A stretch of DNA of 64,000 nucleotides, taken from positions 85,580 to 149,579 of the forward strand of contig CAWDRQ010000046.1 in the NCBI GenBank assembly GCA_963804765.1. The letters are read 5' to 3'. The notes under the pieces were generated by a model. That model was given only the letters and a program-made list of their open reading frames with translations, had not been told where the DNA came from and did no database searches. This stretch comes from an uncultured Acidimicrobiaceae bacterium. Its GTDB lineage: Bacteria; Actinomycetota; Acidimicrobiia; Acidimicrobiales; Bog-793. Of this stretch, positions 1-64,000 are shown in pieces. The first letter of the stretch is position 1, and each line of letters opens with the position of its first letter. Made by a program: the position numbers and the translations under genes.

Positions 1-917
1 TGAGGATCGGCATGGTCGGGCTGGGGAAGATGGGCGCCAACATGACCCGGCGACTGATCGAGAAGGGTCACGAGGTAGTCGGCTTCGACCTCGGGGCCGA
101 GGCGCGAGCGGCCGTCGCGTCCTACGGAGCGGGCACGGCCGCGAGCCTCGAGGAGCTGGCAGGCAAGCTCGCGGCGCCTCGCGTCGCCTGGGTGATGGTG
201 CCGGCCGGCGAGGCGACCGATGACACGGTCGCGTCCTTGGGTCAGCTTTTCGAGGCCGGTGACCTCGTGATCGACGGCGGCAACTCGAATTACAAGCAGG
301 CCGCTCTGTACGCGTCACTCCTGGCCGGCCGCGGTGTCCACTTCGTCGATGCCGGCACCTCCGGCGGCGTCTGGGGCCTGGAGAACGGGTACTGCATCAT
401 GGTCGGCGGCAGCACCGAGGCGGTGGCGATCGCGGAGCCGATCTTCCTGGCGTTGGCACCTGAGGGCGGTTACGCGCACGTCGGCCCAGTAGGTGCGGGC
501 CACTTCGTCAAGATGGTGCACAACGGCATCGAGTACGGGCTCATGGAGGCCTACGCCGAAGGATTCGAGATCATGTCCAAGGCCGGCGAGTTCGACCTCG
601 ACCTTCACGAGGTCGCTTCGATATGGCGGTATGGCTCTGTGGTCAGGTCGTGGTTGCTGGACCTTGCTGAGCTGGCGCTCCGGCCCGGCGCCGGTTTCGA
701 TGACATCGAGCCGTTCGTCGTCGACTCCGGGGAGGGCCGTTGGACCCTCGAGGCGGCGCTGGAGCGCGACGTGCCGGTGCCGGTCATCGCGGCCTCGCTG
801 TTCCGGCGCTACGAGAGCCGCGAGAAGGGCTCCTATGGGCTGCGGCTGCTCGCGGCCCTGCGCAACCAGTTCGGGGGACACGCCGTTGTGCGCGCGAACG
901 ACGAGGCCGCTCCATGA
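1..917 (+). CDS. gnd: 6-phosphogluconate dehydrogenase, decarboxylating (short ~300-aa Gnd/YqeC type); 5' end probably clipped by the window edge
   Basis: ORF 12..917. Rossmann motif MVGLGKMGANM, plus GGNSNY and HFVKMVHNGIEYG, all typical of 6PGDH. The frame stays open back to nt 3 (R-I-G upstream of the listed Met), and nt 1-2 'tg' could be the end of the true start codon. The stop overlaps the zwf start (ATGA at 914-917). Confidence 0.88.
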   Translation, partial: RIGMVGLGKMGANMTRRLIEKGHEVVGFDLGAEARAAVASYGAGTAASLEELAGKLAAPRVAWVMVPAGEATDDTVASLGQLFEAGDLVIDGGNSNYKQAALYASLLAGRGVHFVDAGTSGGVWGLENGYCIMVGGSTEAVAIAEPIFLALAPEGGYAHVGPVGAGHFVKMVHNGIEYGLMEAYAEGFEIMSKAGEFDLDLHEVASIWRYGSVVRSWLLDLAELALRPGAGFDDIEPFVVDSGEGRWTLEAALERDVPVPVIAASLFRRYESREKGSYGLRLLAALRNQFGGHAVVRANDEAAP

Positions 918-2413
918 CCGCCCAACGGGCCCAGGCCAAGACGCCGCCGCTCGCGCTCGTGATGTTCGGCGCGTCCGGCGATCTGACCGCGCGGAAGCTT
1001 CTCCCGGCGCTGGCGTCGCTGGCGGACAACGGGTCGCTGGCCGATGGTTTTGTTCTCGTCGGTGTCGCCAGGACCAAGTGGTCCGACGACGAGTTCCGCG
1101 ACCACTGTCTCGAGGCTGTCCCCGGCGCCAAGCCCGCCTGGACCGAGCTCGTCAAGCAGTTCCGTTACGTGAGCGGCAACTATGACGACGCTGCGACATT
1201 CGAGAAGGTCTCCGCGATCCTTGCCGAGCTCGATGAAGCCAAGGGAGGCGGAGGCACTGCGGGCAACAGGATGTTCTATCTCGCCACGATCCCTGCGCTT
1301 TTCGGGGAGGTCGCCCGCGGCCTCGCCCGCCATGGGCTGAACCGTCCTGGGCGTGGGGGCAAGTTCGCGCGGCTGGTGATCGAGAAGCCCTTCGGCCGAA
1401 ACCTCGAGACCGCGAAAGCTCTCGACGAGACCCTGCACGAGTCCTTCGGCGAGGCTCAGATCTACCGGATCGACCATTACATGGGCAAGGAAACAGTGCA
1501 GAATGTGCTCGCCCTTCGCTTTGCGAACTCGATATTCGAGCCCGTCTGGAACCGGCGCTACGTCGGTCACGTCCACGTCACCGTCGCCGAGTCTCTCGGC
1601 GTCGAGCACAGGGGCTCTTTCTACGAGAGCGCCGGGGCATTGCGCGACATCGTGCAGAACCATGTGATGCAAGTCCTCGCACTCACCTTGATGGAGCCCT
1701 CGGCCACAATGGACCCGACTTCGATCAGAGACGAGAAGGTGAAGCTGCTCCGGTCGATCATGGCCCCGCGCGTCGACGAGGTGGAGAGCGCCGTGGTGCG
1801 CGCGCAGTACACCGCAGGCACCATCGACGGCAAGCACGTTCCCGGCTACCGGGAAGAGGTCGGCGTCGACCCTCAGTCGATGATCGAGACCTTCGTCGCC
1901 ATGCGGCTCACCGTGGACAACTGGCGCTGGGCCGGGGTGCCGGTGTTCATCCGTACCGGCAAACGTCTGGCCAAGCGGTCGACCGAGGTCGTGATGGTCT
2001 TCCAGCGGCCCCCCCACCTCCCCTTTGCCGGCAAGCTCACCCGAGGGCTCCAGCCCAACGCGCTCATCTTGCGCATACAGCCCGACGAGGGCATCACGCT
2101 TCGTTTCGGGGCCAAGGTGCCCGGTCAGGACTACCGCGTGCGAACCGTGGCGATGGAGTTCTCCTACAAGGACGCCTTCGGGACCGATCCCCCCGAAGCC
2201 TACGAGCGGCTCCTGCTCGACGCGATGATCGGCGACCCGACCCTGTTCATCCGCACCGACGAGGTGGAGCAAGCCTGGCGGCTTCTCGAGCCGCTCCAGG
2301 AGGCGTTCGCGGAGGGGTACCCGCACCTCTCGCTCTACAACGCCGGCACCTGGGGGCCGCTCGAGGCCGCGCGGCTCCTCGAGCCCGACGGGTACGAATG
2401 GGTGAATCCCTGA
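914..2413 (+). CDS. zwf: glucose-6-phosphate 1-dehydrogenase (NADP type)
   Basis: ATG at 914 overlaps the gnd stop. Motifs: GASGDLTARKLLPAL dinucleotide-binding and RIDHYMGKE active site. The listed ORF start at 740 is an in-frame upstream extension overlapping gnd. Confidence 0.93.
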   Translation: MTAQRAQAKTPPLALVMFGASGDLTARKLLPALASLADNGSLADGFVLVGVARTKWSDDEFRDHCLEAVPGAKPAWTELVKQFRYVSGNYDDAATFEKVSAILAELDEAKGGGGTAGNRMFYLATIPALFGEVARGLARHGLNRPGRGGKFARLVIEKPFGRNLETAKALDETLHESFGEAQIYRIDHYMGKETVQNVLALRFANSIFEPVWNRRYVGHVHVTVAESLGVEHRGSFYESAGALRDIVQNHVMQVLALTLMEPSATMDPTSIRDEKVKLLRSIMAPRVDEVESAVVRAQYTAGTIDGKHVPGYREEVGVDPQSMIETFVAMRLTVDNWRWAGVPVFIRTGKRLAKRSTEVVMVFQRPPHLPFAGKLTRGLQPNALILRIQPDEGITLRFGAKVPGQDYRVRTVAMEFSYKDAFGTDPPEAYERLLLDAMIGDPTLFIRTDEVEQAWRLLEPLQEAFAEGYPHLSLYNAGTWGPLEAARLLEPDGYEWVNP

Positions 2414-3159
2414 GTGTCCGCCGACGCTGAGCTGAGCATCCCCAACGGCGAGTTGCACGTGGTCGACGACGTGCCGGCCGCCTTCGCCGACCTGGTGGTC
2501 CGGCAGGTCGGACCCGAGCTCGCCCGTGCCGACAGGGCGCGCGACGAACCGTTCAGCGCGGGCGAGAGGAGGTTCAGCCTCGTGCTGTCGGGTGGATCGA
2601 CCGCGGCGAGTGCTACGAACAGCTGGCACTGAGGCCCGGGCTCGACTGGGGCCGCATCGAGTGCCTCGTCGGTGACGAGCGCTGCGTGCCGGCCGACGAT
2701 CCGGACGCCAACCAGCGGATGATCCGCGAAGTGCTCGTTGACCGCGTCGAGCCGCACCCGCGATTCCTGCCGATGGACTGCGGTGCTCCGCCGGAGGCCT
2801 ACCAGGCCGTGATCGAGGCGCGGCCCCACCTCGATCTGGTGCACCTCGGGTTGGGCCCGGACGGCCACACCGCCTCACTTTTCCCGGGCTCGCCCGCCCT
2901 CGGAGCTCCCCCTGGTCGCCTCGTCCAGCGCAACGTGGATCCCTCGGGCCGCAATCGACACGAGCGGCTCACGCTGACCTTTGCGGGGATCGCCAGAGCG
3001 CGGCTCGCCGTGTTCACGGTCGCGGGACCTGACAAGCACGAGGCCCTGTCGCAGGCCCTGAACCACGAAGACCTCCCCGCGACACGGGTGCACGCCGATC
3101 GCGTGGTCTGGCTCTGCGACCGGGCGGCGATCGGTTCCGAAACGCTTCCCGTAGGGTAA
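2414..3159 (+). pseudogene. pgl: 6-phosphogluconolactonase, split by a net -1 frameshift near 2603-2608
   Basis: ORF 2414..2632 ends ...LVLSGGSTAASATNSWH*. The adjacent frame reads ECYEQLALRPGLDWGRIECLVGDERCVPADDPDAN and runs into ORF 2686..3159 (HLGLGPDGHTASLFPG). Together they form one canonical Pgl. Total length 746 nt, which is 2 mod 3. GTG at 2414 directly follows the zwf TGA. Confidence 0.85.
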
Positions 3160-3163
3160 GCCC

Positions 3164-5572
3164 ATGACCGAACTCACCCGAAACGCCAGCGGCGCTGCCT
3201 GCAGTGCCCAAGACAGCGTCGTGTCGGACGGTCCTTTCGACGTCACTGACGACGAGCTGCTGGCCACACCACTGCAGGATCTGCTCTTGCATGCGCGCAG
3301 AATCCGCGATCGCCGCTACGGCAACCGGGTCACATTCTCTCCGAAGGTCTTCATCCCACTCACCATGTTGTGCCAGGACCGCTGCGGCTACTGCACGTTC
3401 GCCAAGCCTCCGGCTCGTCTCACCTCCGCGTTCCTGAGCCCCGAGCAGGTTCTCGCCATCGCCCGAGCCGGTGCAGAGGCGGGCTGCCACGAAGCCCTGT
3501 TCACCCTCGGCGAGCGTCCGGAACTCCGTTACCCGGTTGCAGCCGCATGGCTCGCCGACCACGGCTTCACCTCGACCATCGACTACCTCGTCGAGTGCTG
3601 CCGCCTCGTCGGGACCGAAACGGGTCTCCTCGCGCATGCGAACGCGGGGGCACTGTTCCCCGGTGAGCTCGCCCGGCTTCGCGAAGTGGCCGTTAGTCAG
3701 GGGATGATGCTCGAGTCCCTCGCTGCGTCCTTGGCCTGTCACCGAGTGTCACCGGACAAGACCCCCGAGCGCCGGTTGGCCACCATGGAGGCCGCCGGCC
3801 GGCTCGAGATCGCATTCACGACCGGAATCCTCGTGGGCATAGGTGAGACCCGGGCGGACCGTCTCGTGGCCCTGCGGGCGATTGCCTCCAGCCATGCCCG
3901 GCACGGTCACATCCAGGAGGTGATCGTGCAGAACTTCCTCCCGAAGCCCGCGACGGCGATGCAAGCTACGGTCCCCTGCCCCGCCGAGGAGCACCTGTGG
4001 TCGATCGCGGTCGCCCGGATACTGCTCCCGCCCGGCGTCCATCTGCAGGCGCCCCCGAACCTGACCGAGGACTTCGCCACGCTGCTGGACGCGGGCATAG
4101 ACGACTGGGGCGGTGTGTCGCCGGTGACGGCCGATCACGTGAACCCCGAGCGCGCCTGGCCGGCTCTCGAACGCCTGCGCCAGGTGACCGAGGAGCACCA
4201 CCATGTGCTCGCTCCCCGTCTCGCGGTCCACCCGGAGTGGGCTGAGGGTAGATACGTGGCGACGGGCCTGCGTCACGCGGTGATGGATCGTGCCGACGCG
4301 GAAGGCCTCGCACGGGACTCGAACTGGTGCTCCGGTGGCGAGGCGGCGCCGCCACAGTTGCTCGGCGGGTCCAGGCCGATCCCGGCCCGACGCCCTGCTG
4401 GCGCGGCCGTCTCGGACGGCTCTACGGCGGCGCCCAGAATCCGACGATCGCCCGTTGGCGGAGTCGTGGGCGAGGTGCTCACGGGCGCGCTCGCGGGCCA
4501 GGAGGTCGGCGAAGATGAGATCGTCGAGCTTTTCGCCGCCCGCGGTCCGGAAGTGGTCGCGGTGGCCGAGGTCGCGGACGAGCTCCGGCGAAGAGCAGTC
4601 GGCGACGTGGTCACCTTCGTGGTCAACCGGAACATCAACTACACCAACATCTGCACGTTCAAGTGCAAGTTCTGCGCGTTCTCGAAAGGACCGTTGTCGC
4701 TGAACCTCCGCGGCAGCCCCTACCTGCTCGAGATCGACGAGATCACCCGGCGCGTCGTGGAGGCCGAGCAGGCCGGCGCCACCGAGGTCTGCCTCCAAGG
4801 TGGGATCCATCCGGACTTCGACGGGAACTACTACCTCGAAGTGCTCAAGGCGGTACGCGCCGGTTCCGAGCGCATGCACATCCATGCCTTCACCGCGCTC
4901 GAGGTTCACGAGGGGGCGCGTCGGCTCGGCGAGCCGCTGGACGCATACCTGGTCCGGCTCAGGGACGCCGGCCTGCGCACCTTGCCGGGCACGGCGGCCG
5001 AGATCCTCGACGACGAGGTCCGGACGATCCTGTGCCCGGACAAGATCGACACCGAGCGTTGGCTCGAGGTGCACCGAGTCGCCCACGGCGTCGGCTTGCG
5101 CTCGAATGTCACGATCATGTTCGGGGCCGTCGAGCAGCCCCGTCACTGGGCGCGGCATCTGGTCCGCACACGGGCCCTGCAGAAAGAGACCGGAGGCTTC
5201 ACCGAGTTCGTCCCGCTCCCGTTCGTCCACATGGCCTCCCCGATCTATCTCCAGAACAAGGCGCGCCGGGGCCCGACATTCCGGGAGGCGCTCCTGATGC
5301 ATGCCGTGGGGCGCATCGCCTACAACGGCTGGATCGACAACATCCAGGCGAGCTGGGTCAAGATCGGCCTCGACGGCGCCAGGCAGCTGCTCGTTGCGGG
5401 CTGCAACGATCTCGGTGGAACCCTCATGGACGAGAACATCTCCCGGGCCGCGGGCGCCAAACACGGCCAGCAGATGCACGAGGCCGACTTCCGCGAGCTT
5501 GCGGCATCCGTCGGACGCCGTCTCGAGCAGCGGACGACCCTTTACGGGCGCGTGTTGACCGCGGCCAGCTGA
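3164..5572 (+). CDS. fbiC: FO synthase (7,8-didemethyl-8-hydroxy-5-deazariboflavin synthase), fused CofG/CofH
   Basis: 802 aa with two radical-SAM CxxxCxxC motifs: CQDRCGYCTF in the CofG half and CTFKCKFCAF in the CofH half. Starts 4 nt after the pgl stop. Confidence 0.93.
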   Translation: MTELTRNASGAACSAQDSVVSDGPFDVTDDELLATPLQDLLLHARRIRDRRYGNRVTFSPKVFIPLTMLCQDRCGYCTFAKPPARLTSAFLSPEQVLAIARAGAEAGCHEALFTLGERPELRYPVAAAWLADHGFTSTIDYLVECCRLVGTETGLLAHANAGALFPGELARLREVAVSQGMMLESLAASLACHRVSPDKTPERRLATMEAAGRLEIAFTTGILVGIGETRADRLVALRAIASSHARHGHIQEVIVQNFLPKPATAMQATVPCPAEEHLWSIAVARILLPPGVHLQAPPNLTEDFATLLDAGIDDWGGVSPVTADHVNPERAWPALERLRQVTEEHHHVLAPRLAVHPEWAEGRYVATGLRHAVMDRADAEGLARDSNWCSGGEAAPPQLLGGSRPIPARRPAGAAVSDGSTAAPRIRRSPVGGVVGEVLTGALAGQEVGEDEIVELFAARGPEVVAVAEVADELRRRAVGDVVTFVVNRNINYTNICTFKCKFCAFSKGPLSLNLRGSPYLLEIDEITRRVVEAEQAGATEVCLQGGIHPDFDGNYYLEVLKAVRAGSERMHIHAFTALEVHEGARRLGEPLDAYLVRLRDAGLRTLPGTAAEILDDEVRTILCPDKIDTERWLEVHRVAHGVGLRSNVTIMFGAVEQPRHWARHLVRTRALQKETGGFTEFVPLPFVHMASPIYLQNKARRGPTFREALLMHAVGRIAYNGWIDNIQASWVKIGLDGARQLLVAGCNDLGGTLMDENISRAAGAKHGQQMHEADFRELAASVGRRLEQRTTLYGRVLTAAS

Positions 5573-5575
5573 GCG

Positions 5576-6619
5576 ATGACCCCTACACCGCCGGCCGGTC
5601 TCGGCGAGGAGATCGAAGGCCGTGTCGCCGAGCTGTTGGAGCTATCCGGTGCCCGGGGCAACCGCGACCTTCTCCGGGACATCCTCGTGACGGGGCTCTC
5701 GCTCGCTCGCATCGATGCCAGCCGGCTCGACCTGAAGATCGCGGCCTCGGCGCTCGCCGAGATGGAGCGGGCGTTCGAGCTGTTCGCGAGCTACCGGGGC
5801 ATCCCGAAGCTGACCATGTTCGGCTCGGCGCGCACGGCAGTATCCGACCCTTTGTATGCCCAGGCAACCGACCTTGCCGCACGCATGGCCCATGAGAAGT
5901 GGCTCGTGGTCACTGGCGCCGGACCGGGCATCATGGCTGCGGGAGCCGACGGAGCGGGCACTGAGATGTCCCTCGGCGTCGAGATCCGTCTCCCCTTCGA
6001 GACCGCCTCTCACCCCCAGCTCGCCGCCGAGGGCCGTCTTGTCGAGATGAAGTACTTCTTCACCCGAAAGCTCATGTTGATGAAGGAGTCGGCCGCCTTC
6101 GCGGTCCTGCCGGGCGGCTTCGGCACGCTGGACGAATGTTTCGAGCTCCTCACCTTGCTTCAGACGGGCAAGGCGGAGCCCGCGCCGATCGTCCTGCTGG
6201 ACCTTCCTGGCGACCCGTACTGGGAGGCACTCGAGAGGTTCCTCAAGGGCGAGGTGTCGCGGCGGGGCCTCGTGGACCGCGAGGACGGGGCCCTGTACCG
6301 CATCACCGACGATGTCGGCGTGGCCGTCAATGAGATCCTCCGCTTCTACCGCAACTACCACTCGCGGCGCTTTGTCGGCGCGACGATGGTCATACGCTGC
6401 CGGTTCGCGCCAAGCGACGAGGAGCTGGCGCAGCTAAACCAGGAATTCGCCGACATCTGCACCTCGAAGGGGATCTGGCGGACCGGCCCCTTGCCCCCCG
6501 AGCGAGCGGGTCGTGACCACCTCGAGCTGAAGCGCATCGCGCTCGAGTTCGACCGGCGCTCGCACGGCCGGCTCCGCATGCTCATCGACACCATCAACCG
6601 GTGGCCGGCCTCGAGCTGA
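5576..6619 (+). CDS. LOG family protein (TIGR00730-type Rossmann fold, long form with N-terminal extension)
   Basis: Motifs VVTGAGPGIMAAG and PGGFGTLDECFELLTL (PGGxGTxxE). ATG lies 3 nt after the fbiC stop. Confidence 0.8.
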   Translation: MTPTPPAGLGEEIEGRVAELLELSGARGNRDLLRDILVTGLSLARIDASRLDLKIAASALAEMERAFELFASYRGIPKLTMFGSARTAVSDPLYAQATDLAARMAHEKWLVVTGAGPGIMAAGADGAGTEMSLGVEIRLPFETASHPQLAAEGRLVEMKYFFTRKLMLMKESAAFAVLPGGFGTLDECFELLTLLQTGKAEPAPIVLLDLPGDPYWEALERFLKGEVSRRGLVDREDGALYRITDDVGVAVNEILRFYRNYHSRRFVGATMVIRCRFAPSDEELAQLNQEFADICTSKGIWRTGPLPPERAGRDHLELKRIALEFDRRSHGRLRMLIDTINRWPASS

Positions 6620-6623
6620 ACGC

Positions 6624-6960
6624 TCAGTCGCCCGCGTGTCCCGGTTCCTCGGCCTCCCAGGCTCCCCCGTCTCCGGCCGCGCTCAGCCTGGCCCACGAGC
6701 GACGAGGCGCGTTCGATGGCGTTGCGGGCACGCGACAGCAACCTCTCGCGCACGAGGTCAGGGTCCCTCTTGGAGGGCTTGGCGCCCCGGTGCAGGTGGG
6801 CGCGCAGAGAGTCGTAGGCCGCATCGCGGAGCCGCTCGGCGAGAGTGTCGAGCTCCGCCCGGATCGCCTGCAAGGTCTCGTCGCCCACGGTGCCTCCGCT
6901 CGTCTCGGCAGCTTCTCGCCTGCCCGGCGCGTTCGGTCCTGACGGTCTCGCGCCCATCAT
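6624..6960 (-). CDS. hypothetical small helical protein; the frame problem near 6675-6684 is tentative
   Basis: Within the 561-aa minus ORF 6355..8040, only this stretch reads like real protein with strong GC3 bias: ...TLQAIRAELDTLAERLRDAAYDSLRAHLHRGAKPSKRDPDLVRERLLSRARNAIERASSLVGQAE. Read straight through, it would overlap the LOG gene by about 265 nt. A +1 shift instead joins it to ...AAGDGGAWEAEEPGHAGD*, which ends at 6624, just past the LOG stop. The ATGATG at 6960 is in frame. Confidence 0.3.
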
Positions 6961-7050
6961 CGGCCGCCCGGCGCGCAACCTCGGCGAAGAAGCCACCTGT
7001 CCCGGTGCCCTGGGTAATCTTGCCATAGAGCAGGGGGATCCTCGAGGAGG

Positions 7051-9685
7051 TTGCCGGTGGGGCACCGGGAAAGCTCGGACTTGACTGCCGTGGGAGCAGA
7101 CCGAGTCGCCAGGGCAATGACCAGCGTTCTCGGCTCGACCGCAGCCGTGCGTGCCGGGCCGGTTCTGGTGTTTGCTTGCGACCGCGACGGCATCCTCACC
7201 TTCCTCGACGGAGGCCTCCTGCCCGAGCTTTGTGAGCTGCCCGGTGTCTTGCTCGGGCGCAGCTTGTCCACCGTCCTCGAGGACTACCCGGAGCTGGTCG
7301 ACCTCGGGCGACGCCTGCTCGGTGGCGAGCGGCTCGAGTTCGCGTCGATCGCCCTCGCCGGACGCCAGATGGAGGCCTGGGGCGTCCCGTTGCGTACGGC
7401 GTCCGGCGAACCGGACGGCGCCGCGGGGATTCTCGTGGACATCTCGGCTCGCGTCGCCGCCGAACGGTCGCTGCTCGGCGCCGCGCGCCGCGAGACGGCC
7501 CTCGTGGAGCACGCCTCGGACGCCATCTTCGTCATGACACCCGACGGTCGGCTGCGGTCTGCCAACCCGGCTGCTCACCGTCTCCTCGGCCAGGCCTGGA
7601 GCGACGGCGAGGTGCTCCATCTCGAGTTTCTCGTTCATCCCGAAGACCACGACCGCGTGCGACGCCATTTCACCGAGGCGGCCGTGCACCGAGGGAGCAC
7701 GCTGCCGATCGAGTACCGAATCGCACACGCGGATGGCAGCTGGCGCACCGTCGAGTCCGTCACCGACAACATGATCGACGACCCCGCAGTCAACGGCTTC
7801 ATCGTCACGCTCCGGGACGTCACCAGCCTCCGTGAGAGCGAGGAGCGCCTGGCCCAGAACGCCGGGCGCCAGGCGGCGCTCGCGGACCTCGGGAGGTGGG
7901 CGCTGGTCGGGCTCGCCTACCCCGACCTCGTCGAGGACGCGGTCACCCTGCTCGCCGAGCAACTCCAAGTGGACTTCGTGCACGTGTTCGAGGCGATGCC
8001 GGACGCAGCCTTTGCGGCACTGACCGCCAGTCACGGTCACGACGCCTCCGGGCCGGAGCTGCTCTCGACCGATCCGACGTCCTCACCCGTGAGCTTCGCG
8101 CTTGTCACCCAGGAAACTCTGGTCTGTGACGATCTGGCTCGCGAGGCCCGGTTCGAGATCCCCGAGCTTTGGACCCGCTCGGAGGCGATGAGCGTGATCG
8201 AGGCGCCGATCCCGGGCCAGGACTCCCCCGCCGGTGTGCTGGGGGTCGGATGCCGGAGCCCACGGCGTTTTGCCGAAGAGGACGTGAACTTCGTCGTGGC
8301 TGTCGCCAATGTTCTCGCCGGTGCGGCCGCCCGCAGTCGGGCCGAGAGCGCGATCCGGGACCAGGTGCTTCACGACCCGCTGACAGGCTTGCCCAACCGC
8401 CTGGTGCTTGCCGAGCACGGCCACACGATCCTGGGACCCAAGCAGTCGGAGATGAGCGGGGTGAAGCGCACGGTGCTCGTGCTCGACATCGACCGCTTCA
8501 AGGAGATAAACGACACCCTGGGGCACGCCGTCGGCGACCTTGTCCTCCTCGCGGTCGCGCACCGGCTCCGTGAGCTCGGCGACCCGGTCGAGCTCGTGGC
8601 CCGCCTCGGCGCGGACGAATTCGCCGTCGTCGCCTCGAGCGTCGCGGAGCAGGCCGACGCCGATGCAATAGGCGCTCGCCTGCTCGCGGCACTTGCCCAA
8701 CCGATTGACGTCGCAGGCGTGCGGCTCCGCCTACGCGGAAGCGTCGGTGTCGCCGGAGCCGACGTGGACGACAGGGGCGTGAGCCTCGGCGTGCCTGCCC
8801 TGCTGAGACGCGCTGGAACTCGCGATGCACCTGGCGAAGGCGGAGCACCGCGGGATACGCCACTACAGTGACGAACTCGAGCGTTCCAGCCTGTCGCGCC
8901 TCGCGCTCGCGAGCGAGCTGGCCGACGCCCTCGACAAGAACGAGTTCCACCTCGACTACCAACCGAAGATCGATGCCCGCACCAGAATCGTCGCGGGTGT
9001 GGAGGCCGTCGTACGGTGGCGCCACCCAACCCGTGGCCTGCTGCTCCCCGATGTCTTCGTTCCTCTCGCGGAGCAGACAGGCATGATCCGCGAGCTCACG
9101 AGCTGGGTGCTTCAAGAGGCGTTGTCGGCATGCGCGGGTTGGCATCGCGCGGGACGCCTGATCCCCGTGGCCGTGAACTTGTCGGCCGCCACCCTGCACG
9201 ACCCCGAGCTCATGGACGCGGTCACGACCGCCGTGAGCCGTTCGGGGCTGCCGCCGGAGTCCATCGAGCTCGAGATCACCGAGAGTGCCATCATGTTCGA
9301 CCCCGAGGGGGCGCTCCAGAGCCTCGAATCCCTCGTCAGCTTCGGCGTGAGGCTCTCCCTCGACGATTTCGGCACCGGCTACTCGTCGCTCTCGTATCTG
9401 CAGCGTCTTCCCGTCATCGCGGTCAAGATCGACAAGTCCTTCGTCGAGCCGCTCCTGAGCGACGACAGGGCAAAGGCGATCGTCCTTGCAGTGGTCAACC
9501 TTGCCCACAGCTTGAGCCTGTCGGTCATCGCCGAGGGGGTCGACTCCGAAGCGGTGATGGAGCAGTTGATCGCGCTCGGCTGCGATGCGCTTCAAGGCTT
9601 CTACGTGGCGAGCCCGATGAGCCCGAACCGCCTCGAGCGGTGGATCGCCGCCAACTCGCCTTCAACCACACGGCGGGTGCTCTAG
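7051..9685 (+). pseudogene. PAS-GAF-GGDEF-EAL c-di-GMP signalling protein, split by a net +1 frameshift at about 8815-8816 at the GGDEF/EAL junction
   Basis: ORF 7051..8871 carries PAS-like and GAF-like regions and a GGDEF domain (DPLTGLPNR, DIDRFKEINDTLGH, RLGADEFAV). It leaves frame at ...PALLRRA. The next frame reads ELAMHLAKAEHRGIRHY and continues as ORF 8825..9685, an EAL domain (EAVVRW, DDFGTGYSSLSYL, KIDKSFV, AEGVDSE, GCDALQGF). Removing one G from the GG at 8815-8816 gives LLRRAELAMHLAK, matching the usual LLRxADxAMYxAK end of GGDEF domains. Confidence 0.85.
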
Positions 9686-9742
9686 CGCGGCGCCGCTGCG
9701 CACCGGTCCAAAGCGCTTGATCGTGCGCGGCCCTCGGCGCTC

Positions 9743-11252
9743 CTATCTGAGAGCGAGCTGACCTGGCACGACGGGTGCGTAGAGGTCACTGCGACCGGTC
9801 AGGTACCGGTCCACGCTTGCCGCGGCAGAGCGACCCTCGGCTATCGCCCAGACGATCAGGCTCTGGCCGCGCACCATGTCGCCGCAGGCGAACACGCCAG
9901 GCACTGATGTCGCGAAACAGTGGTCGACGGCGACGTTGCCGCGCGGGTCGAGCCCGAGCCCGAGCTCGGCTACACAACCGTTCACCTCCGGGCCGAGAAA
10001 GCCCATGGCGATCAGGACGAGATCGGCCTCGAGCTCGAAGGCGGTCCCTGGAGCGGGCACGAAGGCCGGGCGCCCGTCGAGTGTGCCGAGCTCGACGGTC
10101 TCGGCGCGAAGCGCACACACGGCGCCCGACCCGTCGTCGACAAGCTCGGTCGTACCCACCGAGAAGAGGCGCTCGCCCCCCTCCTCGTGTGCCGAGGTCG
10201 AGCGGAGGATCACCGGCCATGTCGGCCACGGGTTGTCCGGTGCTCGCGCCATGGCGGGCATCGGGAGGATCTCGAGCTGAGTGACCGAGGCGGCGCCCTG
10301 GCGGTGGACCGTCCCAAGGCAGTCGGCACCGGTGTCGCCGCCCCCGATGATCGCGACGCGCTTGCCGTTGGCACTGATCCGCGGCACCTCGAGGGCACCT
10401 TCGCAGACGAGGTTCGCCGATTTCAGGTAGTCCATGGCGAAGTGCACGCCCCGCAGCTCACGGCCGGGCACGGTGAGGTCGCGCGGCCGGGTGGAGCCTC
10501 CTGCGAGCACCACGGCGTCGAACTCGCTGTGCAGGGCGGTGGCCGAGACGATCGACGCGTCCGGCGCAGCGGCGCCGGGGACTTCCTCTGCGCGCGATGG
10601 ATCCGGCCTTCCCACCGCGACGCGCGGGCGGAACTCGGTGCCCTCCTCTTCCATCTGGGCCAAGCGCCGCTCGAGCACCGACTTCTCGAGCTTGAACTCG
10701 GGGATGCCGTAGCGAAGCAAGCCACCGATGCGCTCGGCTCGTTCGAAGACCACCACGGCGTGCCCGGCTCGGGTGAGCTGCTGGGCGGCCGCGAGGCCGG
10801 CGGGGCCAGAGCCGACGATCGCCACCTTCTTTGCAGTCCTCGTTACCACCCGGTGGGGCGCGAGCACACCCGAGCTGGCCGCCCACTCCGCGGTCTCGAG
10901 CTCTACCTGCTTGATCAACACCGGCTCGAAGGTGATCCCGAGCACGCACGAACCCTCGCACGGCGCCGGGCACAGCCTGCCGGTGAACTCCGGGAAGTTG
11001 TTGGTGGCGTGCAAGCGGTCGCTCGCCTCGGCGAACCGCCCACGCTCCACGAGGTCGTTCCATTCCGGGATCAGGTTGCCCAAGGGGCAACCCTCATGGC
11101 AGAAGGCGATGCCGCAGCTCATGCAGCGAGCAGCCTGCTCGGTGAGCTCCTCGCGCCCGAAGGGGAGATAGACCTCCCGCCAGTCCCGGATCCGGGTCTC
11201 GACCGGCCGGCGCCGGGGACCGGTGCGCTCGTAACGAAGGAATCCACGAGGG

Positions 11253-11260
<8 letters not shown>
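9743..11260 (-). CDS. gltD: glutamate synthase (NADPH) small subunit
   Basis: 505 aa. Fe-S cysteine cluster [17 protein letters not shown], GxGxxG motif [14 protein letters not shown], and overall GltD layout. Overlaps the gltB stop by 8 nt. Confidence 0.93.
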
Positions 11261-15836
<4,576 letters not shown>

Positions 15837-16047
15837 TGGCGTCCTCTTGACGATCCAAGCCCGCCGGCGACCACGTCGGTCCCGGTCGGACTGATTTCCG
15901 GCTCAGCCGTTCGGCTGTCTCACCGTCGGCTAATGGCCGGGACGCCCTTGGCCCAGCAGATGACGGCAGAGACTACACGGAATTGGAACCGCCCCCTGTA
16001 CCCGTCGGCCCACCCGAGGCCGCCGGCCGTGCTCGCCACTAGCGCCG

Positions 16048-16710
16048 TCACATTGGATCGGTGCTGATCTTCCCGGCGTCGGAGACGTGCTCGGTGAACT
16101 TGGTCCCGTCCCAGTAGCGCAGCTCGTGGCGCCCGCTCGGATCTGGGAGCCATGACCGCGGAGGAGGCGGCGGGAGCGGTGCAGGCGGTTCTGGCCCCTC
16201 GGTCCCGCCCGGCACGCCCGGCGGACCCAGCCCGGGAAACACAGTTCCAGGCGGAGGAGCGGCGTCCCAGCCCCCGGGTGGCGGCGGACCGCCGTAACCG
16301 GGCGGTGGCGACTGCCACGCGCCGGGAACCGGCGCATCCCATCCTTGAGGCGCGCCCGAGCCCCATTGGCCCGGAGGACGTTCGTTCCAGCTTTCCGGAG
16401 AACGGCCCCCGACGTCGCGCGGACCGGGGCCCCAGCGCTGGTCACCTCCGACCCAGTCGGCGGCTCCGGTCTTGGGTCGTGTGGTGAAGCACGCGATCAG
16501 GTACAGGACGACACCGATGAGCGAGAGCAGGAACAGAAGAACCGCCCACATGCCAGACGGCACTCTCCATGGAGTCACGCCCCGGGACCGCTTGTAGCGC
16601 TCCGAGAGGAAATAGACCACGGATGCCAAGATGACACCGAGCACGAAACCGTCCACCAGGGTGGTGCTGGTGTAGACGACGGTCAAGCCGACGACCCGCT
16701 CAACGTGCAC
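16048..16710 (-). CDS. DUF2510-type membrane protein with a Pro/Gly-rich linker
   Basis: C-terminal RHELRYWDGTKFTEHV motif, long PPPG/PG-rich spacer, and two hydrophobic helices near the N terminus. I chose the in-frame GTG at 16710 as the start. The 401-aa ORF extending to 17253 overlaps thiD on the other strand. Confidence 0.6.
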   Translation of the reverse strand: MHVERVVGLTVVYTSTTLVDGFVLGVILASVVYFLSERYKRSRGVTPWRVPSGMWAVLLFLLSLIGVVLYLIACFTTRPKTGAADWVGGDQRWGPGPRDVGGRSPESWNERPPGQWGSGAPQGWDAPVPGAWQSPPPGYGGPPPPGGWDAAPPPGTVFPGLGPPGVPGGTEGPEPPAPLPPPPPRSWLPDPSGRHELRYWDGTKFTEHVSDAGKISTDPM

Positions 16711-16872
16711 ACATCGAGCGTAACCGCCTGTCGCACCGCTGCGGCGAACATGTGCGCCAAGACAGGAGCCCGGTACCAAGTCTGTGCCCGCTCGGACCCG
16801 CAATGCTCGGAGATCCTCGGGACCCAGGCGCGCCAAGGCCCGCGCCCTTGATCCCGCCATAGGATCGCCAGC

Positions 16873-17728
16873 GTGACCCATCACGCCCCGGCTGTTGCTG
16901 CAGAGACGAGCTCGACCCCGAAGGTGGCCCTCACCATCGCCGGAAGCGACTCGGGCGGCGGCGCAGGCCTCGCTGCCGACCTGCGCACCTTCTGTGCCCT
17001 GGGCGTGTTCGGAACGCTGGTGGTGACAGCGGTCACTGCCCAGAACACGGTGGGTGTACGCGGAATTCCTTGCGATGACACCCGCGATGGTGGCGGCGCA
17101 ACTTGACGCCGTTCTTTCCGACATGCCGGTGCGCGCCGCCAAGACGGGGATGCTGGCCACTTCCGGCACCGTGAGCCTGCTGGCGAGCCGGGGCGCTGCC
17201 GGGAAGCTCCCACGGCTGGTCGTCGACCCGGTGCTCGTCTCCTCGAGCGGCAAGCCGATGTTCTCCGGTGACGACGTGGCCGGCGCTTATCGGAGCCTGT
17301 TCCGCTATGCCGCCGTCGTGACGCCCAACCTGCCTGAGGCCGCGCTGCTGACCGGCCGCCAGGTCGCCGACCTCGGGGCCATGGAGGCAGCCGCCCGCGA
17401 GCTGCAGGCTCTCGGGCCGCAGCTCGTGATCGTCAAGGGTGGCCGCCGACGCGATGCCGAGGCCGTCGACGTCGCGTTCGACGGACGTTGCGTTACGTTG
17501 CTTCGGGCCCCCTGGATCGACACGGCGAACGTCCATGGCACGGGTTGCACGTTCTCGGCGGCGATCGCCGCCAACCTAGCCATCGGCCTGGAGCCCCTCG
17601 AGGCCGCGCTCGAGGCCAAGAAGTTTGTCACTCGGGCGATCCTCGGGGGCTCGCAGTGGCACCTCGGTGCCGGCCACGGGCCTCTCGATCAGCTCGGAGC
17701 GGCTATCGGGCGGGCCAGGACCGGCTGA
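16873..17728 (+). pseudogene. thiD: hydroxymethylpyrimidine/phosphomethylpyrimidine kinase, split by a net +1 frameshift near 17057-17070
   Basis: ORF 16873..17106 reads [49 protein letters not shown] 17054..17728 continues ...[29 protein letters not shown]...HGTGCTFSAAIAA. Together they make one ThiD. Length 856 nt, which is 1 mod 3. Confidence 0.85.
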
Positions 17729-17782
17729 GGCCGACCGGGTTCCCCCGAGGTCCCTCAGGGCTGCTCAGGTGGCCTCGTCGGC

Positions 17783-19039
17783 TCAGAGCTGCTCTGGTGC
17801 GCCGTAGGCGTGGAGCACCTCAGGCACGGCCACGTGGCCGGCCTCGTCCTGGTTGGCCTCGAGCAGGGCGATCAGGAACCTGGCCGTCATGGCGGTCCCG
17901 TTCAAAGTGTGCACGAACCGGAGCGCCCCGTTCCCGTCACGGAATCGGACGTTCAGCCGCCGAGCCTGATAGTCGGTCGTGTTCGAACAGGAGGTGATCT
18001 CCCGGTACCGCTCCTGGCTCGGGATCCAAGCCTCGACGTCGTACTTCTTGGCGGCGGACGGCCCAAGGTCGCCTGCGGCCGTGACCACGACCCGGTAGGC
18101 GATTCCGAGGCCTCTCACGATTTCCTCCTCGATCGCAAGGATCTCCTCGTGGTGCTCGCGGGAACGCTCGGGATGAGTGAAGAAGAACATTTCCACCTTG
18201 TCGAACTGGTGCACTCGGAAGATGCCCCGGGTGTCGCGCCCAGCTGCGCCCGCCTCGCGCCTGAAGCAAGTGGAGTAACCCGCGTAGCGCAGCGGGAGCT
18301 CCTCCGCGGGAAGGACCTCACCCAGGTGAAGCGCGGCGAGGGCGACCTCGGAGGTTCCTGTCAGATACAGCCCGTCGCTGGCGACCTGGTAGAGATTGAC
18401 CTCGTCGGTCGGCAAGAAGCCCGTGCCGTACATCGCGGACTCCCGCACCAGCACCGGCGGGAGGACAGGTTCGAAGCCGCGTGCCACCAGCCGATCGAGG
18501 GCATATCTGTACAGGGCCAGCTCCACGAGCGCTACAGCACCCCTCCTGTAGGCAAACCGAGCACCTGCGACCCTCGCCCCGCGTTCCAGGTCGAATCCGG
18601 GCCGCCCCAGGCCATCGCCACCGAAGGAGCCCGGCGTCAAGCTCAGCTCGACGTGGTCGCGTGGCGTGAAAGAGAACTCGGGCGCCGTGCCAACCCTGCG
18701 CAGCTCCAACGCGTCCTCGTCGGCGCAGCCGTCGGGAACCGAGTCGTCGGGCGGGTTCGGCAGTGCCGCGAGCAGATCCGAACGGCGCCGATCGATCTCC
18801 TCGAGCCTGGTCTCCGCCCGACGCAGCTCTTCGCTCACGGCCACAAGGGCTACCCGCTCTTCTTCGGTCGGCTTGCCCTTGGGTCGGGTCCGCCTGCGGA
18901 GCTCGTCGACCTCGGTGGTCAGGTCCCGCCAGAGCTCGTCGACCGTCAACAAGTTCTCGAAGTCCGCGCCAGCGCCCTTTCGAGCCAGGGTCCGCCGGAA
19001 CTCGTCTGGGTGTTCTCGTGCCAGCCGGATATCGATCAT
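17783..19039 (-). CDS. serS: serine--tRNA ligase
   Basis: MIDIRLAREHPDEF... N-terminal coiled-coil arm, then class II core motifs (YLTGTSEVAL, FRRE, GNGALRFVHTLNGT). ATG at 19039 is in frame. The longer ORF reaching 19225 overlaps secF. Confidence 0.92.
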   Translation of the reverse strand: MIDIRLAREHPDEFRRTLARKGAGADFENLLTVDELWRDLTTEVDELRRRTRPKGKPTEEERVALVAVSEELRRAETRLEEIDRRRSDLLAALPNPPDDSVPDGCADEDALELRRVGTAPEFSFTPRDHVELSLTPGSFGGDGLGRPGFDLERGARVAGARFAYRRGAVALVELALYRYALDRLVARGFEPVLPPVLVRESAMYGTGFLPTDEVNLYQVASDGLYLTGTSEVALAALHLGEVLPAEELPLRYAGYSTCFRREAGAAGRDTRGIFRVHQFDKVEMFFFTHPERSREHHEEILAIEEEIVRGLGIAYRVVVTAAGDLGPSAAKKYDVEAWIPSQERYREITSCSNTTDYQARRLNVRFRDGNGALRFVHTLNGTAMTARFLIALLEANQDEAGHVAVPEVLHAYGAPEQL

Positions 19040-19115
19040 TGGCCAGCAGCCTAGGGGTACTGCCGCACCCGGCTTGGGATCTTCCCGGTGATGGCGATAT
19101 GGCCTCGCACGGCAG

Positions 19116-20480
19116 CTACCGGCGCTTGCCCTTCTTGCGGGGCCGTGGCGGTGGGCGGCGTGCCGGCGTGCCCGGGCGAGGTACTCCAGCAGATGGCCTG
19201 GCCACTCCTCCGCCAGCGGGCGCACCGGTCGCCCGCGCTCTTTGTGCCCCGCCCTCTCGGTTGCCCGTGTCAGCGCCGTGTTCGTCCAACGCTTCCTCGT
19301 TCACGACAGCAGCGGAGCTGCCCCGGGTCGCGCCGGGACGCAAAGTCGCCGGCCTGGCCGCAACGACGCTCGACGCGCGCCGGCGCCTGACCGAGGTCGC
19401 CGCCTCGGCAGTGCTCAAGGCGCCTGCCGCGACGGCAGCGGGCGAGATCAAGAGCATTGCGCTCCCCCGCGATTCGAGGCGCTCGCGAATACGCCGGTAA
19501 CGCTCTTCGTGTTCCTTCAGCATCGCGAGCAGCGGCGACGCGATGAAGATCGACGAGTAGGCCCCGCTCGTGAGGCCGATCAACAGGGCCAGGCCGAAGT
19601 ACTCGAGTGTGACGGCGCCGAGTATCTCGGCGCCGAGGACAAGCACCGCAAGAATGGGAAGGATCGCGACGAGCGAGGTATTGATCGACCGGGCGAGCGT
19701 CTGGTTCATCGAGAGATTCACGACGTCGGTGTACGACAACTTCCCGGTCGCGCCGAGGCCACGCGAGTTGTCGCGCACGCGGTCGAATACCACGATCGTG
19801 TCGTACAGCGAGTAGCCGAGGACCGTAAGGAACGCCACGACGGTGTCCGGCGTCACGAGGAATGACAGCAGGGAGTAGATCCCAATCGTGACGAGGATGT
19901 CGTGGGCGACCGCGACGATCGCGGCGACGGCCATCTTCCACTCGAAGAAGATCGAGATGTAAGCCGAGATCACGATGAGGAACACGATCAGCGCTTCGAC
20001 CGCTTTGTGGGTGATGTCACTCCCCCAGGTCGGTCCGACGTTCTCGACCGAGACCGACGAAGCCGACTTGTGTGACAGCCCGGCGAGGACTCCAGCGACC
20101 TTGGTCGCCTCCTGGGTGGTAACGCCGCTCGCGTTCTTGGCGAGCTTCGCCTCGACGTCCAGGCTCTGCTTGCTCCCGCTCCCGAGCAGGGTGATCGTCG
20201 CGCCTCCGAAGCCGAGCGGAGTCAGTGCTTTCTGCGCCTGTGCCACCGTGACACCCGGAGCCGCGACCTGCCATGAGGTGCCCCCCACGAACTCGATGCT
20301 GTAGTTGAGGCCCCTCACGCCGAGCGAGGCGAGGCCCGCGATGATCACGATCGCGGAGGCGGCGAACCACCATCTCCGCCTGCGGACGAAGTCGAAGCGA
20401 GTCTGTCCGTGGTACAGGCGGAGGAGCACCATGGGCCTGCGAGCCTCGGCACCGCCAAGTTCGATCGAAGCGGTGCTCAT
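19116..20480 (-). CDS. secF: protein translocase subunit SecF with a ~100-aa Arg/Ala/Pro-rich C-terminal tail
   Basis: FDFVRRRRWWFAASAIVIIAGL...IEFVGGTSWQV and six TM segments. The start overlaps the secD stop (20477-20480). Confidence 0.9.
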   Translation of the reverse strand: MSTASIELGGAEARRPMVLLRLYHGQTRFDFVRRRRWWFAASAIVIIAGLASLGVRGLNYSIEFVGGTSWQVAAPGVTVAQAQKALTPLGFGGATITLLGSGSKQSLDVEAKLAKNASGVTTQEATKVAGVLAGLSHKSASSVSVENVGPTWGSDITHKAVEALIVFLIVISAYISIFFEWKMAVAAIVAVAHDILVTIGIYSLLSFLVTPDTVVAFLTVLGYSLYDTIVVFDRVRDNSRGLGATGKLSYTDVVNLSMNQTLARSINTSLVAILPILAVLVLGAEILGAVTLEYFGLALLIGLTSGAYSSIFIASPLLAMLKEHEERYRRIRERLESRGSAMLLISPAAVAAGALSTAEAATSVRRRRASSVVAARPATLRPGATRGSSAAVVNEEALDEHGADTGNREGGAQRARATGAPAGGGVARPSAGVPRPGTPARRPPPRPRKKGKRR

Positions 20481-22120
20481 GATCCGGCCTCCGAGGCTGC
20501 GGCCAGGCCGCTCGCGACACCGAAACCCCGGGCATTGGTGAACAGCCGGTTGCGGCCCAGGAGGATCACGAGGGGACGTGTGAACGTGTAGGCGGTGATG
20601 ACGTCAACGATGGTGGACAACCCGAGCATGAACGCGAAGCCCCGCACCGCGCCGATCGACAACAGCCAGAGCACGAGTGCGCCGAGGAATGACACTGCGT
20701 CGGCGGAAAGGATCGTGCGGTAGGCGCTCTTGAAGCCCCGGTCCACCGAGGACCGGATCGACCGGCCCGCACGCACTTCGTCCTTTAATCGCTCGAAATA
20801 GACGACATAGGAGTCGACAGTGATCCCGACCGAGACGATCAGGCCTGTCATGCCGGACAGGTCCAGCGTGAGGCCTGCTGACGTCGCTCCGAGGAGGCAG
20901 ATGATCGCGTAGATGAGAGCGCCGGTGCTAATCAGGCCCAGCACGACAACGACACCGAGGGCCCTGTAGTAGAAGATCGTGTAGAACATCACGAGGAGCA
21001 ACCCGAGCAGGCCCGCGAGCAGGCCGGCCTGCAGCGACTTCTTCCCGAGGGTCGGCGACACCGTGGTGTAGGTGGCCTGGGTGAGCGCGATCGGGATCTG
21101 GCCGTACTTGAGGACAAGGGCGAGCGCCTGCGCCTGCGGCTGGGTGAAGTTGCCGCTGATCTCGCCAGAACCGCCGAAGCTCTGGGCGTTGATGGTCGGC
21201 GCGGATTCGACCACGCCGCCGAGGTCGATCGCGAGCGGGAGGTGATACTCCTTCTTGGCGATCGTGTCGAAGAAGGCGGAGTACTGCGACTTGATGGTGA
21301 AGTTCACGACCCAGCCCGCGGTCGTCTGCAGCTCGGCGGTCGCCGAAGCGAGGATCTCGCCGGTGGCAGGCACCGTCCCGTCATAAGGAGTCGGGCCGAG
21401 CTCGTAACGTGCCGGGCAAGGGGTCAACGTGGACGCACAGATGAGCACGACCCGCGACGCCTTGTCCTGGCTCGGTGGCGTCGTCGGGGCCGAGTTCAGC
21501 GCCGGATCGGGCGCCGACCCCGGGTTCGACGAGCTGGATGTGCTGTAGGTGCCCGTCGTATAGAGGTACGCCGCGCCGCACGGGGGCGGCTTGACGTACG
21601 CAGCGGCGGTCTTCTTCGGCTTGGGCACCGTTGTCGTGGTCGTCGACGCCGCGGTCGTGGTAGTTGCCTTCGGTGCCGTGGTGGTCGTGTGCGCCCTTGT
21701 CGTCGTGGTCGTCTTCGGCGCCGTCGTAGTAGTGGTGGTGGTCCTCTTGGTTGGACTGGGGGGCGTGTAGGCGTTGGCCGCGCAAAGGACCGGGCGGAAG
21801 AACAGTTGCGCCGTGTTTCCGATCTCCTTGATGACTGTGGAGAAATTCTTCACGCCTGGGAGCTGCACGACGATGTTGCTGCCCTGGGTCCCGATGTTCG
21901 GGCTCGCAAGGCCGAGCCCGTTTGCACGTGCCTGCATGATGCCCACGACAGTCTGCAACTGTGACGGCGTCGCCTTCTGGGCCGGCTGGAAGACCACCGA
22001 GAGGCCGCCCTCGAGGTCAAGGCCAAGCTTGGGAGACCATCCCGCCGCGATGACGCCTCCGAGCGCGCCGAAGCAGACGAGGCACACCAGAACAACGCTC
22101 AAGAGCAAGTTGCGTCTCAA
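20477..22120 (-). CDS. secD: protein translocase subunit SecD with a Thr-rich insert
   Basis: GLDLEGGLSVVFQP and a C-terminal six-TM SecD core (TLDLSGMTGLIVSVGITVDSYVVYFERLKDE). An insert of about 48 aa (RTTTTTTTAPKTTTTTRAHTTTTAPKATTTTAASTTTTTVPKPKK) sits in the first periplasmic domain. Confidence 0.9.
   Translation of the reverse strand: MRRNLLLSVVLVCLVCFGALGGVIAAGWSPKLGLDLEGGLSVVFQPAQKATPSQLQTVVGIMQARANGLGLASPNIGTQGSNIVVQLPGVKNFSTVIKEIGNTAQLFFRPVLCAANAYTPPSPTKRTTTTTTTAPKTTTTTRAHTTTTAPKATTTTAASTTTTTVPKPKKTAAAYVKPPPCGAAYLYTTGTYSTSSSSNPGSAPDPALNSAPTTPPSQDKASRVVLICASTLTPCPARYELGPTPYDGTVPATGEILASATAELQTTAGWVVNFTIKSQYSAFFDTIAKKEYHLPLAIDLGGVVESAPTINAQSFGGSGEISGNFTQPQAQALALVLKYGQIPIALTQATYTTVSPTLGKKSLQAGLLAGLLGLLLVMFYTIFYYRALGVVVVLGLISTGALIYAIICLLGATSAGLTLDLSGMTGLIVSVGITVDSYVVYFERLKDEVRAGRSIRSSVDRGFKSAYRTILSADAVSFLGALVLWLLSIGAVRGFAFMLGLSTIVDVITAYTFTRPLVILLGRNRLFTNARGFGVASGLAAASEAGS
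21611..21760 (-). repeat. imperfect Thr-codon (ACC/ACG/ACT) low-complexity tract inside secD
   Basis: The plus strand reads runs of GGT/CGT/AGT triplets (gtcgtggtcgtc..., gtagtagtggtggtggtc). These translate on the minus strand to poly-Thr blocks separated by AP/K residues. Confidence 0.8.
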
Positions 22121-22656
22121 CGGTTGTCGCTTCCTCTCCCACTGCCGCCGGGATGGTCCCCATCGGCGTCGTCACCTGGCTTGGGCGTCTTGTCGGCTTC
22201 GAGAGGCGGCACCGAGTACGGGTCGTAGTCGGAGTCGTCGACCAGGTCGTCGTGGTCGCGCTCGTCAAACGAGACGTGGCCCGCTAGATCGCCGGCGCCG
22301 TCAGCTGCCTCCTCAACGCGCTGGGACACCGCCGCGCGCAGGACCTCGATGACCGTCCCGGGGGCAATTTCGATCCTCGCGTGATCGCCCACGAACCCCT
22401 CGACCCGGCCGAGGATGCCCGAGGAGAGCATCACCTTGTCGCCGACCGAGACCTGCTTGCCGAGCTGTACCTGGCGCTGGCGGCGCTGACGCTGTGGCCG
22501 GATGAGGAACATGTAGCCGACGCCGAACAGCAAGACGAAGAAAATCAGCGTGAAAGAGCCGCTGGACTTCTTGGCGGCGGTAGCAGCCAGAGCTGAGCCC
22601 GTAAGGGCCGCCAGATTGTGGATACCGGAAAAGGCGAGCACGTGGACGAGGAACAT
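22117..22656 (-). CDS. yajC: preprotein translocase subunit YajC with an acidic C-terminal extension
   Basis: YMFLIRPQRQRRQRQ...GDKVMLSSGILGRVEG...IEIAPG core. ATG at 22656; an alternative TTG at 22674 is the ORF-track start. Confidence 0.85.
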   Translation of the reverse strand: MFLVHVLAFSGIHNLAALTGSALAATAAKKSSGSFTLIFFVLLFGVGYMFLIRPQRQRRQRQVQLGKQVSVGDKVMLSSGILGRVEGFVGDHARIEIAPGTVIEVLRAAVSQRVEEAADGAGDLAGHVSFDERDHDDLVDDSDYDPYSVPPLEADKTPKPGDDADGDHPGGSGRGSDNR

Positions 22657-22725
22657 GGGAGACCTACCGATCAAGGAATGATGCGAGGCATCACCTTAGT
22701 CGCCCGATCCGGGCTCCTCCGGAAA

Positions 22726-23898
22726 TCAGTCCTCCTCGGACACCGCACCGAACAGGACGTCTTGAACAACGTCCCTCCTCGGGGCCCCATCTGACGAGGC
22801 CGCCGCCGGGTGACCGGGATCGCCGGGCGACAAGAAGCTCGATAATTGGGCCGGGATCGGAAGGCCCAGATGCTCGTAGGCATTCGGTCCGGCGACCCTT
22901 CCTCGCGGCGTTCGCATGATGAGGCCTGCCTGCAAGAGGAACGGTTCGTAGACGTCCTCTACCGTCTCGGGTTCCTCCCCGACGCTGACTGCCAACGTCG
23001 AGAGCCCGACGGGGCGACCGGCGAAGCGGACGCAGAGGATGTCGAGGATCTTCCGGTCGAGGCTGTCCAGCCCGAGCTGGTCCACTCCGAACACCGTCAG
23101 GCCTTTGCGCGCCGCCTCCTCGGTGATCACTCCCTCGCCGCGAACTTCGACGAAATCGCGGACACGGCGGAGCAGGCGGATCGCAAGGCGTGGCGTCCCA
23201 CGCGATCGGCGCGCTATCTCACTGGCTCCCGCGGGCGTCAGCTCGACTCCGAAGAGCACGCCGGTGCGGCGCACGATCTCCTCGAGTTCGGCGTCGCTGT
23301 AGAGCTCGAGTCGCGCCACGATGCCGAACCGGTCGCGGAGGGGCCCGGTGATCAGGCCCGTGCGGGTCGTCGCGCCCACGAGAGTGAATTTCGGCAGGTC
23401 CAGCCGGATCGAGCGGGCGGTCGGTCCGCGACCGAGGACGATGTCGAGCTGGAAGTCCTCCATCGCCGGGTAGAGCAGCTCCTCGACCGCCCGGCCCATA
23501 CGGTGGATCTCATCGATGAAGAGCACGTCGCCGCGCTGGAGATCGGTCAAGATGGCCGCAACGTCACCACTTCGCACGAGTGCCGGCCCTGAGGTTATGC
23601 GCAGGCCCGCACCCATCTCGCAAGCCATGATGCCTGCCAGCGTGGTCTTGCCGAGCCCCGGTGGCCCTGCAAACAGCACGTGGTCGACCGGTTGGTCACG
23701 CCGTCGCGCAGCCTCGAGGATGATCTCGAGCTTTTCTCGCAACAGGTGCTGACCCACGAAGTCGGCGAGGCGCTTCGGACGGATCCCGACTTCGAACGCT
23801 CTGTCATCCTCCAACGAGCCGAGGTCGAGCCGCGACCCGCCTGCGTCCCTGGCGACGGGAGGATCGGGATCGGCGAGGATCTCTCGGCGAGGACTCAT
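22726..23898 (-). CDS. ruvB: Holliday junction branch migration DNA helicase RuvB
   Basis: IRPKRLADFVGQ, Walker A GPPGLGKTTLA, Walker B LFIDEIHR, and a C-terminal winged helix. Confidence 0.95.
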   Translation of the reverse strand: MSPRREILADPDPPVARDAGGSRLDLGSLEDDRAFEVGIRPKRLADFVGQHLLREKLEIILEAARRRDQPVDHVLFAGPPGLGKTTLAGIMACEMGAGLRITSGPALVRSGDVAAILTDLQRGDVLFIDEIHRMGRAVEELLYPAMEDFQLDIVLGRGPTARSIRLDLPKFTLVGATTRTGLITGPLRDRFGIVARLELYSDAELEEIVRRTGVLFGVELTPAGASEIARRSRGTPRLAIRLLRRVRDFVEVRGEGVITEEAARKGLTVFGVDQLGLDSLDRKILDILCVRFAGRPVGLSTLAVSVGEEPETVEDVYEPFLLQAGLIMRTPRGRVAGPNAYEHLGLPIPAQLSSFLSPGDPGHPAAASSDGAPRRDVVQDVLFGAVSEED

Positions 23899-23905
23899 CG
23901 ACAGC

Positions 23906-24520
23906 TCATCTCCGCGACGCGAGGCTCCGCAGGGCCAGACGCAGGAGTTCCTCGATGCTCCCCTCGTCAGGCAACGCGCGGATCGCCGTCCTCACTTCGT
24001 CGGGGGCGTAACCGAGCTGGGCGAGTGCCTCGCCGACCTCGGAAGCAACCGACGGCGGCCGGTCGGACTGCTCGGTGCCGGTCCCGACCATCTCGCCGGC
24101 GCTGAGATAGTCAAAGCGCGCCTGCAGTTCCAAGAGCAGCCGCGCCGCGGTCTTCTGCCCGACGCCGGGAACCAACTTCAAGGCCTCGACGTTGCCGTTG
24201 GCGATGACTCGGGCAAGCTCGGCCGGGTGGTAGATGCTCAAGATCGCGAGCGCCAGCCCTGGGCCGACACCATGTGCGCCCAAGAGCATCTCGAAGGCCG
24301 TTCGCTCCTCGGCCGAGGCAAACCCGTAAAGCGTGACGGCACTCTCGCGGACGTGGGTGTGGACTGCGAGAAAGGCCTCATGCCCCAGCTGCAAGCCGCT
24401 TGCGGTCCGTGGGGCGACAACCAGCCGGTACCCGACGCCGCCAACGTCCACGACGAGCTCGACGGACGCATCGCCGGTCGCCCTCCGCTCTGTCACCAGA
24501 CCGCGTAGCGACGCGATCAC
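23906..24520 (-). CDS. ruvA: Holliday junction branch migration complex subunit RuvA
   Basis: VIASLRGLV...VDVGGVGYRL...LYGF...LLGAHGVGPGLALAILS...LVPGVGQKTAARLLLEL. GTG at 24520 overlaps the ruvC stop (GTGA). The 484-aa ORF extension upstream is out-of-frame overprinting of ruvC. Confidence 0.9.
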   Translation of the reverse strand: MIASLRGLVTERRATGDASVELVVDVGGVGYRLVVAPRTASGLQLGHEAFLAVHTHVRESAVTLYGFASAEERTAFEMLLGAHGVGPGLALAILSIYHPAELARVIANGNVEALKLVPGVGQKTAARLLLELQARFDYLSAGEMVGTGTEQSDRPPSVASEVGEALAQLGYAPDEVRTAIRALPDEGSIEELLRLALRSLASRR

Positions 24521-25062
24521 GGCCGCGCCGCCTGGGACGCCCCGCCACCTCGTGGTTCGAAGCCGGCCGACACCGGCCGCGACGCTAGCGCCCAAGGTGC
24601 CCGGCTCAGGTGGCAAAGGGCGAGAGCGAGCGCGTCGGCCGCGTCGGCCGGTCTCGGGACGGCATCGAGGTCCAGTAGGCGCGCCACCATTCGCTGCACT
24701 TGATCTTTGGTCGCCCCACCGAAGCCGGTCACCGCGAGCTTGACCTCGTTCGAGGTGTACTCGACGACTTCGCAGCCCAGCTCCACCGCGGTCAAGAGCG
24801 CGACCCCACTCGCCTGCCCGACCGACATCGCGGTCCTGGCATTGGTCCGGAAGAAGACCCGCTCGACGACGACGACGTCCGGGTGAAGCTCGCCGACAAG
24901 CGTGTACAGCTCCGCACGAAGCGTCGCGAGTCGTAAGGGCACCGACTCGTCGACGGCGGTCGTGATCACACCGGCTGCGACCGCGTGCCTTCGCGGCCCT
25001 TCCGACCTCACACAGCCGTAGCCGCACCTGGACAAGCCTGGATCGATGCCGAGAACAAACAC
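24517..25062 (-). CDS. ruvC: crossover junction endodeoxyribonuclease RuvC
   Basis: VFVLGIDPGLSRCGYG N terminus, typical of RuvC. GTG at 25062; the ORF track extends to a TTG at 25092. Confidence 0.9.
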   Translation of the reverse strand: MFVLGIDPGLSRCGYGCVRSEGPRRHAVAAGVITTAVDESVPLRLATLRAELYTLVGELHPDVVVVERVFFRTNARTAMSVGQASGVALLTAVELGCEVVEYTSNEVKLAVTGFGGATKDQVQRMVARLLDLDAVPRPADAADALALALCHLSRAPWALASRPVSAGFEPRGGGASQAARP

Positions 25063-25116
25063 TCGTTCGATCGTAACCCGCGCGACCCGCAACCCGGCGG
25101 ATCGTGGCGAGACAAC

Positions 25117-25866
25117 TCAGAGCTCGACGCGCTCGAGGATCTCGTCGGGGATGTCGAAGTTCGCCCAGACGCTCTGGACATCGTCGTGTTCCTCCAGCAG
25201 CTCGATGAGCTTCAGCACCCGCTTGGCGGTCGACTCGTCGGTGACTTCGACGCGCGTCGTCGGCACCATCTCGAGATCTGCCGAGTCCACGGCGATCGAG
25301 GCCTCGCTCAGGGCAACGTGTACCCCGGCGAGGTCCGCGGGAGCGCTCGTGACCATCCACTCGTCGCCCTCGTCACGCAAGTCCTCCCCACCTGCTTCGA
25401 GTGCGGCGGCCATCAGCTCGTCCTCGCCGACGGACTTCGGGACCATCACGACGCCCTTGCGTGCGAACTGCCAAGAGACCGCGCCGGGCTCGGCCATCGA
25501 GCCGCCGTTGCGCGAGAACAGCGACCGGACCTCAGACCCGGTCCGATTTCGATTGTCCGTGAGGCACTCCACGATCATCGCAACACCGGAGGGTGCATAG
25601 CCCTCGTAGGAGATCGCTTCGTAACGGACGCCTTCGAGCTCGCCGGTGCCACGTTTGATGGCTCGCTCGATCGTGTCGAGCGGTACGGACGCGTCCCGGG
25701 CCTTGGTGAACATGGTGCGGAGCGTCGCGTTCGCGGTCATGTCGCCGCCGCCCTCCCGCGCGGCGACCTCCACCTGGCGGATCAGCTTGGCGAAGAGCTT
25801 CCCCCGAGCCGCGTCGACGGCACCCTTGCGATGCTTGGTGGTTGCCCACTTCGAATGGCCCGACAT
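25117..25866 (-). CDS. yebC: YebC/PmpR family DNA-binding transcriptional regulator
   Basis: MSGHSKWATTKHRKGAVDAARGKLFAKLIR is the hallmark N terminus. A GGAGG-type SD (gagggaggatgaggcgATG) lies upstream. Confidence 0.93.
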   Translation of the reverse strand: MSGHSKWATTKHRKGAVDAARGKLFAKLIRQVEVAAREGGGDMTANATLRTMFTKARDASVPLDTIERAIKRGTGELEGVRYEAISYEGYAPSGVAMIVECLTDNRNRTGSEVRSLFSRNGGSMAEPGAVSWQFARKGVVMVPKSVGEDELMAAALEAGGEDLRDEGDEWMVTSAPADLAGVHVALSEASIAVDSADLEMVPTTRVEVTDESTAKRVLKLIELLEEHDDVQSVWANFDIPDEILERVEL

Positions 25867-26065
25867 CGCCTCATCCTCCCTCGATGCCCAATAGCACGCA
25901 CGGCCACGACCGTAGGCCCGCCGCCAGTCCGGGCTGGAACGCCACCGGCTCGTGCCGAACAGACCTCACCGCTTGACACGTTCCTGGTGCACCCGACAAT
26001 TCGACCACGATTGGGCCGACCTCGCCAGTTCGAACTTCGAGATCCAACCACATCTGGAGGCCCGT

Positions 26066-27024
26066 TCAGAGCTCTCTCAAGACGCCGACCCGTTCGGCGA
26101 GATCGAGGGCCCCGAACCGTACTGGCTCCTCTGACGGCAGGTCGAACGGCGCCAGCCAGAGCCGCGAGGTCGACTCCGTCACACTGCGCGGGAGGCAGGC
26201 GGGCCTTCTGTTGGGGGCCTCGCCGATCTTCTCCAGGGCGCGGATCAGGCCTGGTGGGTAACGGGTGACTGCGACCGCCGCAAGATCAGCCAACGGCTCA
26301 CGGCCGTGGCCGGCAACCCTGTCGGCAATCCTGGCAAAGGTCGGGACATAGCCTTTGAGCGGGTCGAAAGCCAGCACGGCGATGGCCCCCGAGACCGTGT
26401 CACCACGTTTTATGTGCGCCAGCTCGTGTGCCAACACCGCCTCGAGCTCGATCCGGTCCAAGAGCAGGACGAGACCGCTGGTGACGAAAACGACGCCGTG
26501 GTCGGGCGAGCGGCCCACCGACACCGCGTTCGGCGCCGGGTCGTCCAGGACACGGATCTCCGCGCTCGGCAGACCGAACACGGCGAACAACCCCTCTGCG
26601 ACGTCGGCCAGACGCGCAGCTTCGCCGGCGCTGAGAATGCTGGGTCGCCGCTTGGCGGTGACCACCGTCCCGCCCAGCCGCTTCGTCAGCACGCTGGCCG
26701 CGCGCGCGCCCAGGTCAACCACGACACCAACGCGATCGCACAGGCGATCGCGACCCCGGCGATCAAGAAGTCCATCGAGACGACTCCGAGCACGATCAGC
26801 ACGATCCCGACACTGAGGGGAGCCACAAGAGCGGCCGCGGCCCGCCGCCGGCTCGCACGTGCCGCGTGGCGCCAGACGGCGTCCCGGCGCCGGGCGGCCG
26901 CGGCCAGCACTGCCCTTGAGGCCTCGTAGGCGGCCTGTTGTGCCTCGACGGCCCGGCGCGCCCTCCCGTCACTGTCGGAGGCACGGCGCTGCCAGCGCGT
27001 CCGGTCCCTCGCGCCTGGAGTCAT
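26066..27024 (-). pseudogene. M48-family zinc metallopeptidase (HtpX-like). Either frameshifted (net -1 near 26722-26745) or two overlapping ORFs.
   Basis: ORF 26066..26722 carries HELAHIKRGD (HExxH). ORF 26686..27024 encodes two TM helices (LVAPLSVGIVLIVLGVV, FLIAGVAIACAIALV). The helix reads on smoothly in the downstream frame (..CAIA-VGVVVDLGARAASVL..). Combined length 959 nt, which is 2 mod 3. Starts 10 nt after the pimA stop. Confidence 0.6.
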
Positions 27025-27034
27025 TTGCCCGAGG

Positions 27035-28153
27035 CTACCCGGAACGGGCCGTGCGCCCTAACCGGACGTAGGCCTCCCGGTACGAATCGGCGACCGCCCC
27101 CATGTCGCACTCGCGCGCGCGCTGGCGTCCCCGATCTCGGAGAACCTCCCGTTCGCCATGGTCCAAGAGCAGGGAAAGGATGGCTCCGGCGAGCGCGACC
27201 CGGTCGCCTGCAGGCACGTAGCGAGCTGCCTGCCCGGCTGCAAGTTGATACCCGGGGAGGTCCGAAGCGACAACCGCTGTGCCTGCGGCCATCGCCTCCA
27301 GCAGTACGACCCCGAAAGACTCCCCTCCGAGCGACGGCGCTGCGAAGACGTCCGCGCCGGCCAGGCGTGCCGCCCGCTCCTCGTCCCCGACAGGCCCGAG
27401 CCACTCGATCCGGGCGTCCGAACCGAAACGGCTCCTCAGCCGCTCGGTCTCGGGCCCGTATCCCAACACCCACAGATGCGTCGACCCCGGCAATAGCCCG
27501 AATGCCTCAAGCAGCACCTCGAGCCCCTTGCGAGATTCGTGACGGCCGACGAACACGACCGTCGGCGCGCTCGTGGGCCATGGAACCGCCGAAGAGAACC
27601 TTTGCACCTCGACACCGTTCGGGATGATCCCGACCCGGTTCGACAGGTGCCCGACGCAAGCCCGAGCGGTGGCGCCTGCTTCTTCCGACACGGCGAAGGC
27701 GGCATCGAGCCGACGAGACCACGGCCCTACGATGTGCCCGTACGCTCGGTAGGCGAAGTCGGCCCCAGAACGATGAAAGGTGCCGACGATGGGGCGCGGC
27801 CCGGCAACGACGGCGGCGAGCGAAGGACCGGGCACGAACGGCTCGTGCACATGGACAATCTCAGGAGCGAACTCGTGCAAGGCCGAGACCGTGCGCGACA
27901 TCGTCGCCGGCCACGGCGAGACGGGCGCGCGCGATCCGTTCACCGAGACCGAGGTTCCCGTCCCCACTTTGATGAAGACAGCGCCGTCGAGCTCGGCGGG
28001 ATCGACCCGGCCGGTCCTGCCTGTGCCTTCTGCCGGAGCCACAACGGCTACATCGTCCCCCCTCGATCTGAGCGCTCTTGCGAGGCCAAGGACCTGTGTC
28101 TGTACCCCACCCGGCATCGTGCAGCTGTACGGGCATACGAGCGCGATCCGCAT
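27035..28153 (-). CDS. pimA: GDP-mannose-dependent phosphatidylinositol alpha-mannosyltransferase (GT4)
   Basis: MRIALVCPYSCTMPGGVQTQVLGLARAL resembles the PimA N terminus. GT4 E-x7-E region GGESFGVVLLEAMAAG. Sits in the conserved pgsA1-patA-pimA neighbourhood. Confidence 0.85.
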   Translation of the reverse strand: MRIALVCPYSCTMPGGVQTQVLGLARALRSRGDDVAVVAPAEGTGRTGRVDPAELDGAVFIKVGTGTSVSVNGSRAPVSPWPATMSRTVSALHEFAPEIVHVHEPFVPGPSLAAVVAGPRPIVGTFHRSGADFAYRAYGHIVGPWSRRLDAAFAVSEEAGATARACVGHLSNRVGIIPNGVEVQRFSSAVPWPTSAPTVVFVGRHESRKGLEVLLEAFGLLPGSTHLWVLGYGPETERLRSRFGSDARIEWLGPVGDEERAARLAGADVFAAPSLGGESFGVVLLEAMAAGTAVVASDLPGYQLAAGQAARYVPAGDRVALAGAILSLLLDHGEREVLRDRGRQRARECDMGAVADSYREAYVRLGRTARSG

Positions 28154-28320
28154 CGGCCATGACGCTATCGGCAGCGCCCGGCTCCTACCGGGTCATTCGG
28201 TCGCTACGCGCGCCGCGCCTGTGCTTTGAGCGAATCGAGGTGAGTCCGCGGACGCCGCCCGGTTGCCGGTTGTTCGCGCCCACGAGTGTTGTGGCTGCGG
28301 ATGAAAGCGTTCCACGCTTC

Positions 28321-28764
28321 TCATGGTTGTTTGCACTCTGTCCCCGAGGTGGCAATCGTGGTCTCACCGGTGGCGGCCGATTCGGCGCTCGCCCAATTGG
28401 TGCCCACCGATGCCGCCACCTTGAAGTAGTAGTTGCCTGCCGTGAGGGTCCCACTGGTCCACGACGTCGTGGCTGCCGTGCCAGTGGACGAGTATGTGCC
28501 CGCCAAGGTCGTCGCCTTGTAGATCGTGTAGCTCGAGGCGTCAGTGACCGCGTTCCACGAAACCGTCACGGTCCGTCCGCTGGAGGACACGCACAGGTCC
28601 GAAACGCCGCTTGGTGCAGATGGCCCCGGCTTGGCCTGGGCCTCGCCGTTGCTCCCGGTGTGGAGCGCGAGCGTCCAGTTGGACCCGGCGGCGGGGACGA
28701 CGGTTGCCAGCACGACAGCGACGAGGATCCCAGCAGACAGCGGCGCGAGTGGCGTGCGGGCCAA
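28321..28764 (-). CDS. secreted or anchored FN3-domain protein (paralog pair member 2)
   Basis: N-terminal hydrophobic segment LSAGILVAVVLATVV, then NWTLALHTGSNGEAQA, then an FN3-like pattern VTVSWNAVTDASSYTIYKATTLAGTYSS...YYFKVAA. TTG start at 28764. Confidence 0.7.
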   Translation of the reverse strand: MARTPLAPLSAGILVAVVLATVVPAAGSNWTLALHTGSNGEAQAKPGPSAPSGVSDLCVSSSGRTVTVSWNAVTDASSYTIYKATTLAGTYSSTGTAATTSWTSGTLTAGNYYFKVAASVGTNWASAESAATGETTIATSGTECKQP

Positions 28765-28804
28765 CGTTCGTGGTCGTTGCTCGCGCCGTTGCCTGCTATG
28801 GCGG

Positions 28805-29470
28805 TCAGCTCGCCCAGGCGTCGGTGGCCGGGCTCGTCGTCACTGTCGCGGCGCCACCGGTGGCGGTGACACCGGTGAGCGACGGCATGGAGAAGTACGT
28901 GTTCTCACACGCCGCCGGGGCGGCGAGGGCCATGGAGGCGTCGTTGGTCAAAGTGACCGTCAAGGGGTTGCCCGTCCCGTTGTAGGCGGCGACCGTGACT
29001 GGCGTCGTCAATGTGTGCGAGCTGCCGCTCGTGCCGGTCGCGTAGTTCCAGGAGACGTCGCTCGTGGTCGACGAGCAGCCCGACTGAGCGGTCGACAAAG
29101 AGCTCGTCGTGTACCCGGAGGCGTAGCTCGTGTTCGCCGGCAAGTTCACCGCAGTGATGGTGACGGGGAAGGCATTCGGGTTAGAGATCGTGAGCACCAC
29201 GTCGCCGTTGCCGCCGGGGTACAGGACGTTCGTGGCGGCCGGGGACGCGACGGCGGTGATCGTCAAGTTGGACACCGTCGCCGACTGTGCCTCACCGCTC
29301 GCGCCGGCGTTGAGCCCGACGGCCCAGTTCGTCGCCGCATAGGCGCCACCTCCTGCGAGAAGGGCACCGAGCACCGCGCTTACAAGCTTCGTCTTACGCG
29401 ACCAAGGCGTGCTGGTCCTGCTGTGCGCCTTGCCGTGACCCGTACGACCTCGAACGCTTAACGCAGACAC
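28805..29470 (-). CDS. secreted or anchored beta-rich (Ig-like) protein (paralog pair member 1)
   Basis: Positively charged N terminus, hydrophobic LVSAVLGALLAGGGAYAA, then NWAVGLNAGASGEAQS. The rest is Ser/Thr/Asn-rich beta-strand-like sequence with two Cys (SGCSS, AACEN). GTG start at 29470 with GGAG 8-11 nt upstream. Confidence 0.72.
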   Translation of the reverse strand: MSALSVRGRTGHGKAHSRTSTPWSRKTKLVSAVLGALLAGGGAYAATNWAVGLNAGASGEAQSATVSNLTITAVASPAATNVLYPGGNGDVVLTISNPNAFPVTITAVNLPANTSYASGYTTSSLSTAQSGCSSTTSDVSWNYATGTSGSSHTLTTPVTVAAYNGTGNPLTVTLTNDASMALAAPAACENTYFSMPSLTGVTATGGAATVTTSPATDAWAS

Positions 29471-29497
29471 GAAAGATCTCCCGTTTCAATCCGTGAG

Positions 29498-29517
29498 GTG
29501 TTCCCTCATTGGAACAC
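29498..29517. promoter_or_regulatory. perfect 7-bp inverted repeat GTGTTCC-N6-GGAACAC in the leader of the secreted-protein genes
   Basis: Read directly: gtgttcc ctcatt ggaacac, 28-47 nt upstream of the GTG at 29470. Could be an operator or a 5'-UTR hairpin. Confidence 0.35.
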
Positions 29518-29563
29518 TGCCTCCGGTATTTCGACAGGATTCTTAGGCTCTTTAACCCCGAAC

Positions 29564-29591
29564 GTACGGAATTTTCATCAGTACCGTACTG
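29564..29591. promoter_or_regulatory. composite site A: GTACGGA-N8-CAGTACCGTACTG (13-bp 6-1-6 palindrome), candidate LuxR-type operator
   Basis: Read directly at 29564-29591. Lies between the PAS-LuxR stop (29600) and the secreted-protein gene start (29470). A near-identical copy lies at 31498-31526. Confidence 0.5.
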
Positions 29592-29599
29592 ATTTCCTT

Positions 29600-31408
29600 C
29601 TACGTGTCCTGTTGCGGAGCGATCCCTTCGAGGTCCTGTTGGGCACTCAGGGCAGCGCGAGTCAAACGCGAGAACTCAGCCGCGGCCTCCTCTCTGGTGC
29701 GGACTCCGAGCTTTCGGTAGCTGTGCGCGAGATGCGACTCGACGGTCCGGACAGAGACCGAGAGATGCGCGGCCATCTTCGGGGCTGTGAAGCCCTCGCA
29801 CAGGAGTGTGAGTATCTCCGTCTCTCTCGGTGTGAAGCTTGCGAGGAGCTTGCCCGCCGTCATCGCGTGCGCCACGAGCTCGCGCTCGAGGCGCTTGCGC
29901 TTGGTGATGTCTTCTACGATGCGCAAGCCATAGATCGGCGCGCCATGCTCACCCCGGATGATTGAAGCGGTCACACTTGCGAAGACAACGTCTCCGACAT
30001 CAGTGACGAAGCGTGTCTCGGCCTGATAGCCCGGGATCATCTCCGCTGACAGCCTTCGCGCGAGCTCGGACTGTTTGTCCGCGTCTTCGGGGTGGGCGCA
30101 GGATGCGAAAGTGGCCCCCACGAGCTGGTCTCTCGTCCGTCCGACGAAGTGGCACAGCGCCCGATTCGCGTCCACGATCCGCGAATCGAGGTCGACGAGG
30201 GCAATCCCGAGAGGCCCCTCGTTGAAAACCTGACGGAACCGTTGCTCGCTCTCGCGGAGTTCCTCCTCGGTGCGCCTGCGTTCTGTCACGTCACGAACGC
30301 TCCAGACGCGCCCGACAGCCACACCGTCCACGTACTGCGGCTTCGAGTAACGTTCGAACACTTGACCGTCCTTCAACTCCAACGTGTCGCTCGACTCGGC
30401 ATCGGGGTTGGCGTACAGCTCAGCCACCTTGGCCCGGAACTCCTCCGGCTTGGCCAACTGGTCAATCACGAACGAGATCACAGCCGCGCCATCTCGTGCG
30501 GCCAGAATCGAGTCGGGCAGTCGCCACATCTCGGCGAACTGACGGTTGTGGCTGGAAATTCGGCCGGAGGCATCGACCACGAGGATGCCGTCGGCGGTGG
30601 ACTCGAGCGTTGCGGTGAGCAGCGACAGGGTGTCACGAAGCTCGAGCTCGGTCGCGACTCGTACCGTGATGTCGCGACCGGACACAACGAACCCCCCGAC
30701 GGTCGGATCGTCGAGCAGATTGACGAACGAGAGCTCGAACGGCACTGTCTCGCTGCTCGCGTGGCGGCGGAGCTGCACCACGACCGTCACCGGTTTGCAG
30801 GAGGATGCCCCGAGAGACGCTCGCTCGAACGCGTCGCGGAGCTTGGCGCGGTCGGCTTCGGTCACGAGCTCGGCCAGAGGCTGGCCTTCGACGAGCTCGG
30901 GATCGTGGCCCAACAGCCGGCTCAGTGCTGCAGAGACGGAGTCCATCACCCCAAGGGGCGAGACCAGCATCGTCACGTTGGCCGCATTCTGGACGAGGGA
31001 TCGCAGGCGGGCTTCTTCGTTGCGAGCGACTTCAAACCGTCTTCGCTCCGTCAGGTCCCGCAGACTGAAGAGAACCGCTTGACCGCCGAGCCAGTTTATC
31101 GGTGAGCCGATGACCTCCAAGAGGCGCCAACCCGTAGCGGTCTTGGCTCGAACCTCTATGAGGGTGCCCGTCTCCTTTCGCTGCACGCTCACGAGCGACC
31201 GCAGGACTAGCTCCACATCCTCGGGGTGCACGAGATCAAGTGCTGGCAGTCCTATCGAGTCCTCGAGCGACCGGCCGAACATGCGCTCCGCCGCGTGGTT
31301 TCCCCACTGCAGTAAGCCTTGTGGGTCAAGAACGATCACCGCATCGGGAAGCAACCAGGCCAACATCTCGTTCTGAGATTCGAGCCCCGTCATAGTCGCT
31401 CCGTACAC
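29600..31408 (-). CDS. multi-PAS sensor fused to a LuxR/FixJ-type HTH transcriptional regulator
   Basis: At least three PAS-like repeats (LPDAVIVLDPQGLLQWGNHAAERMFG; TADGILVVDASGRISSHNRQFAEMW; GPLGIALVDLDSRIVDANRALCHFVG). C-terminal HTH: TPRETEILTLLCEGFTAPKMAAHLSVSVRTVESHLAHSYRKLGV. No receiver domain. Confidence 0.88.
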   Translation of the reverse strand: MYGATMTGLESQNEMLAWLLPDAVIVLDPQGLLQWGNHAAERMFGRSLEDSIGLPALDLVHPEDVELVLRSLVSVQRKETGTLIEVRAKTATGWRLLEVIGSPINWLGGQAVLFSLRDLTERRRFEVARNEEARLRSLVQNAANVTMLVSPLGVMDSVSAALSRLLGHDPELVEGQPLAELVTEADRAKLRDAFERASLGASSCKPVTVVVQLRRHASSETVPFELSFVNLLDDPTVGGFVVSGRDITVRVATELELRDTLSLLTATLESTADGILVVDASGRISSHNRQFAEMWRLPDSILAARDGAAVISFVIDQLAKPEEFRAKVAELYANPDAESSDTLELKDGQVFERYSKPQYVDGVAVGRVWSVRDVTERRRTEEELRESEQRFRQVFNEGPLGIALVDLDSRIVDANRALCHFVGRTRDQLVGATFASCAHPEDADKQSELARRLSAEMIPGYQAETRFVTDVGDVVFASVTASIIRGEHGAPIYGLRIVEDITKRKRLERELVAHAMTAGKLLASFTPRETEILTLLCEGFTAPKMAAHLSVSVRTVESHLAHSYRKLGVRTREEAAAEFSRLTRAALSAQQDLEGIAPQQDT

Positions 31409-31497
31409 TACAGATGCTGGCCGTTGGCCGCAGAAGCAAAGAACATGTCACCCGCCTAATGTTGCAGCCGCCGGCGGCTCGTCCTTGAGGCATCTAT

Positions 31498-31542
31498 GTA
31501 CGGATAAATGCGTCAGTACGGTACTGGCTGTTTTCTCCGTAC
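31498..31542. promoter_or_regulatory. composite site B: GTACGGA-N9-CAGTACGGTACTG-N9-TCCGTAC, a 45-bp nested inverted repeat in the divergent promoter region
   Basis: Read directly. The outer arms GTACGGA and TCCGTAC are reverse complements. The core is the same 6-1-6 palindrome as site A. Lies between the LuxR-type gene start (31408) and the candidate small ORF start (31550). Confidence 0.5.
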
Positions 31543-31549
31543 CCTTCCA

Positions 31550-31826
31550 GTGCGCCTGGACTCGGTCCCCCTGGAAGTGCTCAAGCTCGTTTGAGAACAT
31601 CTACCTCGAGCTCGCGGACCAGTACGTCGCCCATCTCTCGCTGGTGCGGGCTCAGACGATCGCGGCTCGGGGCTGGTCGCTTGAGGGAATGGTCGACGCC
31701 GTCCTCTTCGAGCTCGAGCGCTTCACCGAGGCGGTCGAAAGATCCGGAAGTCCTGCCGGCTTGTGTGAGGCCGCTCAGCTCAAGACAAGGCCGAACGAGA
31801 CCTGGCCGGCAACGGACCCTGGCTGA
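31550..31826 (+). CDS. hypothetical small protein (~91 aa), apparently needing a +1 correction in the TTT run at 31590-31592
   Basis: GTG at 31550 opens VRLDSVPLEVLKLV*, with 12 of 14 codons ending in G/C. The adjacent frame continues (F)ENIYLELADQYVAHLSLVRAQTIAARGWSLEGMVDAVLFELERFTEAVERSGSP..., also with very high GC3. The upstream part of the listed 113-aa ORF has low GC3. No family recognised. Confidence 0.35.
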
Positions 31827-31893
31827 CACCGTCGCGTGACCTCGCGTGTCATCCCCGTGTCACGCCCGCAGGACTGCCAGGTAAACCTGCATT

Positions 31894-32793
31894 TCAGCGG
31901 TACAGCTCGCGGTCTGACGGCCAGTTCGGCTGGAACAGGTGCCACTGCTCGGGTGCCAGGCGGACGAGCCCCTCGAGAGAACGCGCCATCTCCTCGGTGA
32001 GACGCTGCACGTCCTTGCGCAGTCGCCCAGTGCGTGTCGAGTCGAGCGGGGGCTGCAGCAAGGCGTGGTACTGGCCACGCGGCCTCTGATAGATCGCGCA
32101 CGTCATCAGCGGCGCACCTGAGCGCAGGGCAAGGAGCGCAGGGCCCGCGGGCAGCGTCGTCTTCTCCCCGAAGAACTCAACTTCGACGCCGTTGCCGACA
32201 AGGTCACGGTCTGCCAACAATCCCACGACGCGGCCTGCCCGCAGTGCGTCCAGGAGCCGGACGGTGGTGTCGGGCCCTGGCGGTAGCACGGTGAGCCCGA
32301 GCATCGCTCGCTGCGAGGTGAACCAGTCGAACAGCTCGGGAGGCTCCAGCAGCTCGCCAACGGTGGTCATGGGATATCCCTGCTGAGCGAGCCAGCGACC
32401 CCCGTACTCCCACGAGCCGACATGGGGAAGCACGATCACAACACCGCGGCCCCTCGCCATCTCCAGTCGGAAGCGCTCGAAGCCCTCGATGCTGAAGGTC
32501 GACTCGATCTGGTCCGACCGCAGAGCCGCCACCCGTGCAGACTCCACCCAGTACTGCGCATAGGAGCAAAACGCCTTGGTGACGAGTCGGCGGAGGGCAG
32601 TTTCCTCAGCCTCGGGACCGAGCACTCGTCGCAGGTTGGAATGCACGAGTGGTCGCTTGTCGCGCCAGACCCCTGAGATCGTCAAGCCCGCCACACTCGC
32701 CAGGGCATCGGCAATCGGACGAGGAGTCACCTGCAGTGCTGCCGCGATGCCGCGATAGGCGAGGTAGCGGGCCCACTGCTCTGGCGTGGCCAT
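31894..32793 (-). CDS. patA: phosphatidylinositol mannoside acyltransferase (LpxL/HtrB-type lysophospholipid acyltransferase family)
   Basis: VVIVLPHVGSWEYGGRWL acyltransferase motif. Positioned between pgsA1 and pimA as in mycobacteria (Rv2611c). ATG at 32793 (MATPEQW); the ORF track extends to 32940 and overlaps pgsA1. Confidence 0.78.
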   Translation of the reverse strand: MATPEQWARYLAYRGIAAALQVTPRPIADALASVAGLTISGVWRDKRPLVHSNLRRVLGPEAEETALRRLVTKAFCSYAQYWVESARVAALRSDQIESTFSIEGFERFRLEMARGRGVVIVLPHVGSWEYGGRWLAQQGYPMTTVGELLEPPELFDWFTSQRAMLGLTVLPPGPDTTVRLLDALRAGRVVGLLADRDLVGNGVEVEFFGEKTTLPAGPALLALRSGAPLMTCAIYQRPRGQYHALLQPPLDSTRTGRLRKDVQRLTEEMARSLEGLVRLAPEQWHLFQPNWPSDRELYR

Positions 32794-32836
32794 CAGCGAC
32801 TGCGCGAGTATTTCCGACCGGACTGCGGAGCTGCGC

Positions 32837-33793
32837 TCAGGTATCGCTCCCAGGGCGCCGGCGGCGCGCCGATCCGACGACGAGACGGCGGCGCTCGGTC
32901 CGAGGACCGACCCTGCGACTGCCAGAGCGCTCGTTGGCAAGGACGCGGCGCAGTCTCACAGTCAGTGGCTCAGTCCGGCGCCGGGCACGCACGCGGCTCG
33001 GCGTGGTTGCCCGGCGCCTCGTGCCGTTGGCGCGTGGCTGGCGCCACGACTGCCAGCGCGACTCGACGCGTCCGCGGCGCCATGGTCCACGCGTGGCGGC
33101 AGAGCTCGCCGCCTCTGGGCTCGCCTGGCGCCAGACCTTCACAAATCGCTGCGCCGCGGTGAAGACCGTCAGAACCAGAAGCAGCCCTAGCAGAGGCACC
33201 AAGACCACGTGGAGCACCAACGCGACACCGAGCAGGATGAGCCGCTCGGCCCGTTCCATGAGGCCGCCTTTGGCGTCGTAACCGAGGGATTCTGCCTTCG
33301 CTCGCTCGTAGGAGATGACCGCGCTGACCCCGAGGATCGAGAACGGCAGCACCGCCAGGCGCGGCTGGGTGCCGGAGGCGAAGTACCACGCCACGCCGCC
33401 AAAGATCAGGGCATCGGACACCCGGTCAGCGACCGAGTCGAAGAAGGCGCCCTTCTTTGAGGCTGTGCCCGCTGCCTTTGCCACGACGCCATCGAGGGTG
33501 TCCATGAGGCCGCCGATAGTGAGCAGCACCACGGCGACCCAAAAGTGCCCGAGACCGATGATCACGCCGGTGAGGCCGGCGAGAAGGATGCCGACTACTG
33601 TGACCTCGTTCGCCGTGACGCCGCGTCGTGCGAGGCGGGCGCCCACACCGAAACCCGTGCGGATCCCACGCCCCGGCGACGTGGCCTCCAGCTCGGCAGG
33701 CGGCGTCGGCTCAGGGGTCAGCGCGGCCTGATCGTCGACTGCGACATCTTCGATGCCGCTCGCCGCTGACTGGCCCCGGTGGCCGTCGATCAT
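32837..33793 (-). CDS. pgsA: CDP-alcohol phosphatidyltransferase (phosphatidylinositol phosphate synthase type) with a ~100-aa Arg-rich C-terminal tail
   Basis: DTLDGVVAKAAGTASKKGAFFDSVADRVSD matches D-x2-DG-x2-AR-x8-G-x3-D-x3-D. Multiple TM helices. The tail after ...AAQRFVKVWRQ is Arg-rich and low complexity. Confidence 0.85.
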   Translation of the reverse strand: MIDGHRGQSAASGIEDVAVDDQAALTPEPTPPAELEATSPGRGIRTGFGVGARLARRGVTANEVTVVGILLAGLTGVIIGLGHFWVAVVLLTIGGLMDTLDGVVAKAAGTASKKGAFFDSVADRVSDALIFGGVAWYFASGTQPRLAVLPFSILGVSAVISYERAKAESLGYDAKGGLMERAERLILLGVALVLHVVLVPLLGLLLVLTVFTAAQRFVKVWRQASPEAASSAATRGPWRRGRVESRWQSWRQPRANGTRRRATTPSRVRARRRTEPLTVRLRRVLANERSGSRRVGPRTERRRLVVGSARRRRPGSDT

Positions 33794-34003
33794 TTCGCTC
33801 CTGTCTGGCGCTACCGCAGTCGAAAACGCCTGTCACGCAAGCCTGCGTGGCATTGATCCTCTCTTCAAGAGAATACCAGAGCCCCTCGCGGATCCTCCGG
33901 CCTCCTCGTGCTGTGCACGCGACCGATAGGCTCGCAACCTGTCCAGCGAGTTCGTCGACCAGTCACCCACGGTGAAGCCGGTCGCGGGAAGTGAGGTACC
34001 CAC

Positions 34004-36067
34004 GTGAACGCCGTGCCGTCCGCGAAGATCCGCAACGTCGCGCTCATCGGCCATGGCGGTGCCGGCAAGACAACCCTTGCCGAAGCACTGCTCGTAGTTG
34101 GCGGCGTGCTGTCCCGACCGGGACGGACAGAGGACGGGACGACAGTCTGCGATTTCGAGCCCGAAGAGGTCAAGCGGCACATATCGGTCTCGTTGGCTCT
34201 GGCTCCGTTTCTGTTCGAGGACTGCAAGATCAACGTCATCGACACCCCGGGGTACGCCGACTTCATAGCCGAGGTCGAGGCGGGCTTGTCGGTCGCCGAC
34301 CTTGCCGTGCTCGTCGTCAGTGCAGTCGAGGGCGTAGAGGTTCAATCCGAAGAGACCTGGCGGCTGGCTACCGAGCTCGGCATTCCCAGGCTCGTGTTCG
34401 TCAACAAGCTCGACCGCGAGCGCGCCGACTTCGAGAGAACGCTGGACCAGCTCCGCGAGCGCTTCGGATCAGGCATCGCGCCCTTGGAGCTGCCCATCGG
34501 AAGCGAGGTGGCCTTCAACGGGATAGCGGATCTCCTCTCCGACTCGGCCATCACCTACGGCGCAGGCAAGCCCACGACCGGGCCTATCCCCGAGGACATG
34601 TCCGAGCTTCAGCATCGTGTCCGCGAAACCCTGATCGAAGGCATCGTCGTCGGTGACGACGAGATGATGGAGCGGTACCTAGAAGGCGAGGTGCCTTCCA
34701 CCAAGGACCTGGAATCCACGCTCGCCCACGGTGTCGCCTCCGCGAGCGTGTTTCCTGTCGTGTGCGGGTCGGCCCTCACTGGCGTTGGCGTCGACCGCCT
34801 GGCTTCGCTGATCTGCGCGATCGGGCCGAGCCCGCTCGCGCGACGGTCGTTCACGGTACGGGCGGGGAACGACACGATCGAGCTCCCCCGCGATCCGGAC
34901 GGGCCGCCTCTGGCCCGAGTCTTCAAGACGATCGCCGACCCCTTTGTCGGACGGATCTCTCTCATGAACGTGCTCTCCGGAACGCTCCGGCCCGACATGA
35001 CCCTCTTCGACAGCCGCAGCCACTCCGAGGAGAAGCTGCACGCTCTCCAAGTCATGCGCGGCAAGGAGACCCAGCCCACCTCCGCCGCGCCCGCCGGCGA
35101 CATCGTCGCCGTCGCGAAATTGAGCGGCGTGTTGACCGGCGACACGTTGGCACCGAAGAACCAGCCGGTGGTTGCAGAAGGACCCAGACTCCGCACCGCC
35201 GTCCTTTCCATAGCGGTCCACCCGAAGGCCAAGGGTGACGATGACAAGCTCATGACGGCCATCCACCGTCTGCAGGAAGAGGACACGGCGCTCGTGGTCC
35301 GCCGGGATGACGAGACACACCAGACCGTGCTTTCCGGCATGGGTGACACGCACTTGCAGATCGTGTGCGAGAAGCTGAACCGCAAGTTCGGCGTAGCGGT
35401 CGAGACCGAGCCCGTCCAGGTTCCATACCGCGAGACGATCACCAAGCCCGCCGAGGCCGAGGGCAAGTACAAGAAGCAGACCGGGGGTCACGGCCAGTTC
35501 GGAGTTGCCAACCTGCGGGTCGAGCCGCTCGAACGCGGCGAGGGCTTCGTGTTCGTGGACGCGATCGTCGGCGGCGCGATTCCCCGACAGTTCATACCCG
35601 CCGTGGAAAAGGGCATCCAAGAAGCGATGATCACAGGGGGCCACTTCGGCTACCCCGTCGTCGACGTCCGGGTGACCTGCTACGACGGCAAGTACCACAC
35701 GGTGGACTCGTCGGAGATGAGCTTCAAGATGGCGGCTTCGCTGGGCTTCAAGGAGGCGCTGGCCGCTGCCGGCCCGGTGATACTCGAACCTGTCTGTCGG
35801 CTCGAGGTCACGGTGCCTGCCGCCTATCAGGGCGACATTCTCGGTGACCTTAACTCGCGGCGGGGTCGGGTGCTCGGTACCGAGGCCGGAGAGCGCGGTG
35901 AACAGGTCGTGATCGCGTTGGTGCCGGCGTCGGAGATACAGCGGTACGCGACCGACCTCCGTTCGCTCACAGGTGGCCGGGGTCGTTTCGCCGTGCGCCA
36001 TGACCATCACGAAGTGGTGCCGGCGCCGATCGCCGAGAAACTGGCCAAACAGGCGGCTGAAACCTAG
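34004..36067 (+). CDS. elongation factor G-like GTPase (EF-G paralog)
   Basis: G1 GHGGAGKTTL, G3 DTPGYADF, G4 NKLD, and EF-G domains II-V recognisable (GKYKKQTGGHGQFG). 687 aa. GTG start. Confidence 0.88.
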   Translation: MNAVPSAKIRNVALIGHGGAGKTTLAEALLVVGGVLSRPGRTEDGTTVCDFEPEEVKRHISVSLALAPFLFEDCKINVIDTPGYADFIAEVEAGLSVADLAVLVVSAVEGVEVQSEETWRLATELGIPRLVFVNKLDRERADFERTLDQLRERFGSGIAPLELPIGSEVAFNGIADLLSDSAITYGAGKPTTGPIPEDMSELQHRVRETLIEGIVVGDDEMMERYLEGEVPSTKDLESTLAHGVASASVFPVVCGSALTGVGVDRLASLICAIGPSPLARRSFTVRAGNDTIELPRDPDGPPLARVFKTIADPFVGRISLMNVLSGTLRPDMTLFDSRSHSEEKLHALQVMRGKETQPTSAAPAGDIVAVAKLSGVLTGDTLAPKNQPVVAEGPRLRTAVLSIAVHPKAKGDDDKLMTAIHRLQEEDTALVVRRDDETHQTVLSGMGDTHLQIVCEKLNRKFGVAVETEPVQVPYRETITKPAEAEGKYKKQTGGHGQFGVANLRVEPLERGEGFVFVDAIVGGAIPRQFIPAVEKGIQEAMITGGHFGYPVVDVRVTCYDGKYHTVDSSEMSFKMAASLGFKEALAAAGPVILEPVCRLEVTVPAAYQGDILGDLNSRRGRVLGTEAGERGEQVVIALVPASEIQRYATDLRSLTGGRGRFAVRHDHHEVVPAPIAEKLAKQAAET

Positions 36068-36080
36068 CGCGGCATGGAGC

Positions 36081-36887
36081 TCAGACCGTCAGAGAGCTCC
36101 ATGCGGCAGCGACATCCCGATTCCCCGTCAGCTCGAGTGCCTCGACAGGTCTGCGGTTCCAGCAGAACAGGTAGAGGTCTGACGCGGAACCGACGAGGAC
36201 CGCGTCGGCGGGCGCCCTGCCCTCGCGCCAGCGCAGCCGGCCGGCGGCCACTTCCACCGTCCAGGCCGCAGCATCGTCAGAGCAGGCCAAGCAGAGCACC
36301 CCACCGAGCGAAACTTCCGGCGTCACGGGCACATCAGTCGCAAGGTGAACCCCGATCCACTCGTCGATCCCGTCGACGGCCAGGTCCCGGTCGATCGGCG
36401 TAGGCAAGCCGACCGAGATCTCGACGTCGTAACGGTGCACGGCCGACTCGAGCGCCATGCGCCTGCAGACCCAGCCAGCGGTGAGATCCTCGCCCGACCA
36501 GTTCCAACAGGGATCTTCCGGATCGCGGCCGGTGAGCGCGTGTCGTAGCTTCGCGCGGGCACCTTCGAGCCACTCCAAGATGTCCGCCCCGGCTGGCACG
36601 CCTCGTGACGCCGGCTCGGCCGGAGCGCCCGGCGATGCAGCCTCGAGCTGGGTTCTCCAGAACGTGAAGACATCACCCAGATGCCCGACCAGATCGGAGA
36701 CCTGCCATTCCGGGCAGGTCGGAACCGGGAGCTCGAGAGCGTCGCCACTCGCTTCGATGATGAGGTCGCACTCGCGCTCGAGTGCTGTGCGGTGCGATTC
36801 GTAGTCGAGGCGATGGTCGTTCACGAGCTCAATTCTCACCTGTCGCGGGCTCACGCTGATCGCGACGATCTCGCTGCCTCGGGCCAC
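36081..36887 (-). CDS. maleylpyruvate isomerase-family / DinB-like mycothiol-dependent enzyme (TIGR03083-like)
   Basis: N-terminal PVPTCPEWQVSDLVGHLGDVFTFW pattern, typical of actinobacterial DinB/MDMPI_N proteins. The start is uncertain because 36887 overlaps the upstream gene by 59 nt. Confidence 0.55.
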   Translation of the reverse strand: MARGSEIVAISVSPRQVRIELVNDHRLDYESHRTALERECDLIIEASGDALELPVPTCPEWQVSDLVGHLGDVFTFWRTQLEAASPGAPAEPASRGVPAGADILEWLEGARAKLRHALTGRDPEDPCWNWSGEDLTAGWVCRRMALESAVHRYDVEISVGLPTPIDRDLAVDGIDEWIGVHLATDVPVTPEVSLGGVLCLACSDDAAAWTVEVAAGRLRWREGRAPADAVLVGSASDLYLFCWNRRPVEALELTGNRDVAAAWSSLTV

Positions 36888-37296
36888 GAGCCGGCGTTGC
36901 GGGGCTCGTCTCCAGACCCTCGGGAATCTCTCGGGTCATTTCCGCGGCCGCGCGAACCTCTCGAACCGTGCGCTGCGCATCCGCGACCTCGACGACCACA
37001 TAGCGGAAGCGTTCTCCCGAGCACTCGATGAGCACCGCGTTTCGACCGAGCCCGATAGACCAGAACGACCAGCCGTCCAGCCCGTGATAGGTGCCGAGCC
37101 GCCAGACTCCCTGACCGTGCTTGCGCCACTGGCGCAGGCCGATCTTCACATGCGCGCGTACCGACGGGTCGTGATCGATTCGCACGATCGACGCCAGCGG
37201 AAACCTGATGGTGCTCCTCGTGGCAAGCACGCTGCGCCATCCGCGCAAACGGACGACGACCCGATCGCCTTCCACGTTGCACTCCCCCCAGATCAT
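36829..37296 (-). CDS. hypothetical protein, possibly bacterial PH-like
   Basis: MIWGECNVEGDRVVVRLRGWRSVLATRSTIRFPLASIVRIDHDP... ATG at 37296 lies 32 nt after the HIT stop. The function call is weak. Confidence 0.5.
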   Translation of the reverse strand: MIWGECNVEGDRVVVRLRGWRSVLATRSTIRFPLASIVRIDHDPSVRAHVKIGLRQWRKHGQGVWRLGTYHGLDGWSFWSIGLGRNAVLIECSGERFRYVVVEVADAQRTVREVRAAAEMTREIPEGLETSPATPARGPRQRDRRDQREPATGEN

Positions 37297-37328
37297 GGGA
37301 GCCCGGCGGGTGCCGGACAGAGACACAC

Positions 37329-37868
37329 TCACCTCCAGGCTGCCCGCAACTTCGCCCAGCTGTCGCCCAGGGCTTCGGGAAGGACCCGAACCCCGGCGAC
37401 CGTTGTCATGAAGTTCGTGTCGCCGATCCATCGCGGAACGATGTGCACGTGCAAATGAGCGGGGATCCCCGCTCCCGCGGCCCGTCCGAGGTTCACGCCG
37501 AGATTCATGCCCTCGGGGCGATAAGCGGCCTTCACTGCCGCCACGGCGCCGTAGACACCACTAGACAGCTCGACGGCCTCCTCCGGCTCCAGCTCGCAGA
37601 GATCGCCCACGTGCCGCATCGGGAGAACCATCACATGGCCCGGGGAGTACGGGAAGGCATTGAGCAGCACCACGGTCGACGAACCCATCCAGAGCACATG
37701 TCGTACCTCGTCGGGCTCGCCGGATCGGATGATCCCGCAAAACACGCACGTCGCCTCTGGTTCGCCCGCGGAGGTTGGAACGCCACTCGGGTCGCTCGTG
37801 TCACCTGCGTCCCCGAACGAGCTCACGTAACTCGATCGCCAGCCCGCCCAGAGGTGGTCGAGACTCAC
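37329..37868 (-). CDS. HIT family protein (Rv2613c-like Ap4A phosphorylase type)
   Basis: AGIPAHLHVHIVPRWIGDTNFM histidine triad, CVFCGI, and a 4-nt overlap with the thrS stop. Same position as Rv2613c downstream of thrS. Confidence 0.85.
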   Translation of the reverse strand: MSLDHLWAGWRSSYVSSFGDAGDTSDPSGVPTSAGEPEATCVFCGIIRSGEPDEVRHVLWMGSSTVVLLNAFPYSPGHVMVLPMRHVGDLCELEPEEAVELSSGVYGAVAAVKAAYRPEGMNLGVNLGRAAGAGIPAHLHVHIVPRWIGDTNFMTTVAGVRVLPEALGDSWAKLRAAWR

Positions 37869-39880
37869 AGGGCTCCCGCAACGGTGCCGGGCCCACGACC
37901 GGGCGGCGGTGCCGCCTCCACACGTAGCTGCTCGACGAACGCGTCGACCCCGACACCGCGCTCAGGCTCGTCGGAGCCCCGCGCGTTGACGCCGACGGTC
38001 CCCTCAGCAACGTCGGAGTCGCCCACGACGAGGACATAGGGCACCTTCTCCAGTTTCGCGCGGCGGATCCTCGCCCCGAGAGGCTCCCCTGCATCATCTG
38101 CCTCGGCCCGCACTCCAGCCGCCGCCAGGAGTCCGCGAACCTGTCGCGCGTAAGGCGTGTGGTCGTCGCGCACGGGAAGGACCCGAGCTTGCACCGGCGA
38201 GAGCCAAGTCGGGAATGCGCCGGCGTAGTGCTCGACCAGCACCGCAAAGAAACGCTCGACTGACCCGAACAGGGCTCGGTGGATCATGATCGGTCGGTGC
38301 CTGGTGTTGTCCTGACCGACGTAGTCCATGTCGAAGCGCTGCGGTAGCTGAGTGTCCACCTGGATCGTCGACATCTGCCAGGTCCGTCCGATCGCATCGC
38401 GCGCCTGGACCGAGACCTTCGGACCGTAGAAAGCACCTCCGCCCGGGTCGAGCACCAGCTCGAGGTCCATGGTTAGCGCAGCCTGTCGGAGAGCCTCGGT
38501 CGCTTCCTCCCACTCCTCCACGGTTCCGACCGCTTTCTCCTCCGGCATGGTCGACAACTCGAGGTAGAAGTCCTCGAGGCCGAAGTCGCGAAGCAGGTCG
38601 AGCACGAAACCGAGCAACGACTGCAGCTCGGCCGCCATCTGCTCGCGAGAGCAGAAGATGTGCGCGTCGTCCTGTGTCATCCCGCGCACACGCGTCAGAC
38701 CGTGCACAACGCCCGATTTCTCGTAGCGGTAGACCGCGCCGAACTCGAACATCCGAAGGGGAAGCTCGCGGTACGAGCGCTGCCTGGACTTGAAGATCAG
38801 GATATGGAAGGGACAGTTCATTGGTTTGAGGTAGTAACGATGACCCTCGTCGAGCTCCATCGGCGGGAACATGCTCTCCGCGAACCACTGGAGGTGGCCC
38901 GACGTCTCGAACAGATCCGAGCGGGTGATATGCGGCGTGTTGACGAAGGAGTAGCCGGCCTCCATGTGACGCGCCCGGGAATAGTCCTCCATCACCTTGC
39001 GGACGAGGCCCCCTCTTGGGTGAAAGACTGCCAGCCCCGAGCCGAGCTCGGGGGGGAATGAGAACAGGTCGAGCTCGGCGCCGAGTCGACGGTGATCACG
39101 CCGTTCGGCCTCCTCGAGACGGTGGAGGTACGCCTCGACGGCCTTGTCGGACTCCCATGCCGTGCCGTACACCCTCTGGAGCTGGGGCCTGTGCTCGTCG
39201 CCACGCCAATAGGCTCCGGCAACACGGGTCAGCTTGAAATGCCCCAGGCGATCGGTCGAGGGCACGTGCGGACCGCGGCACAGGTCCACGAACCCCGGAC
39301 CGTTGCGATACGCGCTGACCGCACCGGGATTCCCGCCCGCCTCGGCCGCGAGCTCGGCGTCGAGGCCCACGGCAGCCTCGGCGACACCTTCGATGATCTC
39401 GCGCTTGAAGGGCTGGTCAGCGAAGAGCTCGAGGCCTTCCGCGATCGTGTGTTCCTCACGGACGAACGGCTGCGATTCGCCGACGATCGCCTGCATCTCC
39501 GATTCGATCCTGGCCAGGTCGTCCTCGGAGAAGCGGGCGCCCCGGGGGAGCTCGAAGTCGTAGTAGAAGCCGTCTGCGACGGCCGGGCCGATTGCGTAGC
39601 GTGCACCGGGCCAAAGCCTGAGGACCGCCTGTGCCATGACGTGCGCCGTCGAGTGGCGCAACACGCTGCGGCCCTCATCGGTGTCGGAGGTGACAATGCG
39701 CACCTTGGCGCCGTCGGAAATTGGCTGGGAGAGATCGACCAAGACGCCGTCGAGCTCAGCCGCGACCGCGGCGGCAGCGAGCCGCGGACCTATCCCCGCG
39801 GCAAGTTGCGCGATCGTCGTGCCGGCGGGGACACTGCGTACGGACCCGTCGGGCAAGAAGACCGTGACCTCGCTGGGCAT
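37865..39880 (-). CDS. thrS: threonine--tRNA ligase
   Basis: N-terminal TGS (VFLPDGSVRSV), editing-domain HSTAHVMAQA, class II core (FHPRGG, RVRGMTQDDAHIF), and C-terminal anticodon-binding domain. ATG at 39880 is preceded by GAGGAG. Confidence 0.94.
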   Translation of the reverse strand: MPSEVTVFLPDGSVRSVPAGTTIAQLAAGIGPRLAAAAVAAELDGVLVDLSQPISDGAKVRIVTSDTDEGRSVLRHSTAHVMAQAVLRLWPGARYAIGPAVADGFYYDFELPRGARFSEDDLARIESEMQAIVGESQPFVREEHTIAEGLELFADQPFKREIIEGVAEAAVGLDAELAAEAGGNPGAVSAYRNGPGFVDLCRGPHVPSTDRLGHFKLTRVAGAYWRGDEHRPQLQRVYGTAWESDKAVEAYLHRLEEAERRDHRRLGAELDLFSFPPELGSGLAVFHPRGGLVRKVMEDYSRARHMEAGYSFVNTPHITRSDLFETSGHLQWFAESMFPPMELDEGHRYYLKPMNCPFHILIFKSRQRSYRELPLRMFEFGAVYRYEKSGVVHGLTRVRGMTQDDAHIFCSREQMAAELQSLLGFVLDLLRDFGLEDFYLELSTMPEEKAVGTVEEWEEATEALRQAALTMDLELVLDPGGGAFYGPKVSVQARDAIGRTWQMSTIQVDTQLPQRFDMDYVGQDNTRHRPIMIHRALFGSVERFFAVLVEHYAGAFPTWLSPVQARVLPVRDDHTPYARQVRGLLAAAGVRAEADDAGEPLGARIRRAKLEKVPYVLVVGDSDVAEGTVGVNARGSDEPERGVGVDAFVEQLRVEAAPPPGRGPGTVAGAL

Positions 39881-39967
39881 CTGAACCACTCCTCGTACTG
39901 GCGACACCGGGTCGCACTCCGGAGAAGCTCAGCCTACCGGCCCGCTAGGACCGCTTTGTGGGTTGCA

Positions 39968-41083
39968 TCACAGCCGAACACCGAGCAGGGATGCGGCCTC
40001 GCCGACGCCACGCCCGGCTTCAGCCTCCTCGTCGATGGCTGCGATCGCGCCAGGAGTGTCCAGGTCGTCGTCGAGCTTGGCCCGCACGGCCTCCAGGCCG
40101 CCGCCGCCACGGCCTGCCACCCGCCATCGCTCGAGGCGGCCCTCCGCGTCCTGGAGCATCGCGTCCGTCCACTCCCACGGCCGCCGATAGCTCTGGGAGA
40201 GCAGCGCTAAGCGAATCGCGGACGGATCGTGGCCCTGTTCGAGCAGCTCATGGACGAACACGAGATTGCCGAGCGACTTCGACATCTTCTCTCCGTGGAG
40301 GCTCACCATCCCCACGTGCATCCAGTGGCGTACGAAGACCGACCCGGTCGCCGCCTCCGATTGCGCCGACTCGCACTCATGGTGCGGAAAGATCAGATCG
40401 GTGCCTCCGCCGTGCAGGTCGATGGTCGTGCCGAGCTCGCGGAGGGCTAGCGCGGAGCACTCGATGTGCCATCCCGGACGTCCCGGGCCCCAGAGCGACT
40501 CCCAGGAAGGCTCCCCTGGAGCCGAAGGCTGCCAGAGCACGAAGTCCAGCGGGTCATCCTTGAAAGGGTCATCTGGCCGACCGCCGCGAAGCGCGGCCAG
40601 CCCCACCATCTCATCGCGCTCGAGGTGGCTCACCTGGCCGAACCTGGGGAACGACGAGACGTCGAAGTACACCGCTCCGCCGGCTCGATATGCGTGGCCC
40701 GTGTCGAGGACCATGCCGATGAAGCCGAGAATGTCCGGGATGGCCGAGGTCGCTCGCGGCTCGGAATACGCCCGCAACAGCCCGAGCGCCTCCATGTCGG
40801 CATCGAAGCGCGCGATCTCGCCTGCCGCGAGGTCCAGATAGTGCACGCCGAGCTCGCGGGCCTTGCGCAGGATGTCGTCGTCGACATCGGTGATGTTGCG
40901 CACGCACAGGGTCCGATGGCCGAGGTCGCGCAGGCGCCGCTGCAGCACGTCGTAGGTGAGGTAGACGGCTGCGTGGCCGAGATGCGCCGAGTCATAGGGC
41001 GTGATCCCGCAGGTGTACATCGTGACGACCTCGCCCGGTGTGAACGGGACAACCTGGCGACGAGCAGTGTCGTAAAGCCGCAT
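39968..41083 (-). CDS. mshC: L-cysteine:1D-myo-inositol 2-amino-2-deoxy-alpha-D-glucopyranoside ligase (mycothiol ligase)
   Basis: CysRS-like HIGH (CGITPYDSAHLGHA) and KMSKS motifs. However the protein is short (371 aa), lacks the CysRS anticodon-binding domain, and ends ...DDDLDTPGAIAAID...LLGVRL as MshC proteins do. ATG at 41083; the longer ORF overlaps npdG. Confidence 0.8.
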   Translation of the reverse strand: MRLYDTARRQVVPFTPGEVVTMYTCGITPYDSAHLGHAAVYLTYDVLQRRLRDLGHRTLCVRNITDVDDDILRKARELGVHYLDLAAGEIARFDADMEALGLLRAYSEPRATSAIPDILGFIGMVLDTGHAYRAGGAVYFDVSSFPRFGQVSHLERDEMVGLAALRGGRPDDPFKDDPLDFVLWQPSAPGEPSWESLWGPGRPGWHIECSALALRELGTTIDLHGGGTDLIFPHHECESAQSEAATGSVFVRHWMHVGMVSLHGEKMSKSLGNLVFVHELLEQGHDPSAIRLALLSQSYRRPWEWTDAMLQDAEGRLERWRVAGRGGGGLEAVRAKLDDDLDTPGAIAAIDEEAEAGRGVGEAASLLGVRL

Positions 41084-41115
41084 CACCGACAGCGCGTCAC
41101 AGGGGCCGACGGGCC

Positions 41116-41780
41116 CTAAAGGCCTTCGGTGCGCAGGCCCGTCAACCGGATGCTGGCGTGCGAGCGCGAGCGGATGTTTACGCCGACGAGCACGGCTGTG
41201 AACGCCTCGATCGCCGACGCGGCCGACAAGGTGCCCGCGTCGATCCCACGACACCCTGGTATGCGGTTCACGAGGTCGATCGTGGCCTTGGTGGCAGCCG
41301 CGTGATCCGAGCACACGAGAACGTCCGCGTCGAGTGACTGTTCGAGGTTCGCGAGTCCCCGGGCCGGGAGATGATGGAACGCGCCCGAGACGAGGGCGCG
41401 TGGGGCAGCGCCCTGGACCGCCACGCACAGCGAGCCCCGCGGGGCACGACCGCCTCGATGTCGTCACCCACCTTGAACAGTGCATTCGCCATCGAGACGA
41501 CGACCTTGCCGTCGAGGTGGTGGGCAAGTCCGCCAACCGTTTGGGGCGCGCCGTCCCACGGCGTTGCGACCACGACGAGGTCGGCCCCACAGGCGACCTC
41601 GTTCGAGGCGCCATGCAGGTCAGGGACGCGCCCGCCCCATTTCTCACGAAGCTGGGCCGCGATCTCCTCTCCGCGTTCGGCCGAGCGCGAACCAATCGAC
41701 ACCGACATGCCGATCGATGCCAGCCTGGCAGCGAGCGCTTTGCCCGCCGGACCCGTGCCTCCGAGAATTCCCACGTCCAT
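41116..41780 (-). pseudogene. npdG: NADPH-dependent F420 reductase, split by a net -1 frameshift near 41435-41447
   Basis: ORF 41268..41780 starts MDVGILGGTGPAGKALAARLA...VVVATPWDG...GKVVVSMANAL and then leaves frame. ORF 41116..41424 supplies ...VSGAFHHLPA...DADVLVCSDHAAATKATIDLVNRIPGCRGIDAGTLSAASAIEAFTAVLVGVN. Combined length 665 nt, which is 2 mod 3. The break lies in a CCCCGCGGGG run. Confidence 0.8.
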
Positions 41781-41784
41781 GGCC

Positions 41785-43053
41785 CTAGCCTTTCACACCT
41801 GTGGACGGTGGCCCGGGGCCTTCGGCCTCGGCGGTGTCATAGTGGGAGAACCTCGGCATTAGCCAAGCCACCACGCCGACGCCCACGAGACAGCCGAGTC
41901 CTCCGGAGACGACCGAGATCTGGGCCGTCGAGACCGTTGCCACCGCGCCTGCCTCGAAGTCGCCGAGACGCGGCCCACCGGTCACGACTGCGGTGTGGAC
42001 CGAGGAGAGCCGCCCACGCAGCGATTCAGGTGCCTCGAGTTGGAGGATCGTGCCTCTGAAGACAGCCGAGACCACATCGGCCGCGCCGGCGAGCGCGAGG
42101 AACACCAGAGCGGCAGCCACCCATGGCACAAGGCCGAAAGCGGCGATAGCCGCCCCCCAGACGGCGACGGCGACGAGAACGGCTCGGCCCTGCTTGCGAA
42201 CGCGGACCACCCAACCGGTGAGCAACGCACCGATCAGAGCGCCGGCTCCAGGCGCCGCGTAAAGCAGGCCGACGGTTGCGGCACCGCCGTGGAAACGAAG
42301 GAGGGCGAGAGCCGGGAACAGCGCCCGCGGCATTCCGAGCACCATCGCGTTCAGGTCCACGACGAAGGTCCCTTGCAGGACAGGTCGACCCTTCAGGTAC
42401 GCCAGTCCCTCGGCGATCGAACGCAGTCCGAAACGGGTGCCACCTCCGGGGGGCCGCAGCGCGGGAAGACTCGCGACCGCGAGCAGCGAGACTGCGAAGG
42501 TGGCAGCGTCGATCCAGTACACCGAGGCGATTCCAACCTGTCCGAGAAGCAGTCCCGCGACGGCGGGCCCTGCCACCTGACCCACCTGGAAGAGAAGTTG
42601 CCAAAGTGCGTTGGCGCTCGCGAACATCGGGCGGCCCACCAAGTTGGCGAGGACCGCAGACCGCGTCGGACTGTCGACGCTGGCAACCCCGGACCCGAGC
42701 GCGCTCAGCGCGTACAAGGGCCAAAGCGCCGCGTGACCGCCGGTGGAGTTCAACGCGAGCCCCACGCTGCAAGCCGCTAGCGAGAGCTGCGTGACGAGGA
42801 GCAGGCGCCGGCGATCGACCGCGTCGGCGATCGAACCCCCGAACAACGACCCGGCCAGCACGGGAAGGATCTGCGCCAGGCCCACGAGCCCAACATCCAG
42901 TGAGGAATGGGTCAGCCTGAACACTTGGTACGGGATCGCGACCACTGTGAGCTGTGATCCGAGCGTCGTGACGAGGTAGCCTCCCCACAGCCGCCGGAAG
43001 GCCTGCGACTGACGCAGCGGGCCGAGGTCGACAAATAGCCTTCCTCGTGCCAT
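41785..43053 (-). CDS. MFS transporter (EntS/DUF894-like)
   Basis: 422 aa, about 12 TM segments. N terminus FRRLWGGYLVTTLGSQLTVVAIPYQVFRLT is typical of this MFS subfamily. Confidence 0.8.
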   Translation of the reverse strand: MARGRLFVDLGPLRQSQAFRRLWGGYLVTTLGSQLTVVAIPYQVFRLTHSSLDVGLVGLAQILPVLAGSLFGGSIADAVDRRRLLLVTQLSLAACSVGLALNSTGGHAALWPLYALSALGSGVASVDSPTRSAVLANLVGRPMFASANALWQLLFQVGQVAGPAVAGLLLGQVGIASVYWIDAATFAVSLLAVASLPALRPPGGGTRFGLRSIAEGLAYLKGRPVLQGTFVVDLNAMVLGMPRALFPALALLRFHGGAATVGLLYAAPGAGALIGALLTGWVVRVRKQGRAVLVAVAVWGAAIAAFGLVPWVAAALVFLALAGAADVVSAVFRGTILQLEAPESLRGRLSSVHTAVVTGGPRLGDFEAGAVATVSTAQISVVSGGLGCLVGVGVVAWLMPRFSHYDTAEAEGPGPPSTGVKG

Positions 43054-43158
43054 GACCAGAAGCTACTGAGAGCCGGGGCGTTCGCGGATGGATCGTGGAC
43101 CCGGGCGCGTCCGTGCGCGTCCTAACCTGTCAGTGAGCAAGCAGAGAGCACGGGGTTG

Positions 43159-44235
43159 ATGGGCCGGTCAGTTCGGATTGGGAGCATCAAAGGCGTCCCG
43201 ATACGCATCCACTGGACTTTCCCGCTCCTCGTGGTGCTGGTGATACTGCCGACCGGCGGCAAGACGACGACGCGTTCGCTCGCCGAGGGGCTCTTGTGGA
43301 TAGCGGCCCTGTTCATCTGCATCGTTGTTCACGAGCTGTCGCACAGCTTCGTGGCGCGCCGGCGGGGCTTCTTGGTACGTGACATCGTGCTCTTGCCCGT
43401 CGGCGGAGTGTCTGAGATCTCCGGACTGCCGGGCACTCCGGCCGACGAGCTCGCCATCGCTGTCGCCGGCCCCCTGGCCAGTGCTGGGCTCGCCCTGTTC
43501 CTCGCGCTTGCCGGATACGCGTCCGGGGCGGTGATGTGGCCCCCGACAATCTTCGCGGGCGCAATCCTGAGTCGCCTCATGTGGGCCAACCTCCTGCTTG
43601 CCGGCTTCAACCTCCTTCCCGCGATCCCGATGGACGGTGGTCGAGTGCTGAGGGCTGTGCTAGCCCGCAGGCGGAACGATCTCCGGGCAACCGTCCTCGC
43701 GGTACAGATCGGGCGCTTCATCGGACTCGCGATGGTCCTGGTGGGCGTTCGCTACGACCTTTGGCTTGCGGTGATAGGGCTTTTCGTCTTCGTGGGCGCC
43801 GGCGCCGAAAGGCAGGCCGCCGCCGTCCGTGCCGCAGTCGGAGGGCTGAAGGTGTCCGACGTGATGGTGCACGACCTCACGACTCTCGAGGCCGACTTCC
43901 CGCTCTCGGTCGTCGCGCCATTCCTGCAGGCCTCACCAGGCCGCGTCCTGCCGGTGGTCGACCACGGACGATACGTCGGCCTGATCGCCGCCGACCGGCT
44001 CACAGGCACCCCGGGCGCTCTCATTGTGGCCGACGCCACCGATCGCGGCGTTCCTGTGCTCGCGCCCGACGACCCTCTGTACCCGGTTGCGGTGGAGTGT
44101 CTTGCCCCCCGCCGGCTTCGCGCCGCGGCCGTGCTCGCGGACGGCCGCGTCGTCGGTGTTCTCTATGCGCCGCACCTGCAGGCGGCGTTGCGTCGGGCGA
44201 CTGCCACTCTCAGCACCTCCATAGTCCGGCGCTGA
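43159..44235 (+). CDS. site-2 protease family (M50) metalloprotease with a C-terminal CBS pair
   Basis: HELSHSFVARRRG (HExxH) in a TM helix, NLLPAIPMDGGRV second motif, then two CBS-like repeats (VSDVMVHDLTTL..., VADATDRGVPVL...). Confidence 0.85.
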   Translation: MGRSVRIGSIKGVPIRIHWTFPLLVVLVILPTGGKTTTRSLAEGLLWIAALFICIVVHELSHSFVARRRGFLVRDIVLLPVGGVSEISGLPGTPADELAIAVAGPLASAGLALFLALAGYASGAVMWPPTIFAGAILSRLMWANLLLAGFNLLPAIPMDGGRVLRAVLARRRNDLRATVLAVQIGRFIGLAMVLVGVRYDLWLAVIGLFVFVGAGAERQAAAVRAAVGGLKVSDVMVHDLTTLEADFPLSVVAPFLQASPGRVLPVVDHGRYVGLIAADRLTGTPGALIVADATDRGVPVLAPDDPLYPVAVECLAPRRLRAAAVLADGRVVGVLYAPHLQAALRRATATLSTSIVRR

Positions 44236-44271
44236 ACCGGCCGCAGAGCGGCGGTCCCGGATCGAGAATCG

Positions 44272-46029
44272 GTGTCAAGCTCAAGGTCCAGCAGCCGCGC
44301 GCCGATGACTCGATTGGTGTTCGAGCATCAGCGAGGCCATTTGCGGCGCGAGCGGGGCCACGCTGTGCCCGAGGGTTTCATAGCGGAGCGGCCGCTTGTG
44401 GGCCACTACGAGCTCGCGGCGATGTTCGGCGCGTTCGCCGACCTCGTCACGTTTCACGACCTCGACGGGACGATCCGGCTCGCGTCCGACTCCTCCCGCG
44501 CGATCCTGGGCCTCTCTCCGGACCAGCTCATCGGCCGGATGCCGACCGAGACCTTTGTCTGCGCCGAGGACGCGCCGCTCTTCGCCGCTGCTGTGAACCG
44601 TCTCCGCCAGGGCAACGAGACCGTCGAGGTCACCTTTCGCGTCCCGACCCAGACTGCTCAGGCGCAATGGCTCGACACGAGGATCGGGGCCGTTCGCGGC
44701 CTCAAGGGATCGGCTAGCGGTTTCGTCGCCGTTTCGCGTGTCGCGACCGACCGTCTCGAGACCGAGCGACGCCACCAGGAGCAGTTGGAGCGCTATCGCC
44801 AGATCACAGACGCCGTGCCGGGAATGACTGCTTTGGTCATCGATCGCGAGCTCTGCTGCCGCTTCGCAGCCGGAGGCGGTTTCCCCTCGATCACCGGTGG
44901 CCCGGACGCTTGTGTCGGCCACCCCCTCGCGCAGCTCCTGAGCGAAGATCGGTTCGAAGCTGCACGGCGTCACCTCGAAGAGTGCTTCGCCGGCCTCACC
45001 GCGACCGAGGAGAGCTCGGGTCCCGGTCGGTATCAGTTCTGGACGCGATACCTACCCGTTACCTCCAGCTCAGCGGCGATCGAGGAAGCCCTCCTCGTGA
45101 ACCTGGAGGTCAGCGATCGCGAGCGAACTCACGAAGCGCTGCGCCGGAGCGAAGCCAGCTTCTCGAGCGCCTTCGACAATTCCCCTATCGGCATGGCCAT
45201 CATCTCCCCCGACGGGTCCGTGCAGCGTGCAAACGACGCGTTCTGCGCGTTGACGAAACGGTCCCGCGAAGAATTGCACCGGGGATCGTGGTCGGATCTG
45301 ATTCACCCCGACGACGTCGAGTCCAACCGCGAGCTGACAGTCCGGATGCTCGCGGGCGAGAGACGAACCGCCATGGTCGACAGACGCTACTTGCGACCCG
45401 ACCACTCCGTGGTGCACACCGTGATGAGCATCACCCTAGTCAGGGATGAGGTCGGTCGGCCGCTTCATCTCGTCACTCAGGTCCTCGATGTGACCGACCG
45501 CCACCGCTTGGAGGCCTACCTCGAGGAGCTTGTGCTGCGCGATCCGCTCACGGGCGCTCACAATCGCAGGGCCCTCGACGTCGAGCTTTCCCGACGACTC
45601 GATCTTGAATCGGCAGAAGCACCGAGCGGCGCGCTCGTGCTGTTCGACATCGACAACTTCAAGGACCTGAACGACACCTTCGGCCACGACGTCGGTGACG
45701 ACGTCCTCAGGCACCTGGTCGCACAATGGCGTGAACGCCTGCGTCGCAGCGACGTCCTGGTGCGAATCGGCGGCGACGAGTTTGTCGTCCTGCTCGGCGA
45801 CAGCGACCCGGACAGCGTCGAATCGGTCGCCCGTGACCTTCTGACTCTCGCGGACAGTGCGATCCTGACCGTCACGGGTGTGCCCTCGTCGGTCAGTGCC
45901 GGAATGGCGCTGTTCCGGCCCGAGGAGGACTCTGCACAGCTGCTTCGCCGCGCCGACGACGCTCTTTATCTCGCCAAGCGCGCGGGCCGGGGGCGACTCG
46001 TCGTCGACCGCGAAGACTCCGAGTTCTGA
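44272..46029 (+). CDS. PAS-PAS-GGDEF diguanylate cyclase
   Basis: PAS-like segments (FADLVTFHDLDGTIRLASDSS; SPIGMAIISPDGSVQRANDAF) and a canonical GGDEF domain (DPLTGAHNRR, FDIDNFKDLNDTFGH, RIGGDEFVV). The start is uncertain (44272 or ATG 44305). Confidence 0.88.
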   Translation: MSSSRSSSRAPMTRLVFEHQRGHLRRERGHAVPEGFIAERPLVGHYELAAMFGAFADLVTFHDLDGTIRLASDSSRAILGLSPDQLIGRMPTETFVCAEDAPLFAAAVNRLRQGNETVEVTFRVPTQTAQAQWLDTRIGAVRGLKGSASGFVAVSRVATDRLETERRHQEQLERYRQITDAVPGMTALVIDRELCCRFAAGGGFPSITGGPDACVGHPLAQLLSEDRFEAARRHLEECFAGLTATEESSGPGRYQFWTRYLPVTSSSAAIEEALLVNLEVSDRERTHEALRRSEASFSSAFDNSPIGMAIISPDGSVQRANDAFCALTKRSREELHRGSWSDLIHPDDVESNRELTVRMLAGERRTAMVDRRYLRPDHSVVHTVMSITLVRDEVGRPLHLVTQVLDVTDRHRLEAYLEELVLRDPLTGAHNRRALDVELSRRLDLESAEAPSGALVLFDIDNFKDLNDTFGHDVGDDVLRHLVAQWRERLRRSDVLVRIGGDEFVVLLGDSDPDSVESVARDLLTLADSAILTVTGVPSSVSAGMALFRPEEDSAQLLRRADDALYLAKRAGRGRLVVDREDSEF

Positions 46030-46122
46030 CCGGCCGAGGTTCTCGTCTGTCTCGCGCGCCGCAACGAGCGACAGCCTTCAGGTACCTTCGCACGTGGAGG
46101 CGAATGCTCGCGCGCAGCCTGA

Positions 46123-47998
46123 TCACCCGGCCCGGCGGCCTGCGTGGACTTCGCGTGCTTCGCCTCCGAACCGGTCGCGCTTGGACTGCGCGGTGCGCCT
46201 TCCTCGCTCAGCCTGGTCGAGCAGAACCTTGCGCAACCGGACGCTGGCCGGGGTGGCCTCGACGCACTCGTCCTCGCTGATGAATTCGAGCGCCTGCTCG
46301 AGCGAGAGGAGCCTGGGTGGAATCAGGCGGACCAGCTCCTCGGCCGTGGAGGAGCGCACGTTGGTGACCTTGCGCTCCTTGGTCGCGTTGACGTCCATGT
46401 CCTCGGGGCGGGCGTTCTCTCCGATGATCATTCCTTCGTAGACCTCGACGCCGGGCCCGACGAACAGCGCGCCGCGATCCTGGAGGTTCATCAGGGCGTA
46501 GGTGGTCGTCAAACCGCTCCTGTCGGCGACCAGCGAGCCCGACGCACGCGTGCGCAACTCACCGTGCCACGGCTCGAAGCGGTCGAATATGTGATGCAAC
46601 ACTCCGGTTCCGCGGGTCTCGGTCAAGAACTCGGTGCGAAAGCCGATCAAGCCGCGAGACGGTACCGAGTAGTCGACCCTCGCCCAGCCGGTGCCGTGAT
46701 TGACCATCTGTACGAGGCGCCCCTTGCGCAGCGACAGCAGCTGGGTGACTACGCCGAGGAACTCCTCGGGCACGTCGATCGACACCGCCTCCACCGGCTC
46801 GTGCAGCTTGTCGCCGATCATCCGGGTCACAACCTGCGGCTTGCCCACGGTGATCTCGAACCCTTCTCGGCGCAGCATCTCGACTAGAACGGCGAGCTGC
46901 AGCTCACCGCGGCCTTGTACCTCCCAGGTATCGGGTCGCTCCGTGGTCAGCAGGCGAATTCGAGACGTTCCCGACAAGCTCTGCATCAAGGCGGTTCTTG
47001 AGCAGCCTGGCGGTTACCTTGGTGCCTTCGGTCCCCGACAGGGGCGAAGTGTTGATGCCGATCGTCATCCCGAGGCTGGGCTCGTCGACGATGAGAACCG
47101 GAAGCGGACGCGGGTCGTCGGGGTCCGAGAGCGTCTCGCCGATCGTGACCTCGGACAACCCGGCCACGGCGATGATCTCGCCCGGGCCGGCCTCGGCGGC
47201 ATCGACTCGGTCCAGCCCCTCGGACACGTACAGCTCGGCAACCTTGAATCGCTCCACATTTCCGTCGGCCCGGCACCACGCAACCTGCTGCCCGCGTCGG
47301 ATCGTGCCATGCAGGACACGGCAGATCGCGAGACGACCGACATAGGCCGACGCGTCGAGGTTCGTGACCAGTGCCTGCAGCGGATGATCCGGCTCAAATG
47401 TCGGAGCGGGAATGTAGTCGTAGATGACCTTGAACAACGGCTCAAGGTCTGTTCCTGTCACCGTGGGGTCGAGCGAGGCTCGTCCCGCCCTGGCATTGCA
47501 GTACACGATGGGGAACTCGATCTGTTCCTCGTCCGCGTCGAGGTCCATGAAGAGCTCATAGACGTCGTCCACCACTTCCTTGGGACGCGCGTCGGGGCGG
47601 TCGATCTTGTTGACCACGAGCACGACAGGCAGGCGCCGCTCGAGCGCCTTGCGCAACACGAAGCGGGTCTGGGGCAAGGGACCTTCGCTCGCGTCCACAA
47701 GCAGGAGAACGCCGTCGACCATCGCGAGAGCTCTCTCGACCTCTCCGCCGAAGTCGGCATGCCCCGGAGTGTCCACGATGTTGAACTTCACGCCTCCGTG
47801 GCGCACGGAGGTGTTCTTCGCCAGGATGGTGATCCCCTTCTCGCGCTCGAGATCGATCGAGTCCATGACGCGCTCATTGACTTCTTGATTCACGCGGAAC
47901 ACTCCCGATTGCCACAACATCCCGTCGACAAGGGTCGTCTTGCCGTGGTCGACGTGAGCGACGATCGCGAGGTTGCGGAAGTTGGCGCGCGAGAGCAT
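46123..47998 (-). pseudogene. typA: translational GTPase TypA/BipA, split by a net +1 frameshift near 46955-46963
   Basis: ORF 46904..48043 reads [22 protein letters not shown]...[14 protein letters not shown]...NKID...[22 protein letters not shown], then leaves frame. ORF 46123..46989 continues [35 protein letters not shown]... Removing one A from tcgAAttc gives NVSIRLL. ATG at 47998. Confidence 0.88.
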
Positions 47999-48151
47999 GT
48001 GGGCAGGACCCCTGAGAAAGGCACGGCAAACGCCGCGTGACACGATTCTACCGGCTCCGACGCGCGACAGCTCTCAGGAGGGCGACCGTCTGCGGCGCCG
48101 GGCTTGGACCGAGCCGCCGCTTTCCAAGCTTCCGAGGATCTCCGGGCCTTG

Positions 48152-49186
48152 TTAGTACAGCAACTCCGCTAGCCGGTACAGGTCCTCCGGCACCAGCCGG
48201 GGCTCGGCCACAACTTCGGACAACCGGACACACTCCACGTTGTCACCGCGCTTGATGGGGATCTCACCGAAGCGCCGCTCGCTTATCAGCTTGTAGGCGG
48301 CAACGCCGACCCGAGTCGCCCAGATCCGGTCGTAGGCGGTAGGCGTGCCTCCTCTTTGGGTGTGGCCCAGGACGGTGACTCTCGTCTCGAAGCCGGTCAC
48401 CTCCTCCACCTGGCGCCCAAGGCGCTCCCCGATCCCGCGGCGGCTGAGCTGGGCATGCCCGAAGGCGTCAAGAGGCGCCTCACTGTCTGACGAGGTGGTC
48501 AGGCCGTCGACCTCGGCCCCCTCCGAGACAGCGATGATGCTGAAGGTCTTGCCCTGCTTGCGGCGGGCGTTGAGATGCTCGACGACCTTCTCCAGTCCGA
48601 CCGCGAATTCCGGGATGATGATCATGTCGGCCCCGCCGGCGATGCCCCCCATGAGGGTCACCCAACCGGCCTCGCGTCCCATCGCCTCGACCACCATCAC
48701 TCGGTGGTGCGAGGCAGCAGTCGTGTGCAGCCGGTCGACCGCCTCGGTGACAATGGCGACCGCAGTGTCGAACCCAATGCAGTACTCCGTGAGTAGCAAG
48801 TCGTTGTCCACCGTCTTTGGGACCCCGACCACGGGCACTCCCCGGTCCGCCAATGCAGCGCCCACCGATAGCGTGTCGTCCCCGCCGATGGTCACCAGCG
48901 CGTCTATGCCGAGACGGCCGATGTTGGCAATGACGGTATCCATCGCTCTGGCGTCCGCCAGGGGGTTGACGCGCGAGGTGCCCAGGATCGTGCCGCCACG
49001 AGAGAGGATCCCCGACACGTCTGCAAGCTGCAGCGGGCTGGCGTCCCCGTCGTCGACCAGGCCGGCCCACCCGTTGCGCACTCCGAGAACGTCGACTCCG
49101 TCATCGAAGGCACTGCGTGCCACGCCCCGGATCGCCGCGTTCAGCCCAGGCGCGTCTCCCCCGCCAGTCAGGATCCCAATCTGCAC
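48152..49186 (-). CDS. pfkA: 6-phosphofructokinase (actinobacterial PfkA family; ATP versus PPi specificity not decidable by eye)
   Basis: VQIGILTGGGDAPGLNAAIRGV, TIGGDDTL, VGVPKTVDND, MGREAGW. GTG at 49186 is preceded by GGAGG. The longer ORF extension to 49612 overlaps the next gene. Confidence 0.9.
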   Translation of the reverse strand: MQIGILTGGGDAPGLNAAIRGVARSAFDDGVDVLGVRNGWAGLVDDGDASPLQLADVSGILSRGGTILGTSRVNPLADARAMDTVIANIGRLGIDALVTIGGDDTLSVGAALADRGVPVVGVPKTVDNDLLLTEYCIGFDTAVAIVTEAVDRLHTTAASHHRVMVVEAMGREAGWVTLMGGIAGGADMIIIPEFAVGLEKVVEHLNARRKQGKTFSIIAVSEGAEVDGLTTSSDSEAPLDAFGHAQLSRRGIGERLGRQVEEVTGFETRVTVLGHTQRGGTPTAYDRIWATRVGVAAYKLISERRFGEIPIKRGDNVECVRLSEVVAEPRLVPEDLYRLAELLY

Positions 49187-49490
49187 GAGTTCCTCCGCTC
49201 CTTTGGTTCGAATTCCTGGGCGAGTATAACTCCGCGAGGGGTCGCCCAATTTGCCGATTGTCACCGTCCGACCGCGACATGCGCCTGACTGCCGGTCGGT
49301 CAGCATCGCCTGAAATTCCGCCGAGAACTCCCCGGGGCAACACCCCGGGGCTTGCCCCATCGGGCTGCCTGAACGGCGTGGCCGAGCGCGTTCAGGACCA
49401 GTTCGACGAGGACGACCATTGTTTTGCGACGACCGGGGGGGGTGGCTCGCGCGGCGCCTGTGCTTCGCTTGGATTCCTGTGCGGAAAGGC

Positions 49491-50291
49491 TCAACGCTCG
49501 CGGCGCCAGGTCCCGAGCAACACCGCCGCGTACCGTAAGCCGTAGAGGGCGTTGGTGCCCTTCTTCGACTGGCCCGACGCCCGCTCGTGCCACACCGCCG
49601 GGCGTTCGGCAACCCTCCACCCCCGCTTGAGTGATGTGACGAGCAGTTCGGCGGTCTGGTACTGGTCCTGCTCCAGCCGGCCCTTCACGTCCGCCAGCAT
49701 CGTCGCCCGCAGGGCCCGGAAGCCGTTGGAGGTATCAGTGAGATGAGCGCCGGTCAGCAGGTTCATGAGCGCCGCGAAGAACACCACGCCCAACTGGCGG
49801 TACCGGTCTGCCGTCCTGTCAACGCCCAAACGCCTGGAGGCCACGACGAAGTCCGCCTCGTCGTCCACTAGCGGCTGAAGCAGCTGCGGCATCTCGGCGG
49901 GGTCGTTCTGGCCGTCGGCATCAAAGGTGACCACGTACTGGGCTCCCAACGCCACGCAAAGGTCATAGCCGACACGCAGCGCCACCCCGTGACCCAGGTT
50001 CACCGGGAACACGAAGGTGACGGCCCCCTCTTCCATGGCGACACGGACGGTCTCGTCCTGGCCGCCGTCGACGATCACGAGCGGTGTGACCTCGAGCCCG
50101 CACGCCACTTTCGGCACCCGCCTCAGCACGTCTCCGATGTTCGCCTCCTCCTCATAGGCGCAGATCAGACCAACCACCGCAGTCAGCTTGAGGTCACCGT
50201 ACCGTTCGTCGAATTTCTGGCGCCCGAGCTCGATGACGAGCCGCTGAAGCGCCCGCAGGCGGGTCTGCTGATGGTCCGAGATGTTTGCCAT
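49491..50291 (-). CDS. glycosyltransferase family 2 (soluble polyprenyl-phosphate glycosyltransferase-like)
   Basis: GLICAYEEEANIGDVL...VIVDGGQDET...VVTFDADGQNDP (DxD-type). No obvious TM segment. Divergent from the GT-C candidate at 50789. Confidence 0.78.
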   Translation of the reverse strand: MANISDHQQTRLRALQRLVIELGRQKFDERYGDLKLTAVVGLICAYEEEANIGDVLRRVPKVACGLEVTPLVIVDGGQDETVRVAMEEGAVTFVFPVNLGHGVALRVGYDLCVALGAQYVVTFDADGQNDPAEMPQLLQPLVDDEADFVVASRRLGVDRTADRYRQLGVVFFAALMNLLTGAHLTDTSNGFRALRATMLADVKGRLEQDQYQTAELLVTSLKRGWRVAERPAVWHERASGQSKKGTNALYGLRYAAVLLGTWRRER

Positions 50292-50408
50292 GCCTGGAGC
50301 TCCTGAGGTTCAGCCGACGTGCGGACTGGCGAAGACCTGGTGCGAGGTGGGTTGCAGGTGCCGAAGCGATCCCGGAAAACACCCTTTCATTCCCAACCCG
50401 CACCTCTC

Positions 50409-50728
50409 TCACATACTGCTGGCCGACGGTATTTCTCGAATTGCCATATGGCCTTCGGGCAGCGGATCGTACCCGTGAACGGTGGCATGGCTCTTCTCGG
50501 AGATGACCTTATCGCCCGTGATCGTGGCGTGAAGGCCGTGCACTACATGGACTCCCGGCGCGCTAGCTCGCAACCGACGTCCTCGTGTGCCAGACTCGCG
50601 ATCCTGATGGAGGCCGGTTCGGACGCTGCTGGGTGCATCCCGGTGACCACGATACGCGTTAGTCGTGGAGCGGCATGCTCGTCGTGCCCAACGCCAGGTT
50701 CGCGACGGGCAGGTCGCTCCCGTGTCAT
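50409..50728 (-). pseudogene. possible decayed or frameshifted small gene in the 0.5-kb divergent spacer
   Basis: Two adjacent minus-strand frames show coding-like GC3. The first reads MTRERPARREPGVGHDEHAAPRLTRIVVTGMHPAASEPASIRIASLAHEDVGCELARRESM* (stop 50543). The second reads VHVVHGLHATITGDKVISEKSHATVHGYDPLPEGH...* (stop 50409). Joined length 320 nt, which is 2 mod 3. No family recognised. Confidence 0.25.
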
Positions 50729-50788
50729 GTGTGAGAGCTTCGGCCGCCACCTTGGACGGGTTGACCGCCAGTTCTGCGGCGACACACC

Positions 50789-52417
50789 GTGATCCGCCCG
50801 GTTTCGCCGAGCCGGCAGGCACCAACGAGCCGCTGGGCGGTGTGGCTGACGGTAGCGGCGCTGATCGTCTTTCCCTTCCTCTACGGCCTGGTCGCGCTCC
50901 ACCGAGGTGAGGACGCGGACTGGGACCTGATGAACTACCACTTCTTCGATCCGTTCTGGGTCCTCCTCAACCACCAGCACGACATCATGCCGGCACAGCT
51001 GCAGACCTATTACAACCCCGTCCTCGACATCCCCTTCTACTTCGTGGCACGCCATCTCTCAGCCCGCACGGTCGCGTACGGCATCGCCTTCGTGCAGGGT
51101 CTCTCCTTTCCGATCCTGTACCTGATCGCACGGGTGTTCACGCGCCGCCGGTTGCTGGCTCTGGCAGGGGCCGGCCTGGGCATCTTCGCCGCGGGGGCGT
51201 TTTCGGAAATCGGAAGCGTGATGGGTGACACCCTCACCGCGCCGTTCCTCCTCGGTGGGATCCTGCTCGGTCTTCACGCCTGCCGTTCACCCGCCCATGG
51301 TGTAGCCAGGCGCGTGCTCGCGTTGGCTGCGGCCGCAGGCGTCGTGTCCGGGTTCGGCTCCGGCCTCAAGCTCTCCGCGTTCCCCTTCACCGTGGCCACC
51401 GCCATCGCTTTCTTGGTGATCGGCCTGCCGTGGGCTCGCCGGCTGGCATTGGCGTTCGCCTGTGGTTGTGGTGCGCTCGTGGGCCTCCTGGTCTCCTACG
51501 GATGGTGGGGCTACGAGCTCGCTGTGCGGTGGGGAAGCCCGTTGCTCCCCTACTTGAACCAACTCTTCGCCTCGCCTTACGCACCGCTCGCGTCGAACAC
51601 AGACGCCAGACGGTTGCCGCATGGAGTACTGCAGGCGCTCTTCTACCCGTTCTTGTGGACGCTGCAGCCTCTGCGCACCAGCCCCCAGACCTTTCGAGAG
51701 CTCACCATGCCGGCGCTGGAACTCGTCCTGCTGCTGCTGGCCGCCAAGGGTGTCGCCCTGACCGCGCGGCGACGTGCGTGGCGCCCGATCTTCGGCTCCG
51801 ATGCCGAGCGTTTCATCGTGCTGCTCGCAATCGTCACCTACTTGATCTGGGTGGACGTCTTTGCCATCTATCGCTATCTGGTCCCCCTCGAGATGCTCTC
51901 GTTCGTGCTCCTGGGCGTCTGCGTCCGGCGCTTGTTTGCCCCGGCAAGGCCGTGGCCGATCGCAGCCGCGTTGCTGGTGGCGATAGTCGTGGCGTCCCTT
52001 GTCACCGAGCAGACCGACAGCATCGGTCGCACGGCGTGGGCACAGCGAGACATCACTGTGTTGGTGCCGGCGTCCATCGCGTCGCCGGCGGCATTCTTGA
52101 TGATTGGTTCGAACCCCGATGCCTACGTGGTCCCCTACTTCCCGAGCGACGACTTCTTCGCGCGGATCCAAGGCAACATCCGACCGACTCCGACAGTCGA
52201 GGCTCGGATCAAGAAGGACCTCCGGGGCTATGGCCACGTCTACGTCTTCTTCGTGGACCCGAACGCTTACCCCAGCAACGCCGCGCTACTTGCCCAGGCG
52301 AGACCTCCGTGGGGGACCTACGGCTTCCGGGTGAATGCGAGCGGCTGTGTCGAGATCCCGACCAAAATCGGCGCGGTCGGCCAGTCGGTGCACGCGTGCC
52401 CGCTCGAGCGGATCTGA
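50789..52417 (+). CDS. polytopic membrane protein, candidate GT-C-fold glycosyltransferase
   Basis: 542 aa with at least 10 hydrophobic helices. An acidic first loop (HRGEDADWDLMNYHFFDP) follows TM1, as in polyprenyl-phosphate-sugar-dependent GT-C enzymes. Has a C-terminal soluble domain. GTG start. Confidence 0.6.
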   Translation: MIRPVSPSRQAPTSRWAVWLTVAALIVFPFLYGLVALHRGEDADWDLMNYHFFDPFWVLLNHQHDIMPAQLQTYYNPVLDIPFYFVARHLSARTVAYGIAFVQGLSFPILYLIARVFTRRRLLALAGAGLGIFAAGAFSEIGSVMGDTLTAPFLLGGILLGLHACRSPAHGVARRVLALAAAAGVVSGFGSGLKLSAFPFTVATAIAFLVIGLPWARRLALAFACGCGALVGLLVSYGWWGYELAVRWGSPLLPYLNQLFASPYAPLASNTDARRLPHGVLQALFYPFLWTLQPLRTSPQTFRELTMPALELVLLLLAAKGVALTARRRAWRPIFGSDAERFIVLLAIVTYLIWVDVFAIYRYLVPLEMLSFVLLGVCVRRLFAPARPWPIAAALLVAIVVASLVTEQTDSIGRTAWAQRDITVLVPASIASPAAFLMIGSNPDAYVVPYFPSDDFFARIQGNIRPTPTVEARIKKDLRGYGHVYVFFVDPNAYPSNAALLAQARPPWGTYGFRVNASGCVEIPTKIGAVGQSVHACPLERI

Positions 52418-52451
52418 ACGAGAGCGAGAGCTCCCCCGCCTCGTCCTGCCT

Positions 52452-53396
52452 CTAGAACCTCACCGAGTTCGTTTGCCCCCACCTAGAGTGCGCGGCCGCG
52501 CGAGCGCGGGCTTCGAGCTCGGCGATGCGGCGGTCCCGGGCTCGGATCAGCTCCTCCTGCGCGCCGACAAAAGTCTCGAGTTCTGCCACGTGGGCGCTCC
52601 GCGCCTTCAGCTCCGCCTCGAGATGACGAACGTAGCCCTCGACACGATTGAGGTTCTCCGAAACGAAGTTGTCGAGCACGCTCGCCGGCGCGAGCAACGG
52701 CACGAGGCCCGGCTCTTCACAGCGTGCGTAGAACCGGTTGATCCCGTCGAACGAAGCGAAGAGATATCCGGCTGCCAACAGCTGCGGCTCCCAGCCCGAA
52801 TGCGACTGCTCGTGCGACCACGGATTGGTCGCCTCCACGACAATCACCCTCGGACGCCAGCGGGACCAGTCGTTTCCCAACAGCACGTCGCTCTCGCCGC
52901 CCTCCACGTCCACTTTGAGGAACGAGATCTCTCCGGAGCAGTGCTCGTCGAGCACGTCCGCGAGCGTTCGGAGCTGGACCGCTCGCTCTCGCACGGGGCG
53001 GCCGGCCCGGATGTAACCCTTGCCCACCTCCGGGTCCGTGCTCGACAGGCCGCGTTCATCACCCACGACATAGAGGGTCGCCTTGCCGGGGAGACTTCCG
53101 AGAGCCGCCTCGATCACGGCGTCGCGCGGCCGAGCACGGCGCAGTTCCGCTGCCTCCTCCGCCAGAGGCTCGACATCGATACCGCTCCAGCCGGCCTCGT
53201 AGAAGTGCCTCGTCACCGAGCCCAGATATGGAGAGGAAGCCCCGACGTCGACGTAAAGGGCGGCAACGCCGCCGGTGCAAAGGGCGCGGTGCAAGACGAC
53301 GTCCTCCGCGTTGGCTGCGTGCGACACTATCCGTTCGGGTTCGGAGCCCCCCGCACGGACCTTCCTTCGCGAGTCCTCAGGGCGGTCAGCGGCCAC
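52452..53396 (-). CDS. FkbM-family SAM-dependent methyltransferase with a C-terminal coiled-coil tail
   Basis: YVDVGASSPYLGSVT...GIDVEPL...SFLKVDVEGGESDVLLG...VIVVEA (FkbM pattern). The last ~60 aa are heptad-like (VEGYVRHLEAELKARSAHVAELETFVGAQEELIRARDRRIAELEARARA). I chose GTG at 53396; the ORF track extends to 53504. Confidence 0.75.
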   Translation of the reverse strand: MAADRPEDSRRKVRAGGSEPERIVSHAANAEDVVLHRALCTGGVAALYVDVGASSPYLGSVTRHFYEAGWSGIDVEPLAEEAAELRRARPRDAVIEAALGSLPGKATLYVVGDERGLSSTDPEVGKGYIRAGRPVRERAVQLRTLADVLDEHCSGEISFLKVDVEGGESDVLLGNDWSRWRPRVIVVEATNPWSHEQSHSGWEPQLLAAGYLFASFDGINRFYARCEEPGLVPLLAPASVLDNFVSENLNRVEGYVRHLEAELKARSAHVAELETFVGAQEELIRARDRRIAELEARARAAAHSRWGQTNSVRF

Positions 53397-53853
53397 GCCA
53401 GCCGATCGCCTTTCGAGCCAAGCGGCGCCCGAGACGCTCCAGCGCCGGTTGCCTTCCCACCTGCCGAACGATCGCGTCCACGACGCGGTAGGAGGTTCGC
53501 GCACGCATCGCGATCATCTCCTTCTCCGCCCACCGCACAGCCTTCGTGTGTTCGTCCACCTGGTGCTCCAGCTCGCGGGCATAAGCGATGCGGACTTCCA
53601 GATCTCGCTTGAGATACCCCAGCTCCGTCTCGAGGGTCTCCACTCGCTCGACCCACTCTCGAAGGCGTAGCTCCAGCTCCTGCACGAAGTCCTCCTCGAC
53701 ACTGCCCTCGTCCGAGACACGCGACCGGTCACGAGCCGCGTCTTCGGCCTCGGCGGCGCGCTGGAAGCTGAGCCAGGCCCCGTCCTCCGAGCCTTCGTCG
53801 AAAGCAAGGTCAGGGCCGGTGCTCGGCCTTCCGGGATCCGGGAGCTTCCTCAT
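53386..53853 (-). CDS. coiled-coil protein (no enzymatic motif)
   Basis: 155 aa with an acidic N-terminal third, then QELELRLREWVERVETLETELGYLKRDLEVRIAYARELEHQVDEHTKAVRWAEKEM. The ATG overlaps the upstream stop (ATGA at 53850-53853). Confidence 0.6.
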   Translation of the reverse strand: MRKLPDPGRPSTGPDLAFDEGSEDGAWLSFQRAAEAEDAARDRSRVSDEGSVEEDFVQELELRLREWVERVETLETELGYLKRDLEVRIAYARELEHQVDEHTKAVRWAEKEMIAMRARTSYRVVDAIVRQVGRQPALERLGRRLARKAIGWRGR

Positions 53854-55866
53854 ATGCCTGCCCTTTGTTCAGGTCGCGGCTCTTGGGCCATACGGCCCCC
53901 CACGACTTCTGCCAGGATAGAACCCCAGGTGACTCTCGACGCTTCGGAACGACGAAGTGCGTCGAGCGCCTCGATCTCGGCCCGCTGATCCTCCCAGGCC
54001 ACACGATCGGTGAGCAAGGAGACGAGCCCGCGGGCGAAATCCCTCGGATCGTCCGCGACCAACAACGCCGCGGTGCCCCGGAGATCAATGCCTTCGGCGC
54101 CGACGCTCGTGGCTACGGTCGGCACACCGTACTGGAGCGCCTCGACGGTCTTGATCTTGACGCCGGCCCCATACCTGAGCGGCACGATGCACGCCCGCGT
54201 CCGCCCGTAGAAGGCGGCCATGTTGCTCACCTGGCCTTCGAAGGAGATGCCACGACCTGCGATATCGAGAGCCACCTTCGGCGGTGCCGGGCCTGACACG
54301 TGTACGCGGATCCATGGAACTCTGGCCCGGACGATCGGCAGCACCTCACGTGCGAACCATACAAGTCCGTCGACGTTCGGCGATTCCGGCCCAGCCAGCC
54401 AGCCCGCCACCAGGAACACGTCCGAGCGGTCGGCGAACCCTGCCGGCGTCAGCTCCAGTTCGCTGCGCCATGGCTCGACCACGAGCGGCTCGCTTGCGCC
54501 GAGCGCGGCGAAGTGCTGCCGCTTCGTCGGCCGAAACGCAGACGATCGTGTCGACCGAACGCGCCATCTCGGCTTCGACCGTGCGGGCTTCATCAGCGGC
54601 GCTGAACAACGCCTCGCGAGCCGCGCCCTCGCTGGCGAGCTCGGCCTGGGCTTCCAGACGGCGATGGAACAGGGCCTCCGCGTCGTAGCACAGGTGTGCC
54701 TGGGGTTGCAGCTCGCGAACCATCGACCCATAGCGCTCGAAGTTGTGCGGACGCGAGATGATCACCACCTCGTAGCGTGCCGACCGCCGGGAGAGGTGCT
54801 CGTTGAGCGGCTCGGTGACGACGCCGACACCCAAGGCTCCGAGCACATCGGGGTCGTCGACGATTCCGATCGTCGGAAAGACCGAAACTCGATAGCCGGC
54901 CGCGGATATCTCCTGCACCACGTCGAACATCCGCGAATATCCAGAGCCGAGTCGCGAATCCGGCATCCGGTCGTCGATCACCAGCACCCGTGGCGGGGAC
55001 CCCATTGCGAGATGGATGGCCTCTTCGACGGAGTCACCGTCTATCGGCTCGGCGTGTGTAGGTCCCTCGAACACCTTCGGCCATCGCTCCAGCAGCTTCC
55101 TGCGATGCGTGAGGCAGAGGTATTCCTTGTATCGTTGGGTTGAGCTCCTCGACTCGAAATGGCGCACGACCGACCGCGGCTCGTAGAGCACAATGTTGCC
55201 GCGCTCGGCGATCCTGAGGCAGAAGTCGACGTCCTCGTAGTAGGCCGGGAAGTACCCCTCGTCGAGACCCCCCAGCTCGTTCCAAATGTCACGACGGACG
55301 AGGAAGTTCAGTGCGCTGCAGTACTCGACACGACGGCGAAATCGCAGCGAGACAGCGTCACCGGGCAGATCCCGACCTACGCCGTAACTCGAGCCGTCCT
55401 TCCAGATGATCGAGCCGGCTTCCTGCAATGTCCCGTCGGAGAGCAGGACTCGGCCACCCACCGCACCCACTCCCGGCGTTTCGGCTGCCTCGACGAGAGG
55501 TGCCAACCAGCCCGGCTCAGGCTCGGCGTCGTCGTTCAGCAGGACCAGATAGACACCACGGGCCTGGTGTGCCCCAAGGTTGCATCCGCCCGCGAAACCC
55601 CGGTTCACTCCGGAGCGGACGATGTTGACACCCCTCACCCCGAACGAGAGGTCGTCCGACACGCTTGGCTCGACTCCGTTCTCGACCACGATGACCTCGA
55701 AGGGCACGTCCTTGGTGTTCACGGCGAGCGCACGGAGACACCCCAGCAGGTCCGGTGCAGCACCCGTTGCCACGATGATCACCGAGACGATCGGGTCTAG
55801 CGACGGATTGAAATGCACCACTCCAGCCGATGTGGACTGCACAAGCTGCTCCTTCACGGCGAGCAC
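53850..55866 (-). pseudogene. bifunctional GT2 - GT4 glycosyltransferase, split by a net +1 frameshift near 54512-54525
   Basis: ORF 54346..55866 has an N-terminal GT2 domain (VSVIIVATG...VIVVENG...VNRGFAGGCNLG...LLNDDAEPEPGW), then the first Rossmann half of a GT4/GT1 domain (PRVLVIDDRMPDSRLGSGYSRMF...). It leaves frame at ..IVCVSADEAA. ORF 53850..54731 supplies HFAALGASEPLVVEPW...FLVAGW...GAGVKIKTVEALQYGVPTVAT. Combined length 2017 nt, which is 1 mod 3. Confidence 0.8.
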
Positions 55867-56030
55867 GCGACTCGCGTTGACTTAGCATTTGTTGTAGCAC
55901 AACTCCCCTTCTCAGCTGAACTCTTCCGCGCATCCAGACGAGTCGTGCGAACGGCCTGCGCCGTCGCACGCCGCCGGTGACACCCTTTTCGGGCGAGTGT
56001 GCGCACCCCGAGCGCTGTCGTGGGTCTGGA

Positions 56031-57890
56031 TCACTCGACGTGTCGGGCGAACGACTTGAGGAGGATCAGCCACACATGAAGGACGGCGGTTCCCTGGCGC
56101 ATCACGGCCGTGCGAAGAAGAACCGGTCGGTACGGTCCGAGGTATTGAAAAGCCATCTCGAACTGGGCGCCGGTGGTGCTGAGAAGAAGCAATTCGGCTG
56201 GACGCCTGCTCGCGAGCATCGCGGCGTCCGGGGCAGTGATCACCCCGGGATTGCTCGGAAGCGAATCGAAGCGGCCGTGGTAAATGCCGACCGTCTCGGT
56301 GAGCACCCCGCTCGGGTCATAGGGGAACCACATCAACAACTGCTCGCCTCGATAGGTGGCGTTGCCAACAAAGGACGGGAGATCGGCGCTGATCTGGTAC
56401 CAGTCGATCAGGAAGCTCGCGCTTCCACCGAGAGCCGTGGAATATGGGGCCGGCGGGTCGGCTGCATGGGCCATACCCGAGAGCGGCGGGTGCGTAGGGC
56501 TTGGAGCGACCGTGAGGACGAGCAAGGACCCTGCCACGGCGACGACGGTCGTCCCCACCGCGAAGCCGAAGCCGACTCGGAAGGCCGAGCGCTCTGCACT
56601 GCCGCGGTAACCAAACCGCAGGGCTCCGGTGAACACGACTGGCACCGCGGCCAGGACTGCCCCGGTCGGCAGCCACCCGAAGGCCGGAACGTGCGGGTAA
56701 GCCTCGTACGCGAGAGGGACGGCAAGAAGGAGGAGGGCGGGTAGCCAACGCGCCAGGCGGCGTGTCGACAACGACCGGCAGACCTCGGCAAGCGCAATGG
56801 CCAGAGTCAGGCAGATCACACCCCAAAGCGTCGAGGAGAAGTAGTACATCTCGAGGGACTCGACGTGGTAGCCGAACTGCAGGTAGGCGAAAACGACGAA
56901 CTGCGCGGCGCACACGAAACCGACGAACAGCTGGGGCGTCGGGATGGCACGCAGCTTGCGCGCGAATGTGGCTGCGAACAGGACGATGACCGAAGGGGGA
57001 ACCAACAGGTACGCCACATAGGGAGCCCAGCGCCAGTTGGAGGAGTGGAACAACCGTATCTGGGACGGCTGGTTCAAGTAGGCGGCCGCGGCGAAGGTCG
57101 GTCGGATGAAGTCGTACTGGCCGAAAATCAGGCCCGACGCGACCACGAGGACCAGCGTCACCAGGATGCTGACACCCGCCAGCACGGCGCCGTCTCGAAG
57201 CATGTGTCGGCGGTCTCGCAAGAGTCGCACGGCCGCGTATACCGCGATCGAGGTGCCTGCCAGCACGATACCCATGCCGTGGGACCAGATCGCCATCGTG
57301 AACAGCAGACCCGCGAGCACGAGGCAAACTGAGCGCCACCGGCCCCGACAAGGCATCGCAAGGCAAGCAACGGCGGCGACTATATAGGAGACGACCGCCG
57401 AGTCCGGGTAGTCGGTTCCCCACGCAGCGATGACGACGGGTGAGCTGAGCACGGCAACGATCGCGAGGACGCCGGCGGGGATTCCATACAGCTGCCTCAG
57501 CAAGCAGTATGCGGGCACAATGGCGATCAGAGCGAACAGGTAGCGAGTGGCGAAGAAACCCGGAACAGCGCCGAACGCGACATAGAAGAGGTGCGCGAGG
57601 ACGAGGAATCCTACTTGGGCGCCTTCGCGCAGTCGTGCCGTCGGTCCCAGAGCGGCGGAGTACCGCATGAACATCTCGCGCGGAGCAACGATGTAAATCG
57701 TGTGCATGCTGGGGTCCGGCAAGACGACGGGCGCCATGCCCCGGATCCTCAACACGAAGTAGGCGACTAGCGGTGAGAGCCCAACCGCCGCAGCCTCTGA
57801 GACCAGCCCCAATCCACGGTGACGGCGACGGTGACTTGGCGCGTGACCAACAAAGGTCCGGACGACGGGCGAGCTATCGGTCACGAGCAC
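56031..57890 (-). CDS. large polytopic membrane protein, candidate GT-C-fold glycosyltransferase
   Basis: 619 aa with at least 12 hydrophobic helices and a C-terminal ~150-aa soluble region. Divergent from the GT2 gene at 57961. No motif-level family assignment possible by eye. Confidence 0.55.
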   Translation of the reverse strand: MLVTDSSPVVRTFVGHAPSHRRRHRGLGLVSEAAAVGLSPLVAYFVLRIRGMAPVVLPDPSMHTIYIVAPREMFMRYSAALGPTARLREGAQVGFLVLAHLFYVAFGAVPGFFATRYLFALIAIVPAYCLLRQLYGIPAGVLAIVAVLSSPVVIAAWGTDYPDSAVVSYIVAAVACLAMPCRGRWRSVCLVLAGLLFTMAIWSHGMGIVLAGTSIAVYAAVRLLRDRRHMLRDGAVLAGVSILVTLVLVVASGLIFGQYDFIRPTFAAAAYLNQPSQIRLFHSSNWRWAPYVAYLLVPPSVIVLFAATFARKLRAIPTPQLFVGFVCAAQFVVFAYLQFGYHVESLEMYYFSSTLWGVICLTLAIALAEVCRSLSTRRLARWLPALLLLAVPLAYEAYPHVPAFGWLPTGAVLAAVPVVFTGALRFGYRGSAERSAFRVGFGFAVGTTVVAVAGSLLVLTVAPSPTHPPLSGMAHAADPPAPYSTALGGSASFLIDWYQISADLPSFVGNATYRGEQLLMWFPYDPSGVLTETVGIYHGRFDSLPSNPGVITAPDAAMLASRRPAELLLLSTTGAQFEMAFQYLGPYRPVLLRTAVMRQGTAVLHVWLILLKSFARHVE

Positions 57891-57960
57891 TGGACGACCC
57901 TACCAAGCGGCGCCAGTGCGGCGATGTCGAGGTTCGAGAGAGCGTGAGTACACTCGCAGC

Positions 57961-58728
57961 GTGCTCAACGGGAAAAAGGTCACGGTCGTACTTCCTGCCT
58001 ATAACGCCGGGGAGACGCTGAAACGGACCGTAGACGAGCTCGACCGTAGCGTCGTCGACGAGGTCTTGTTGGTGGATGACGCGAGCAGCGACGACACGAT
58101 CGAGCAGGCAGAGCACCTGGGCCTCATCTCGATTCGCCACGACAGGAACCTGGGCTACGGTGCGAATCAGAAGAGCTGCTACAAAGCCGCACTCGAGCTC
58201 GGCGCAGACATCGTCGTCATGCTCCATCCGGACTACCAGTACTCGCCGCTGCTCGTGCCTGCCTTGGCGGCGATGATCGCCTACGGGCAGTACGACTTCA
58301 TTCTCGGGTCGCGGATCCTGGCGCAGAACTCGATCGCCCGCGGGATGCCGGCCTACAAGTACGCGGCCAACAGGGCCCTGACACTCTGGGAGAACCTTGT
58401 GCTACATCAGAAGCTGTCGGAGTATCACACGGGCCTGCGGGCCTACAGCAGAAGCCTGCTGGAGGTCCTGCCGTTCGAGCGGAACTCAGACGACTTCGTC
58501 TTCGACAACCAGATCATCGTTCAAGCGGTCTTGTTCGGGGCGAAGATCGGCGAGCTTTCCTGTCCGACGCGCTATGCAGCGGACTCGTCTTCGATCAGCT
58601 TCGCTCGAAGCGTCCGCTACGGGCTGGGCGTGCTGCAGACCACCGCCCAGTACAGGTTGCACGTGAGCGGGGTCAAGCGCTACGGCTTCCTCGATTTCGC
58701 TCCCCGGGCAATGGCGGCTGCCGCCTGA
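57961..58728 (+). CDS. glycosyltransferase family 2 (dolichyl/polyprenyl-phosphate glycosyltransferase-like)
   Basis: KVTVVLPAYNAGETL...VLLVDDASSDDT...NLGYGANQK...VMLHPDYQY (DxD-type D-Y-Q). GTG at 57961 gives the usual short N terminus; the ORF track starts at GTG 57916. Confidence 0.8.
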   Translation: MLNGKKVTVVLPAYNAGETLKRTVDELDRSVVDEVLLVDDASSDDTIEQAEHLGLISIRHDRNLGYGANQKSCYKAALELGADIVVMLHPDYQYSPLLVPALAAMIAYGQYDFILGSRILAQNSIARGMPAYKYAANRALTLWENLVLHQKLSEYHTGLRAYSRSLLEVLPFERNSDDFVFDNQIIVQAVLFGAKIGELSCPTRYAADSSSISFARSVRYGLGVLQTTAQYRLHVSGVKRYGFLDFAPRAMAAAA

Positions 58729-58862
58729 TAACGGGTTGAGTGACTTGCCACCGCGACCTCTCCGGAGGTCAGCGGCCGCCTTGGCTTGCGACAGCGTGAC
58801 AGTCGAAACCGTTGACCATCCGTGATGGCGACGTTTTGTCCGAAGGTGTCGGCCCGCGTGAC

Positions 58863-59504
58863 CTAGCGCCGCTCTGCGCCCCACGCACGAAGAGCACCAG
58901 CTCGTTCATCGAGCTGTGTCAGGACGATCACCGTAAACCCCACGAAGAAGATCGCTTCCACGACACTGCCCAGCCGGTTCAGGAGGTAGGCCAATCCCAG
59001 GACCGGGTATGCAGCCAACGCCGCCCTGCCCAATTCCCGATAGATCCTGGCGTTACGGGTCTTCTCGTCGCGTGTCCGGCGCCAGGCATAGACGAGGGCA
59101 AGCGTGATGCCGCCGAACTCGAGGACGCCGGCAGCAATGTGCACGTACTGCTGGACGGGAAGCTGGAAACGCAACTCCCTGTTCCGGCAGACCGCGTTGA
59201 CCCCGTCGGAGCAGATCTCCGGGAAGAGTCCGCCGAGCGCTCCCGCGACGGAGAAGACCATCATGGCCGACCATTCCAGTCGCCCACCCCGGACGCTCGT
59301 CCGGCCTGCCGCCAAGAACGCCGCCGAAAGCAGCAGCCCGGAGAGAAGATCGGCGTGCTGCATCGCCGTGGCGAACGGTTGGCCGGTCACCTCCAGATCG
59401 CTGAAGAGCTCGTTGGGCGAGACCATGAGGCCGGGCCTCAGCGGGACGAGGACCCACCAGTTGTACGCGAGCAGCCCGGCGATCCCGGAGGTCCACGCCA
59501 CCAC
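58863..59504 (-). CDS. DUF998-like integral membrane protein
   Basis: VVAWTSGIAGLLAYNWWVLVP...ATAMQHADLLSG...VFSVAGALGGLFP...VHIAAGVLEF, about six TM segments. GTG at 59504. The 396-aa ORF extension overlaps the ABC gene. Confidence 0.5.
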   Translation of the reverse strand: MVAWTSGIAGLLAYNWWVLVPLRPGLMVSPNELFSDLEVTGQPFATAMQHADLLSGLLLSAAFLAAGRTSVRGGRLEWSAMMVFSVAGALGGLFPEICSDGVNAVCRNRELRFQLPVQQYVHIAAGVLEFGGITLALVYAWRRTRDEKTRNARIYRELGRAALAAYPVLGLAYLLNRLGSVVEAIFFVGFTVIVLTQLDERAGALRAWGAERR

Positions 59505-59566
59505 CGGGCCGATGGCTGAGCGGCCCGACGCGCCTGGAACGCGAGGCTTGCCCCGAGCGTGCCCGG

Positions 59567-61525
59567 TCAGACCGTCTCCACGAACGCCTCTGTGAACTGG
59601 CTCTCGTACAGCTCCGCGTAAAAGCCCTGCCTGTCGATGAGCTCGGCATGGCTGCCCTGCTCGACGATCCGACCGGCGTCCATCACGACGATCGTGTCCG
59701 CGTTGCGGATGGTCGAGAGCCGGTGAGCGATGACGAAGCTCGTACGCCCCTGTCGCAACCGGGCCATCGCTTTTTGGATGAGGACCTCTGTGCGCGTGTC
59801 GACGCTGCTCGTCGCCTCGTCGAGGATGAGGATCGTCGGGTTTGCGACAAACGCACGAGCGATCGTGATGAGCTGCTTCTGCCCGGCCGAGATATTGGAG
59901 GCATCCTCGTCGACGACGGTATCGTACCCCTCCGGCTGAGTACGAACGAAGTGGTCGACATGCGCCGCTTCCGCGGCGGCAATGATCTCCTCGCTCGTGG
60001 CACCTGCGCGCCCGTAGGCGATGTTGTCCCGGATCGTCCCGGTGAACAGCCACGTGTCCTGAAGAACCATGCCGAATGTCCGCCTCACGTCGTCACGGAC
60101 GAGGTCGCGCGCGTCCACGCCATCGAGCAGGACGCGCCCCGAGTCGATCTCGTAGAAACGCATGAGAAGGTTGACAATCGTAGTCTTGCCCGCACCGGTC
60201 GGGCCGACGATCGCGACGGTCTGACCAGGCGAGACCGACAGACTGAAGTCGGTGATCAGCGGCTGTTCGGGCTCGTACTGGAAGCTCACGTGCTCGAGAT
60301 CGACTCGTCCGTCCGGGTCGAGGAGCTCTGCCGGCTTCGGGCAGTCCGGTTCCTCTTCGTCGGCGTCCAGCAAGGCGAAGACCCGCTCGGCCGAGGCAAC
60401 CCCCGACTGCAAGAGGTTCATCTGGCTAGCCACCTGGGTGATCGGCATGGTGAACTGGCGGGAGTACTGGATGAAAGCCTGCACGTCGCCAAGTGAGAGC
60501 GCGCCCGACGCGACACGGTATCCACCGACGACCGCTATCACCACATAGTTCAAGTTGGCGAGGAACTGCATCGCGGGCTGGATGGCCCCTGAAAGGAACT
60601 GTGCGCGAAAGCTGGCCTCGTAAAGGGGCTCGTTCTGATCGTCGAACTCCTCTATGGACGCGCCGCTCCGCCCGAATATCTGCACGAGAGCGTGCCCGGT
60701 GTACATCTCCTCGACGTGACCGTTCAGCGCTCCAGTGCGCTCCCACTGGGCGGCGAACTGTATCTGGGAACGGCGCGCGACAAAGAACGTCACGACAATC
60801 GACAGCGGAATTGTTATGAGCGAGACGGCGGCCAGCAACGGGCTGATCCAGAACATCATCGCGACCACACCGAGAATCGTGAGCGCCGAGCTGAGCAGCT
60901 GGCTCAAGCCCTGCTGCAGGGTCGTGGTGACATTGTCGATGTCGTTGGTGACACGACTCAGGATGTCGCCATGGGAGTGCCGATCGAAGTACCGCAACGG
61001 GAGCCGGGCGAGCTTGGACTCCACGTCCTCGCGCATGCGGTACACGGTCCGCTGCGCGACCCCAGCCATCACGTAACCCTGAGCCCAGTTGAGCATGGCT
61101 CCGAAGACGTACACGAGCGCAGCGAGGCCGAGCAGCTTGCCGAGATGACCGAAATCGACTCCCGCGCCGGGTGTGATCGACATTCCCCTGATCATGTCAG
61201 CGAGCTGTCCTTCGCCCCGCGAGCGCAGGAGGGCCATCGCCTGCTCCTTGGACATCCCTGCGGGCAGGCGCTTTCCTATGACCCCGTTGAACAGGACGTC
61301 GGTCGCGTTGCCGAGGATCTTCGGACCGAAGACCGTGAAAGCCACGCTCGCAGAGGTCATCACTATCACGAAAGCAATGCGGATCCTCTCGGGCCGCAGT
61401 CGTCGCCCGAGACGCCGGACGGTCTTGCGGAAGTCCTTCGGCCGCTCCACCGGCATGGACATCCGGCCTGGTCCGCCGAAGCCTCGTCCCGGCCCGGGTC
61501 GCTGCCGCGCGCCAGGTGTGCTCAT
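59567..61525 (-). CDS. ABC exporter, fused permease/ATPase (half-transporter 2; consensus Walker B, deviant signature)
   Basis: Six-TM type-I exporter domain. Walker A GPTGAGKTT, signature NISAGQKQ (deviant from LSGGQ), Walker B ILILDEATSSVD. Confidence 0.9.
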   Translation of the reverse strand: MSTPGARQRPGPGRGFGGPGRMSMPVERPKDFRKTVRRLGRRLRPERIRIAFVIVMTSASVAFTVFGPKILGNATDVLFNGVIGKRLPAGMSKEQAMALLRSRGEGQLADMIRGMSITPGAGVDFGHLGKLLGLAALVYVFGAMLNWAQGYVMAGVAQRTVYRMREDVESKLARLPLRYFDRHSHGDILSRVTNDIDNVTTTLQQGLSQLLSSALTILGVVAMMFWISPLLAAVSLITIPLSIVVTFFVARRSQIQFAAQWERTGALNGHVEEMYTGHALVQIFGRSGASIEEFDDQNEPLYEASFRAQFLSGAIQPAMQFLANLNYVVIAVVGGYRVASGALSLGDVQAFIQYSRQFTMPITQVASQMNLLQSGVASAERVFALLDADEEEPDCPKPAELLDPDGRVDLEHVSFQYEPEQPLITDFSLSVSPGQTVAIVGPTGAGKTTIVNLLMRFYEIDSGRVLLDGVDARDLVRDDVRRTFGMVLQDTWLFTGTIRDNIAYGRAGATSEEIIAAAEAAHVDHFVRTQPEGYDTVVDEDASNISAGQKQLITIARAFVANPTILILDEATSSVDTRTEVLIQKAMARLRQGRTSFVIAHRLSTIRNADTIVVMDAGRIVEQGSHAELIDRQGFYAELYESQFTEAFVETV

Positions 61526-63252
61526 GCGGCCTCCTCACCGAGCTGGGATGTGACAATCTCCCTGTACTCGGGGCAAGTCGAGAGAAGCTCCTCGTGTTTG
61601 CCGATCCCCACGACCCGCCCGTCGTCCAGCACGATGATGCGGTCCGCGTGCAGGATCGTGCTCACACGCTGCGCCACGATCAGCACGGTCGAGTCCTTGG
61701 TCTCCGATCGCAGGGCGCCGCGGAGTTTCGCGTCGGTGGCCGCATCCAGCGCAGAGAAGCAATCGTCGAACAGGTAGATGGCCGGCCTCTTCACGAGCGC
61801 CCGTGCGATGGACAGCCGCTGGCGCTGGCCGCCGGACACGTTCGTGCCACCCTGGGTGATCTGTGCCTCCAGCCCACCCGGCATTGCGGAGACGAACTCG
61901 CTCGCCTGGGCGACCGCGAGCGCCTGCCACAGCTCCTCGTCGGTCGCGTCGGGCCGGCCAAAGTGGAGGTTCTCCGCGACTGTGCCGCTGAACAGGTATG
62001 CCTGCTGCGGCACCATGCCTATCTTCGCCCAGAGGGCGCTACGCGCTTGGTCTCCTACGTCGACCCCATCGACGAGCACCGTGCCGCTCGTGACGTCGAA
62101 CAAGCGCGGGATGAGGTTGAGCAGCGTGGTCTTGCCCGAGCCCGTGCCACCGATGATCGCTGTCGTCTCGCCTGGTAGAAGCGAGAACGAGAGGCCGTGC
62201 AAAACGGGTTCCTCGCCCCCGGGGTAGCCGAAGACGACATCTCGCAGCTCCACGAGTCCCGCCGAGGACAGGGGGATGACGACTTCAGGCGGATCCTGGA
62301 CCGAAGGCTCAGCGCGCAGCACCTCCTCGATCCGATCGGCGCTGGCGACGGCTCGCGGCAGGAGGATCACCATCATCACGGCGATCATCACCGACATGAG
62401 GATCTGCAAGATGTAGCTGAGGAAAGCCGTCAGGTTCCCGATCGGCATGCTTCCGCTCGCGATCAGGTGGCCTCCGAACCAGAGCACGGCGACGCACGAC
62501 AGATTCATCACACCCATGACGGTCGGCAACGCCACCGCGAACATGCGATTCACCCGGAGTCCTGTGTTGGTCAGTGCCTCATTCGCGTCAGCGAACCGTT
62601 GCTGTTCCTGGCCGGTGCGGATGAACGCCCTGATCACCCGCACGCCGGTGATCTGCTCGCGAAGCACGAGGTTGACCCGGTCGATCCTGGACTGCATCGA
62701 CTTGAACAGAGGGACAGCCTTCACCATCAGGATCGAGATGACGACGAGCATCACCGGAACGACGACCACTAGGAGCGCCGACAGCCTCACGTCCTCTTTC
62801 AGCGCCATGATCACACCGCCGACGCACATGATCGGCGCCAGCACCATGATCGTGAGAGCCATCTGCAAGAACAGCTGGATCTGCTGGACGTCGTTGGTAT
62901 TGCGAGTGATGAGCGAGGGCGTCCCGAAATGGTTGATCTCCTGTGCCGAGAAGCGCTGCACCGACCTGAAGACGGCGCCCCGGATGTCCCGGCCTATGCC
63001 CATCGAGACCTTGGAGGCGAAGTACACAGCGACGATGGACATAGCTCCCACTACGAGCGTGATGCCGAGCATCCACGCCCCCGTCGTCCAGATGTAATGG
63101 ATGTCGCCCTTCTCGATACCGTTGTTGATGATGTCGGCAGTGAGATTCGGCAAATAGAGGTTCGCGACTGCTTGCACTACTAGCAGCGCGACGACCAGAC
63201 ATACCTGGCGGGTGTAGCGGCCGACATAGCGGCGCACAAGGCTTGTCAGCAC
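61522..63252 (-). CDS. ABC exporter, fused permease/ATPase (half-transporter 1; Walker B lacks the catalytic Glu)
   Basis: Walker A GGTGSGKTT, signature NVSGGQRQR, Walker B IYLFDDCFSALD (Asp in place of the catalytic Glu). 4-nt overlap with the downstream partner. Confidence 0.9.
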   Translation of the reverse strand: MLTSLVRRYVGRYTRQVCLVVALLVVQAVANLYLPNLTADIINNGIEKGDIHYIWTTGAWMLGITLVVGAMSIVAVYFASKVSMGIGRDIRGAVFRSVQRFSAQEINHFGTPSLITRNTNDVQQIQLFLQMALTIMVLAPIMCVGGVIMALKEDVRLSALLVVVVPVMLVVISILMVKAVPLFKSMQSRIDRVNLVLREQITGVRVIRAFIRTGQEQQRFADANEALTNTGLRVNRMFAVALPTVMGVMNLSCVAVLWFGGHLIASGSMPIGNLTAFLSYILQILMSVMIAVMMVILLPRAVASADRIEEVLRAEPSVQDPPEVVIPLSSAGLVELRDVVFGYPGGEEPVLHGLSFSLLPGETTAIIGGTGSGKTTLLNLIPRLFDVTSGTVLVDGVDVGDQARSALWAKIGMVPQQAYLFSGTVAENLHFGRPDATDEELWQALAVAQASEFVSAMPGGLEAQITQGGTNVSGGQRQRLSIARALVKRPAIYLFDDCFSALDAATDAKLRGALRSETKDSTVLIVAQRVSTILHADRIIVLDDGRVVGIGKHEELLSTCPEYREIVTSQLGEEAA

Positions 63253-63348
63253 CGGTCGGCTTCCCCTGGCCGCGGCTGGGCGACTGGCGGCGTTTGGCTC
63301 AGGACTCGCCTGCCTCGCGTCGGTACGGCCGCCACGACGATGACAAGG

Positions 63349-63861
63349 TCAGCCGCCACGGGCGTCTTCCAGGTCACGCTCCAATGAGGCCGCGAACCGT
63401 TCGAGCATCGACGCGAAAGCCGCGAGGTCCAATTCGTCCCAGCCCTCGAGCAGCCGGTCGAACCAAACCCGTCGGGCCTTCAGGACGCGCTCGAGTGTGC
63501 GCCGCCCGTTCGCCGTCAGCCCGATCCGGGTCGCACGGTGGTCTTCGACATCGGCGTGACGGGCCACCAACCCCTGTCGCTCCAGCTGCTGGATCTTGCG
63601 CGTGACCGTCGGCGCGTCTACGCCGAGCAAGTCGGCCAGACCCGTCACCCGAACCGATTCCCCGTGCGCGTGGAGCATGTAGAGCAGGGCTCCCCCGGCG
63701 CGGTCGATCCGGACGCCTGCCGCCTGGAGAAGGCGCTCGTGCACGCGGACCTGCCCCATCGAACGCCCGACGATCCAGAACGCCTCCCGGATCTCTTTCA
63801 CGGACTCCTTTGCCGTCTTCTGCCGGCTCTCTTCGAAGCCCACATTAGTTACTTGCGGCAT
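63349..63861 (-). CDS. MarR family transcriptional regulator
   Basis: 170 aa. Winged-HTH pattern ...LADLLGVDAPTVTRKIQQLERQGLVARHADVEDHRATRIGLTANG. Upstream of the ABC pair on the same strand. Confidence 0.88.
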   Translation of the reverse strand: MPQVTNVGFEESRQKTAKESVKEIREAFWIVGRSMGQVRVHERLLQAAGVRIDRAGGALLYMLHAHGESVRVTGLADLLGVDAPTVTRKIQQLERQGLVARHADVEDHRATRIGLTANGRRTLERVLKARRVWFDRLLEGWDELDLAAFASMLERFAASLERDLEDARGG

Positions 63862-63865
63862 GTAA
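63849..63865. promoter_or_regulatory. imperfect palindrome TTACTTGC-G-GCATGTAA spanning the marR start codon; candidate MarR auto-operator
   Basis: Read directly. Seven of eight positions are symmetric and the ATG (63859-63861, minus strand) lies inside it. A second inverted repeat, GTGCC-GTAA-GGCAC, lies at 63877-63890. Confidence 0.3.
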
Positions 63866-64000
63866 ATACCTTAGCTGTGCCGTAAGGCACGCGCCAGCCG
63901 GCCTCGCTGAAGAGCAGTGGACTGCCTGATCTCAGGTTGCCGTCGGATTGCCCGGCGATGTGCCGTAGTCGAGCAGTGTGCGAGTCCTAACGTCGCTCGC

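Follow-up and report, generated by a model that had tools for sequence, protein, structure and literature searches.

We find that the interval between patA and pimA in a 64,000-nucleotide stretch of Acidimicrobiales DNA (hereafter the window) carries what appears to be a portable, probably self-regulated three-gene unit, made up of a PAS-LuxR regulator gene and two genes for predicted secreted proteins (sec221 and sec147), in an integration hot spot. The comparisons described below suggest that this cassette is not linked to PIM synthesis, and that its place between patA and pimA reflects repeated use of the patA 3' end as a target by islands that carry integrases, rather than membership in the lipid pathway. 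We give this explanation as a whole, with hot spot, portability and regulation taken together, a probability of about 0.7.

Gene identities were checked against Pfam, NCBIfam and PDB, and these searches bear out the gene order originally read from the window: on the minus strand, the genes for PIP synthase and PatA are followed by those for the regulator, the 221-aa protein and the 147-aa protein, and then by pimA (Table 1). The pimA product contains GT4 and GT1 domains (Pfam) and is a full-length match to M. smegmatis PimA (PDB 2gej/4n9w; E 1.6e-53, residues 1-362). Beyond the M48-like gene lie yebC, ruvA, ruvB, yajC and secD, also on the minus strand. The host is a peat-bog Acidimicrobiales bacterium, an uncultured Acidimicrobiaceae relative known from MAG-type sequence, as are all its closest relatives, and the mycobacterial and corynebacterial comparison made in the original prediction therefore holds as a distant reference only. 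The early PIM cluster of Corynebacterineae is a conserved six-ORF operon (PMC3229680), comprising Rv2614c thrS, Rv2613c, Rv2612c pgsA1, Rv2611c patA, Rv2610c pimA and Rv2609c. That cluster and the window have the order thrS, HIT, PIP synthase, patA, pimA in common, and many Acidimicrobiia resemble Corynebacterineae in that their patA and pimA overlap or abut. The window differs from the corynebacterial cluster in three respects: EF-G2-like and MDMPI genes stand between HIT and PIP synthase, 3.7 kb of accessory DNA parts patA from pimA, and an M48-like gene comes after pimA.

Table 1. Features of the window between thrS and the M48-like gene, with coordinates in the window.
Feature	Position	Strand	Basis or remark
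thrS	37865-39907	minus	
HIT	37329-37868	minus	
MDMPI	36081-36887	minus	
EF-G2-like	34004-36067	plus	
PIP synthase	32837-33793	minus	
patA, PIM acyltransferase	31894-32940	minus	NF005919, 238.7 bits (cut-off 209)
Island scar	31597-31893	plus	3' part of ~178-aa gene plus 67-bp spacer
Remnant of ~178-aa gene	31597-31826	plus	homologues cover C-terminal part only
Extra copy of putative operator/promoter block, upstream of regulator	31481-31548	minus	homologous to regulator-sec221 intergenic block elsewhere
Regulator, 4xPAS + LuxR/GerE HTH, one-component	29600-31393	minus	Pfam, TIGR00229
Putative operator/promoter block, regulator stop to sec221	29547-29591	minus	palindrome CAGTACGGTACTG at 29579-29591
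Leader hairpin, sec221 5' UTR (GTGTTCC-AATGAG-GGAACAC)	29498-29517	minus	RNAalifold, pair counts
sec221, predicted secreted or anchored 221-aa beta-rich protein	28805-29470	minus	alignment A1
sec147, predicted 147-aa secreted FN3 protein	28321-28764	minus	alignment A2, AF2, Foldseek
Spacer unique to this genome, sec147 stop to pimA-proximal segment	28194-28320	minus	
pimA-proximal segment conserved in clade	28154-28193	minus	without Shine-Dalgarno sequence
pimA, GDP-mannose-dependent PI alpha-1,2-mannosyltransferase, GT4	27035-28153	minus	
M48-like	26066-26722	minus	

Comparison with other Acidimicrobiia supports the earlier claim that the module was inserted between patA and pimA, which were ancestrally contiguous. 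Among 80 patA loci surveyed, 62 are informative, and in 27 of these the two genes abut or overlap (pimA within 100 bp of patA, with stop and start often overlapping). Insertions of 0.16-7.1 kb are found in 20 of the 80 loci, and pimA is missing within at least 5 kb of patA in 15. In the 11 closest species, whose patA is 77-86% identical, the gap between patA and pimA ranges from 163 bp to 6.3 kb, and its content is unrelated from one species to the next, with different cargo in every close relative (TetR/DegV/esterase genes; an integrase plus IS; a VapBC-like pair; GntR plus an ABC transporter; a pyruvate-kinase-like gene; and others). None of the 11 species representatives carries the module at this site, which contradicts the claim that it is fixed here.

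Some genomic islands and integrative elements are placed by tyrosine recombinases at the 3' end of a conserved gene, which they restore with a duplicated end; the classic targets are tRNA genes, and protein-coding targets are known too. Similarly to these, the insertions described here have the patA 3' end as their site, an integrase abuts the target in relatives, target-end direct repeats flank the insert in loci L001 and L004, and cargo varies by species. In fact, five species share one tyrosine integrase family right after patA: homologues of the 365-aa integrase of locus L175 lie 21-86 bp past the patA stop in L003, L004, L012, L047 and L073, and phage-integrase fragments are found 13 bp past it in L004. 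In L001 and L004 the patA 3' end is repeated where the island borders the pimA side, and the patA 3' 24-mer CCAGCCGAACTGGCCGTCAGACCG, which occurs once in the window, is duplicated at this far end. We propose that this recombinase family recognises the final ~35-45 bp of patA as attachment site and deposits islands between patA and pimA, and that the islands would later decay and be remodelled, thus leaving different cargo in each species. In contrast to classic 3'-end islands, the target would be patA, the gene of an essential-pathway acyltransferase within an operon.

Unlike intact islands of this type, the window keeps a scar only. The original observation that it has no integrase or repeats is true as far as the window goes, where searches found neither an integrase nor a transposase, no tRNA, and no further copy of the patA 3' end, but it overlooked the scar beside patA. 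The 113-aa frame previously read as a small divergent ORF (orf113) is not intact but a 5'-truncated island remnant with its breakpoint at 31597. Its homologues, 140-197 aa long, align with residues ~38-113 alone, and these correspond to the C-terminal portion of the 178-aa gene following the integrases in L175-L177, where the arrangement int-int-orf178 converges on patA. A further locus, L174, is 90% identical to the window over 31597-32001. The 67-bp spacer has the repeats TGACACG at 31845-31851 and 31856-31862 and the inverted GTGTCAG at 31823-31829, and similar repeats are present past the patA stop in L001, L003 and L013. The ~300-bp scar may be all that survives of the island in this genome, and the cassette could have arrived either as island cargo or through later recombination.

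It is very unlikely that the arrangement is an artefact of metagenome assembly in which the cassette was wrongly linked with its patA and pimA flanks. The source and its closest relatives are indeed all of MAG type and no recorded contig has exactly this PimA, but the cassette matches its flanks in base composition and codon-position GC, and neither junction (~31597, ~28190) shows a repeat liable to confuse assembly. Two contigs obtained independently for this strain from other samples, L179 and L180, match at 99.9-100% identity as far as 28294 and 28258; while they cover only 30107-28258, reach neither junction and so end short of pimA, L180 remains 100% identical over 63 bp of unique spacer past sec147. 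Moreover, the breakpoint at 31597 cuts the gene cleanly, like a real deletion or recombination, and relatives have insertions at this very site as a rule.

The cassette travels as a unit. At least 25 other loci show the three genes in the same order (regulator, sec221, sec147), in neighbourhoods as varied as glnA/ROK, GNAT/GGDEF-EAL and toxin-antitoxin genes, and DNA homology between the window and other cassette loci extends from 31351 to the sec147 stop, ending at 28313-28321. The regulator, the putative operator and the two secreted-protein genes thus co-travel, in agreement with the earlier description of the module as self-contained. In about two thirds of 89 loci, sec147 immediately follows sec221; an adjacent regulator is missing at about two thirds of sec221 loci, and the pair therefore does not require the regulator.

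On the pimA side, homology to clade relatives starts at or below 28193. The sequence TAGCGT (within 28161-28168), 8 nt before the pimA ATG, is a TANNNT -10-like hexamer, and the pattern CC(G/T)(A/G)TAGC(G/C)TC-N7-8-ATG is found in 12/12 clade members regardless of upstream content. We infer that pimA has its own -10-like promoter element and is probably leaderless in the clade; since pimA would have this conserved element of its own, the patA-pimA site would tolerate insertions. A hairpin without a U-tract spans the sec147 stop codon (28301-28324; RNA fold), and a consensus scan calls no terminator-like site on the minus strand. These features bear on the idea that the module has become a fixed and functional component of the PIM operon, selected at its position for being co-transcribed with or insulating patA and pimA, and that it links envelope-lipid synthesis to a surface-protein response. 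Comparative data largely refute this idea, which we regard as highly improbable: the genes of patA, the module and pimA share a strand with no canonical terminator called between them, and module products and PIMs both belong to the cell envelope, yet patA or pimA adjoins none of the 89 other cassette loci, so that the claimed tie to the lipid operon is unsupported, each of the 11 closest species has other cargo in place of the module, an island scar is present on the patA side, and every clade member has the separate element upstream of pimA.

The regulator of the portable cassette is a protein of 597 aa with PAS, PAS_4, PAS_9 and PAS_7 domains and a GerE domain (46.2 bits; Pfam), in which TIGR00229 matches four stretches; Pfam and NCBIfam reveal no receiver domain. 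Its start is the ATG at 31393, with GGAG 7 nt upstream (alternative GTG at 31408), and its orthologues, 67-81% identical, immediately precede sec221 in 25 loci. As first described, the two module spacers are AT-richer (GC 0.55-0.56 vs about 0.66) and share a repeated palindrome: the 13-bp sequence CAGTACSGTACTG occurs exactly twice in 64 kb, once per spacer (29579-29591 and 31514-31526), and allowing up to 2 mismatches gives 3 matches, a count reached in 0/100 shuffles. The block between the regulator stop and sec221 also holds the half-site TCCGTAC (29564-29570) and a T.AAG box (29547-29556), and GTAC..(T)AC, CCGTAC, T.AA and G.CGA.A are invariant in 15 loci (alignment A3). The composite motif GTA-N3-TAC ... 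CCGTAC occurs in 24 cassette loci, in each case at the regulator-sec221 junction, and has 0 occurrences in 1.35 Mb of 80 control patA loci. In the window, the extra block upstream of the regulator repeats the palindrome together with TCCGTAC at 31498-31504 and CCTCAAGGAC at 31481-31490; the 14 other loci examined have no such copy. No promoter was called by a sigma-70 consensus scan.

An alternative is that the palindrome is the terminator hairpin of the regulator gene or the site of an unrelated DNA-binding protein, and that the regulator acts elsewhere. The palindrome lies 8-10 nt past the regulator stop codon in every locus, where it may have a weak terminator role, and a consensus scan calls it terminator-like on the plus strand; as RNA, however, it would form only 5-6 mostly A/U pairs around a 1-3 nt loop, and the coding strand lacks a U-tract. 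Across loci, neither the palindrome nor the CCGTAC half-site varies in its bases or shows compensatory change, while the proteins are only 67-81% identical; the pattern is therefore that of protein-DNA recognition, and the leader hairpin nearby does covary. Some sec221-sec147 pairs exist without the regulator, but the motif is absent from five regulator-less upstream regions (L091, L092, L097, L098 and L101) as well as from the 80 control loci, and is present in every regulator-linked locus (24 with the strict pattern, variant forms in L121, L125 and L132). We thus consider this alternative unlikely.

Under the favoured explanation, the regulator would sense an intracellular or redox-type cue via its PAS domains, and its dimer would bind the palindrome CAGTA(C)-N-(G)TACTG and the adjacent CCGTAC half-site. 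This putative operator, just past the regulator's own stop, would control a bicistronic sec221-sec147 promoter, and the duplicated block before the regulator would add autoregulation in this genome alone. Streptomyces PAS-LuxR cluster-situated regulators bind a palindrome near their target promoter (PMC9774167). Like PimM, PteF, NysRIV and AmphRIV, the window's regulator has N-terminal PAS and C-terminal LuxR-type HTH domains without a receiver, but the Streptomyces proteins have 152-243 aa and one PAS domain against 597 aa and four. There is no enrichment here of their operator CTVGGGAWWTCCCBAG (4 matches against 4.1 expected when up to 3 mismatches are allowed), and their targets are biosynthetic gene clusters, whereas the predicted targets of the cassette regulator are secreted-protein genes.

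The sec221-sec147 operon mRNA would carry the conserved leader hairpin about 15 nt upstream of the RBS (29477-29482). Compensatory changes affect 6/6 pairs and 93% of cells are paired, against 43-72% in slid controls; 0/500 shuffles reach its covariation score, and no Rfam family matches it.

The sec221 protein begins with a basic N-region and a hydrophobic leader that terminates in AYA|ATNW (AXA-type site), and it contains two invariant Cys. Its homologues number 1948 at 65-88% identity, the family forms 632 clusters at 50% identity (E<=1e-3), and neither Pfam, NCBIfam nor PDB gives a match; the predicted structure (pLDDT 55.7) has no Foldseek match. The sec147 protein combines a signal peptide (AXA-type site), an NW..L..GS.GEAQ motif, a Pro-rich linker and an FN3 domain with the conserved Cys pair C58 and C144. 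In the AF2 model (pLDDT 79.5, above 90 over residues 50-140), its C-terminal ~90 residues adopt an FN3 fold, with Foldseek matches to FN3 structures in PDB at E 6.5e-6 to 2.9e-5 (3mpc, TMt 0.80), although the Pfam fn3 model misses it. Of the two FN3/Ig-like proteins first proposed, only the 147-aa one is thus supported as FN3. They had also been called paralogous, which holds for the leader and the NW-x3-L-x2-GS-x-GEAQ motif but for nothing beyond: the first ~20 mature residues are in common, BLASTP gives E 1.1, and hhalign aligns the N-termini only (probability 95.8%, E 7.6e-9). FN3 relatives include the Clostridium thermocellum Fn3-like protein 3mpc and the CtXyl5A FN3 module 5g56; unlike such bacterial enzyme modules, sec147 is a small predicted secreted protein that stands alone, and both its N-terminal motif and its Cys pair are conserved. 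Judging from their sequences, both proteins would be exported via Sec-type leaders and are probably cell-surface or matrix proteins, encoded by a cassette found widely among Acidimicrobiales of peat and soil.

ORF listing and family scans bear out the minus-strand gene order of the original prediction and confirm that its central observation is real: three genes and one ORF remnant occupy a gap of 3740 bp between patA and pimA, and pimA does not immediately follow patA. The early-PIM cluster is conserved in Corynebacterineae (PMC3229680); the flanks in the window agree with this arrangement, whereas the patA–pimA adjacency is broken. The next-best GT4 structure for the pimA product scores E 2.5e-15, against 1.6e-53 for PimA itself. 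The PIP synthase candidate lies below the cut-offs of two models (NF045883, 132.2 bits, cut-off 170; NF040950, 139.1 bits, cut-off 180), and its position in the cluster fits.

Three further features of the cluster are of note. HIT and the PIP synthase are kept apart by two genes, one for an EF-G2-like GTPase (plus strand) and one of the MDMPI/DinB family (window 34004-36887). This makes a second and older break with the mycobacterial order of the cluster; the EF-G2-like gene holds the same position in most Acidimicrobiales loci. The 3' part of the PIP synthase ORF (window 32837-33130, minus strand) encodes an arginine-rich C-terminal extension of ~95 aa, which overlaps the patA ORF at its start and is conserved in the genus: tblastn aligns all 318 aa in nine of the ten closest relatives, and 0.92 of the length in L009 (L-numbers denote loci or contigs of other genomes used for comparison). 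Past pimA, the M48-peptidase-like ORF is kept at the pimA–yebC position in most relatives; in M. tuberculosis a different gene, Rv2609c, comes after pimA.

Features of the patA–pimA region, in window coordinates
Feature	Position	Strand	Basis or description
thrS	37865-39907	minus	ORF listing and family scans
HIT	37329-37868	minus	ORF listing and family scans
MDMPI-family gene	36081-36887	minus	ORF listing and family scans
EF-G2-like gene	34004-36067	plus	ORF listing and family scans
PIP synthase candidate	32837-33793	minus	ORF listing and family scans
patA (PIM acyltransferase)	31894-32940	minus	NCBIfam NF005919 equivalog, 238.7 bits, cut-off 209
orf113	31485-31826	plus (opposite to cassette)	113-aa ORF
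regulator	29600-31393	minus	597 aa, four PAS stretches and GerE/LuxR HTH
sec221	28805-29470	minus	221 aa, beta-rich, two invariant Cys
sec147	28321-28764	minus	147 aa, confidently predicted FN3 domain and conserved Cys pair
pimA (GT4 PI mannosyltransferase)	27035-28153	minus	full-length match to solved PimA 4n9w/2gej, E 1.6e-53
M48-like ORF	26066-26722	minus	between pimA and yebC
yebC, ruvA, ruvB, yajC, secD	past M48-like ORF	minus	

PatA was used to scan one genome per GTDB species, which yielded 80 loci, all from uncultured Acidimicrobiia and mainly from bog and soil MAGs, the closest with 77-86% PatA identity. The window proteins were then mapped onto these loci, of which 62 were informative and 18 lay on contigs too short to judge. 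In 27 of the 62, pimA lies within 100 bp of patA, often with overlapping stop and start codons that fit translational coupling. The gap measures 101-1000 bp in three loci and more than 1 kb in 17, and in 15 pimA is missing from at least the 5 kb next to patA. Among the 11 species closest to the window genome, gaps of 163 bp (L007), 0.4, 0.9, 1.5, 1.7, 2.0, 2.4, 3.5, 3.7, 5.7 and 6.3 kb are found. Their contents are unrelated to one another, and include TetR with DegV and an esterase, integrase fragments with an IS transposase, a VapBC-like pair, GntR with an ABC transporter, and a pyruvate-kinase-like gene; relatives of the window's regulator or secreted proteins occur in none of these gaps. 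One insertion point with differing cargo, as in an island, is thus seen across this clade, its 12 genomes having 12 interval lengths and contents. Because patA and pimA abut or overlap elsewhere and the contents differ without relation among close relatives, contiguity is the ancestral state. The module had been proposed as a fixed insertion; it is an insertion, given the ancestral contiguity and the 27 of 62 adjacent loci, but it is not fixed, as none of the 11 closest species carries it. The interval is hypervariable in the clade, and its content in the window is specific to that lineage.

Comparison of the interval between genomes reveals how part of this variability arises. In L004, phage-integrase fragments begin 13 bp past the patA stop on the opposite strand. 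The inserts of L001 and L004 both have, on their pimA-proximal side, a duplicate of the final 33-43 bp of patA (repeats at 10825 and 14165 in L001, and at 16486 in L004), the hallmark of an element that integrates site-specifically at the 3' end of a gene. Integrases occupy the patA site in L003, L004, L012, L047, L073 and L175-L177. In the last three, a tandem pair of tyrosine-integrase genes encodes proteins of 313 and 365 aa (PHROG integrase, E 7e-65), and a full-length 178-aa gene comes directly after the pair, convergent with the 3' end of patA. In the first five, homologues of the 365-aa integrase lie 21-86 bp past the patA stop, that of L047 being full length with 47% identity. The more distant integrase-bearing genomes have PatA proteins just 48-54% identical to that of the window. 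Since integrase homologues recur at this position across such distant genomes, the patA 3' end is a class-wide attachment site of one integrase family. The 313-aa recombinase, first of the tandem pair (L175 918-2958, L176, L177), has no recorded Pfam catalytic-domain match. In the patA-targeting islands the second integrase gene and the 178-aa gene overlap by 4 nt, suggesting that the three genes form one integration module. In L170 (1-8370), a homologue of the 178-aa gene has a defence-island-like setting, with Multi_ubiq/ThiF/BubE, HTH_XRE plus M78 peptidase, and PDDEXK_4.

The insertion behaves like one at a classical integrase-mediated island hot spot, but the window itself retains a scar only. 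An integrase tblastn against the whole window found no tyrosine recombinase gene, and the 64 kb contain no tRNA genes and no transposase. The patA 3' 24-mer occurs once at up to 3 mismatches, with no second patA 3' copy in the window and no attL/attR direct repeats. The scar itself is window 31597-31893, left by an integrase-bearing island: L174 is 90% identical to window 31597-32001, the homology begins exactly at 31597, and the window retains a mere remnant of the gene that comes after the integrases in L175-L177. Short repeats within the scar (TGACACG twice, plus the inverted GTGTCAG) have similar counterparts past patA in L001, L003 and L013, and are candidate recombinase-binding sites. 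The 113-aa orf113 was considered as a real divergent gene and rejected, as its homologues (140-197 aa) match residues ~38-113 only and mark it as a truncated C-terminal fragment. The cassette, made up of the regulator, sec221 and sec147, sits at a hot spot for patA-specific integration, inside an island that has decayed.

Outside the window, the cassette family is widespread. Detectable homologues of sec221 number 1948 (65-88% identity), all unnamed and from Acidimicrobiales metagenomes, and a full HMMER search at E<=1e-3 groups the family into 632 clusters at 50% identity. Genomic context was inspected for 89 sec221 loci. A sec147 homologue lies directly downstream of sec221 in about two thirds of them; in 25, the product of the gene directly upstream is orthologous to the multi-PAS LuxR regulator (67-81% identity). 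Neighborhoods vary (glnA/ROK; GNAT/GGDEF-EAL; toxin-antitoxin genes), and the proposed tie of the module to PIM synthesis is not upheld: none of the 89 other loci adjoins patA or pimA. Cassette loci share DNA homology with the window over a stretch that starts inside the regulator gene, at 31351, and reaches as far as the stop codon of sec147 (28313-28321); given this shared homology and the recurring gene order, the three genes form a portable unit, and they belong to a widespread Acidimicrobiales family that has yet to be characterised. Window 30107-28258 is matched at 99.9-100% identity by two contigs from other samples, both of which end before pimA, and an exact-sequence look-up of the window PimA found no independent junction-spanning contig on record. 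Some loci carry two to three tandem sec221 paralogues; L151 (7001-12247) and L159 (7001-12238) are single contigs that each bear three, plus one sec147-like gene. GGDEF-EAL genes (c-di-GMP turnover) repeatedly border sec221–sec147 pairs, upstream of sec221 in L091, L092, L097, L098 and L101 and downstream of sec147 in L087-L089, and in some loci substitute for the PAS-LuxR regulator.

The regulator has a GerE HTH scoring 46.2 bits (Pfam cut-off 23.5) and a conserved adjacent palindrome, as in LuxR/GerE one-component regulators with a palindromic operator. A PADLOC scan matched only this HTH, and phmmer against the PDB returned no match. PAS-LuxR (PimM-type) regulators of Streptomyces combine a single PAS with a LuxR HTH in 152-243 aa (PMC9774167); the likeness is in logic only, the regulator of the window having 597 aa and four PAS stretches. 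The PimM-type operator CTVGGGAWWTCCCBAG is at chance level in the window: with up to 3 mismatches allowed, it matches 4 times where 4.1 matches are expected, and no match falls in the spacers.

The two spacers of the module are AT-richer (GC 0.55-0.56 vs about 0.66), and the palindrome CAGTACSGTACTG has exactly two copies in 64 kb, one per spacer, each followed 8-10 nt later by TCCGTAC. A conserved block after the regulator stop codon is present in every regulator-linked locus, with the consensus ACGTAG-ARGAAATC-AGTAC-nn-TACTG-rCGAAAtT-CCCGTAC-N8-9-CCTmAAGG ... G.CGA.A, in which GTAC..(T)AC, CCGTAC, T.AA and G.CGA.A are invariant across 15 aligned loci. A search for the pattern GTA-N3-TAC-N6-14-CCGTAC matched 24 cassette loci, in every case at the regulator–sec221 junction, and gave no match in 1.35 Mb of patA loci. 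As these bases are invariant, without covariation, protein–DNA recognition is indicated, and the adjacent LuxR-type regulator is the obvious candidate to bind this predicted operator; the cassette is probably self-regulated. The window alone among the loci has a second operator/promoter block upstream of the regulator (31481-31548), which would add autoregulation in this genome, and which may mark the recombination that set the cassette beside the island scar. General autoregulation via a degenerate operator upstream of the regulator was also considered, and none was found in 14 other loci. Separately, in L085 (about 7700-7770) a 22-bp repeat (GCGGGTACTGATCGCTCCCRCC) is present in three tandem copies, ~330 bp upstream of a sec221 paralogue without a regulator. 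The operator half-site GTACTGA is part of every copy, and the copies could be sites for the regulator acting in trans.

About 45 nt past the operator block and about 15 nt ahead of the RBS, the sec221 5' UTR contains a 6-bp hairpin (window 29498-29517, minus strand; columns 100-119 of A3, the junction alignment). Compensatory changes affect all six pairs over 15 loci, and 93% of cells are paired, compared with 43-72% in slid controls; none of 500 shuffles reached the covariation score. The hairpin could act as a translational or stability element of the sec221–sec147 mRNA. Rfam assigned no family within 27900-32100, with one sub-threshold sRNA match inside the sec221 coding region, and a scan for consensus promoters and terminators found no sigma-70 promoter and no minus-strand terminator.

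Both secreted proteins begin with a hydrophobic leader with an AXA-type end (AYA|ATNW in sec221, AAG|SNW in sec147), and the next ~20 residues are common to the two (NW-x3-L-x2-GS-x-GEAQ). Profile comparison relates the N-terminal parts only (95.8% probability, E 7.6e-9); whole-protein BLASTP is not significant. The AF2 model of sec147 is an FN3 beta-sandwich with pLDDT >90 over residues 50-140 and has 34 PDB matches at E<=1e-3; among the matches listed, almost all are FN3 or FN3-containing. The Pfam fn3 sequence model does not match sec147, and in PHROGs only its FN3 part is matched, as in phage tail decorations. For sec221, AF2 (53 homologues) gave a beta-rich model with pLDDT 55.7 and a best Foldseek E of 0.34, a search uninformative with such a poor model. 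Nothing significant was found for sec221 in Pfam, NCBIfam, PADLOC or PHROGs, where the lone Pfam hint is Flo11 (E 0.096); its alignment profile matches no PDB sequence, and ten remote relatives from a 1.8-billion-protein search show no Pfam domain. Neither protein, remote members included, falls within a Pfam, NCBIfam or PDB family. TasA/camelysin/SipW-type signatures (TIGR04088 signal peptide, Peptidase_M73) are not matched at E<=0.01 in NCBIfam and Pfam, nor at E<=10 in Pfam.

A cell-surface or matrix role is favored, since the two proteins are predicted to be exported, are strongly conserved and are associated with PAS-LuxR and c-di-GMP proteins. We further propose, with a chance of roughly one in eight for the reading as a whole, assembly and switching included, that in uncultured Acidimicrobiales of peat and soil sec221 and sec147 are the major and minor subunits of an extracellular fibre or surface layer not described before. 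Assembly would be by donor-strand-type complementation, using the N-terminal strand that the mature proteins share (A-[ST]-N-W-x3-L-x2-G-S-x-G-E-A-Q), with expression switched on by the four-PAS LuxR sensor or, in other loci, by GGDEF-EAL proteins. The 632 clusters without Pfam, NCBIfam or PDB relatives, the tandem paralogue arrays, and strong purifying selection (65-88% identity between species) fit such a fibre. A safer claim to novelty is the class-wide integrase family whose attachment site is the patA 3' end, inside the essential PIM operon.

Directly upstream of pimA, every clade member has CC(G/T)(A/G)TAGC(G/C)TC-N7-8-ATG, whatever precedes it, with the hexamer TAGC(G/C)T 8 nt ahead of the ATG in 12 of 12 genomes (window 28154-28193). 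The actinobacterial -10 pattern is TANNNT, which TAGCGT fits, and leaderless transcripts occur in actinobacteria. No Shine-Dalgarno sequence lies upstream of pimA; this and the conserved hexamer suggest that pimA is probably transcribed from its own, near-leaderless promoter, which would explain the tolerance of insertions. Between sec147 and pimA there is no canonical terminator, only a hairpin over the sec147 stop without a U-tract, and no terminator is conserved after sec147 across the cassette loci; read-through from sec147 into pimA is therefore possible on sequence grounds.

In sum, the textbook pgsA1–patA–pimA operon is not inviolate outside Corynebacterineae: patA and pimA are separated in more than half of the informative Acidimicrobiia genomes, at least in part through a dedicated integrase family. 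This raises the question of how essential PIM synthesis stays expressed, to which a leaderless pimA promoter is one candidate answer. Annotations should not assign the module to PIM biosynthesis. Uncultured Acidimicrobiales of peat and soil, an ecologically important group, carry the cassette in abundance, and its predicted operator and leader hairpin offer an experimental entry point to an uncharacterised family.

Follow-up and report, generated by a model that had tools for sequence, protein, structure and literature searches.

Peat, soil and water are rich in Acidimicrobiia, almost all of them uncultured, and to our knowledge no transcription-factor regulon has been defined for the class. 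Among regulators of the NarL/FixJ/LuxR type, NarL recognises heptamer pairs in a 7-2-7 arrangement (TACYYMT-N2-AKRRGTA), while the ComA site of Bacillus subtilis is tripartite, consisting of an inverted repeat and extra half-sites. The PAS-LuxR regulators of Streptomyces (PimM, PteF, AmphRIV and NysRIV) are small, single-PAS proteins that activate adjacent genes, and the PimM-type site is a 16-bp sequence, CTVGGGAWWTCCCBAG, located in the -35 region (PMC9774167). [quoted passage not shown]

The locus described here lies in a 64-kb stretch of DNA from an uncultured Acidimicrobiaceae bacterium (the window, at its full length) and comprises a one-component regulator with four PAS domains and a LuxR-type helix–turn–helix (4xPAS-LuxR), two output genes on the same strand, and two palindromic sites, A and B, that bracket the regulator gene (Table 1). 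Based on comparative sequence analysis, we consider it probable that the sites are 43–45-bp operators of four GTAC boxes bound by an oligomer of the adjoining regulator, and that site A would thereby activate a predicted sigma-28-type promoter.

Table 1 Features of the locus, listed by window position (position 1 is the first nucleotide of the window).
Feature	Position	Strand	Basis or remark
p147, second output gene	28321–28764	-	Downstream of p221
p221, first output gene; 221-aa exported or membrane-anchored protein	28805–29470	-	Always downstream of the LuxR gene; start codon GTG at 29470
p221 Shine-Dalgarno sequence, GGGAG	29478–29482	-	GGAG invariant in alignment
Conserved stem-loop, predicted 5' end of p221 mRNA	29498–29517	-	Fold and covariation
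Predicted transcription start	~29520	-
Predicted sigma-28/FliA/WhiG-type promoter of p221-p147	29528–29555	-	Alignment and published consensus; -35 TTAAAG 29555–29550, N14, -10 GTCGAAAT 29535–29528
Site A, extent in the first-pass annotation	29564–29591		GTACGGA 29564–29570, N8, CAGTACCGTACTG 29579–29591
Site A, four-box operator upstream of the p221 promoter	29564–29607	-	Conserved in 13 orthologous regions
Site A, GTAC boxes	29589–29586, 29584–29581, 29567–29564	-
Site A, fourth (left) box, ACAC-GTAGA	29607–29599	-	Degenerate in the window; box proper 29607–29604
4xPAS + GerE/LuxR-HTH one-component regulator, 597 aa	29600–31393	-	Pfam, NCBIfam; ATG at 31393, Shine-Dalgarno GGAG 31402–31399, stop codon TAG 29602–29600
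Degenerate promoter copy beside site B	31461–31490	-	CCTCAAG 31490–31484, N15, GCTGCAAC 31468–31461
Site B	31498–31542	.	Perfect 45-bp nested palindrome, four GTAC boxes; GTACGGA 31498–31504, N9, CAGTACGGTACTG 31514–31526, N9, TCCGTAC 31536–31542
Junction of module and truncated gene	within 31543–31595
5'-truncated remnant of a ~180-aa gene	31596–31826	+	Encodes residues from ~97 onward

The regulator and its output genes

In addition to its four PAS domains, the regulator contains a GerE domain (PF00196, E = 3.4e-12, residues 519–571). Its orthologues within the Acidimicrobiales share 57–83% identity, and a metagenome scan with the LuxR alignment returned at least about nine true orthologues among the matches listed, the others being generic LuxR HTH proteins. 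The recognition helix is nearly invariant among the orthologues, so that covariation between protein and DNA is not readable. Elsewhere in the window, a PAS-GGDEF gene (44272–46029) shows merely generic PAS similarity to the LuxR protein.

The first output protein, p221, has 1948 homologues, all without a name, and its start is conserved as ATG/GTG-TC in the alignment. It has the N-terminal motif NW..L..G..GEAQ in common with p147, and the signal-peptide end, LLAGGGAYAA, may resemble SipW/TasA-type signals. Searches of Pfam, NCBIfam and PDB profiles gave no match that would identify either protein, and the AlphaFold model (pLDDT 44) was too low in confidence for use. No similarity to p221 was detectable in the 222-aa neighbour of a LuxR paralogue (L012).

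Two four-box sites bracket the regulator gene

The first-pass annotation described two exact copies of a composite palindromic site bracketing the PAS-LuxR gene, with cores that are reverse complements of each other. Both copies read as described, and the mutual complementarity is perfect over 14 nt. The sites are indeed palindromic and exact, but the unit then proposed was too small, the true unit being a four-box dyad of 43–45 bp. On the minus strand, site A reads ACAC(GTAGA)-N-CAGTAC-G-GTACTG-N9-CCGTAC, in which the left box is degenerate and runs into the stop codon of the LuxR gene; the orthologues have [G/A]TACGTAGA at this box. Site B reads GTACGGA-N9-CAGTAC-G-GTACTG-N9-TCCGTAC and is centred 127 nt 5' of the LuxR ATG, at the outer boundary of the module. 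The spacers from one GTAC to the next are N14/N1/N13 in site A, N14/N1/N14 in site B and N13/N1/N13 in most orthologues.

The sites were also said to be rarer than chance would allow and to lack any further full copy, and the counts agree: CAGTACNGTACTG occurs twice with zero mismatches, against a mean of 0.00 in 100 dinucleotide-preserving shuffles, and is found only at sites A and B in the 64 kb. Similarly, the extended site-A pattern with up to three mismatches gave one match against 0.02 expected, and of the 158 GTAC tetramers in the window, three or more fall within 50 bp only at these two sites. The heptamer GTACGGA by itself was not significantly enriched (7 observed versus 4.3 expected). 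A fixed-spacing PWM scan of the window returned site A only, with no weaker sites, and missed site B because the spacing of the latter is +1.

Conservation of site A across the Acidimicrobiia

Site A is kept in 13 aligned orthologous Acidimicrobiia loci and in three module loci read outside the alignment, always between the 4xPAS-LuxR gene and p221. The densest invariant block of the 13 LuxR–p221 spacers falls exactly on the four boxes, with an information content of 1.59 bits per column in the operator versus 0.36 in the upstream flank and 0.61–0.85 between elements. The spacing TACTG-N9-CCGTAC is invariant in the alignment and the central N is freely G, A, T or C, while the palindrome itself is imperfect in several orthologues (GTACATTACTG in L001 and L009; one nucleotide deleted in both L010 and L137). 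As for the left box, TACGTAGA is kept with or without an overlap with the LuxR stop codon and thus does not reflect a coding constraint.

The operator was found in all 15 fetched loci that encode both LuxR and p221 (the window, L001/7, L004, L006, L008, L009, L010, L011/L101, L116, L124, L129, L136, L137, L138 and L143; two entries are near-identical pairs). Four loci with LuxR orthologues and no p221 (L005, L139–L141) had no operator within ±4–6 kb, half-site relics persist in L005 and L144, and L142, where a p221 homologue occurs in the absence of a LuxR gene, had neither operator nor promoter. Dyad half-sites at fixed spacing in 13 orthologues, together with co-occurrence that extends to absence from the four LuxR-only loci and the single p221-only locus, are consistent with the operator of a LuxR/GerE-HTH regulator.

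A regular expression for the four boxes identified four distinct sites in 976 kb of fetched DNA (six loci, three of which copy one site), namely the LuxR–p221 spacer of L001/L002/L007, site B of the window, a site upstream of the paralogous LuxR gene L012, and a site in L111 upstream of an RsbW-like ORF, where no LuxR orthologue was found nearby; about 120 unrelated loci gave no match to this expression. The shorter PAS-LuxR paralogues L012 and L013 carry TACGG-N9-CCGTA-TT-TAC[GT]G-N9-CCGTA upstream of their own starts. In a scan of 185,579 GTDB species genomes, each Acidimicrobiia genome with a match had a single site; of these six sites, five lay at the LuxR–p221 junction.

A predicted sigma-28-type promoter and a conserved leader

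No promoter had been seen between site A and p221 in the first-pass annotation, but a conserved candidate of the sigma-28/WhiG type was found there. T.AAG in its -35 and G.CGA.A in its -10 element are invariant in 13 orthologues, and its sequence matches both the fliC promoter of P. aeruginosa, including the 14-nt gap, and the actinobacterial WhiG consensus, with TAAA-N15-GTCGAAAT (29554–29528) located 58 nt from the GTG. Scanning for T[AC]AA-N15-G[CT]CGA.A gave a single match in the window, a single match in each of ten module loci, located at the p221 promoter, and no match in the four LuxR-only loci. In the module loci, the predicted promoter always lies 8–9 nt past the right operator box. 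Site A would therefore span about -86 to -44 relative to the predicted start, a position that appears activator-like.

A sigma-70 promoter scan of positions 28100–32000 gave zero matches, and no sigma-28 gene or flagellar gene was found in the 64-kb window. In L137 and L138 the module adjoins fliF, fliE, flgC, flgB and csrA, and the same pattern identified no sigma-28-like promoters near the flagellar and csrA genes of these two loci. An ECF-type -35/-10 reading of CAGTAC-N16/17-CCGTAC was dropped because a one-directional promoter would not need the left box, which is conserved too, and because a far better sigma-28 match lies downstream. Immediately beyond the predicted start, the leader stem-loop (GUGUUCC-AAUGAG-GGAACAC) has a 3' arm that opens with GGA, and three of its six pairs stay paired through two-sided changes among 13 sequences.

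Site B is specific to the window lineage

Other orthologues have no site B upstream of the LuxR gene, and it is specific to the window lineage, with the closest relative, L006, keeping a decayed copy only. It had been placed in a divergent promoter shared with a small ORF. This ORF proved to be a 5'-truncated remnant: of a ~180-aa gene it retains the 3' third, the first ~97 codons being absent, and it leaves no divergent promoter at site B. The promoter copy on the LuxR side of site B (CCTCAAG-N15-GCTGCAAC) does not qualify as a sigma-28 promoter, as TGC replaces the central CGA. The cassette thus landed inside a conserved pgsA-patA-pimA (phosphatidylinositol mannoside) block, where it truncated a neighbouring gene. 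Of the earlier proposal that an autoregulated LuxR protein controls the adjoining genes, the tie between operator, LuxR gene and output genes is borne out by conservation and co-occurrence, while autoregulation through site B is not conserved, although it could occur in the window lineage.

Proposed regulation and alternative explanations

These data support an interpretation of sites A and B as copies of a specific cis-regulatory operator associated with the LuxR-type gene and the adjoining output genes. The operator follows the pattern GTACGxA-N8/9-CxGTAC-N-GTACTG-N9/10-CCGTAC, with half-sites TAC[G/T]G arranged -> <- -> <-, and its putative binder would be two dimers or a tetramer of the 4xPAS-LuxR regulator. 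Site A is conserved and would be the functional copy, at which a signal-dependent activator may help the sigma-28 holoenzyme at the predicted promoter cTAAAG-N14-GxCGAAAx; this promoter would drive p221 and p147, and the transcript would open with the conserved 5' stem-loop. Site B is a further copy, located upstream of LuxR where the module ends and present in this lineage only, and its associated promoter copy is defective. We infer LuxR binding from co-localisation and co-occurrence, and the sign of regulation is likewise provisional: sigma-28 promoters usually need no activator, and site A could therefore equally act negatively. The inner boxes are 5 bp apart centre to centre, which is unusually tight for GerE-type dimers unless the half-site extends outward (TCxGTAC).

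An unlikely alternative is that the operator is real but bound by a factor encoded elsewhere, such as a TetR-type protein, some other protein that recognises GTAC or a factor controlling the sigma-28 regulon, with the PAS-LuxR gene a mere neighbour. Regulators of unrelated kinds also use GTAC-rich palindromes as operators: about 25 matches of the same search pattern in Streptomyces, Kitasatospora and Lentzea fall in TetR divergent promoters, the site tracks the p221 promoter as closely as it does the LuxR gene, and L111 has the same grammar before its RsbW-like gene with no adjoining LuxR orthologue. However, across at least six genomic contexts the LuxR gene is the sole regulator to accompany the site, the p221 homologue that lacks a LuxR gene also lacks the site, LuxR paralogues without p221 bear the same grammar upstream of themselves, and site B of the window itself lies upstream of the LuxR gene. 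It is rather improbable that site B, and with it the bracketing arrangement, is a by-product of the copying or moving of the module, either as a duplicated, non-functional promoter–operator stub or as a site of recombination or inversion, and not an autoregulatory operator. Between the window and L006, homology breaks off exactly where site B does on its outer side (31542), and the gene truncated at about codon 97 lies 53 nt beyond. The module here lies within the pgsA-patA-pimA block, which is otherwise conserved, and it occupies other contexts elsewhere; the L006 copy is decayed, the promoter copy beside site B is defective, and the LuxR gene is flanked by a perfect inverted repeat of 14 nt made up of the two cores. 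Features of invertible or mobile element ends are nevertheless missing, as no recombinase, transposase or integrase was found in or beside the module (its neighbours being pgsA, patA, pimA, an M48 peptidase and similar genes), and no matching motif, terminal repeat or target-site duplication was found, including at the p147 end. The orientation of LuxR relative to p221 is fixed in all loci, with no sign of inversion, modules in other genomes have relocated without any site B, and all 16 GTAC bases and both palindromic extensions of site B are intact despite 77% identity to L006.

Action of the sites as RNA, in a LuxR terminator or a structured leader, is very improbable. Site A starts 9 nt past the LuxR stop codon, a consensus scan flagged the core of site B and a T-run as terminator-like on the plus strand, and on the plus strand site B folds with z = -3.2. 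The transcribed minus strand, however, folds no better than shuffles (z = -1.3 and -1.7) and has no terminator-like match, site A is not followed by a U-tract, no gene ends upstream of site B on the plus strand, and the terminator scan gave one match against 2.4 expected. An RNA hairpin of GUACGG and CCGUAC was rejected because the central base varies without compensation, and this base is deleted in two orthologues. Rfam gave no match to the sites, the sole match at a permissive E-value being a sub-threshold sRNA inside p221. The palindromic sequence and the two copies within 2 kb might also suggest a dispersed REP/MITE-type repeat, which the first-pass annotation had named as a finding that would overturn its reading. 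That can be practically dismissed, as there are just two copies in 64 kb, no other copy in 180 kb of related loci and, in the GTDB scan, a single site per Acidimicrobiia genome, mostly at the same gene junction.

A broader interpretation is conceivable, albeit unlikely: a self-contained, relocatable Acidimicrobiia signalling cassette in which a four-PAS sensor gates a sigma-28/WhiG promoter through a four-box operator, coupled to late-flagellar or WhiG/c-di-GMP control. Its input might be an environmental or redox cue, and p221 and p147 may represent a previously unrecognised, highly conserved exported pair, possibly a new surface filament or sheath. As csrA adjoins the module in some genomes, CsrA-type control may add a further layer by acting on the GGA-bearing 5' hairpin and the Shine-Dalgarno sequence. 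In any case, the locus offers a testable trio of a 4xPAS-LuxR sensor-regulator, a delimited 43–45-bp operator and a predicted sigma-28/WhiG promoter with a defined output, namely a pair of strongly conserved exported proteins whose family has about 1,900 homologues, none of them named. Confirmation would yield a DNA motif for the clade to which this LuxR protein belongs, a case in Actinomycetota of a sigma-28-type promoter that depends on an activator, and a handle on the roles of p221 and p147. The position of the cassette inside the pgsA-patA-pimA block and the truncated neighbour also matter for annotating the source genome.

Comparison with described systems

As in the PimM-type regulators, PAS precedes the LuxR HTH and the operators are palindromic, but the window protein, at 597 aa with four PAS domains, does not fit the small, single-PAS type (PMC9774167). 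CTVGGGAWWTCCCBAG occurs in neither site; the operators here are GTAC-based, 43–45 bp long and end 8–9 nt upstream of the -35 element, and the targets are exported proteins rather than polyketide clusters. Relative to the sigma-28 family (FliA/SigD late flagellar promoters, WhiG1/WhiG2; PMC12784957, PMC12871210), the locus shares the -35 element T(A/C)AAG or CTCA and the -10 element G(C/T)CGA with its invariant CGA, the p221 promoter has the spacing of P. aeruginosa fliC and a distance of <200 bp from the start codon, and flagellar genes or csrA lie beside some modules. In contrast, the last three bases of the p221 -10 element are AAC or AAT instead of TAA, a large conserved upstream operator is unusual for this family, and p221 and p147 are not known flagellar, chemotaxis or sporulation genes.

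The TetR divergent operators of Streptomyces, Kitasatospora and Lentzea (CCGTACAGTACTGTACGG-N6-CCGTACAGnnGTGTAyGG) are likewise GTAC-rich palindromes that match GTACGG-N9/10-CAGTACNGTACKG, but their grammar, GTAC-N1-GTAC-N1-GTAC, N9, GTAC-N6-GTAC, differs, and they lie between TetR and membrane-protein genes, without LuxR or p221. Compared with NarL/FixJ/LuxR operators, the present sites have TAC[G/T]G half-sites in four boxes over 43–45 bp with the inner pair 1 nt apart, the regulator has four PAS domains in place of a receiver domain, and the promoter is predicted to be of sigma-28 and not sigma-70 type. Both nevertheless involve a GerE-type HTH and a short inverted-repeat core with half-sites beginning TAC, and both are located upstream of or beside the -35 element, as for activators. 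Extra half-sites at fixed spacing are also common to both, implying that more than one dimer is bound.

A conserved four-box operator upstream of p221

The core CAGTACNGTACTG occurs in two zero-mismatch copies in 64 kb and in none of 100 dinucleotide-preserving shuffles, in keeping with the first-pass annotation, which had called the recurrence far beyond chance, had found no other full copy and had given the sequences of both sites exactly. The extended site-A pattern, with up to three mismatches allowed, matched the window once (0.02 expected), and although the window contains 158 GTAC tetramers, three or more fall within 50 bp only at sites A and B. The heptamer GTACGGA by itself was unremarkable (7 versus 4.3 expected).

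Site A lies 9 nt past the stop codon of the LuxR gene and 109–121 nt ahead of the p221 start, matching the earlier estimate of about 110 nt upstream of the first secreted-protein gene. Alignment of 13 orthologous LuxR–p221 spacers revealed an invariant block, on the LuxR-sense strand, of [G/A]TACGTAGA-N6-aTC-n-GTAC-n-[G/T]TACTG-N3-AAA-N3-CCGTAC, in which four boxes are laid out as GTAC-N13-GTAC-N1-GTAC-N13-GTAC, the TACTG-N9-CCGTAC spacing is constant and the central base may be any of G, A, T or C. The 13-bp palindrome with its heptamer, as first described, is therefore correct in sequence but too short, the real unit being all four GTAC boxes. Across the 43 columns of the operator, information content averaged 1.59 bits per column, compared with 0.36 in the upstream flank and 0.61–0.85 between elements. 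The left box persists both in loci where it overlaps the LuxR stop codon and in loci where it does not, and its conservation is thus not due to coding constraint. In some lineages dyad symmetry is imperfect (GTACATTACTG in loci L001 and L009; a 1-nt deletion in L010 and L137), and in the window's site A the left box is degenerate (ACAC) and the left spacer 1 nt longer. Judged from this phylogenetic footprint, site A is a real, conserved cis-regulatory element. In the clade with 79% identity (L001 7800–7890; proteins P0003 and P0019), the annotated LuxR ORF runs on through the operator, and the resulting C-terminal tail, ...EYGEEFGTLLAKFPYV, consists of translated boxes.

Coordinates of the sites, genes and predicted signals
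Feature	Position	Strand	Remarks
CDP-alcohol phosphatidyltransferase	33793–32837	-	
Lipid-A-type acyltransferase	32940–31894	-	
Small ORF	31596–31826	+	
Site B	31498–31542		
4xPAS + GerE/LuxR regulator	31393–29600	-	
Site A	29564–29607	-	
Predicted p221 promoter	29554–29529	-	
Stem-loop	29517–29498	-	
p221, 221 aa	29470–28805	-	N-terminal signal or anchor sequence; no family assignment
p147, 147 aa	28764–28321	-	N-terminal signal or anchor sequence; no family assignment
GT4 glycosyltransferase	28153–27035	-	
Four-box TACGG/CCGTA sites of paralogues	L012 3364–3403; L013 63–105		Directly after TTGACG -35-like hexamer

A predicted sigma-28-type promoter and 5' hairpin

In every orthologue, c[T/C]T[A/C]AAG, 14 nt and G[C/T]CGA[A/C]A follow 8–9 nt beyond the right box. 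The pattern T[AC]AA-N14-16-G[CT]CGA[ATC]A has a single match in the 64-kb window and one match, always in the same place, in each of ten module loci scanned, versus none in four LuxR-only loci. The P. aeruginosa fliC promoter, (-36)TCTAAAG(-30)/(-15)GCCGATAA(-8) (PMC12784957), has an identical gap between its elements, and for actinobacterial WhiG two consensus sequences are given, T(A/C)AA-N16-GCCGATAA and CTCA-N16-17-GCCGAACT, with the central CGA as the critical part (PMC12871210). The predicted p221 promoter fits these published descriptions of the sigma-28/WhiG family, and neither a sigma-70-like promoter nor a terminator or Rfam family was found to account for the site A/p221 promoter region.

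Numbered as in fliC, positions of about -86 to -44 are taken up by the operator (dyad near -65), and transcription is predicted to start at ~29520. A stem-loop begins at about this position and would thus open the p221 mRNA; its pairing is kept through double changes in three of six pairs (13 sequences), and downstream of it come an invariant GGAG and the start codon. One GGA opens the 3' arm of the stem-loop, a second lies within the p221 Shine-Dalgarno sequence, and csrA is found directly upstream of the LuxR gene in L137 and L138. CsrA-type translational control of the p221 mRNA, as known for Bacillus hag, is conceivable given these motifs and neighbours.

Genomic context and site B

The wider gene order in the window (G+C ~67%) is thrS, HIT, pgsA, patA, module, pimA, yebC, ruvC, ruvB, yajC, secDF; flanked by pgsA-patA and pimA-yebC, the LuxR/p221/p147 unit thus interrupts a conserved housekeeping block. 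Within the conserved thrS-HIT-pgsA-patA-pimA block, the cassette (28154–31595) separates the patA-like gene from the pimA-like one; it has slightly lower G+C than its surroundings (0.63–0.65 versus ~0.68). LuxR orthologues (57–83% identity) are common among Acidimicrobiales metagenomes, and the sources recorded for the homologues assign the window's organism to this order as well. In the fetched loci, p221 and p147 homologues come next after the LuxR gene in no fewer than six genomic contexts, the window's included, with neighbours such as an aminotransferase, glnA, fliF/fliE/flgC/flgB with csrA, and several others. Orthologues without the two small genes occur in L005 and L139–L141. By these comparisons, the module is both conserved and mobile, a relocatable cassette. 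Elsewhere in the window, typA/bipA (46123–48043, - strand) is apparently split into overlapping ORFs at 46904–48043 (GTPase + domain 2) and 46123–46989 (EFG_C + BipA_C), which could be a frameshift or sequencing error.

Site B, whose midpoint lies 127 nt ahead of the LuxR ATG, has all four boxes, and with both spacers 1 nt longer it forms a perfect 45-bp palindrome. No other orthologue has a counterpart upstream of its LuxR gene, bar a decayed copy in L006, the nearest relative (83% identity in protein), where the homologous stretch is 77% identical, mutations have hit two of four boxes, there is an indel at the centre and an insertion of ~190 nt precedes the gene. Adjacent to site B, CCTCAAG-N15-GCTGCAAC is a promoter-like copy without the CGA needed by sigma-28 promoters, as judged by the WhiG consensus (PMC12871210). 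At the nucleotide level the window and L006 are homologous up to, and no further than, the outer edge of site B (31542), and the small ORF beyond it has only residues from ~97 onward of a ~180-aa family (P0241–P0247); in P0247, which comes from a near-identical genome, the sequence goes on in the other frame. On this alignment the ORF is a 5'-truncated gene remnant, with the junction within 31543–31595. Because of this homology edge and the truncated ORF, site B is the outermost element of an inserted cassette and not, as originally proposed, part of a divergent promoter. Site B may provide autoregulation of the LuxR gene in the window's lineage, as not one of its 16 GTAC bases has been lost despite divergence; the proposition is finely balanced and has weaker evidence behind it than site A. 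An extra TCCGTAC at 31400–31406 overlaps the LuxR Shine-Dalgarno sequence (GTACGGAGCGACTATG); L004 and L006 keep the GGAGCGAC(C/T)ATG part and do not keep the GTAC, which is therefore probably incidental.

Candidate binding protein and alternative roles

We infer that the operator is bound by the adjacent 4xPAS-LuxR regulator. The operator is present in every fetched locus with both LuxR and p221. Where LuxR genes have lost p221, it is absent within ±4–6 kb; L005 and L144 retain half-site relics directly behind the LuxR stop. In front of the p221 homologue of L142, which lacks a LuxR neighbour, neither operator nor promoter was found; three tandem GGGTACTGATCGCTCCCACCGC copies lie there (4690–4755). 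Shorter PAS-LuxR paralogues (L012 and L013, 47–57% identity) have TACGG-N9-CCGTA-TT-TAC[GT]G-N9-CCGTA shortly before their own start codons, so the half-site TAC[G/T]G (-> <- -> <-) travels with the LuxR clade and not with p221 alone. The L012 site is adjoined by a divergent 222-aa exported protein with the N-terminus GTWAAWTISD.... Across 976 kb of fetched DNA, a four-box regular expression recovered four distinct sites (six matching loci) and none in ~120 unrelated loci; three of the four adjoin a LuxR-clade gene, while the fourth precedes an RsbW-like ORF. This last, in an Acidimicrobiales MAG (L111 6445–6492), is a five-box array, GTAC-n-GTAC-N13-GTAC-n-GTAC-N13-GTAC, preceding an ORF for an RsbW/SpoIIAB-like anti-sigma kinase (6566–7009) with no LuxR orthologue adjoining, and may be a second regulon member.

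When one genome of each species was scanned with GTACGG-N9/10-CAGTACNGTACKG, 50 matches came up, six of them in Acidimicrobiia (one per genome); five of these six sit at the LuxR–p221 junction, again in favour of the LuxR regulator. A different protein may nevertheless bind the operator. Of the other matches, ~25 are divergent operators of TetR genes in Streptomyces, Kitasatospora and Lentzea. There and in related genera, a leaderless TetR-family gene and a membrane-protein gene flank CCGTACAGTACTGTACGG-N6-CCGTACAGnnGTGTAyGG (L086–L135, e.g. L107 1792–1831), and three Actinomadura loci (L092, L121, L128) have GTACnGTACnGTACnGTAC arrays. GTAC-rich palindromes are therefore not unique to the LuxR–p221 system. 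The LuxR recognition helix, SVSVRTVE[S/T]HLAN[A/S]YRKLGV, is nearly invariant, which is consistent with site conservation but rules out a covariation test. The window has HLAHSYRKL (residues ~553–561) versus HLAN[A/S]YRKL in 19 of 20 aligned orthologues, with R at that position in P0095; the N-to-H change adjoins positions that contact bases in NarL-type proteins.

The sites may also serve in recombination or inversion or as a mobile end, as the 14-nt inverted cores and the placement of site B at the cassette boundary would suggest, but no recombinase or matching far end was found, gene orientation is fixed across loci, and modules elsewhere have relocated without site B. The dispersed genome-wide repeat that the first-pass annotation had raised was rejected, with GTAC clusters confined to the two sites, a single match per Acidimicrobiia genome and no operator around LuxR genes lacking p221. 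A role at the RNA level was likewise rejected: transcribed-strand folds were insignificant and the central base showed no covariation.

GGDEF-output proteins P0106–P0118 share 63–71% identity with the first ~two-thirds of the PAS-LuxR protein, its PAS sensor array; given this common array, one sensor type seems to be wired to either DNA-binding or c-di-GMP-synthesis output.

Output proteins and comparison with known systems

The p221 and p147 proteins had no match in Pfam, NCBIfam or PDB, and the AlphaFold model of the output protein has a pLDDT of 44. Both have the N-terminal motif NW..L..G..GEAQ after the signal or anchor sequence. All ~1,948 homologues of p221 are unnamed, and identity among the best 120 of these is 65–88%, unusually high conservation for an exported protein. 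A third small coiled-coil gene follows p147 in L008, L011, L137 and L138 and is absent in the window.

The initial reading of a real element linked to the regulator was reasonable, though incomplete, as it missed the promoter. The window regulator falls outside the Streptomyces PAS-LuxR (PimM) group, from which it differs in protein architecture; its operator also differs from the PimM motif (CTVGGGAWWTCCCBAG) and in position, the PimM site lying within -35. By analogy, the four boxes would work like a NarL/FixJ/LuxR-type multi-half-site operator, for which the NarL 7-2-7 and ComA tripartite sites offer comparison cases. The operator is thus a new motif for a kind of regulator already known, and its particular interest lies in its position on a predicted sigma-28-type promoter within a relocatable cassette.

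Follow-up and report, generated by a model that had tools for sequence, protein, structure and literature searches.

A variable envelope-glycan gene island in an uncultured Acidimicrobiaceae bacterium, read as three separable modules of known kinds

Does a locus in which two pairs of a small glycosyltransferase and a polytopic membrane protein enclose a polymerase-like core encode a new kind of glycan pathway, or known machinery in a new combination? The question was raised by a 64-kb stretch of DNA (the window) from an uncultured soil/peat actinobacterium (Acidimicrobiaceae), in which a sequence-only reading had seen two mirror-image pairs and a pathway that was not one of the textbook ones. 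We examined gene content, protein folds, conserved motifs, gene-neighbourhood conservation and domain fusions in relatives, and this analysis partly supported that reading: gene placement and enzyme kinds were borne out, but the symmetry and the non-textbook pathway were not. The island holds genes to make and decorate a sugar polymer of the cell surface, and we lean slightly towards reading it as three modules, namely GT2b with MP-B, GT2-GT4 with a coiled-coil protein and FkbM, and GT2a with MP-A.

Gene order and its conservation

The positions given by the sequence-only reading were correct for all eight genes (Table 1). MP-A and FkbM are convergent genes 34 nt apart, and MP-B shares the strand of the core genes and lies 165-190 nt upstream of them. 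The island is flanked by pfk on one side and by a MarR-ABC-ABC operon (ABC_membrane type, 59567-63861) on the other, in which both ABC genes (59.6-63.3 kb) were called from the precomputed Pfam of the syntenic locus L001 and tblastn. Neighbourhood comparison, a check proposed together with the earlier reading, showed that the complete eight-gene order was shared with about 20 related metagenome contigs of Acidimicrobiaceae (L001-L003, L009-L018, L089-L095), and this recurrence confirmed that the arrangement is genuine and above chance.

Table 1 Features of the glycan island (positions in the window)
Feature	Position	Strand	Assignment
GT2a, soluble GT2, 266 aa	49491-50291	-	PF00535, E 6.5e-13
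Conserved non-coding core with 61-codon upstream ORF (ATG at 50607)	50587-50792	+	
MP-A, polytopic, 542 aa	50789-52417	+	GT-C fold predicted by AF2/Foldseek
FkbM SAM methyltransferase, 314 residues	52452-53396	-	PF05050, E 2.6e-25; TIGR01444
Coiled-coil protein, 155 aa, heptads at about residues 45-122	53386-53853	-	
GT2-GT4 dual-module glycosyltransferase	53850-55866	-	PF00535 + PF13641 N-terminal, PF13692 C-terminal
MP-B, polytopic, 619 aa	56031-57890	-	GT-C fold predicted, PMT_2/ArnT-like family
GT2b, soluble GT2	57961-58728	+	PF00535, E 4.9e-19

The polytopic proteins and their GT2 neighbours

Neither MP-A nor MP-B matched Pfam or NCBIfam, and a homologue is labelled 'chromate transport protein' in one database source and 'MFS permease' in another, which would favour transporters or other non-glycosyltransferase membrane proteins. 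However, the AF2 models of MP-A (pLDDT 90.4, pTM 0.90) and MP-B (pLDDT 80.4, pTM 0.85) gave GT-C enzymes exclusively in Foldseek down to a probability of about 0.9 (up to probability 1.0, TM-score 0.4-0.5), whereas transporters appeared only below a probability of 0.2 with a TM-score of about 0.1. The top 30 matches of MP-A were GT-C throughout (ArnT, ALG9, STT3, PimE, AglB, DPY19, AftA, Emb, Pmt), and those of MP-B were led by ArnT (E 9e-9), then AglB, STT3, ALG12/9/3, EmbB and AftA. Members of the two families also matched the GT-C Pfam models GT87, PMT_2, PMT and TMEM260. A conserved Asp was located just after TM1 in each protein: in MP-A the motif D42-x-x-W-D46-L-x-N-Y-H directly follows TM1, with D46 and D65 invariant and C520/C537 nearly invariant among 65 distant members, and in MP-B the invariant D59 ('LPDPSMH') follows TM1 (residues 22-46). 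The models indicate that both are GT-C-fold enzymes, as had been proposed, and that they are transporters is hardly credible.

The MP-A family comprises 2738 clusters at E<=1e-30 and is scarcely covered by Pfam, with GT87 or PMT_2 reached by just 5-8 members per set, and its modelled fold points to a large family of GT-C-fold glycosyltransferases. Match coordinates suggest that family representatives carry N-terminal extensions, and a GtrA domain (PF04138) was found in 3 of the 65 scanned sequences and also in P0035. For MP-B, PF13231 was matched by 33 of 56 family members. No similarity between MP-A and MP-B was found by BLASTP or hhalign, and the two pairs are distributed independently among loci. 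The proteins belong to two unrelated GT-C families and are not a duplicated pair, so the symmetry 'twice over' gives way to a lineage-specific juxtaposition.

The two GT2s were most like ArnC, DPMS, PpgS and AglJ (NCBIfam, PDB), and PpgS ranked first in NCBIfam for GT2a as well as for GT2b (81 and 60 bits vs a cut-off of 370). For GT2a it was followed by Dol-P-hexose transferase, AglJ and ArnC, each scoring well under its equivalog cut-off, and the nearest solved structures were ArnC (9hwj, 9bhc, 8vxh) and P. furiosus DPMS 5mlz; for GT2b the best models were PpgS, AglJ, Dol-P-hexose transferase and ArnC, with DPMS 5mlz and ArnC as nearest PDB relatives. Both are predicted polyprenyl-phosphate sugar synthases, GT2b as the partner of MP-B, in agreement with the lipid-linked donor synthesis suggested before. 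That neither comes near an equivalog cut-off counts against the three-module reading.

Of 80 genome loci (Acidimicrobiales, Streptosporangiaceae and Solirubrobacterales, representing three actinobacterial classes), 47 have a GT2b orthologue (62-90% identity) beside the MP-B homologue, usually in divergent orientation. In the majority of loci the pair occurs without the core genes, and there are several copies per genome; GT2b and MP-B form an autonomous two-gene module. Among about 70 distant MP-A homologues, about 25 have a small GT2 like GT2a or GT2b as a neighbour. Solitary MP-A homologues are frequent (L005 and L008, for instance), which is another point against the three-module reading. 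The GT-C partner of GT2a is exchangeable: in two relatives (L019, L031) GT2a was retained at 90-92% identity, but the neighbouring MP-A was swapped for a YfhO-like (YfhO-family) protein.

In the element upstream of MP-A, the non-coding core is invariant across 16 relatives, those with the YfhO-like replacement included. The 61-codon ORF, whose stop overlaps the MP-A start, is preserved in length in relatives, has a conserved N-terminus, MEAG(S/P)DA, and contains fewer stop codons than either of the alternative frames. No coding GC3 bias was found in the ORF, and the element gave no Rfam match and no covariation among relatives. It is possibly a leader or regulatory element.

Both pairs might act on targets other than the core polymer, such as secreted or membrane proteins (Ppm1/Pmt-like O-glycosylation) or PIM-derived lipoglycans (Ppm1/PimE/Mpt-like), and their adjacency to the core would then merely reflect a glycan-gene island. 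This would suit the multiple GT2b/MP-B copies without core genes, the PMT_2 matches of the MP-B family, the GT87 (PimE family) matches of the MP-A family with PimE 9dm5 among its Foldseek matches, and the PgsA1-, PatA- and PimA-like genes of mycobacterial-type synteny at 27-34 kb of the window. But the PMT_2 and GT87 matches are weak and were not obtained for the window proteins themselves. MP-A is also found with GT2-GT4, and in some loci with FkbM too, over large distances (L004, L106, L117, L147), FkbM even overlaps the MP-A start by 4 nt in L004, and in L170 an rml/GT polysaccharide cluster includes an MP-B homologue. We consider separate targets unlikely, though deserving some weight.

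The core genes

The core had been described as a GT2-GT4 fusion, a coiled-coil protein and an FkbM methyltransferase with overlapping stop/start codons. The overlaps were found, with ATGA common to the GT2-GT4 stop and the coiled-coil start and with the FkbM start (GTG at 53396) overlapping the end of the coiled-coil gene by 11 nt, but the fusion is not one open frame here. An extra C at about 54507/54508, seen against L001 and L003, divides it into ORFs 54346-55866 and 53850-54731, and tblastn placed the frame change between 54523 and 54506. The 663-aa frame is intact in 18 of 20 relatives, and the frameshift is probably an assembly error, because typA/bipA is likewise frameshifted.

The nearest NCBIfam model of the GT4 module was TIGR03087. 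The 155-aa protein has no transmembrane segment, its heptad score was 1.15 against a shuffle mean of 0.81 (matched by 1 of 200 shuffles), and its gene adjoins GT2-GT4 in every close relative; we propose a spacer or adaptor. FkbM also has a C-terminal coiled coil (at about residues 238-299) with a heptad score above that of shuffles, and the enzyme is proposed as chain terminator or modifier. The coiled coils, detected by a crude heptad score alone, span about 60-78 residues, and their shortness for a ruler, together with the frameshift, counts against the three-module reading. A further objection is that WbdD and the O7 methyltransferase are of another family than FkbM, whose members also methylate internal sugars.

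Relatives rearrange and fuse these genes. In L027, L029, L033 and L053 MP-B is closely followed by a GT2-GT4-like gene, which in L027 forms one ORF of 1168 aa with methyltransferase, GT2 and GT4 (Pfam) and a coiled-coil-like stretch between the methyltransferase and GT2-GT4. L004 has GT2-GT4, the coiled-coil protein, FkbM and MP-A, but MP-B is absent. The operons in L117 and L147 run from a GT2-GT4 fusion through a small GT2 to an MP-A-like GT-C (28% identity to MP-A), with an additional PMT_2-like GT-C in between in L117.

The domain content of these genes looks like cytoplasmic chain synthesis plus methylation, as the earlier reading had it. The product could instead be an intracellular methylated oligo- or polysaccharide (methylmannose/methylglucose polysaccharide- or mycofactocin-glycan-like) unrelated to the envelope, with a methyltransferase present, no exporter nearby and MftF as the best NCBIfam match of the GT2 module. 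However, that match, 110 bits, is far under the cut-off of 280, mft genes are absent, the core is linked consistently to GT-C genes, and the coiled-coil architecture fits exported-glycan systems, which makes an intracellular product improbable.

Comparison with known systems and the three-module reading

No Wzx/Wzy, Wzm/Wzt, phosphoglycosyltransferase or sugar-nucleotide genes, in line with the earlier reading, and no flippase gene (GtrA, SMR, MATE or Wzx) were found in the 64-kb window by a search that applied Pfam to most larger ORFs and used the precomputed Pfam of L001 for about 41.8-48 kb, with small ORFs and 28.2-29.5 kb outside it. This lack of export and priming genes also counts against the three-module reading. 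For a non-textbook pathway it is weak evidence, since such genes occur close by in relatives (a Wzx-like flippase in L117, LPG_synthase_TM and rml genes in L170), and primer, exporter, flippases and sugar-nucleotide synthesis are presumably encoded outside the window. The same lack would suit one integrated non-canonical pathway, in which the core supplies a lipid-linked primer or oligomer, and the main polymerisation or en-bloc transfer is left to the two GT-Cs outside the membrane, with no need of Wzx/Wzy or an ABC exporter; GT-C polymerases (Emb, Aft, Mpt) and oligosaccharyltransferases (STT3, AglB) exist, and both kinds were among the Foldseek matches. But besides the export genes of relatives, the halves of the locus are distributed independently, a YfhO-type enzyme can replace MP-A, and the coiled-coil, methyltransferase and dual-GT architecture marks cytoplasmic polymerisation. 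A single integrated pathway is quite unlikely.

The GT2 plus GT-C pairs match three-component extracytoplasmic glycosylation (GtrB/GtrA/GtrC, CsbB/YfhO, ArnC/ArnT, Ppm1/PimE), with examples in Shigella/Salmonella GtrB/GtrA/GtrC, Bacillus/Listeria CsbB/GtcA/YfhO, streptococcal GacI/GacL and Citrobacter ORF15/14/12 (PMC11127046, PMC8035078). As there, a GT2 that would charge polyprenyl phosphate stands beside a polytopic GT-C that would draw on the lipid-linked sugar at the outer side, some MP-A relatives bear the GtrA domain, and YfhO takes the place of MP-A in two relatives. Unlike there, the window has no flippase gene, GT2a and GT2b have none of the C-terminal transmembrane helices present in GtrB, CsbB and ArnC, and the GT-C families differ, MP-A being outside Pfam and MP-B merely PMT_2-like.

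Mycobacteria have a comparable pair in PpgS (Rv3631), a GT2 polyprenyl-P-sugar synthase, and its GT-C counterpart Rv3779. This pair and Ppm1-PimE/Mpt resemble the island in that soluble actinobacterial GT2 synthases of about 250 aa supply GT-C enzymes, and PpgS and PimE recur among the model and fold matches above. The GT2 scores, however, fall well below the PpgS equivalog cut-off, and unlike PimE/Mpt (GT87) with Ppm1 (PMC3485146), the window proteins fall short of the GT87 model. The mycobacterial genes are also not in divergent pairs beside a polymerase-terminator.

The combination of dual-GT enzyme, coiled coil and methyltransferase corresponds to the polymerase-terminator scheme of ABC-transporter-type assembly, known from WbdA with WbdD of E. 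coli O8/O9a and K. pneumoniae O3/O5, K. pneumoniae O7 ORF6 and O12 WbbB (PMC11231755, PMC3482155). The island shares a multi-GT polymerase and a coiled-coil-attached methyltransferase with the WbdA/WbdD type, L027-type relatives, like O7 ORF6, join all four parts (methyltransferase, coiled coil, GT2, GT4) in a single polypeptide, and modules are split variably among polypeptides as in Klebsiella serotypes. It differs in that the methyltransferase is FkbM-type, not like WbdD or CgnL, a kinase domain is absent, the coiled coil is shorter and divided between the 155-aa protein and the methyltransferase tail, no carbohydrate-binding-module Wzm/Wzt or WecA-type primer lies nearby, and the host is a monoderm actinobacterium.

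Under the three-module reading, GT2b would charge polyprenyl phosphate with sugar from a nucleotide sugar at the cytoplasmic face, a flippase would carry the lipid-linked sugar outward, and MP-B would pass it to an envelope acceptor through the conserved Asp59 loop after TM1; this module would function alone in many actinobacteria. GT2-GT4, the 155-aa protein and FkbM with its coiled-coil tail would form a cytoplasmic polymerase-terminator complex, in which the two GT modules take turns lengthening a polyprenyl-linked chain and the coiled coils keep the methyltransferase at a distance; the chain would be methylated, most likely as a cap at the non-reducing end, and the cap would halt growth and fix chain length. 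GT2a and MP-A would be a second lipid-sugar synthase/GT-C pair that completes or decorates this glycan outside the membrane, its GT-C being an exchangeable cassette. Donors, acceptors, capping versus internal methylation and formation of a physical complex are what we infer here.

The locus would join two already known kinds of machinery, a three-component-type system for glycosylation outside the membrane and a coiled-coil-ruler polymerase-terminator, and would be a new example of known systems, not a new pathway: a variable envelope-glycan island of three separable modules.

Gene map and reading frames of the island

Genes in the window (G+C 64-70%) were called from the ORF listing, codon-position G+C and Pfam/NCBIfam scans, and all the genes that the sequence-only reading had described for the envelope-glycan island were confirmed. 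The island runs from one small soluble GT2 (GT2a) to another (GT2b) and holds two polytopic membrane proteins (MP-A and MP-B) and three core genes, which are the GT2-GT4 gene, a coiled-coil protein and an FkbM methyltransferase. An ATGA is common to the stop of the GT2-GT4 gene and the start of the coiled-coil gene, and 11 nt are shared by the end of the coiled-coil gene and the start of FkbM. MP-B is encoded on this strand too, with 165-190 nt between it and the downstream GT2-GT4 gene, and a 34-nt gap separates the convergent MP-A and FkbM genes. The nearest relatives of the window were Acidimicrobiaceae/Acidimicrobiales MAGs of bogs, fens and soils, and the eight-gene order was kept in about 20 related contigs, flanked by pfk at one end and DUF998/ABC/ABC/MarR at the other. 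The promoter and terminator scan gave nothing informative, and the Rfam scan of 47-64 kb gave no match.

Features of the window and of two compared loci of relatives (L019 and L027, each with its own positions)
Feature	Position	Strand	Remark
PIM-gene region	17783-39928		Mycobacterium-like order
Peptidase_M48 match	26066-26968		opposite-strand ORF over same span
PimA-like GT4	27035-28153		
Insertion between PatA-like and PimA-like genes	28321-31408	-	
Small Ala/Ser/Thr-rich protein	28321-28764	-	N-terminal hydrophobic segment
Small Ala/Ser/Thr-rich protein	28805-29470	-	N-terminal hydrophobic segment
PAS-PAS-PAS-LuxR regulator	29600-31408	-	
PatA-like acyltransferase	31894-32955		
PgsA1-like CDP-alcohol phosphatidyltransferase	32837-33832		
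HIT	37329-37961		
thrS	37865-39928		
typA/bipA	46132-47998	-	housekeeping GTPase, split
GT2a	49491-50291	-	PF00535
Conserved core and upstream ORF	50587-50792	+	intergenic, GT2a/MP-A
MP-A	50789-52417	+	542 aa, polytopic
FkbM methyltransferase	52452-53396	-	PF05050
Coiled-coil protein	53386-53853	-	155 aa
GT2-GT4 gene	53850-55866	-	PF00535 + PF13692
MP-B	56031-57890	-	619 aa, polytopic
GT2b	57961-58728	+	PF00535
MarR regulator, then two ABC_membrane+ABC_tran half-transporters	59567-63861	-	
L019: YfhO-family protein in place of MP-A	15499-18195		
L027: methyltransferase-coiled coil-GT2-GT4 single chain	11781-15287		
L027: polytopic protein, next after single chain	15371-17485		704 aa, no Pfam match

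The GT2-GT4 gene had been described as a fusion, and this was true of 18 of 20 relatives, which have a single frame of 663 aa, but not of the window, where the gene is split into more than one frame. With the intact 663-aa orthologue of the relative L001 as the tblastn query, the frame switch was located between 54523 and 54506, and DNA alignment showed one additional C at about 54507/54508 (TTCGCCGCGCTC vs TTCG-CGCGCTC). Both exceptions among the relatives (L014 and L019) are contigs of long-read MAGs, in which the gene breaks at other positions. The typA/bipA gene, intact in L001 (627 aa), is also split in the window, with a frameshift near 46961-47043; the two frameshifts together suggest an indel-prone (long-read) assembly. 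Because typA/bipA is split too, and the GT2-GT4 gene is otherwise broken only in long-read MAGs and not at this site, its frameshift is probably an assembly indel, and real pseudogenisation was judged less likely.

Elsewhere in the window, genes for phosphatidylinositol mannoside (PIM) synthesis stand in an order like that of Mycobacterium: thrS, HIT and the PgsA1-, PatA- and PimA-like genes, the last followed by yebC, ruvC, ruvB, yajC and secDF. This synteny suggests that the Acidimicrobiaceae organism makes PIM-type glycolipids. The insertion between the PatA-like and PimA-like genes carries a PAS-PAS-PAS-LuxR regulator and two small proteins that appear to be secreted. Another gene that may be broken is the Peptidase_M48 match, which covers no more than positions 4-91 of the 186 in the profile and competes with the opposite-strand ORF.

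Fold and family of the membrane proteins and the small GT2s

MP-A and MP-B had no match in Pfam or NCBIfam, and sequence and profile searches against PDB chains gave nothing useful, so that only fold comparison succeeded. AlphaFold2 models built with homologue alignments had pLDDT 90.4 and pTM 0.90 for MP-A, and pLDDT 80.4 and pTM 0.85 for MP-B. Foldseek against the PDB returned exclusively GT-C enzymes as the top matches of both models (probability 1.0, TM-score 0.4-0.5), including ArnT, ALG9/12/3, STT3/AglB, PimE, DPY19, AftA, EmbA/B/C and Pmt1/2/4, and transporters were found only at probability <0.2 and TM-score about 0.1. Both proteins agree with the GT-C plan, in which 7-13 transmembrane helices make up a polytopic core and TM1 leads into an extracytoplasmic loop or domain, and both families keep candidate catalytic acidic residues in the first extracytoplasmic loop. 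In MP-A the motif D42-x-x-W45-D46-L-x-N49-Y50-H51 immediately follows TM1 (residues 15-39); D46, D65, K194 and R362 are invariant in the family and D42 is nearly so. In MP-B the invariant residue is D59 ('LPDPSMH'), after TM1 (residues 22-46). The proposal that the two polytopic proteins are of the GT-C type was borne out, and by the fold comparison they are not transporters. The C-terminal alpha/beta domain of MP-A has two nearly invariant cysteines, C520 and C537, which would be consistent with a disulfide and with a position outside the cytoplasm.

The idea of a duplicated pair was rejected, as neither BLASTP nor hhalign linked the MP-A family to that of MP-B. By their models, MP-A and MP-B are predicted GT-C glycosyltransferases, and their families are unrelated. 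ArnT was the best fold match of MP-B (Foldseek E 9e-9), and 33 of 56 MP-B homologues with at least 50% identity matched PMT_2 (PF13231, ArnT/PMT-like), which MP-B of the window itself does not. MP-A of the window did not match GT87 (PF09594, PimE-like) at E<=0.1, matches to the model were limited to 8 of 45 family members in one set and 5 of 65 in another, and only 5-8 MP-A homologues reached GT87 or PMT_2. The family comprised 2738 clusters (50% identity) at E<=1e-30 and 6273 at E<=1e-3. A GT-C family of this size for which Pfam has essentially no model is a modest novelty.

The two small GT2s share 26% identity. For both of them the best NCBIfam models were PpgS, dolichyl-phosphate hexose transferase, AglJ and ArnC, and the nearest solved structures were ArnC and Pyrococcus DPMS. 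Since the NCBIfam scores were far below the equivalog cut-offs, only the enzyme class is assigned, and GT2a and GT2b are predicted polyprenyl-phosphate glycosyltransferases. Neither protein has transmembrane helices, and none are known in mycobacterial Ppm1 and PpgS or in human DPM1. The homologue search for GT2b gave at least 8000 matches with generic names only, and the exact sequence of GT2a had no record in public assemblies. Several MP-A family members bear a GtrA/DPMS transmembrane domain, a putative flippase for lipid-linked sugars; together with the adjoining polyprenyl-phosphate-type GT2s, this suggests a putative polyprenyl-phosphate-linked donor for the GT-C enzymes.

Neighbourhoods in relatives and the core genes

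Of 80 genome loci, 47 have a GT2b orthologue (62-90% identity) beside the MP-B homologue, as a rule in divergent orientation; the loci belong to Acidimicrobiales, Streptosporangiaceae and Solirubrobacterales. Core genes are lacking at most of them, and several genomes have more than one copy. Among 70 distant MP-A homologues, about 25 likewise have a small GT2 beside them. In L019 and L031, MP-A is swapped for a polytopic YfhO-family match of up to about 900 aa (898-aa ORF), and GT2a and the core are retained despite this swap. The linkage of GT2 to GT-C is therefore conserved for GT2b/MP-B, for distant MP-A homologues, and for GT2a with its YfhO-like partner. L004, with 61% identity in MP-A, has the fusion, coiled-coil protein, FkbM and MP-A, with a 4-nt overlap of FkbM with the MP-A start, and MP-B is absent. 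At 28% MP-A identity, L147 has the order GT2-GT4 fusion, small GT2 and MP-A-like GT-C, and L117 has the same order with an additional PMT_2-like GT-C ahead of MP-A and, further along, more GT2s, a Wzx-like flippase and an epimerase. The GT2/MP-B pair of L170 (MP-B identity 53%) lies within an extensive cluster that also holds DUF2079, DUF2142, two GT2s, a fusion of GT4 with a methyltransferase, RmlA/B/C/D-like genes and LPG_synthase_TM, the last a possible flippase.

On the basis of these neighbourhoods (GT2b/MP-B without a core, the YfhO swap, L004, L117/L147, and L027 below) we infer that GT2b/MP-B is an autonomous module, and that the core and the GT2a/GT-C cassette are functionally linked and form the variable part of the island. 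The mirror symmetry proposed earlier for the two GT2 and GT-C pairs is particular to the lineage, in which modules of unrelated families stand side by side, and the enzymatic logic proposed with it was supported.

The 663-aa protein of the relatives joins GT2 and GT4, that is, the two or more glycosyltransferase modules expected of a polymerase. By a crude heptad score, the coiled coil of the window is split between the 155-aa protein (heptads at about residues 45-122) and the C-terminal tail of FkbM (about residues 238-299). In L027, L029, L033 and L053, a GT2-GT4-like gene lies immediately downstream of MP-B, and in L027 it is a single ORF of 1168 aa with Pfam matches to Methyltransf_11/31, GT2 and GT4, where a coiled-coil-like stretch separates the methyltransferase from GT2. 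This single-chain form supports a link between the methyltransferase, as a putative terminator, and the coiled coil. The equivalent slot of L168 has a 902-aa GT2-GT4 protein, with no methyltransferase match recorded, and then a 620-aa membrane protein.

Within the 497 nt between GT2a and MP-A, some 35 nt (TGTGCCAGACTCGCGATCCTGATGGAGGCCGGT) form an invariant core, and behind it comes an upstream ORF of 61 codons (MEAGSDAAGCIPVTT...), whose stop overlaps the GTG start of MP-A. The length and N-terminus of this ORF are kept in 16 relatives, including those with YfhO-like replacements of MP-A. It showed no coding GC3 bias, and the core showed no covariation, RNAalifold giving invariant pairs only.

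Known systems, export and variation of the island

Three-component extracytoplasmic glycosylation uses a lipid-sugar synthase, a flippase and a GT-C (PMC11127046, PMC8035078, PMC13390465). The GT2 and GT-C pairs of the window match this scheme, but the flippase is missing locally: no dedicated GtrA, SMR, MATE or Wzx protein was found with the pairs in the window. An intergenic ORF (50319-50792) was considered as a hidden GtrA-like flippase and rejected, being neither hydrophobic nor coding-like (GC 0.60-0.65 at all codon positions). DUF998 was also unsupported in this role, as it is present in some relatives only and missing in several with the whole cluster.

In ABC-transporter-type O-antigen assembly, a coiled coil separates the terminating methyltransferase or kinase from the glycosyltransferase modules, and such polymerase-terminator modules are variably divided among polypeptides (PMC11231755, PMC3482155). 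The core matches this scheme by analogy, with a putative terminating role of FkbM and putative processivity, and the domain order of Klebsiella O7 ORF6 is identical to that of the L027 single chain. The earlier statement that the pathway is not a textbook one was therefore not upheld, since the pairs fit the first scheme and the core fits the second; no match to a characterised arabinogalactan, LAM or rhamnan locus was found. The split coiled coil with an FkbM-type methyltransferase is a modest novelty. To our knowledge, the architecture of coiled coil, methyltransferase and dual glycosyltransferase has been studied until now in Gram-negative O-antigens, and it evidently extends to actinobacteria.

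A Wzm/Wzt ABC transporter, which in loci of this kind often has a cap-binding module, and a polyprenyl-phosphate primer enzyme are absent from the window. The neighbouring MarR-ABC-ABC genes adjoin GT2b/MP-B throughout Acidimicrobiaceae and not in other classes, and are probably a drug-efflux-type operon. We judged it unlikely that this ABC pair is the glycan exporter, because it is of the ABC_membrane type, belongs to its own MarR operon and is linked to MP-B in Acidimicrobiaceae only. A bolder joint reading, which we consider quite improbable, is that MP-A founds an unclassified GT-C family (no fewer than 2700 clusters at 50% identity, with essentially no model in Pfam) that would act directly with a split coiled-coil/methyl-cap terminator in monoderm actinobacteria, so that the methyl-capped cytoplasmic glycan would be passed to the GT-C instead of being recognised by a Wzt-type ABC transporter, with GT-C expression coupled to the 61-codon upstream ORF. 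If true, chain termination would here be coupled in a new way to export and attachment.

The flanks of the island are conserved, with pfk on one side and MarR-ABC-ABC on the other, and the polymerase-terminator and GT-C cassettes between them vary by lineage. The slot from MP-B to pfk thus holds the single chain and the 704-aa polytopic protein in L027, and the YfhO-family protein in place of MP-A in L019. In this behaviour the island resembles an O-antigen-type variable locus with serotype-like variation, and such cassette-like variation is a modest novelty for uncultured Acidimicrobiaceae. Current pathway concepts are not overturned by the island. Acidimicrobiia abound in peat and soil. A literature search on their envelope glycans gave nothing relevant, and the island provides a concrete, testable gene set for these glycans. 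Biochemical assignment of the MP-A family would probably found a new CAZy GT-C family and improve the annotation of thousands of 'hypothetical' proteins. The swapping of cassettes hints at surface-glycan diversity in uncultured actinobacteria.
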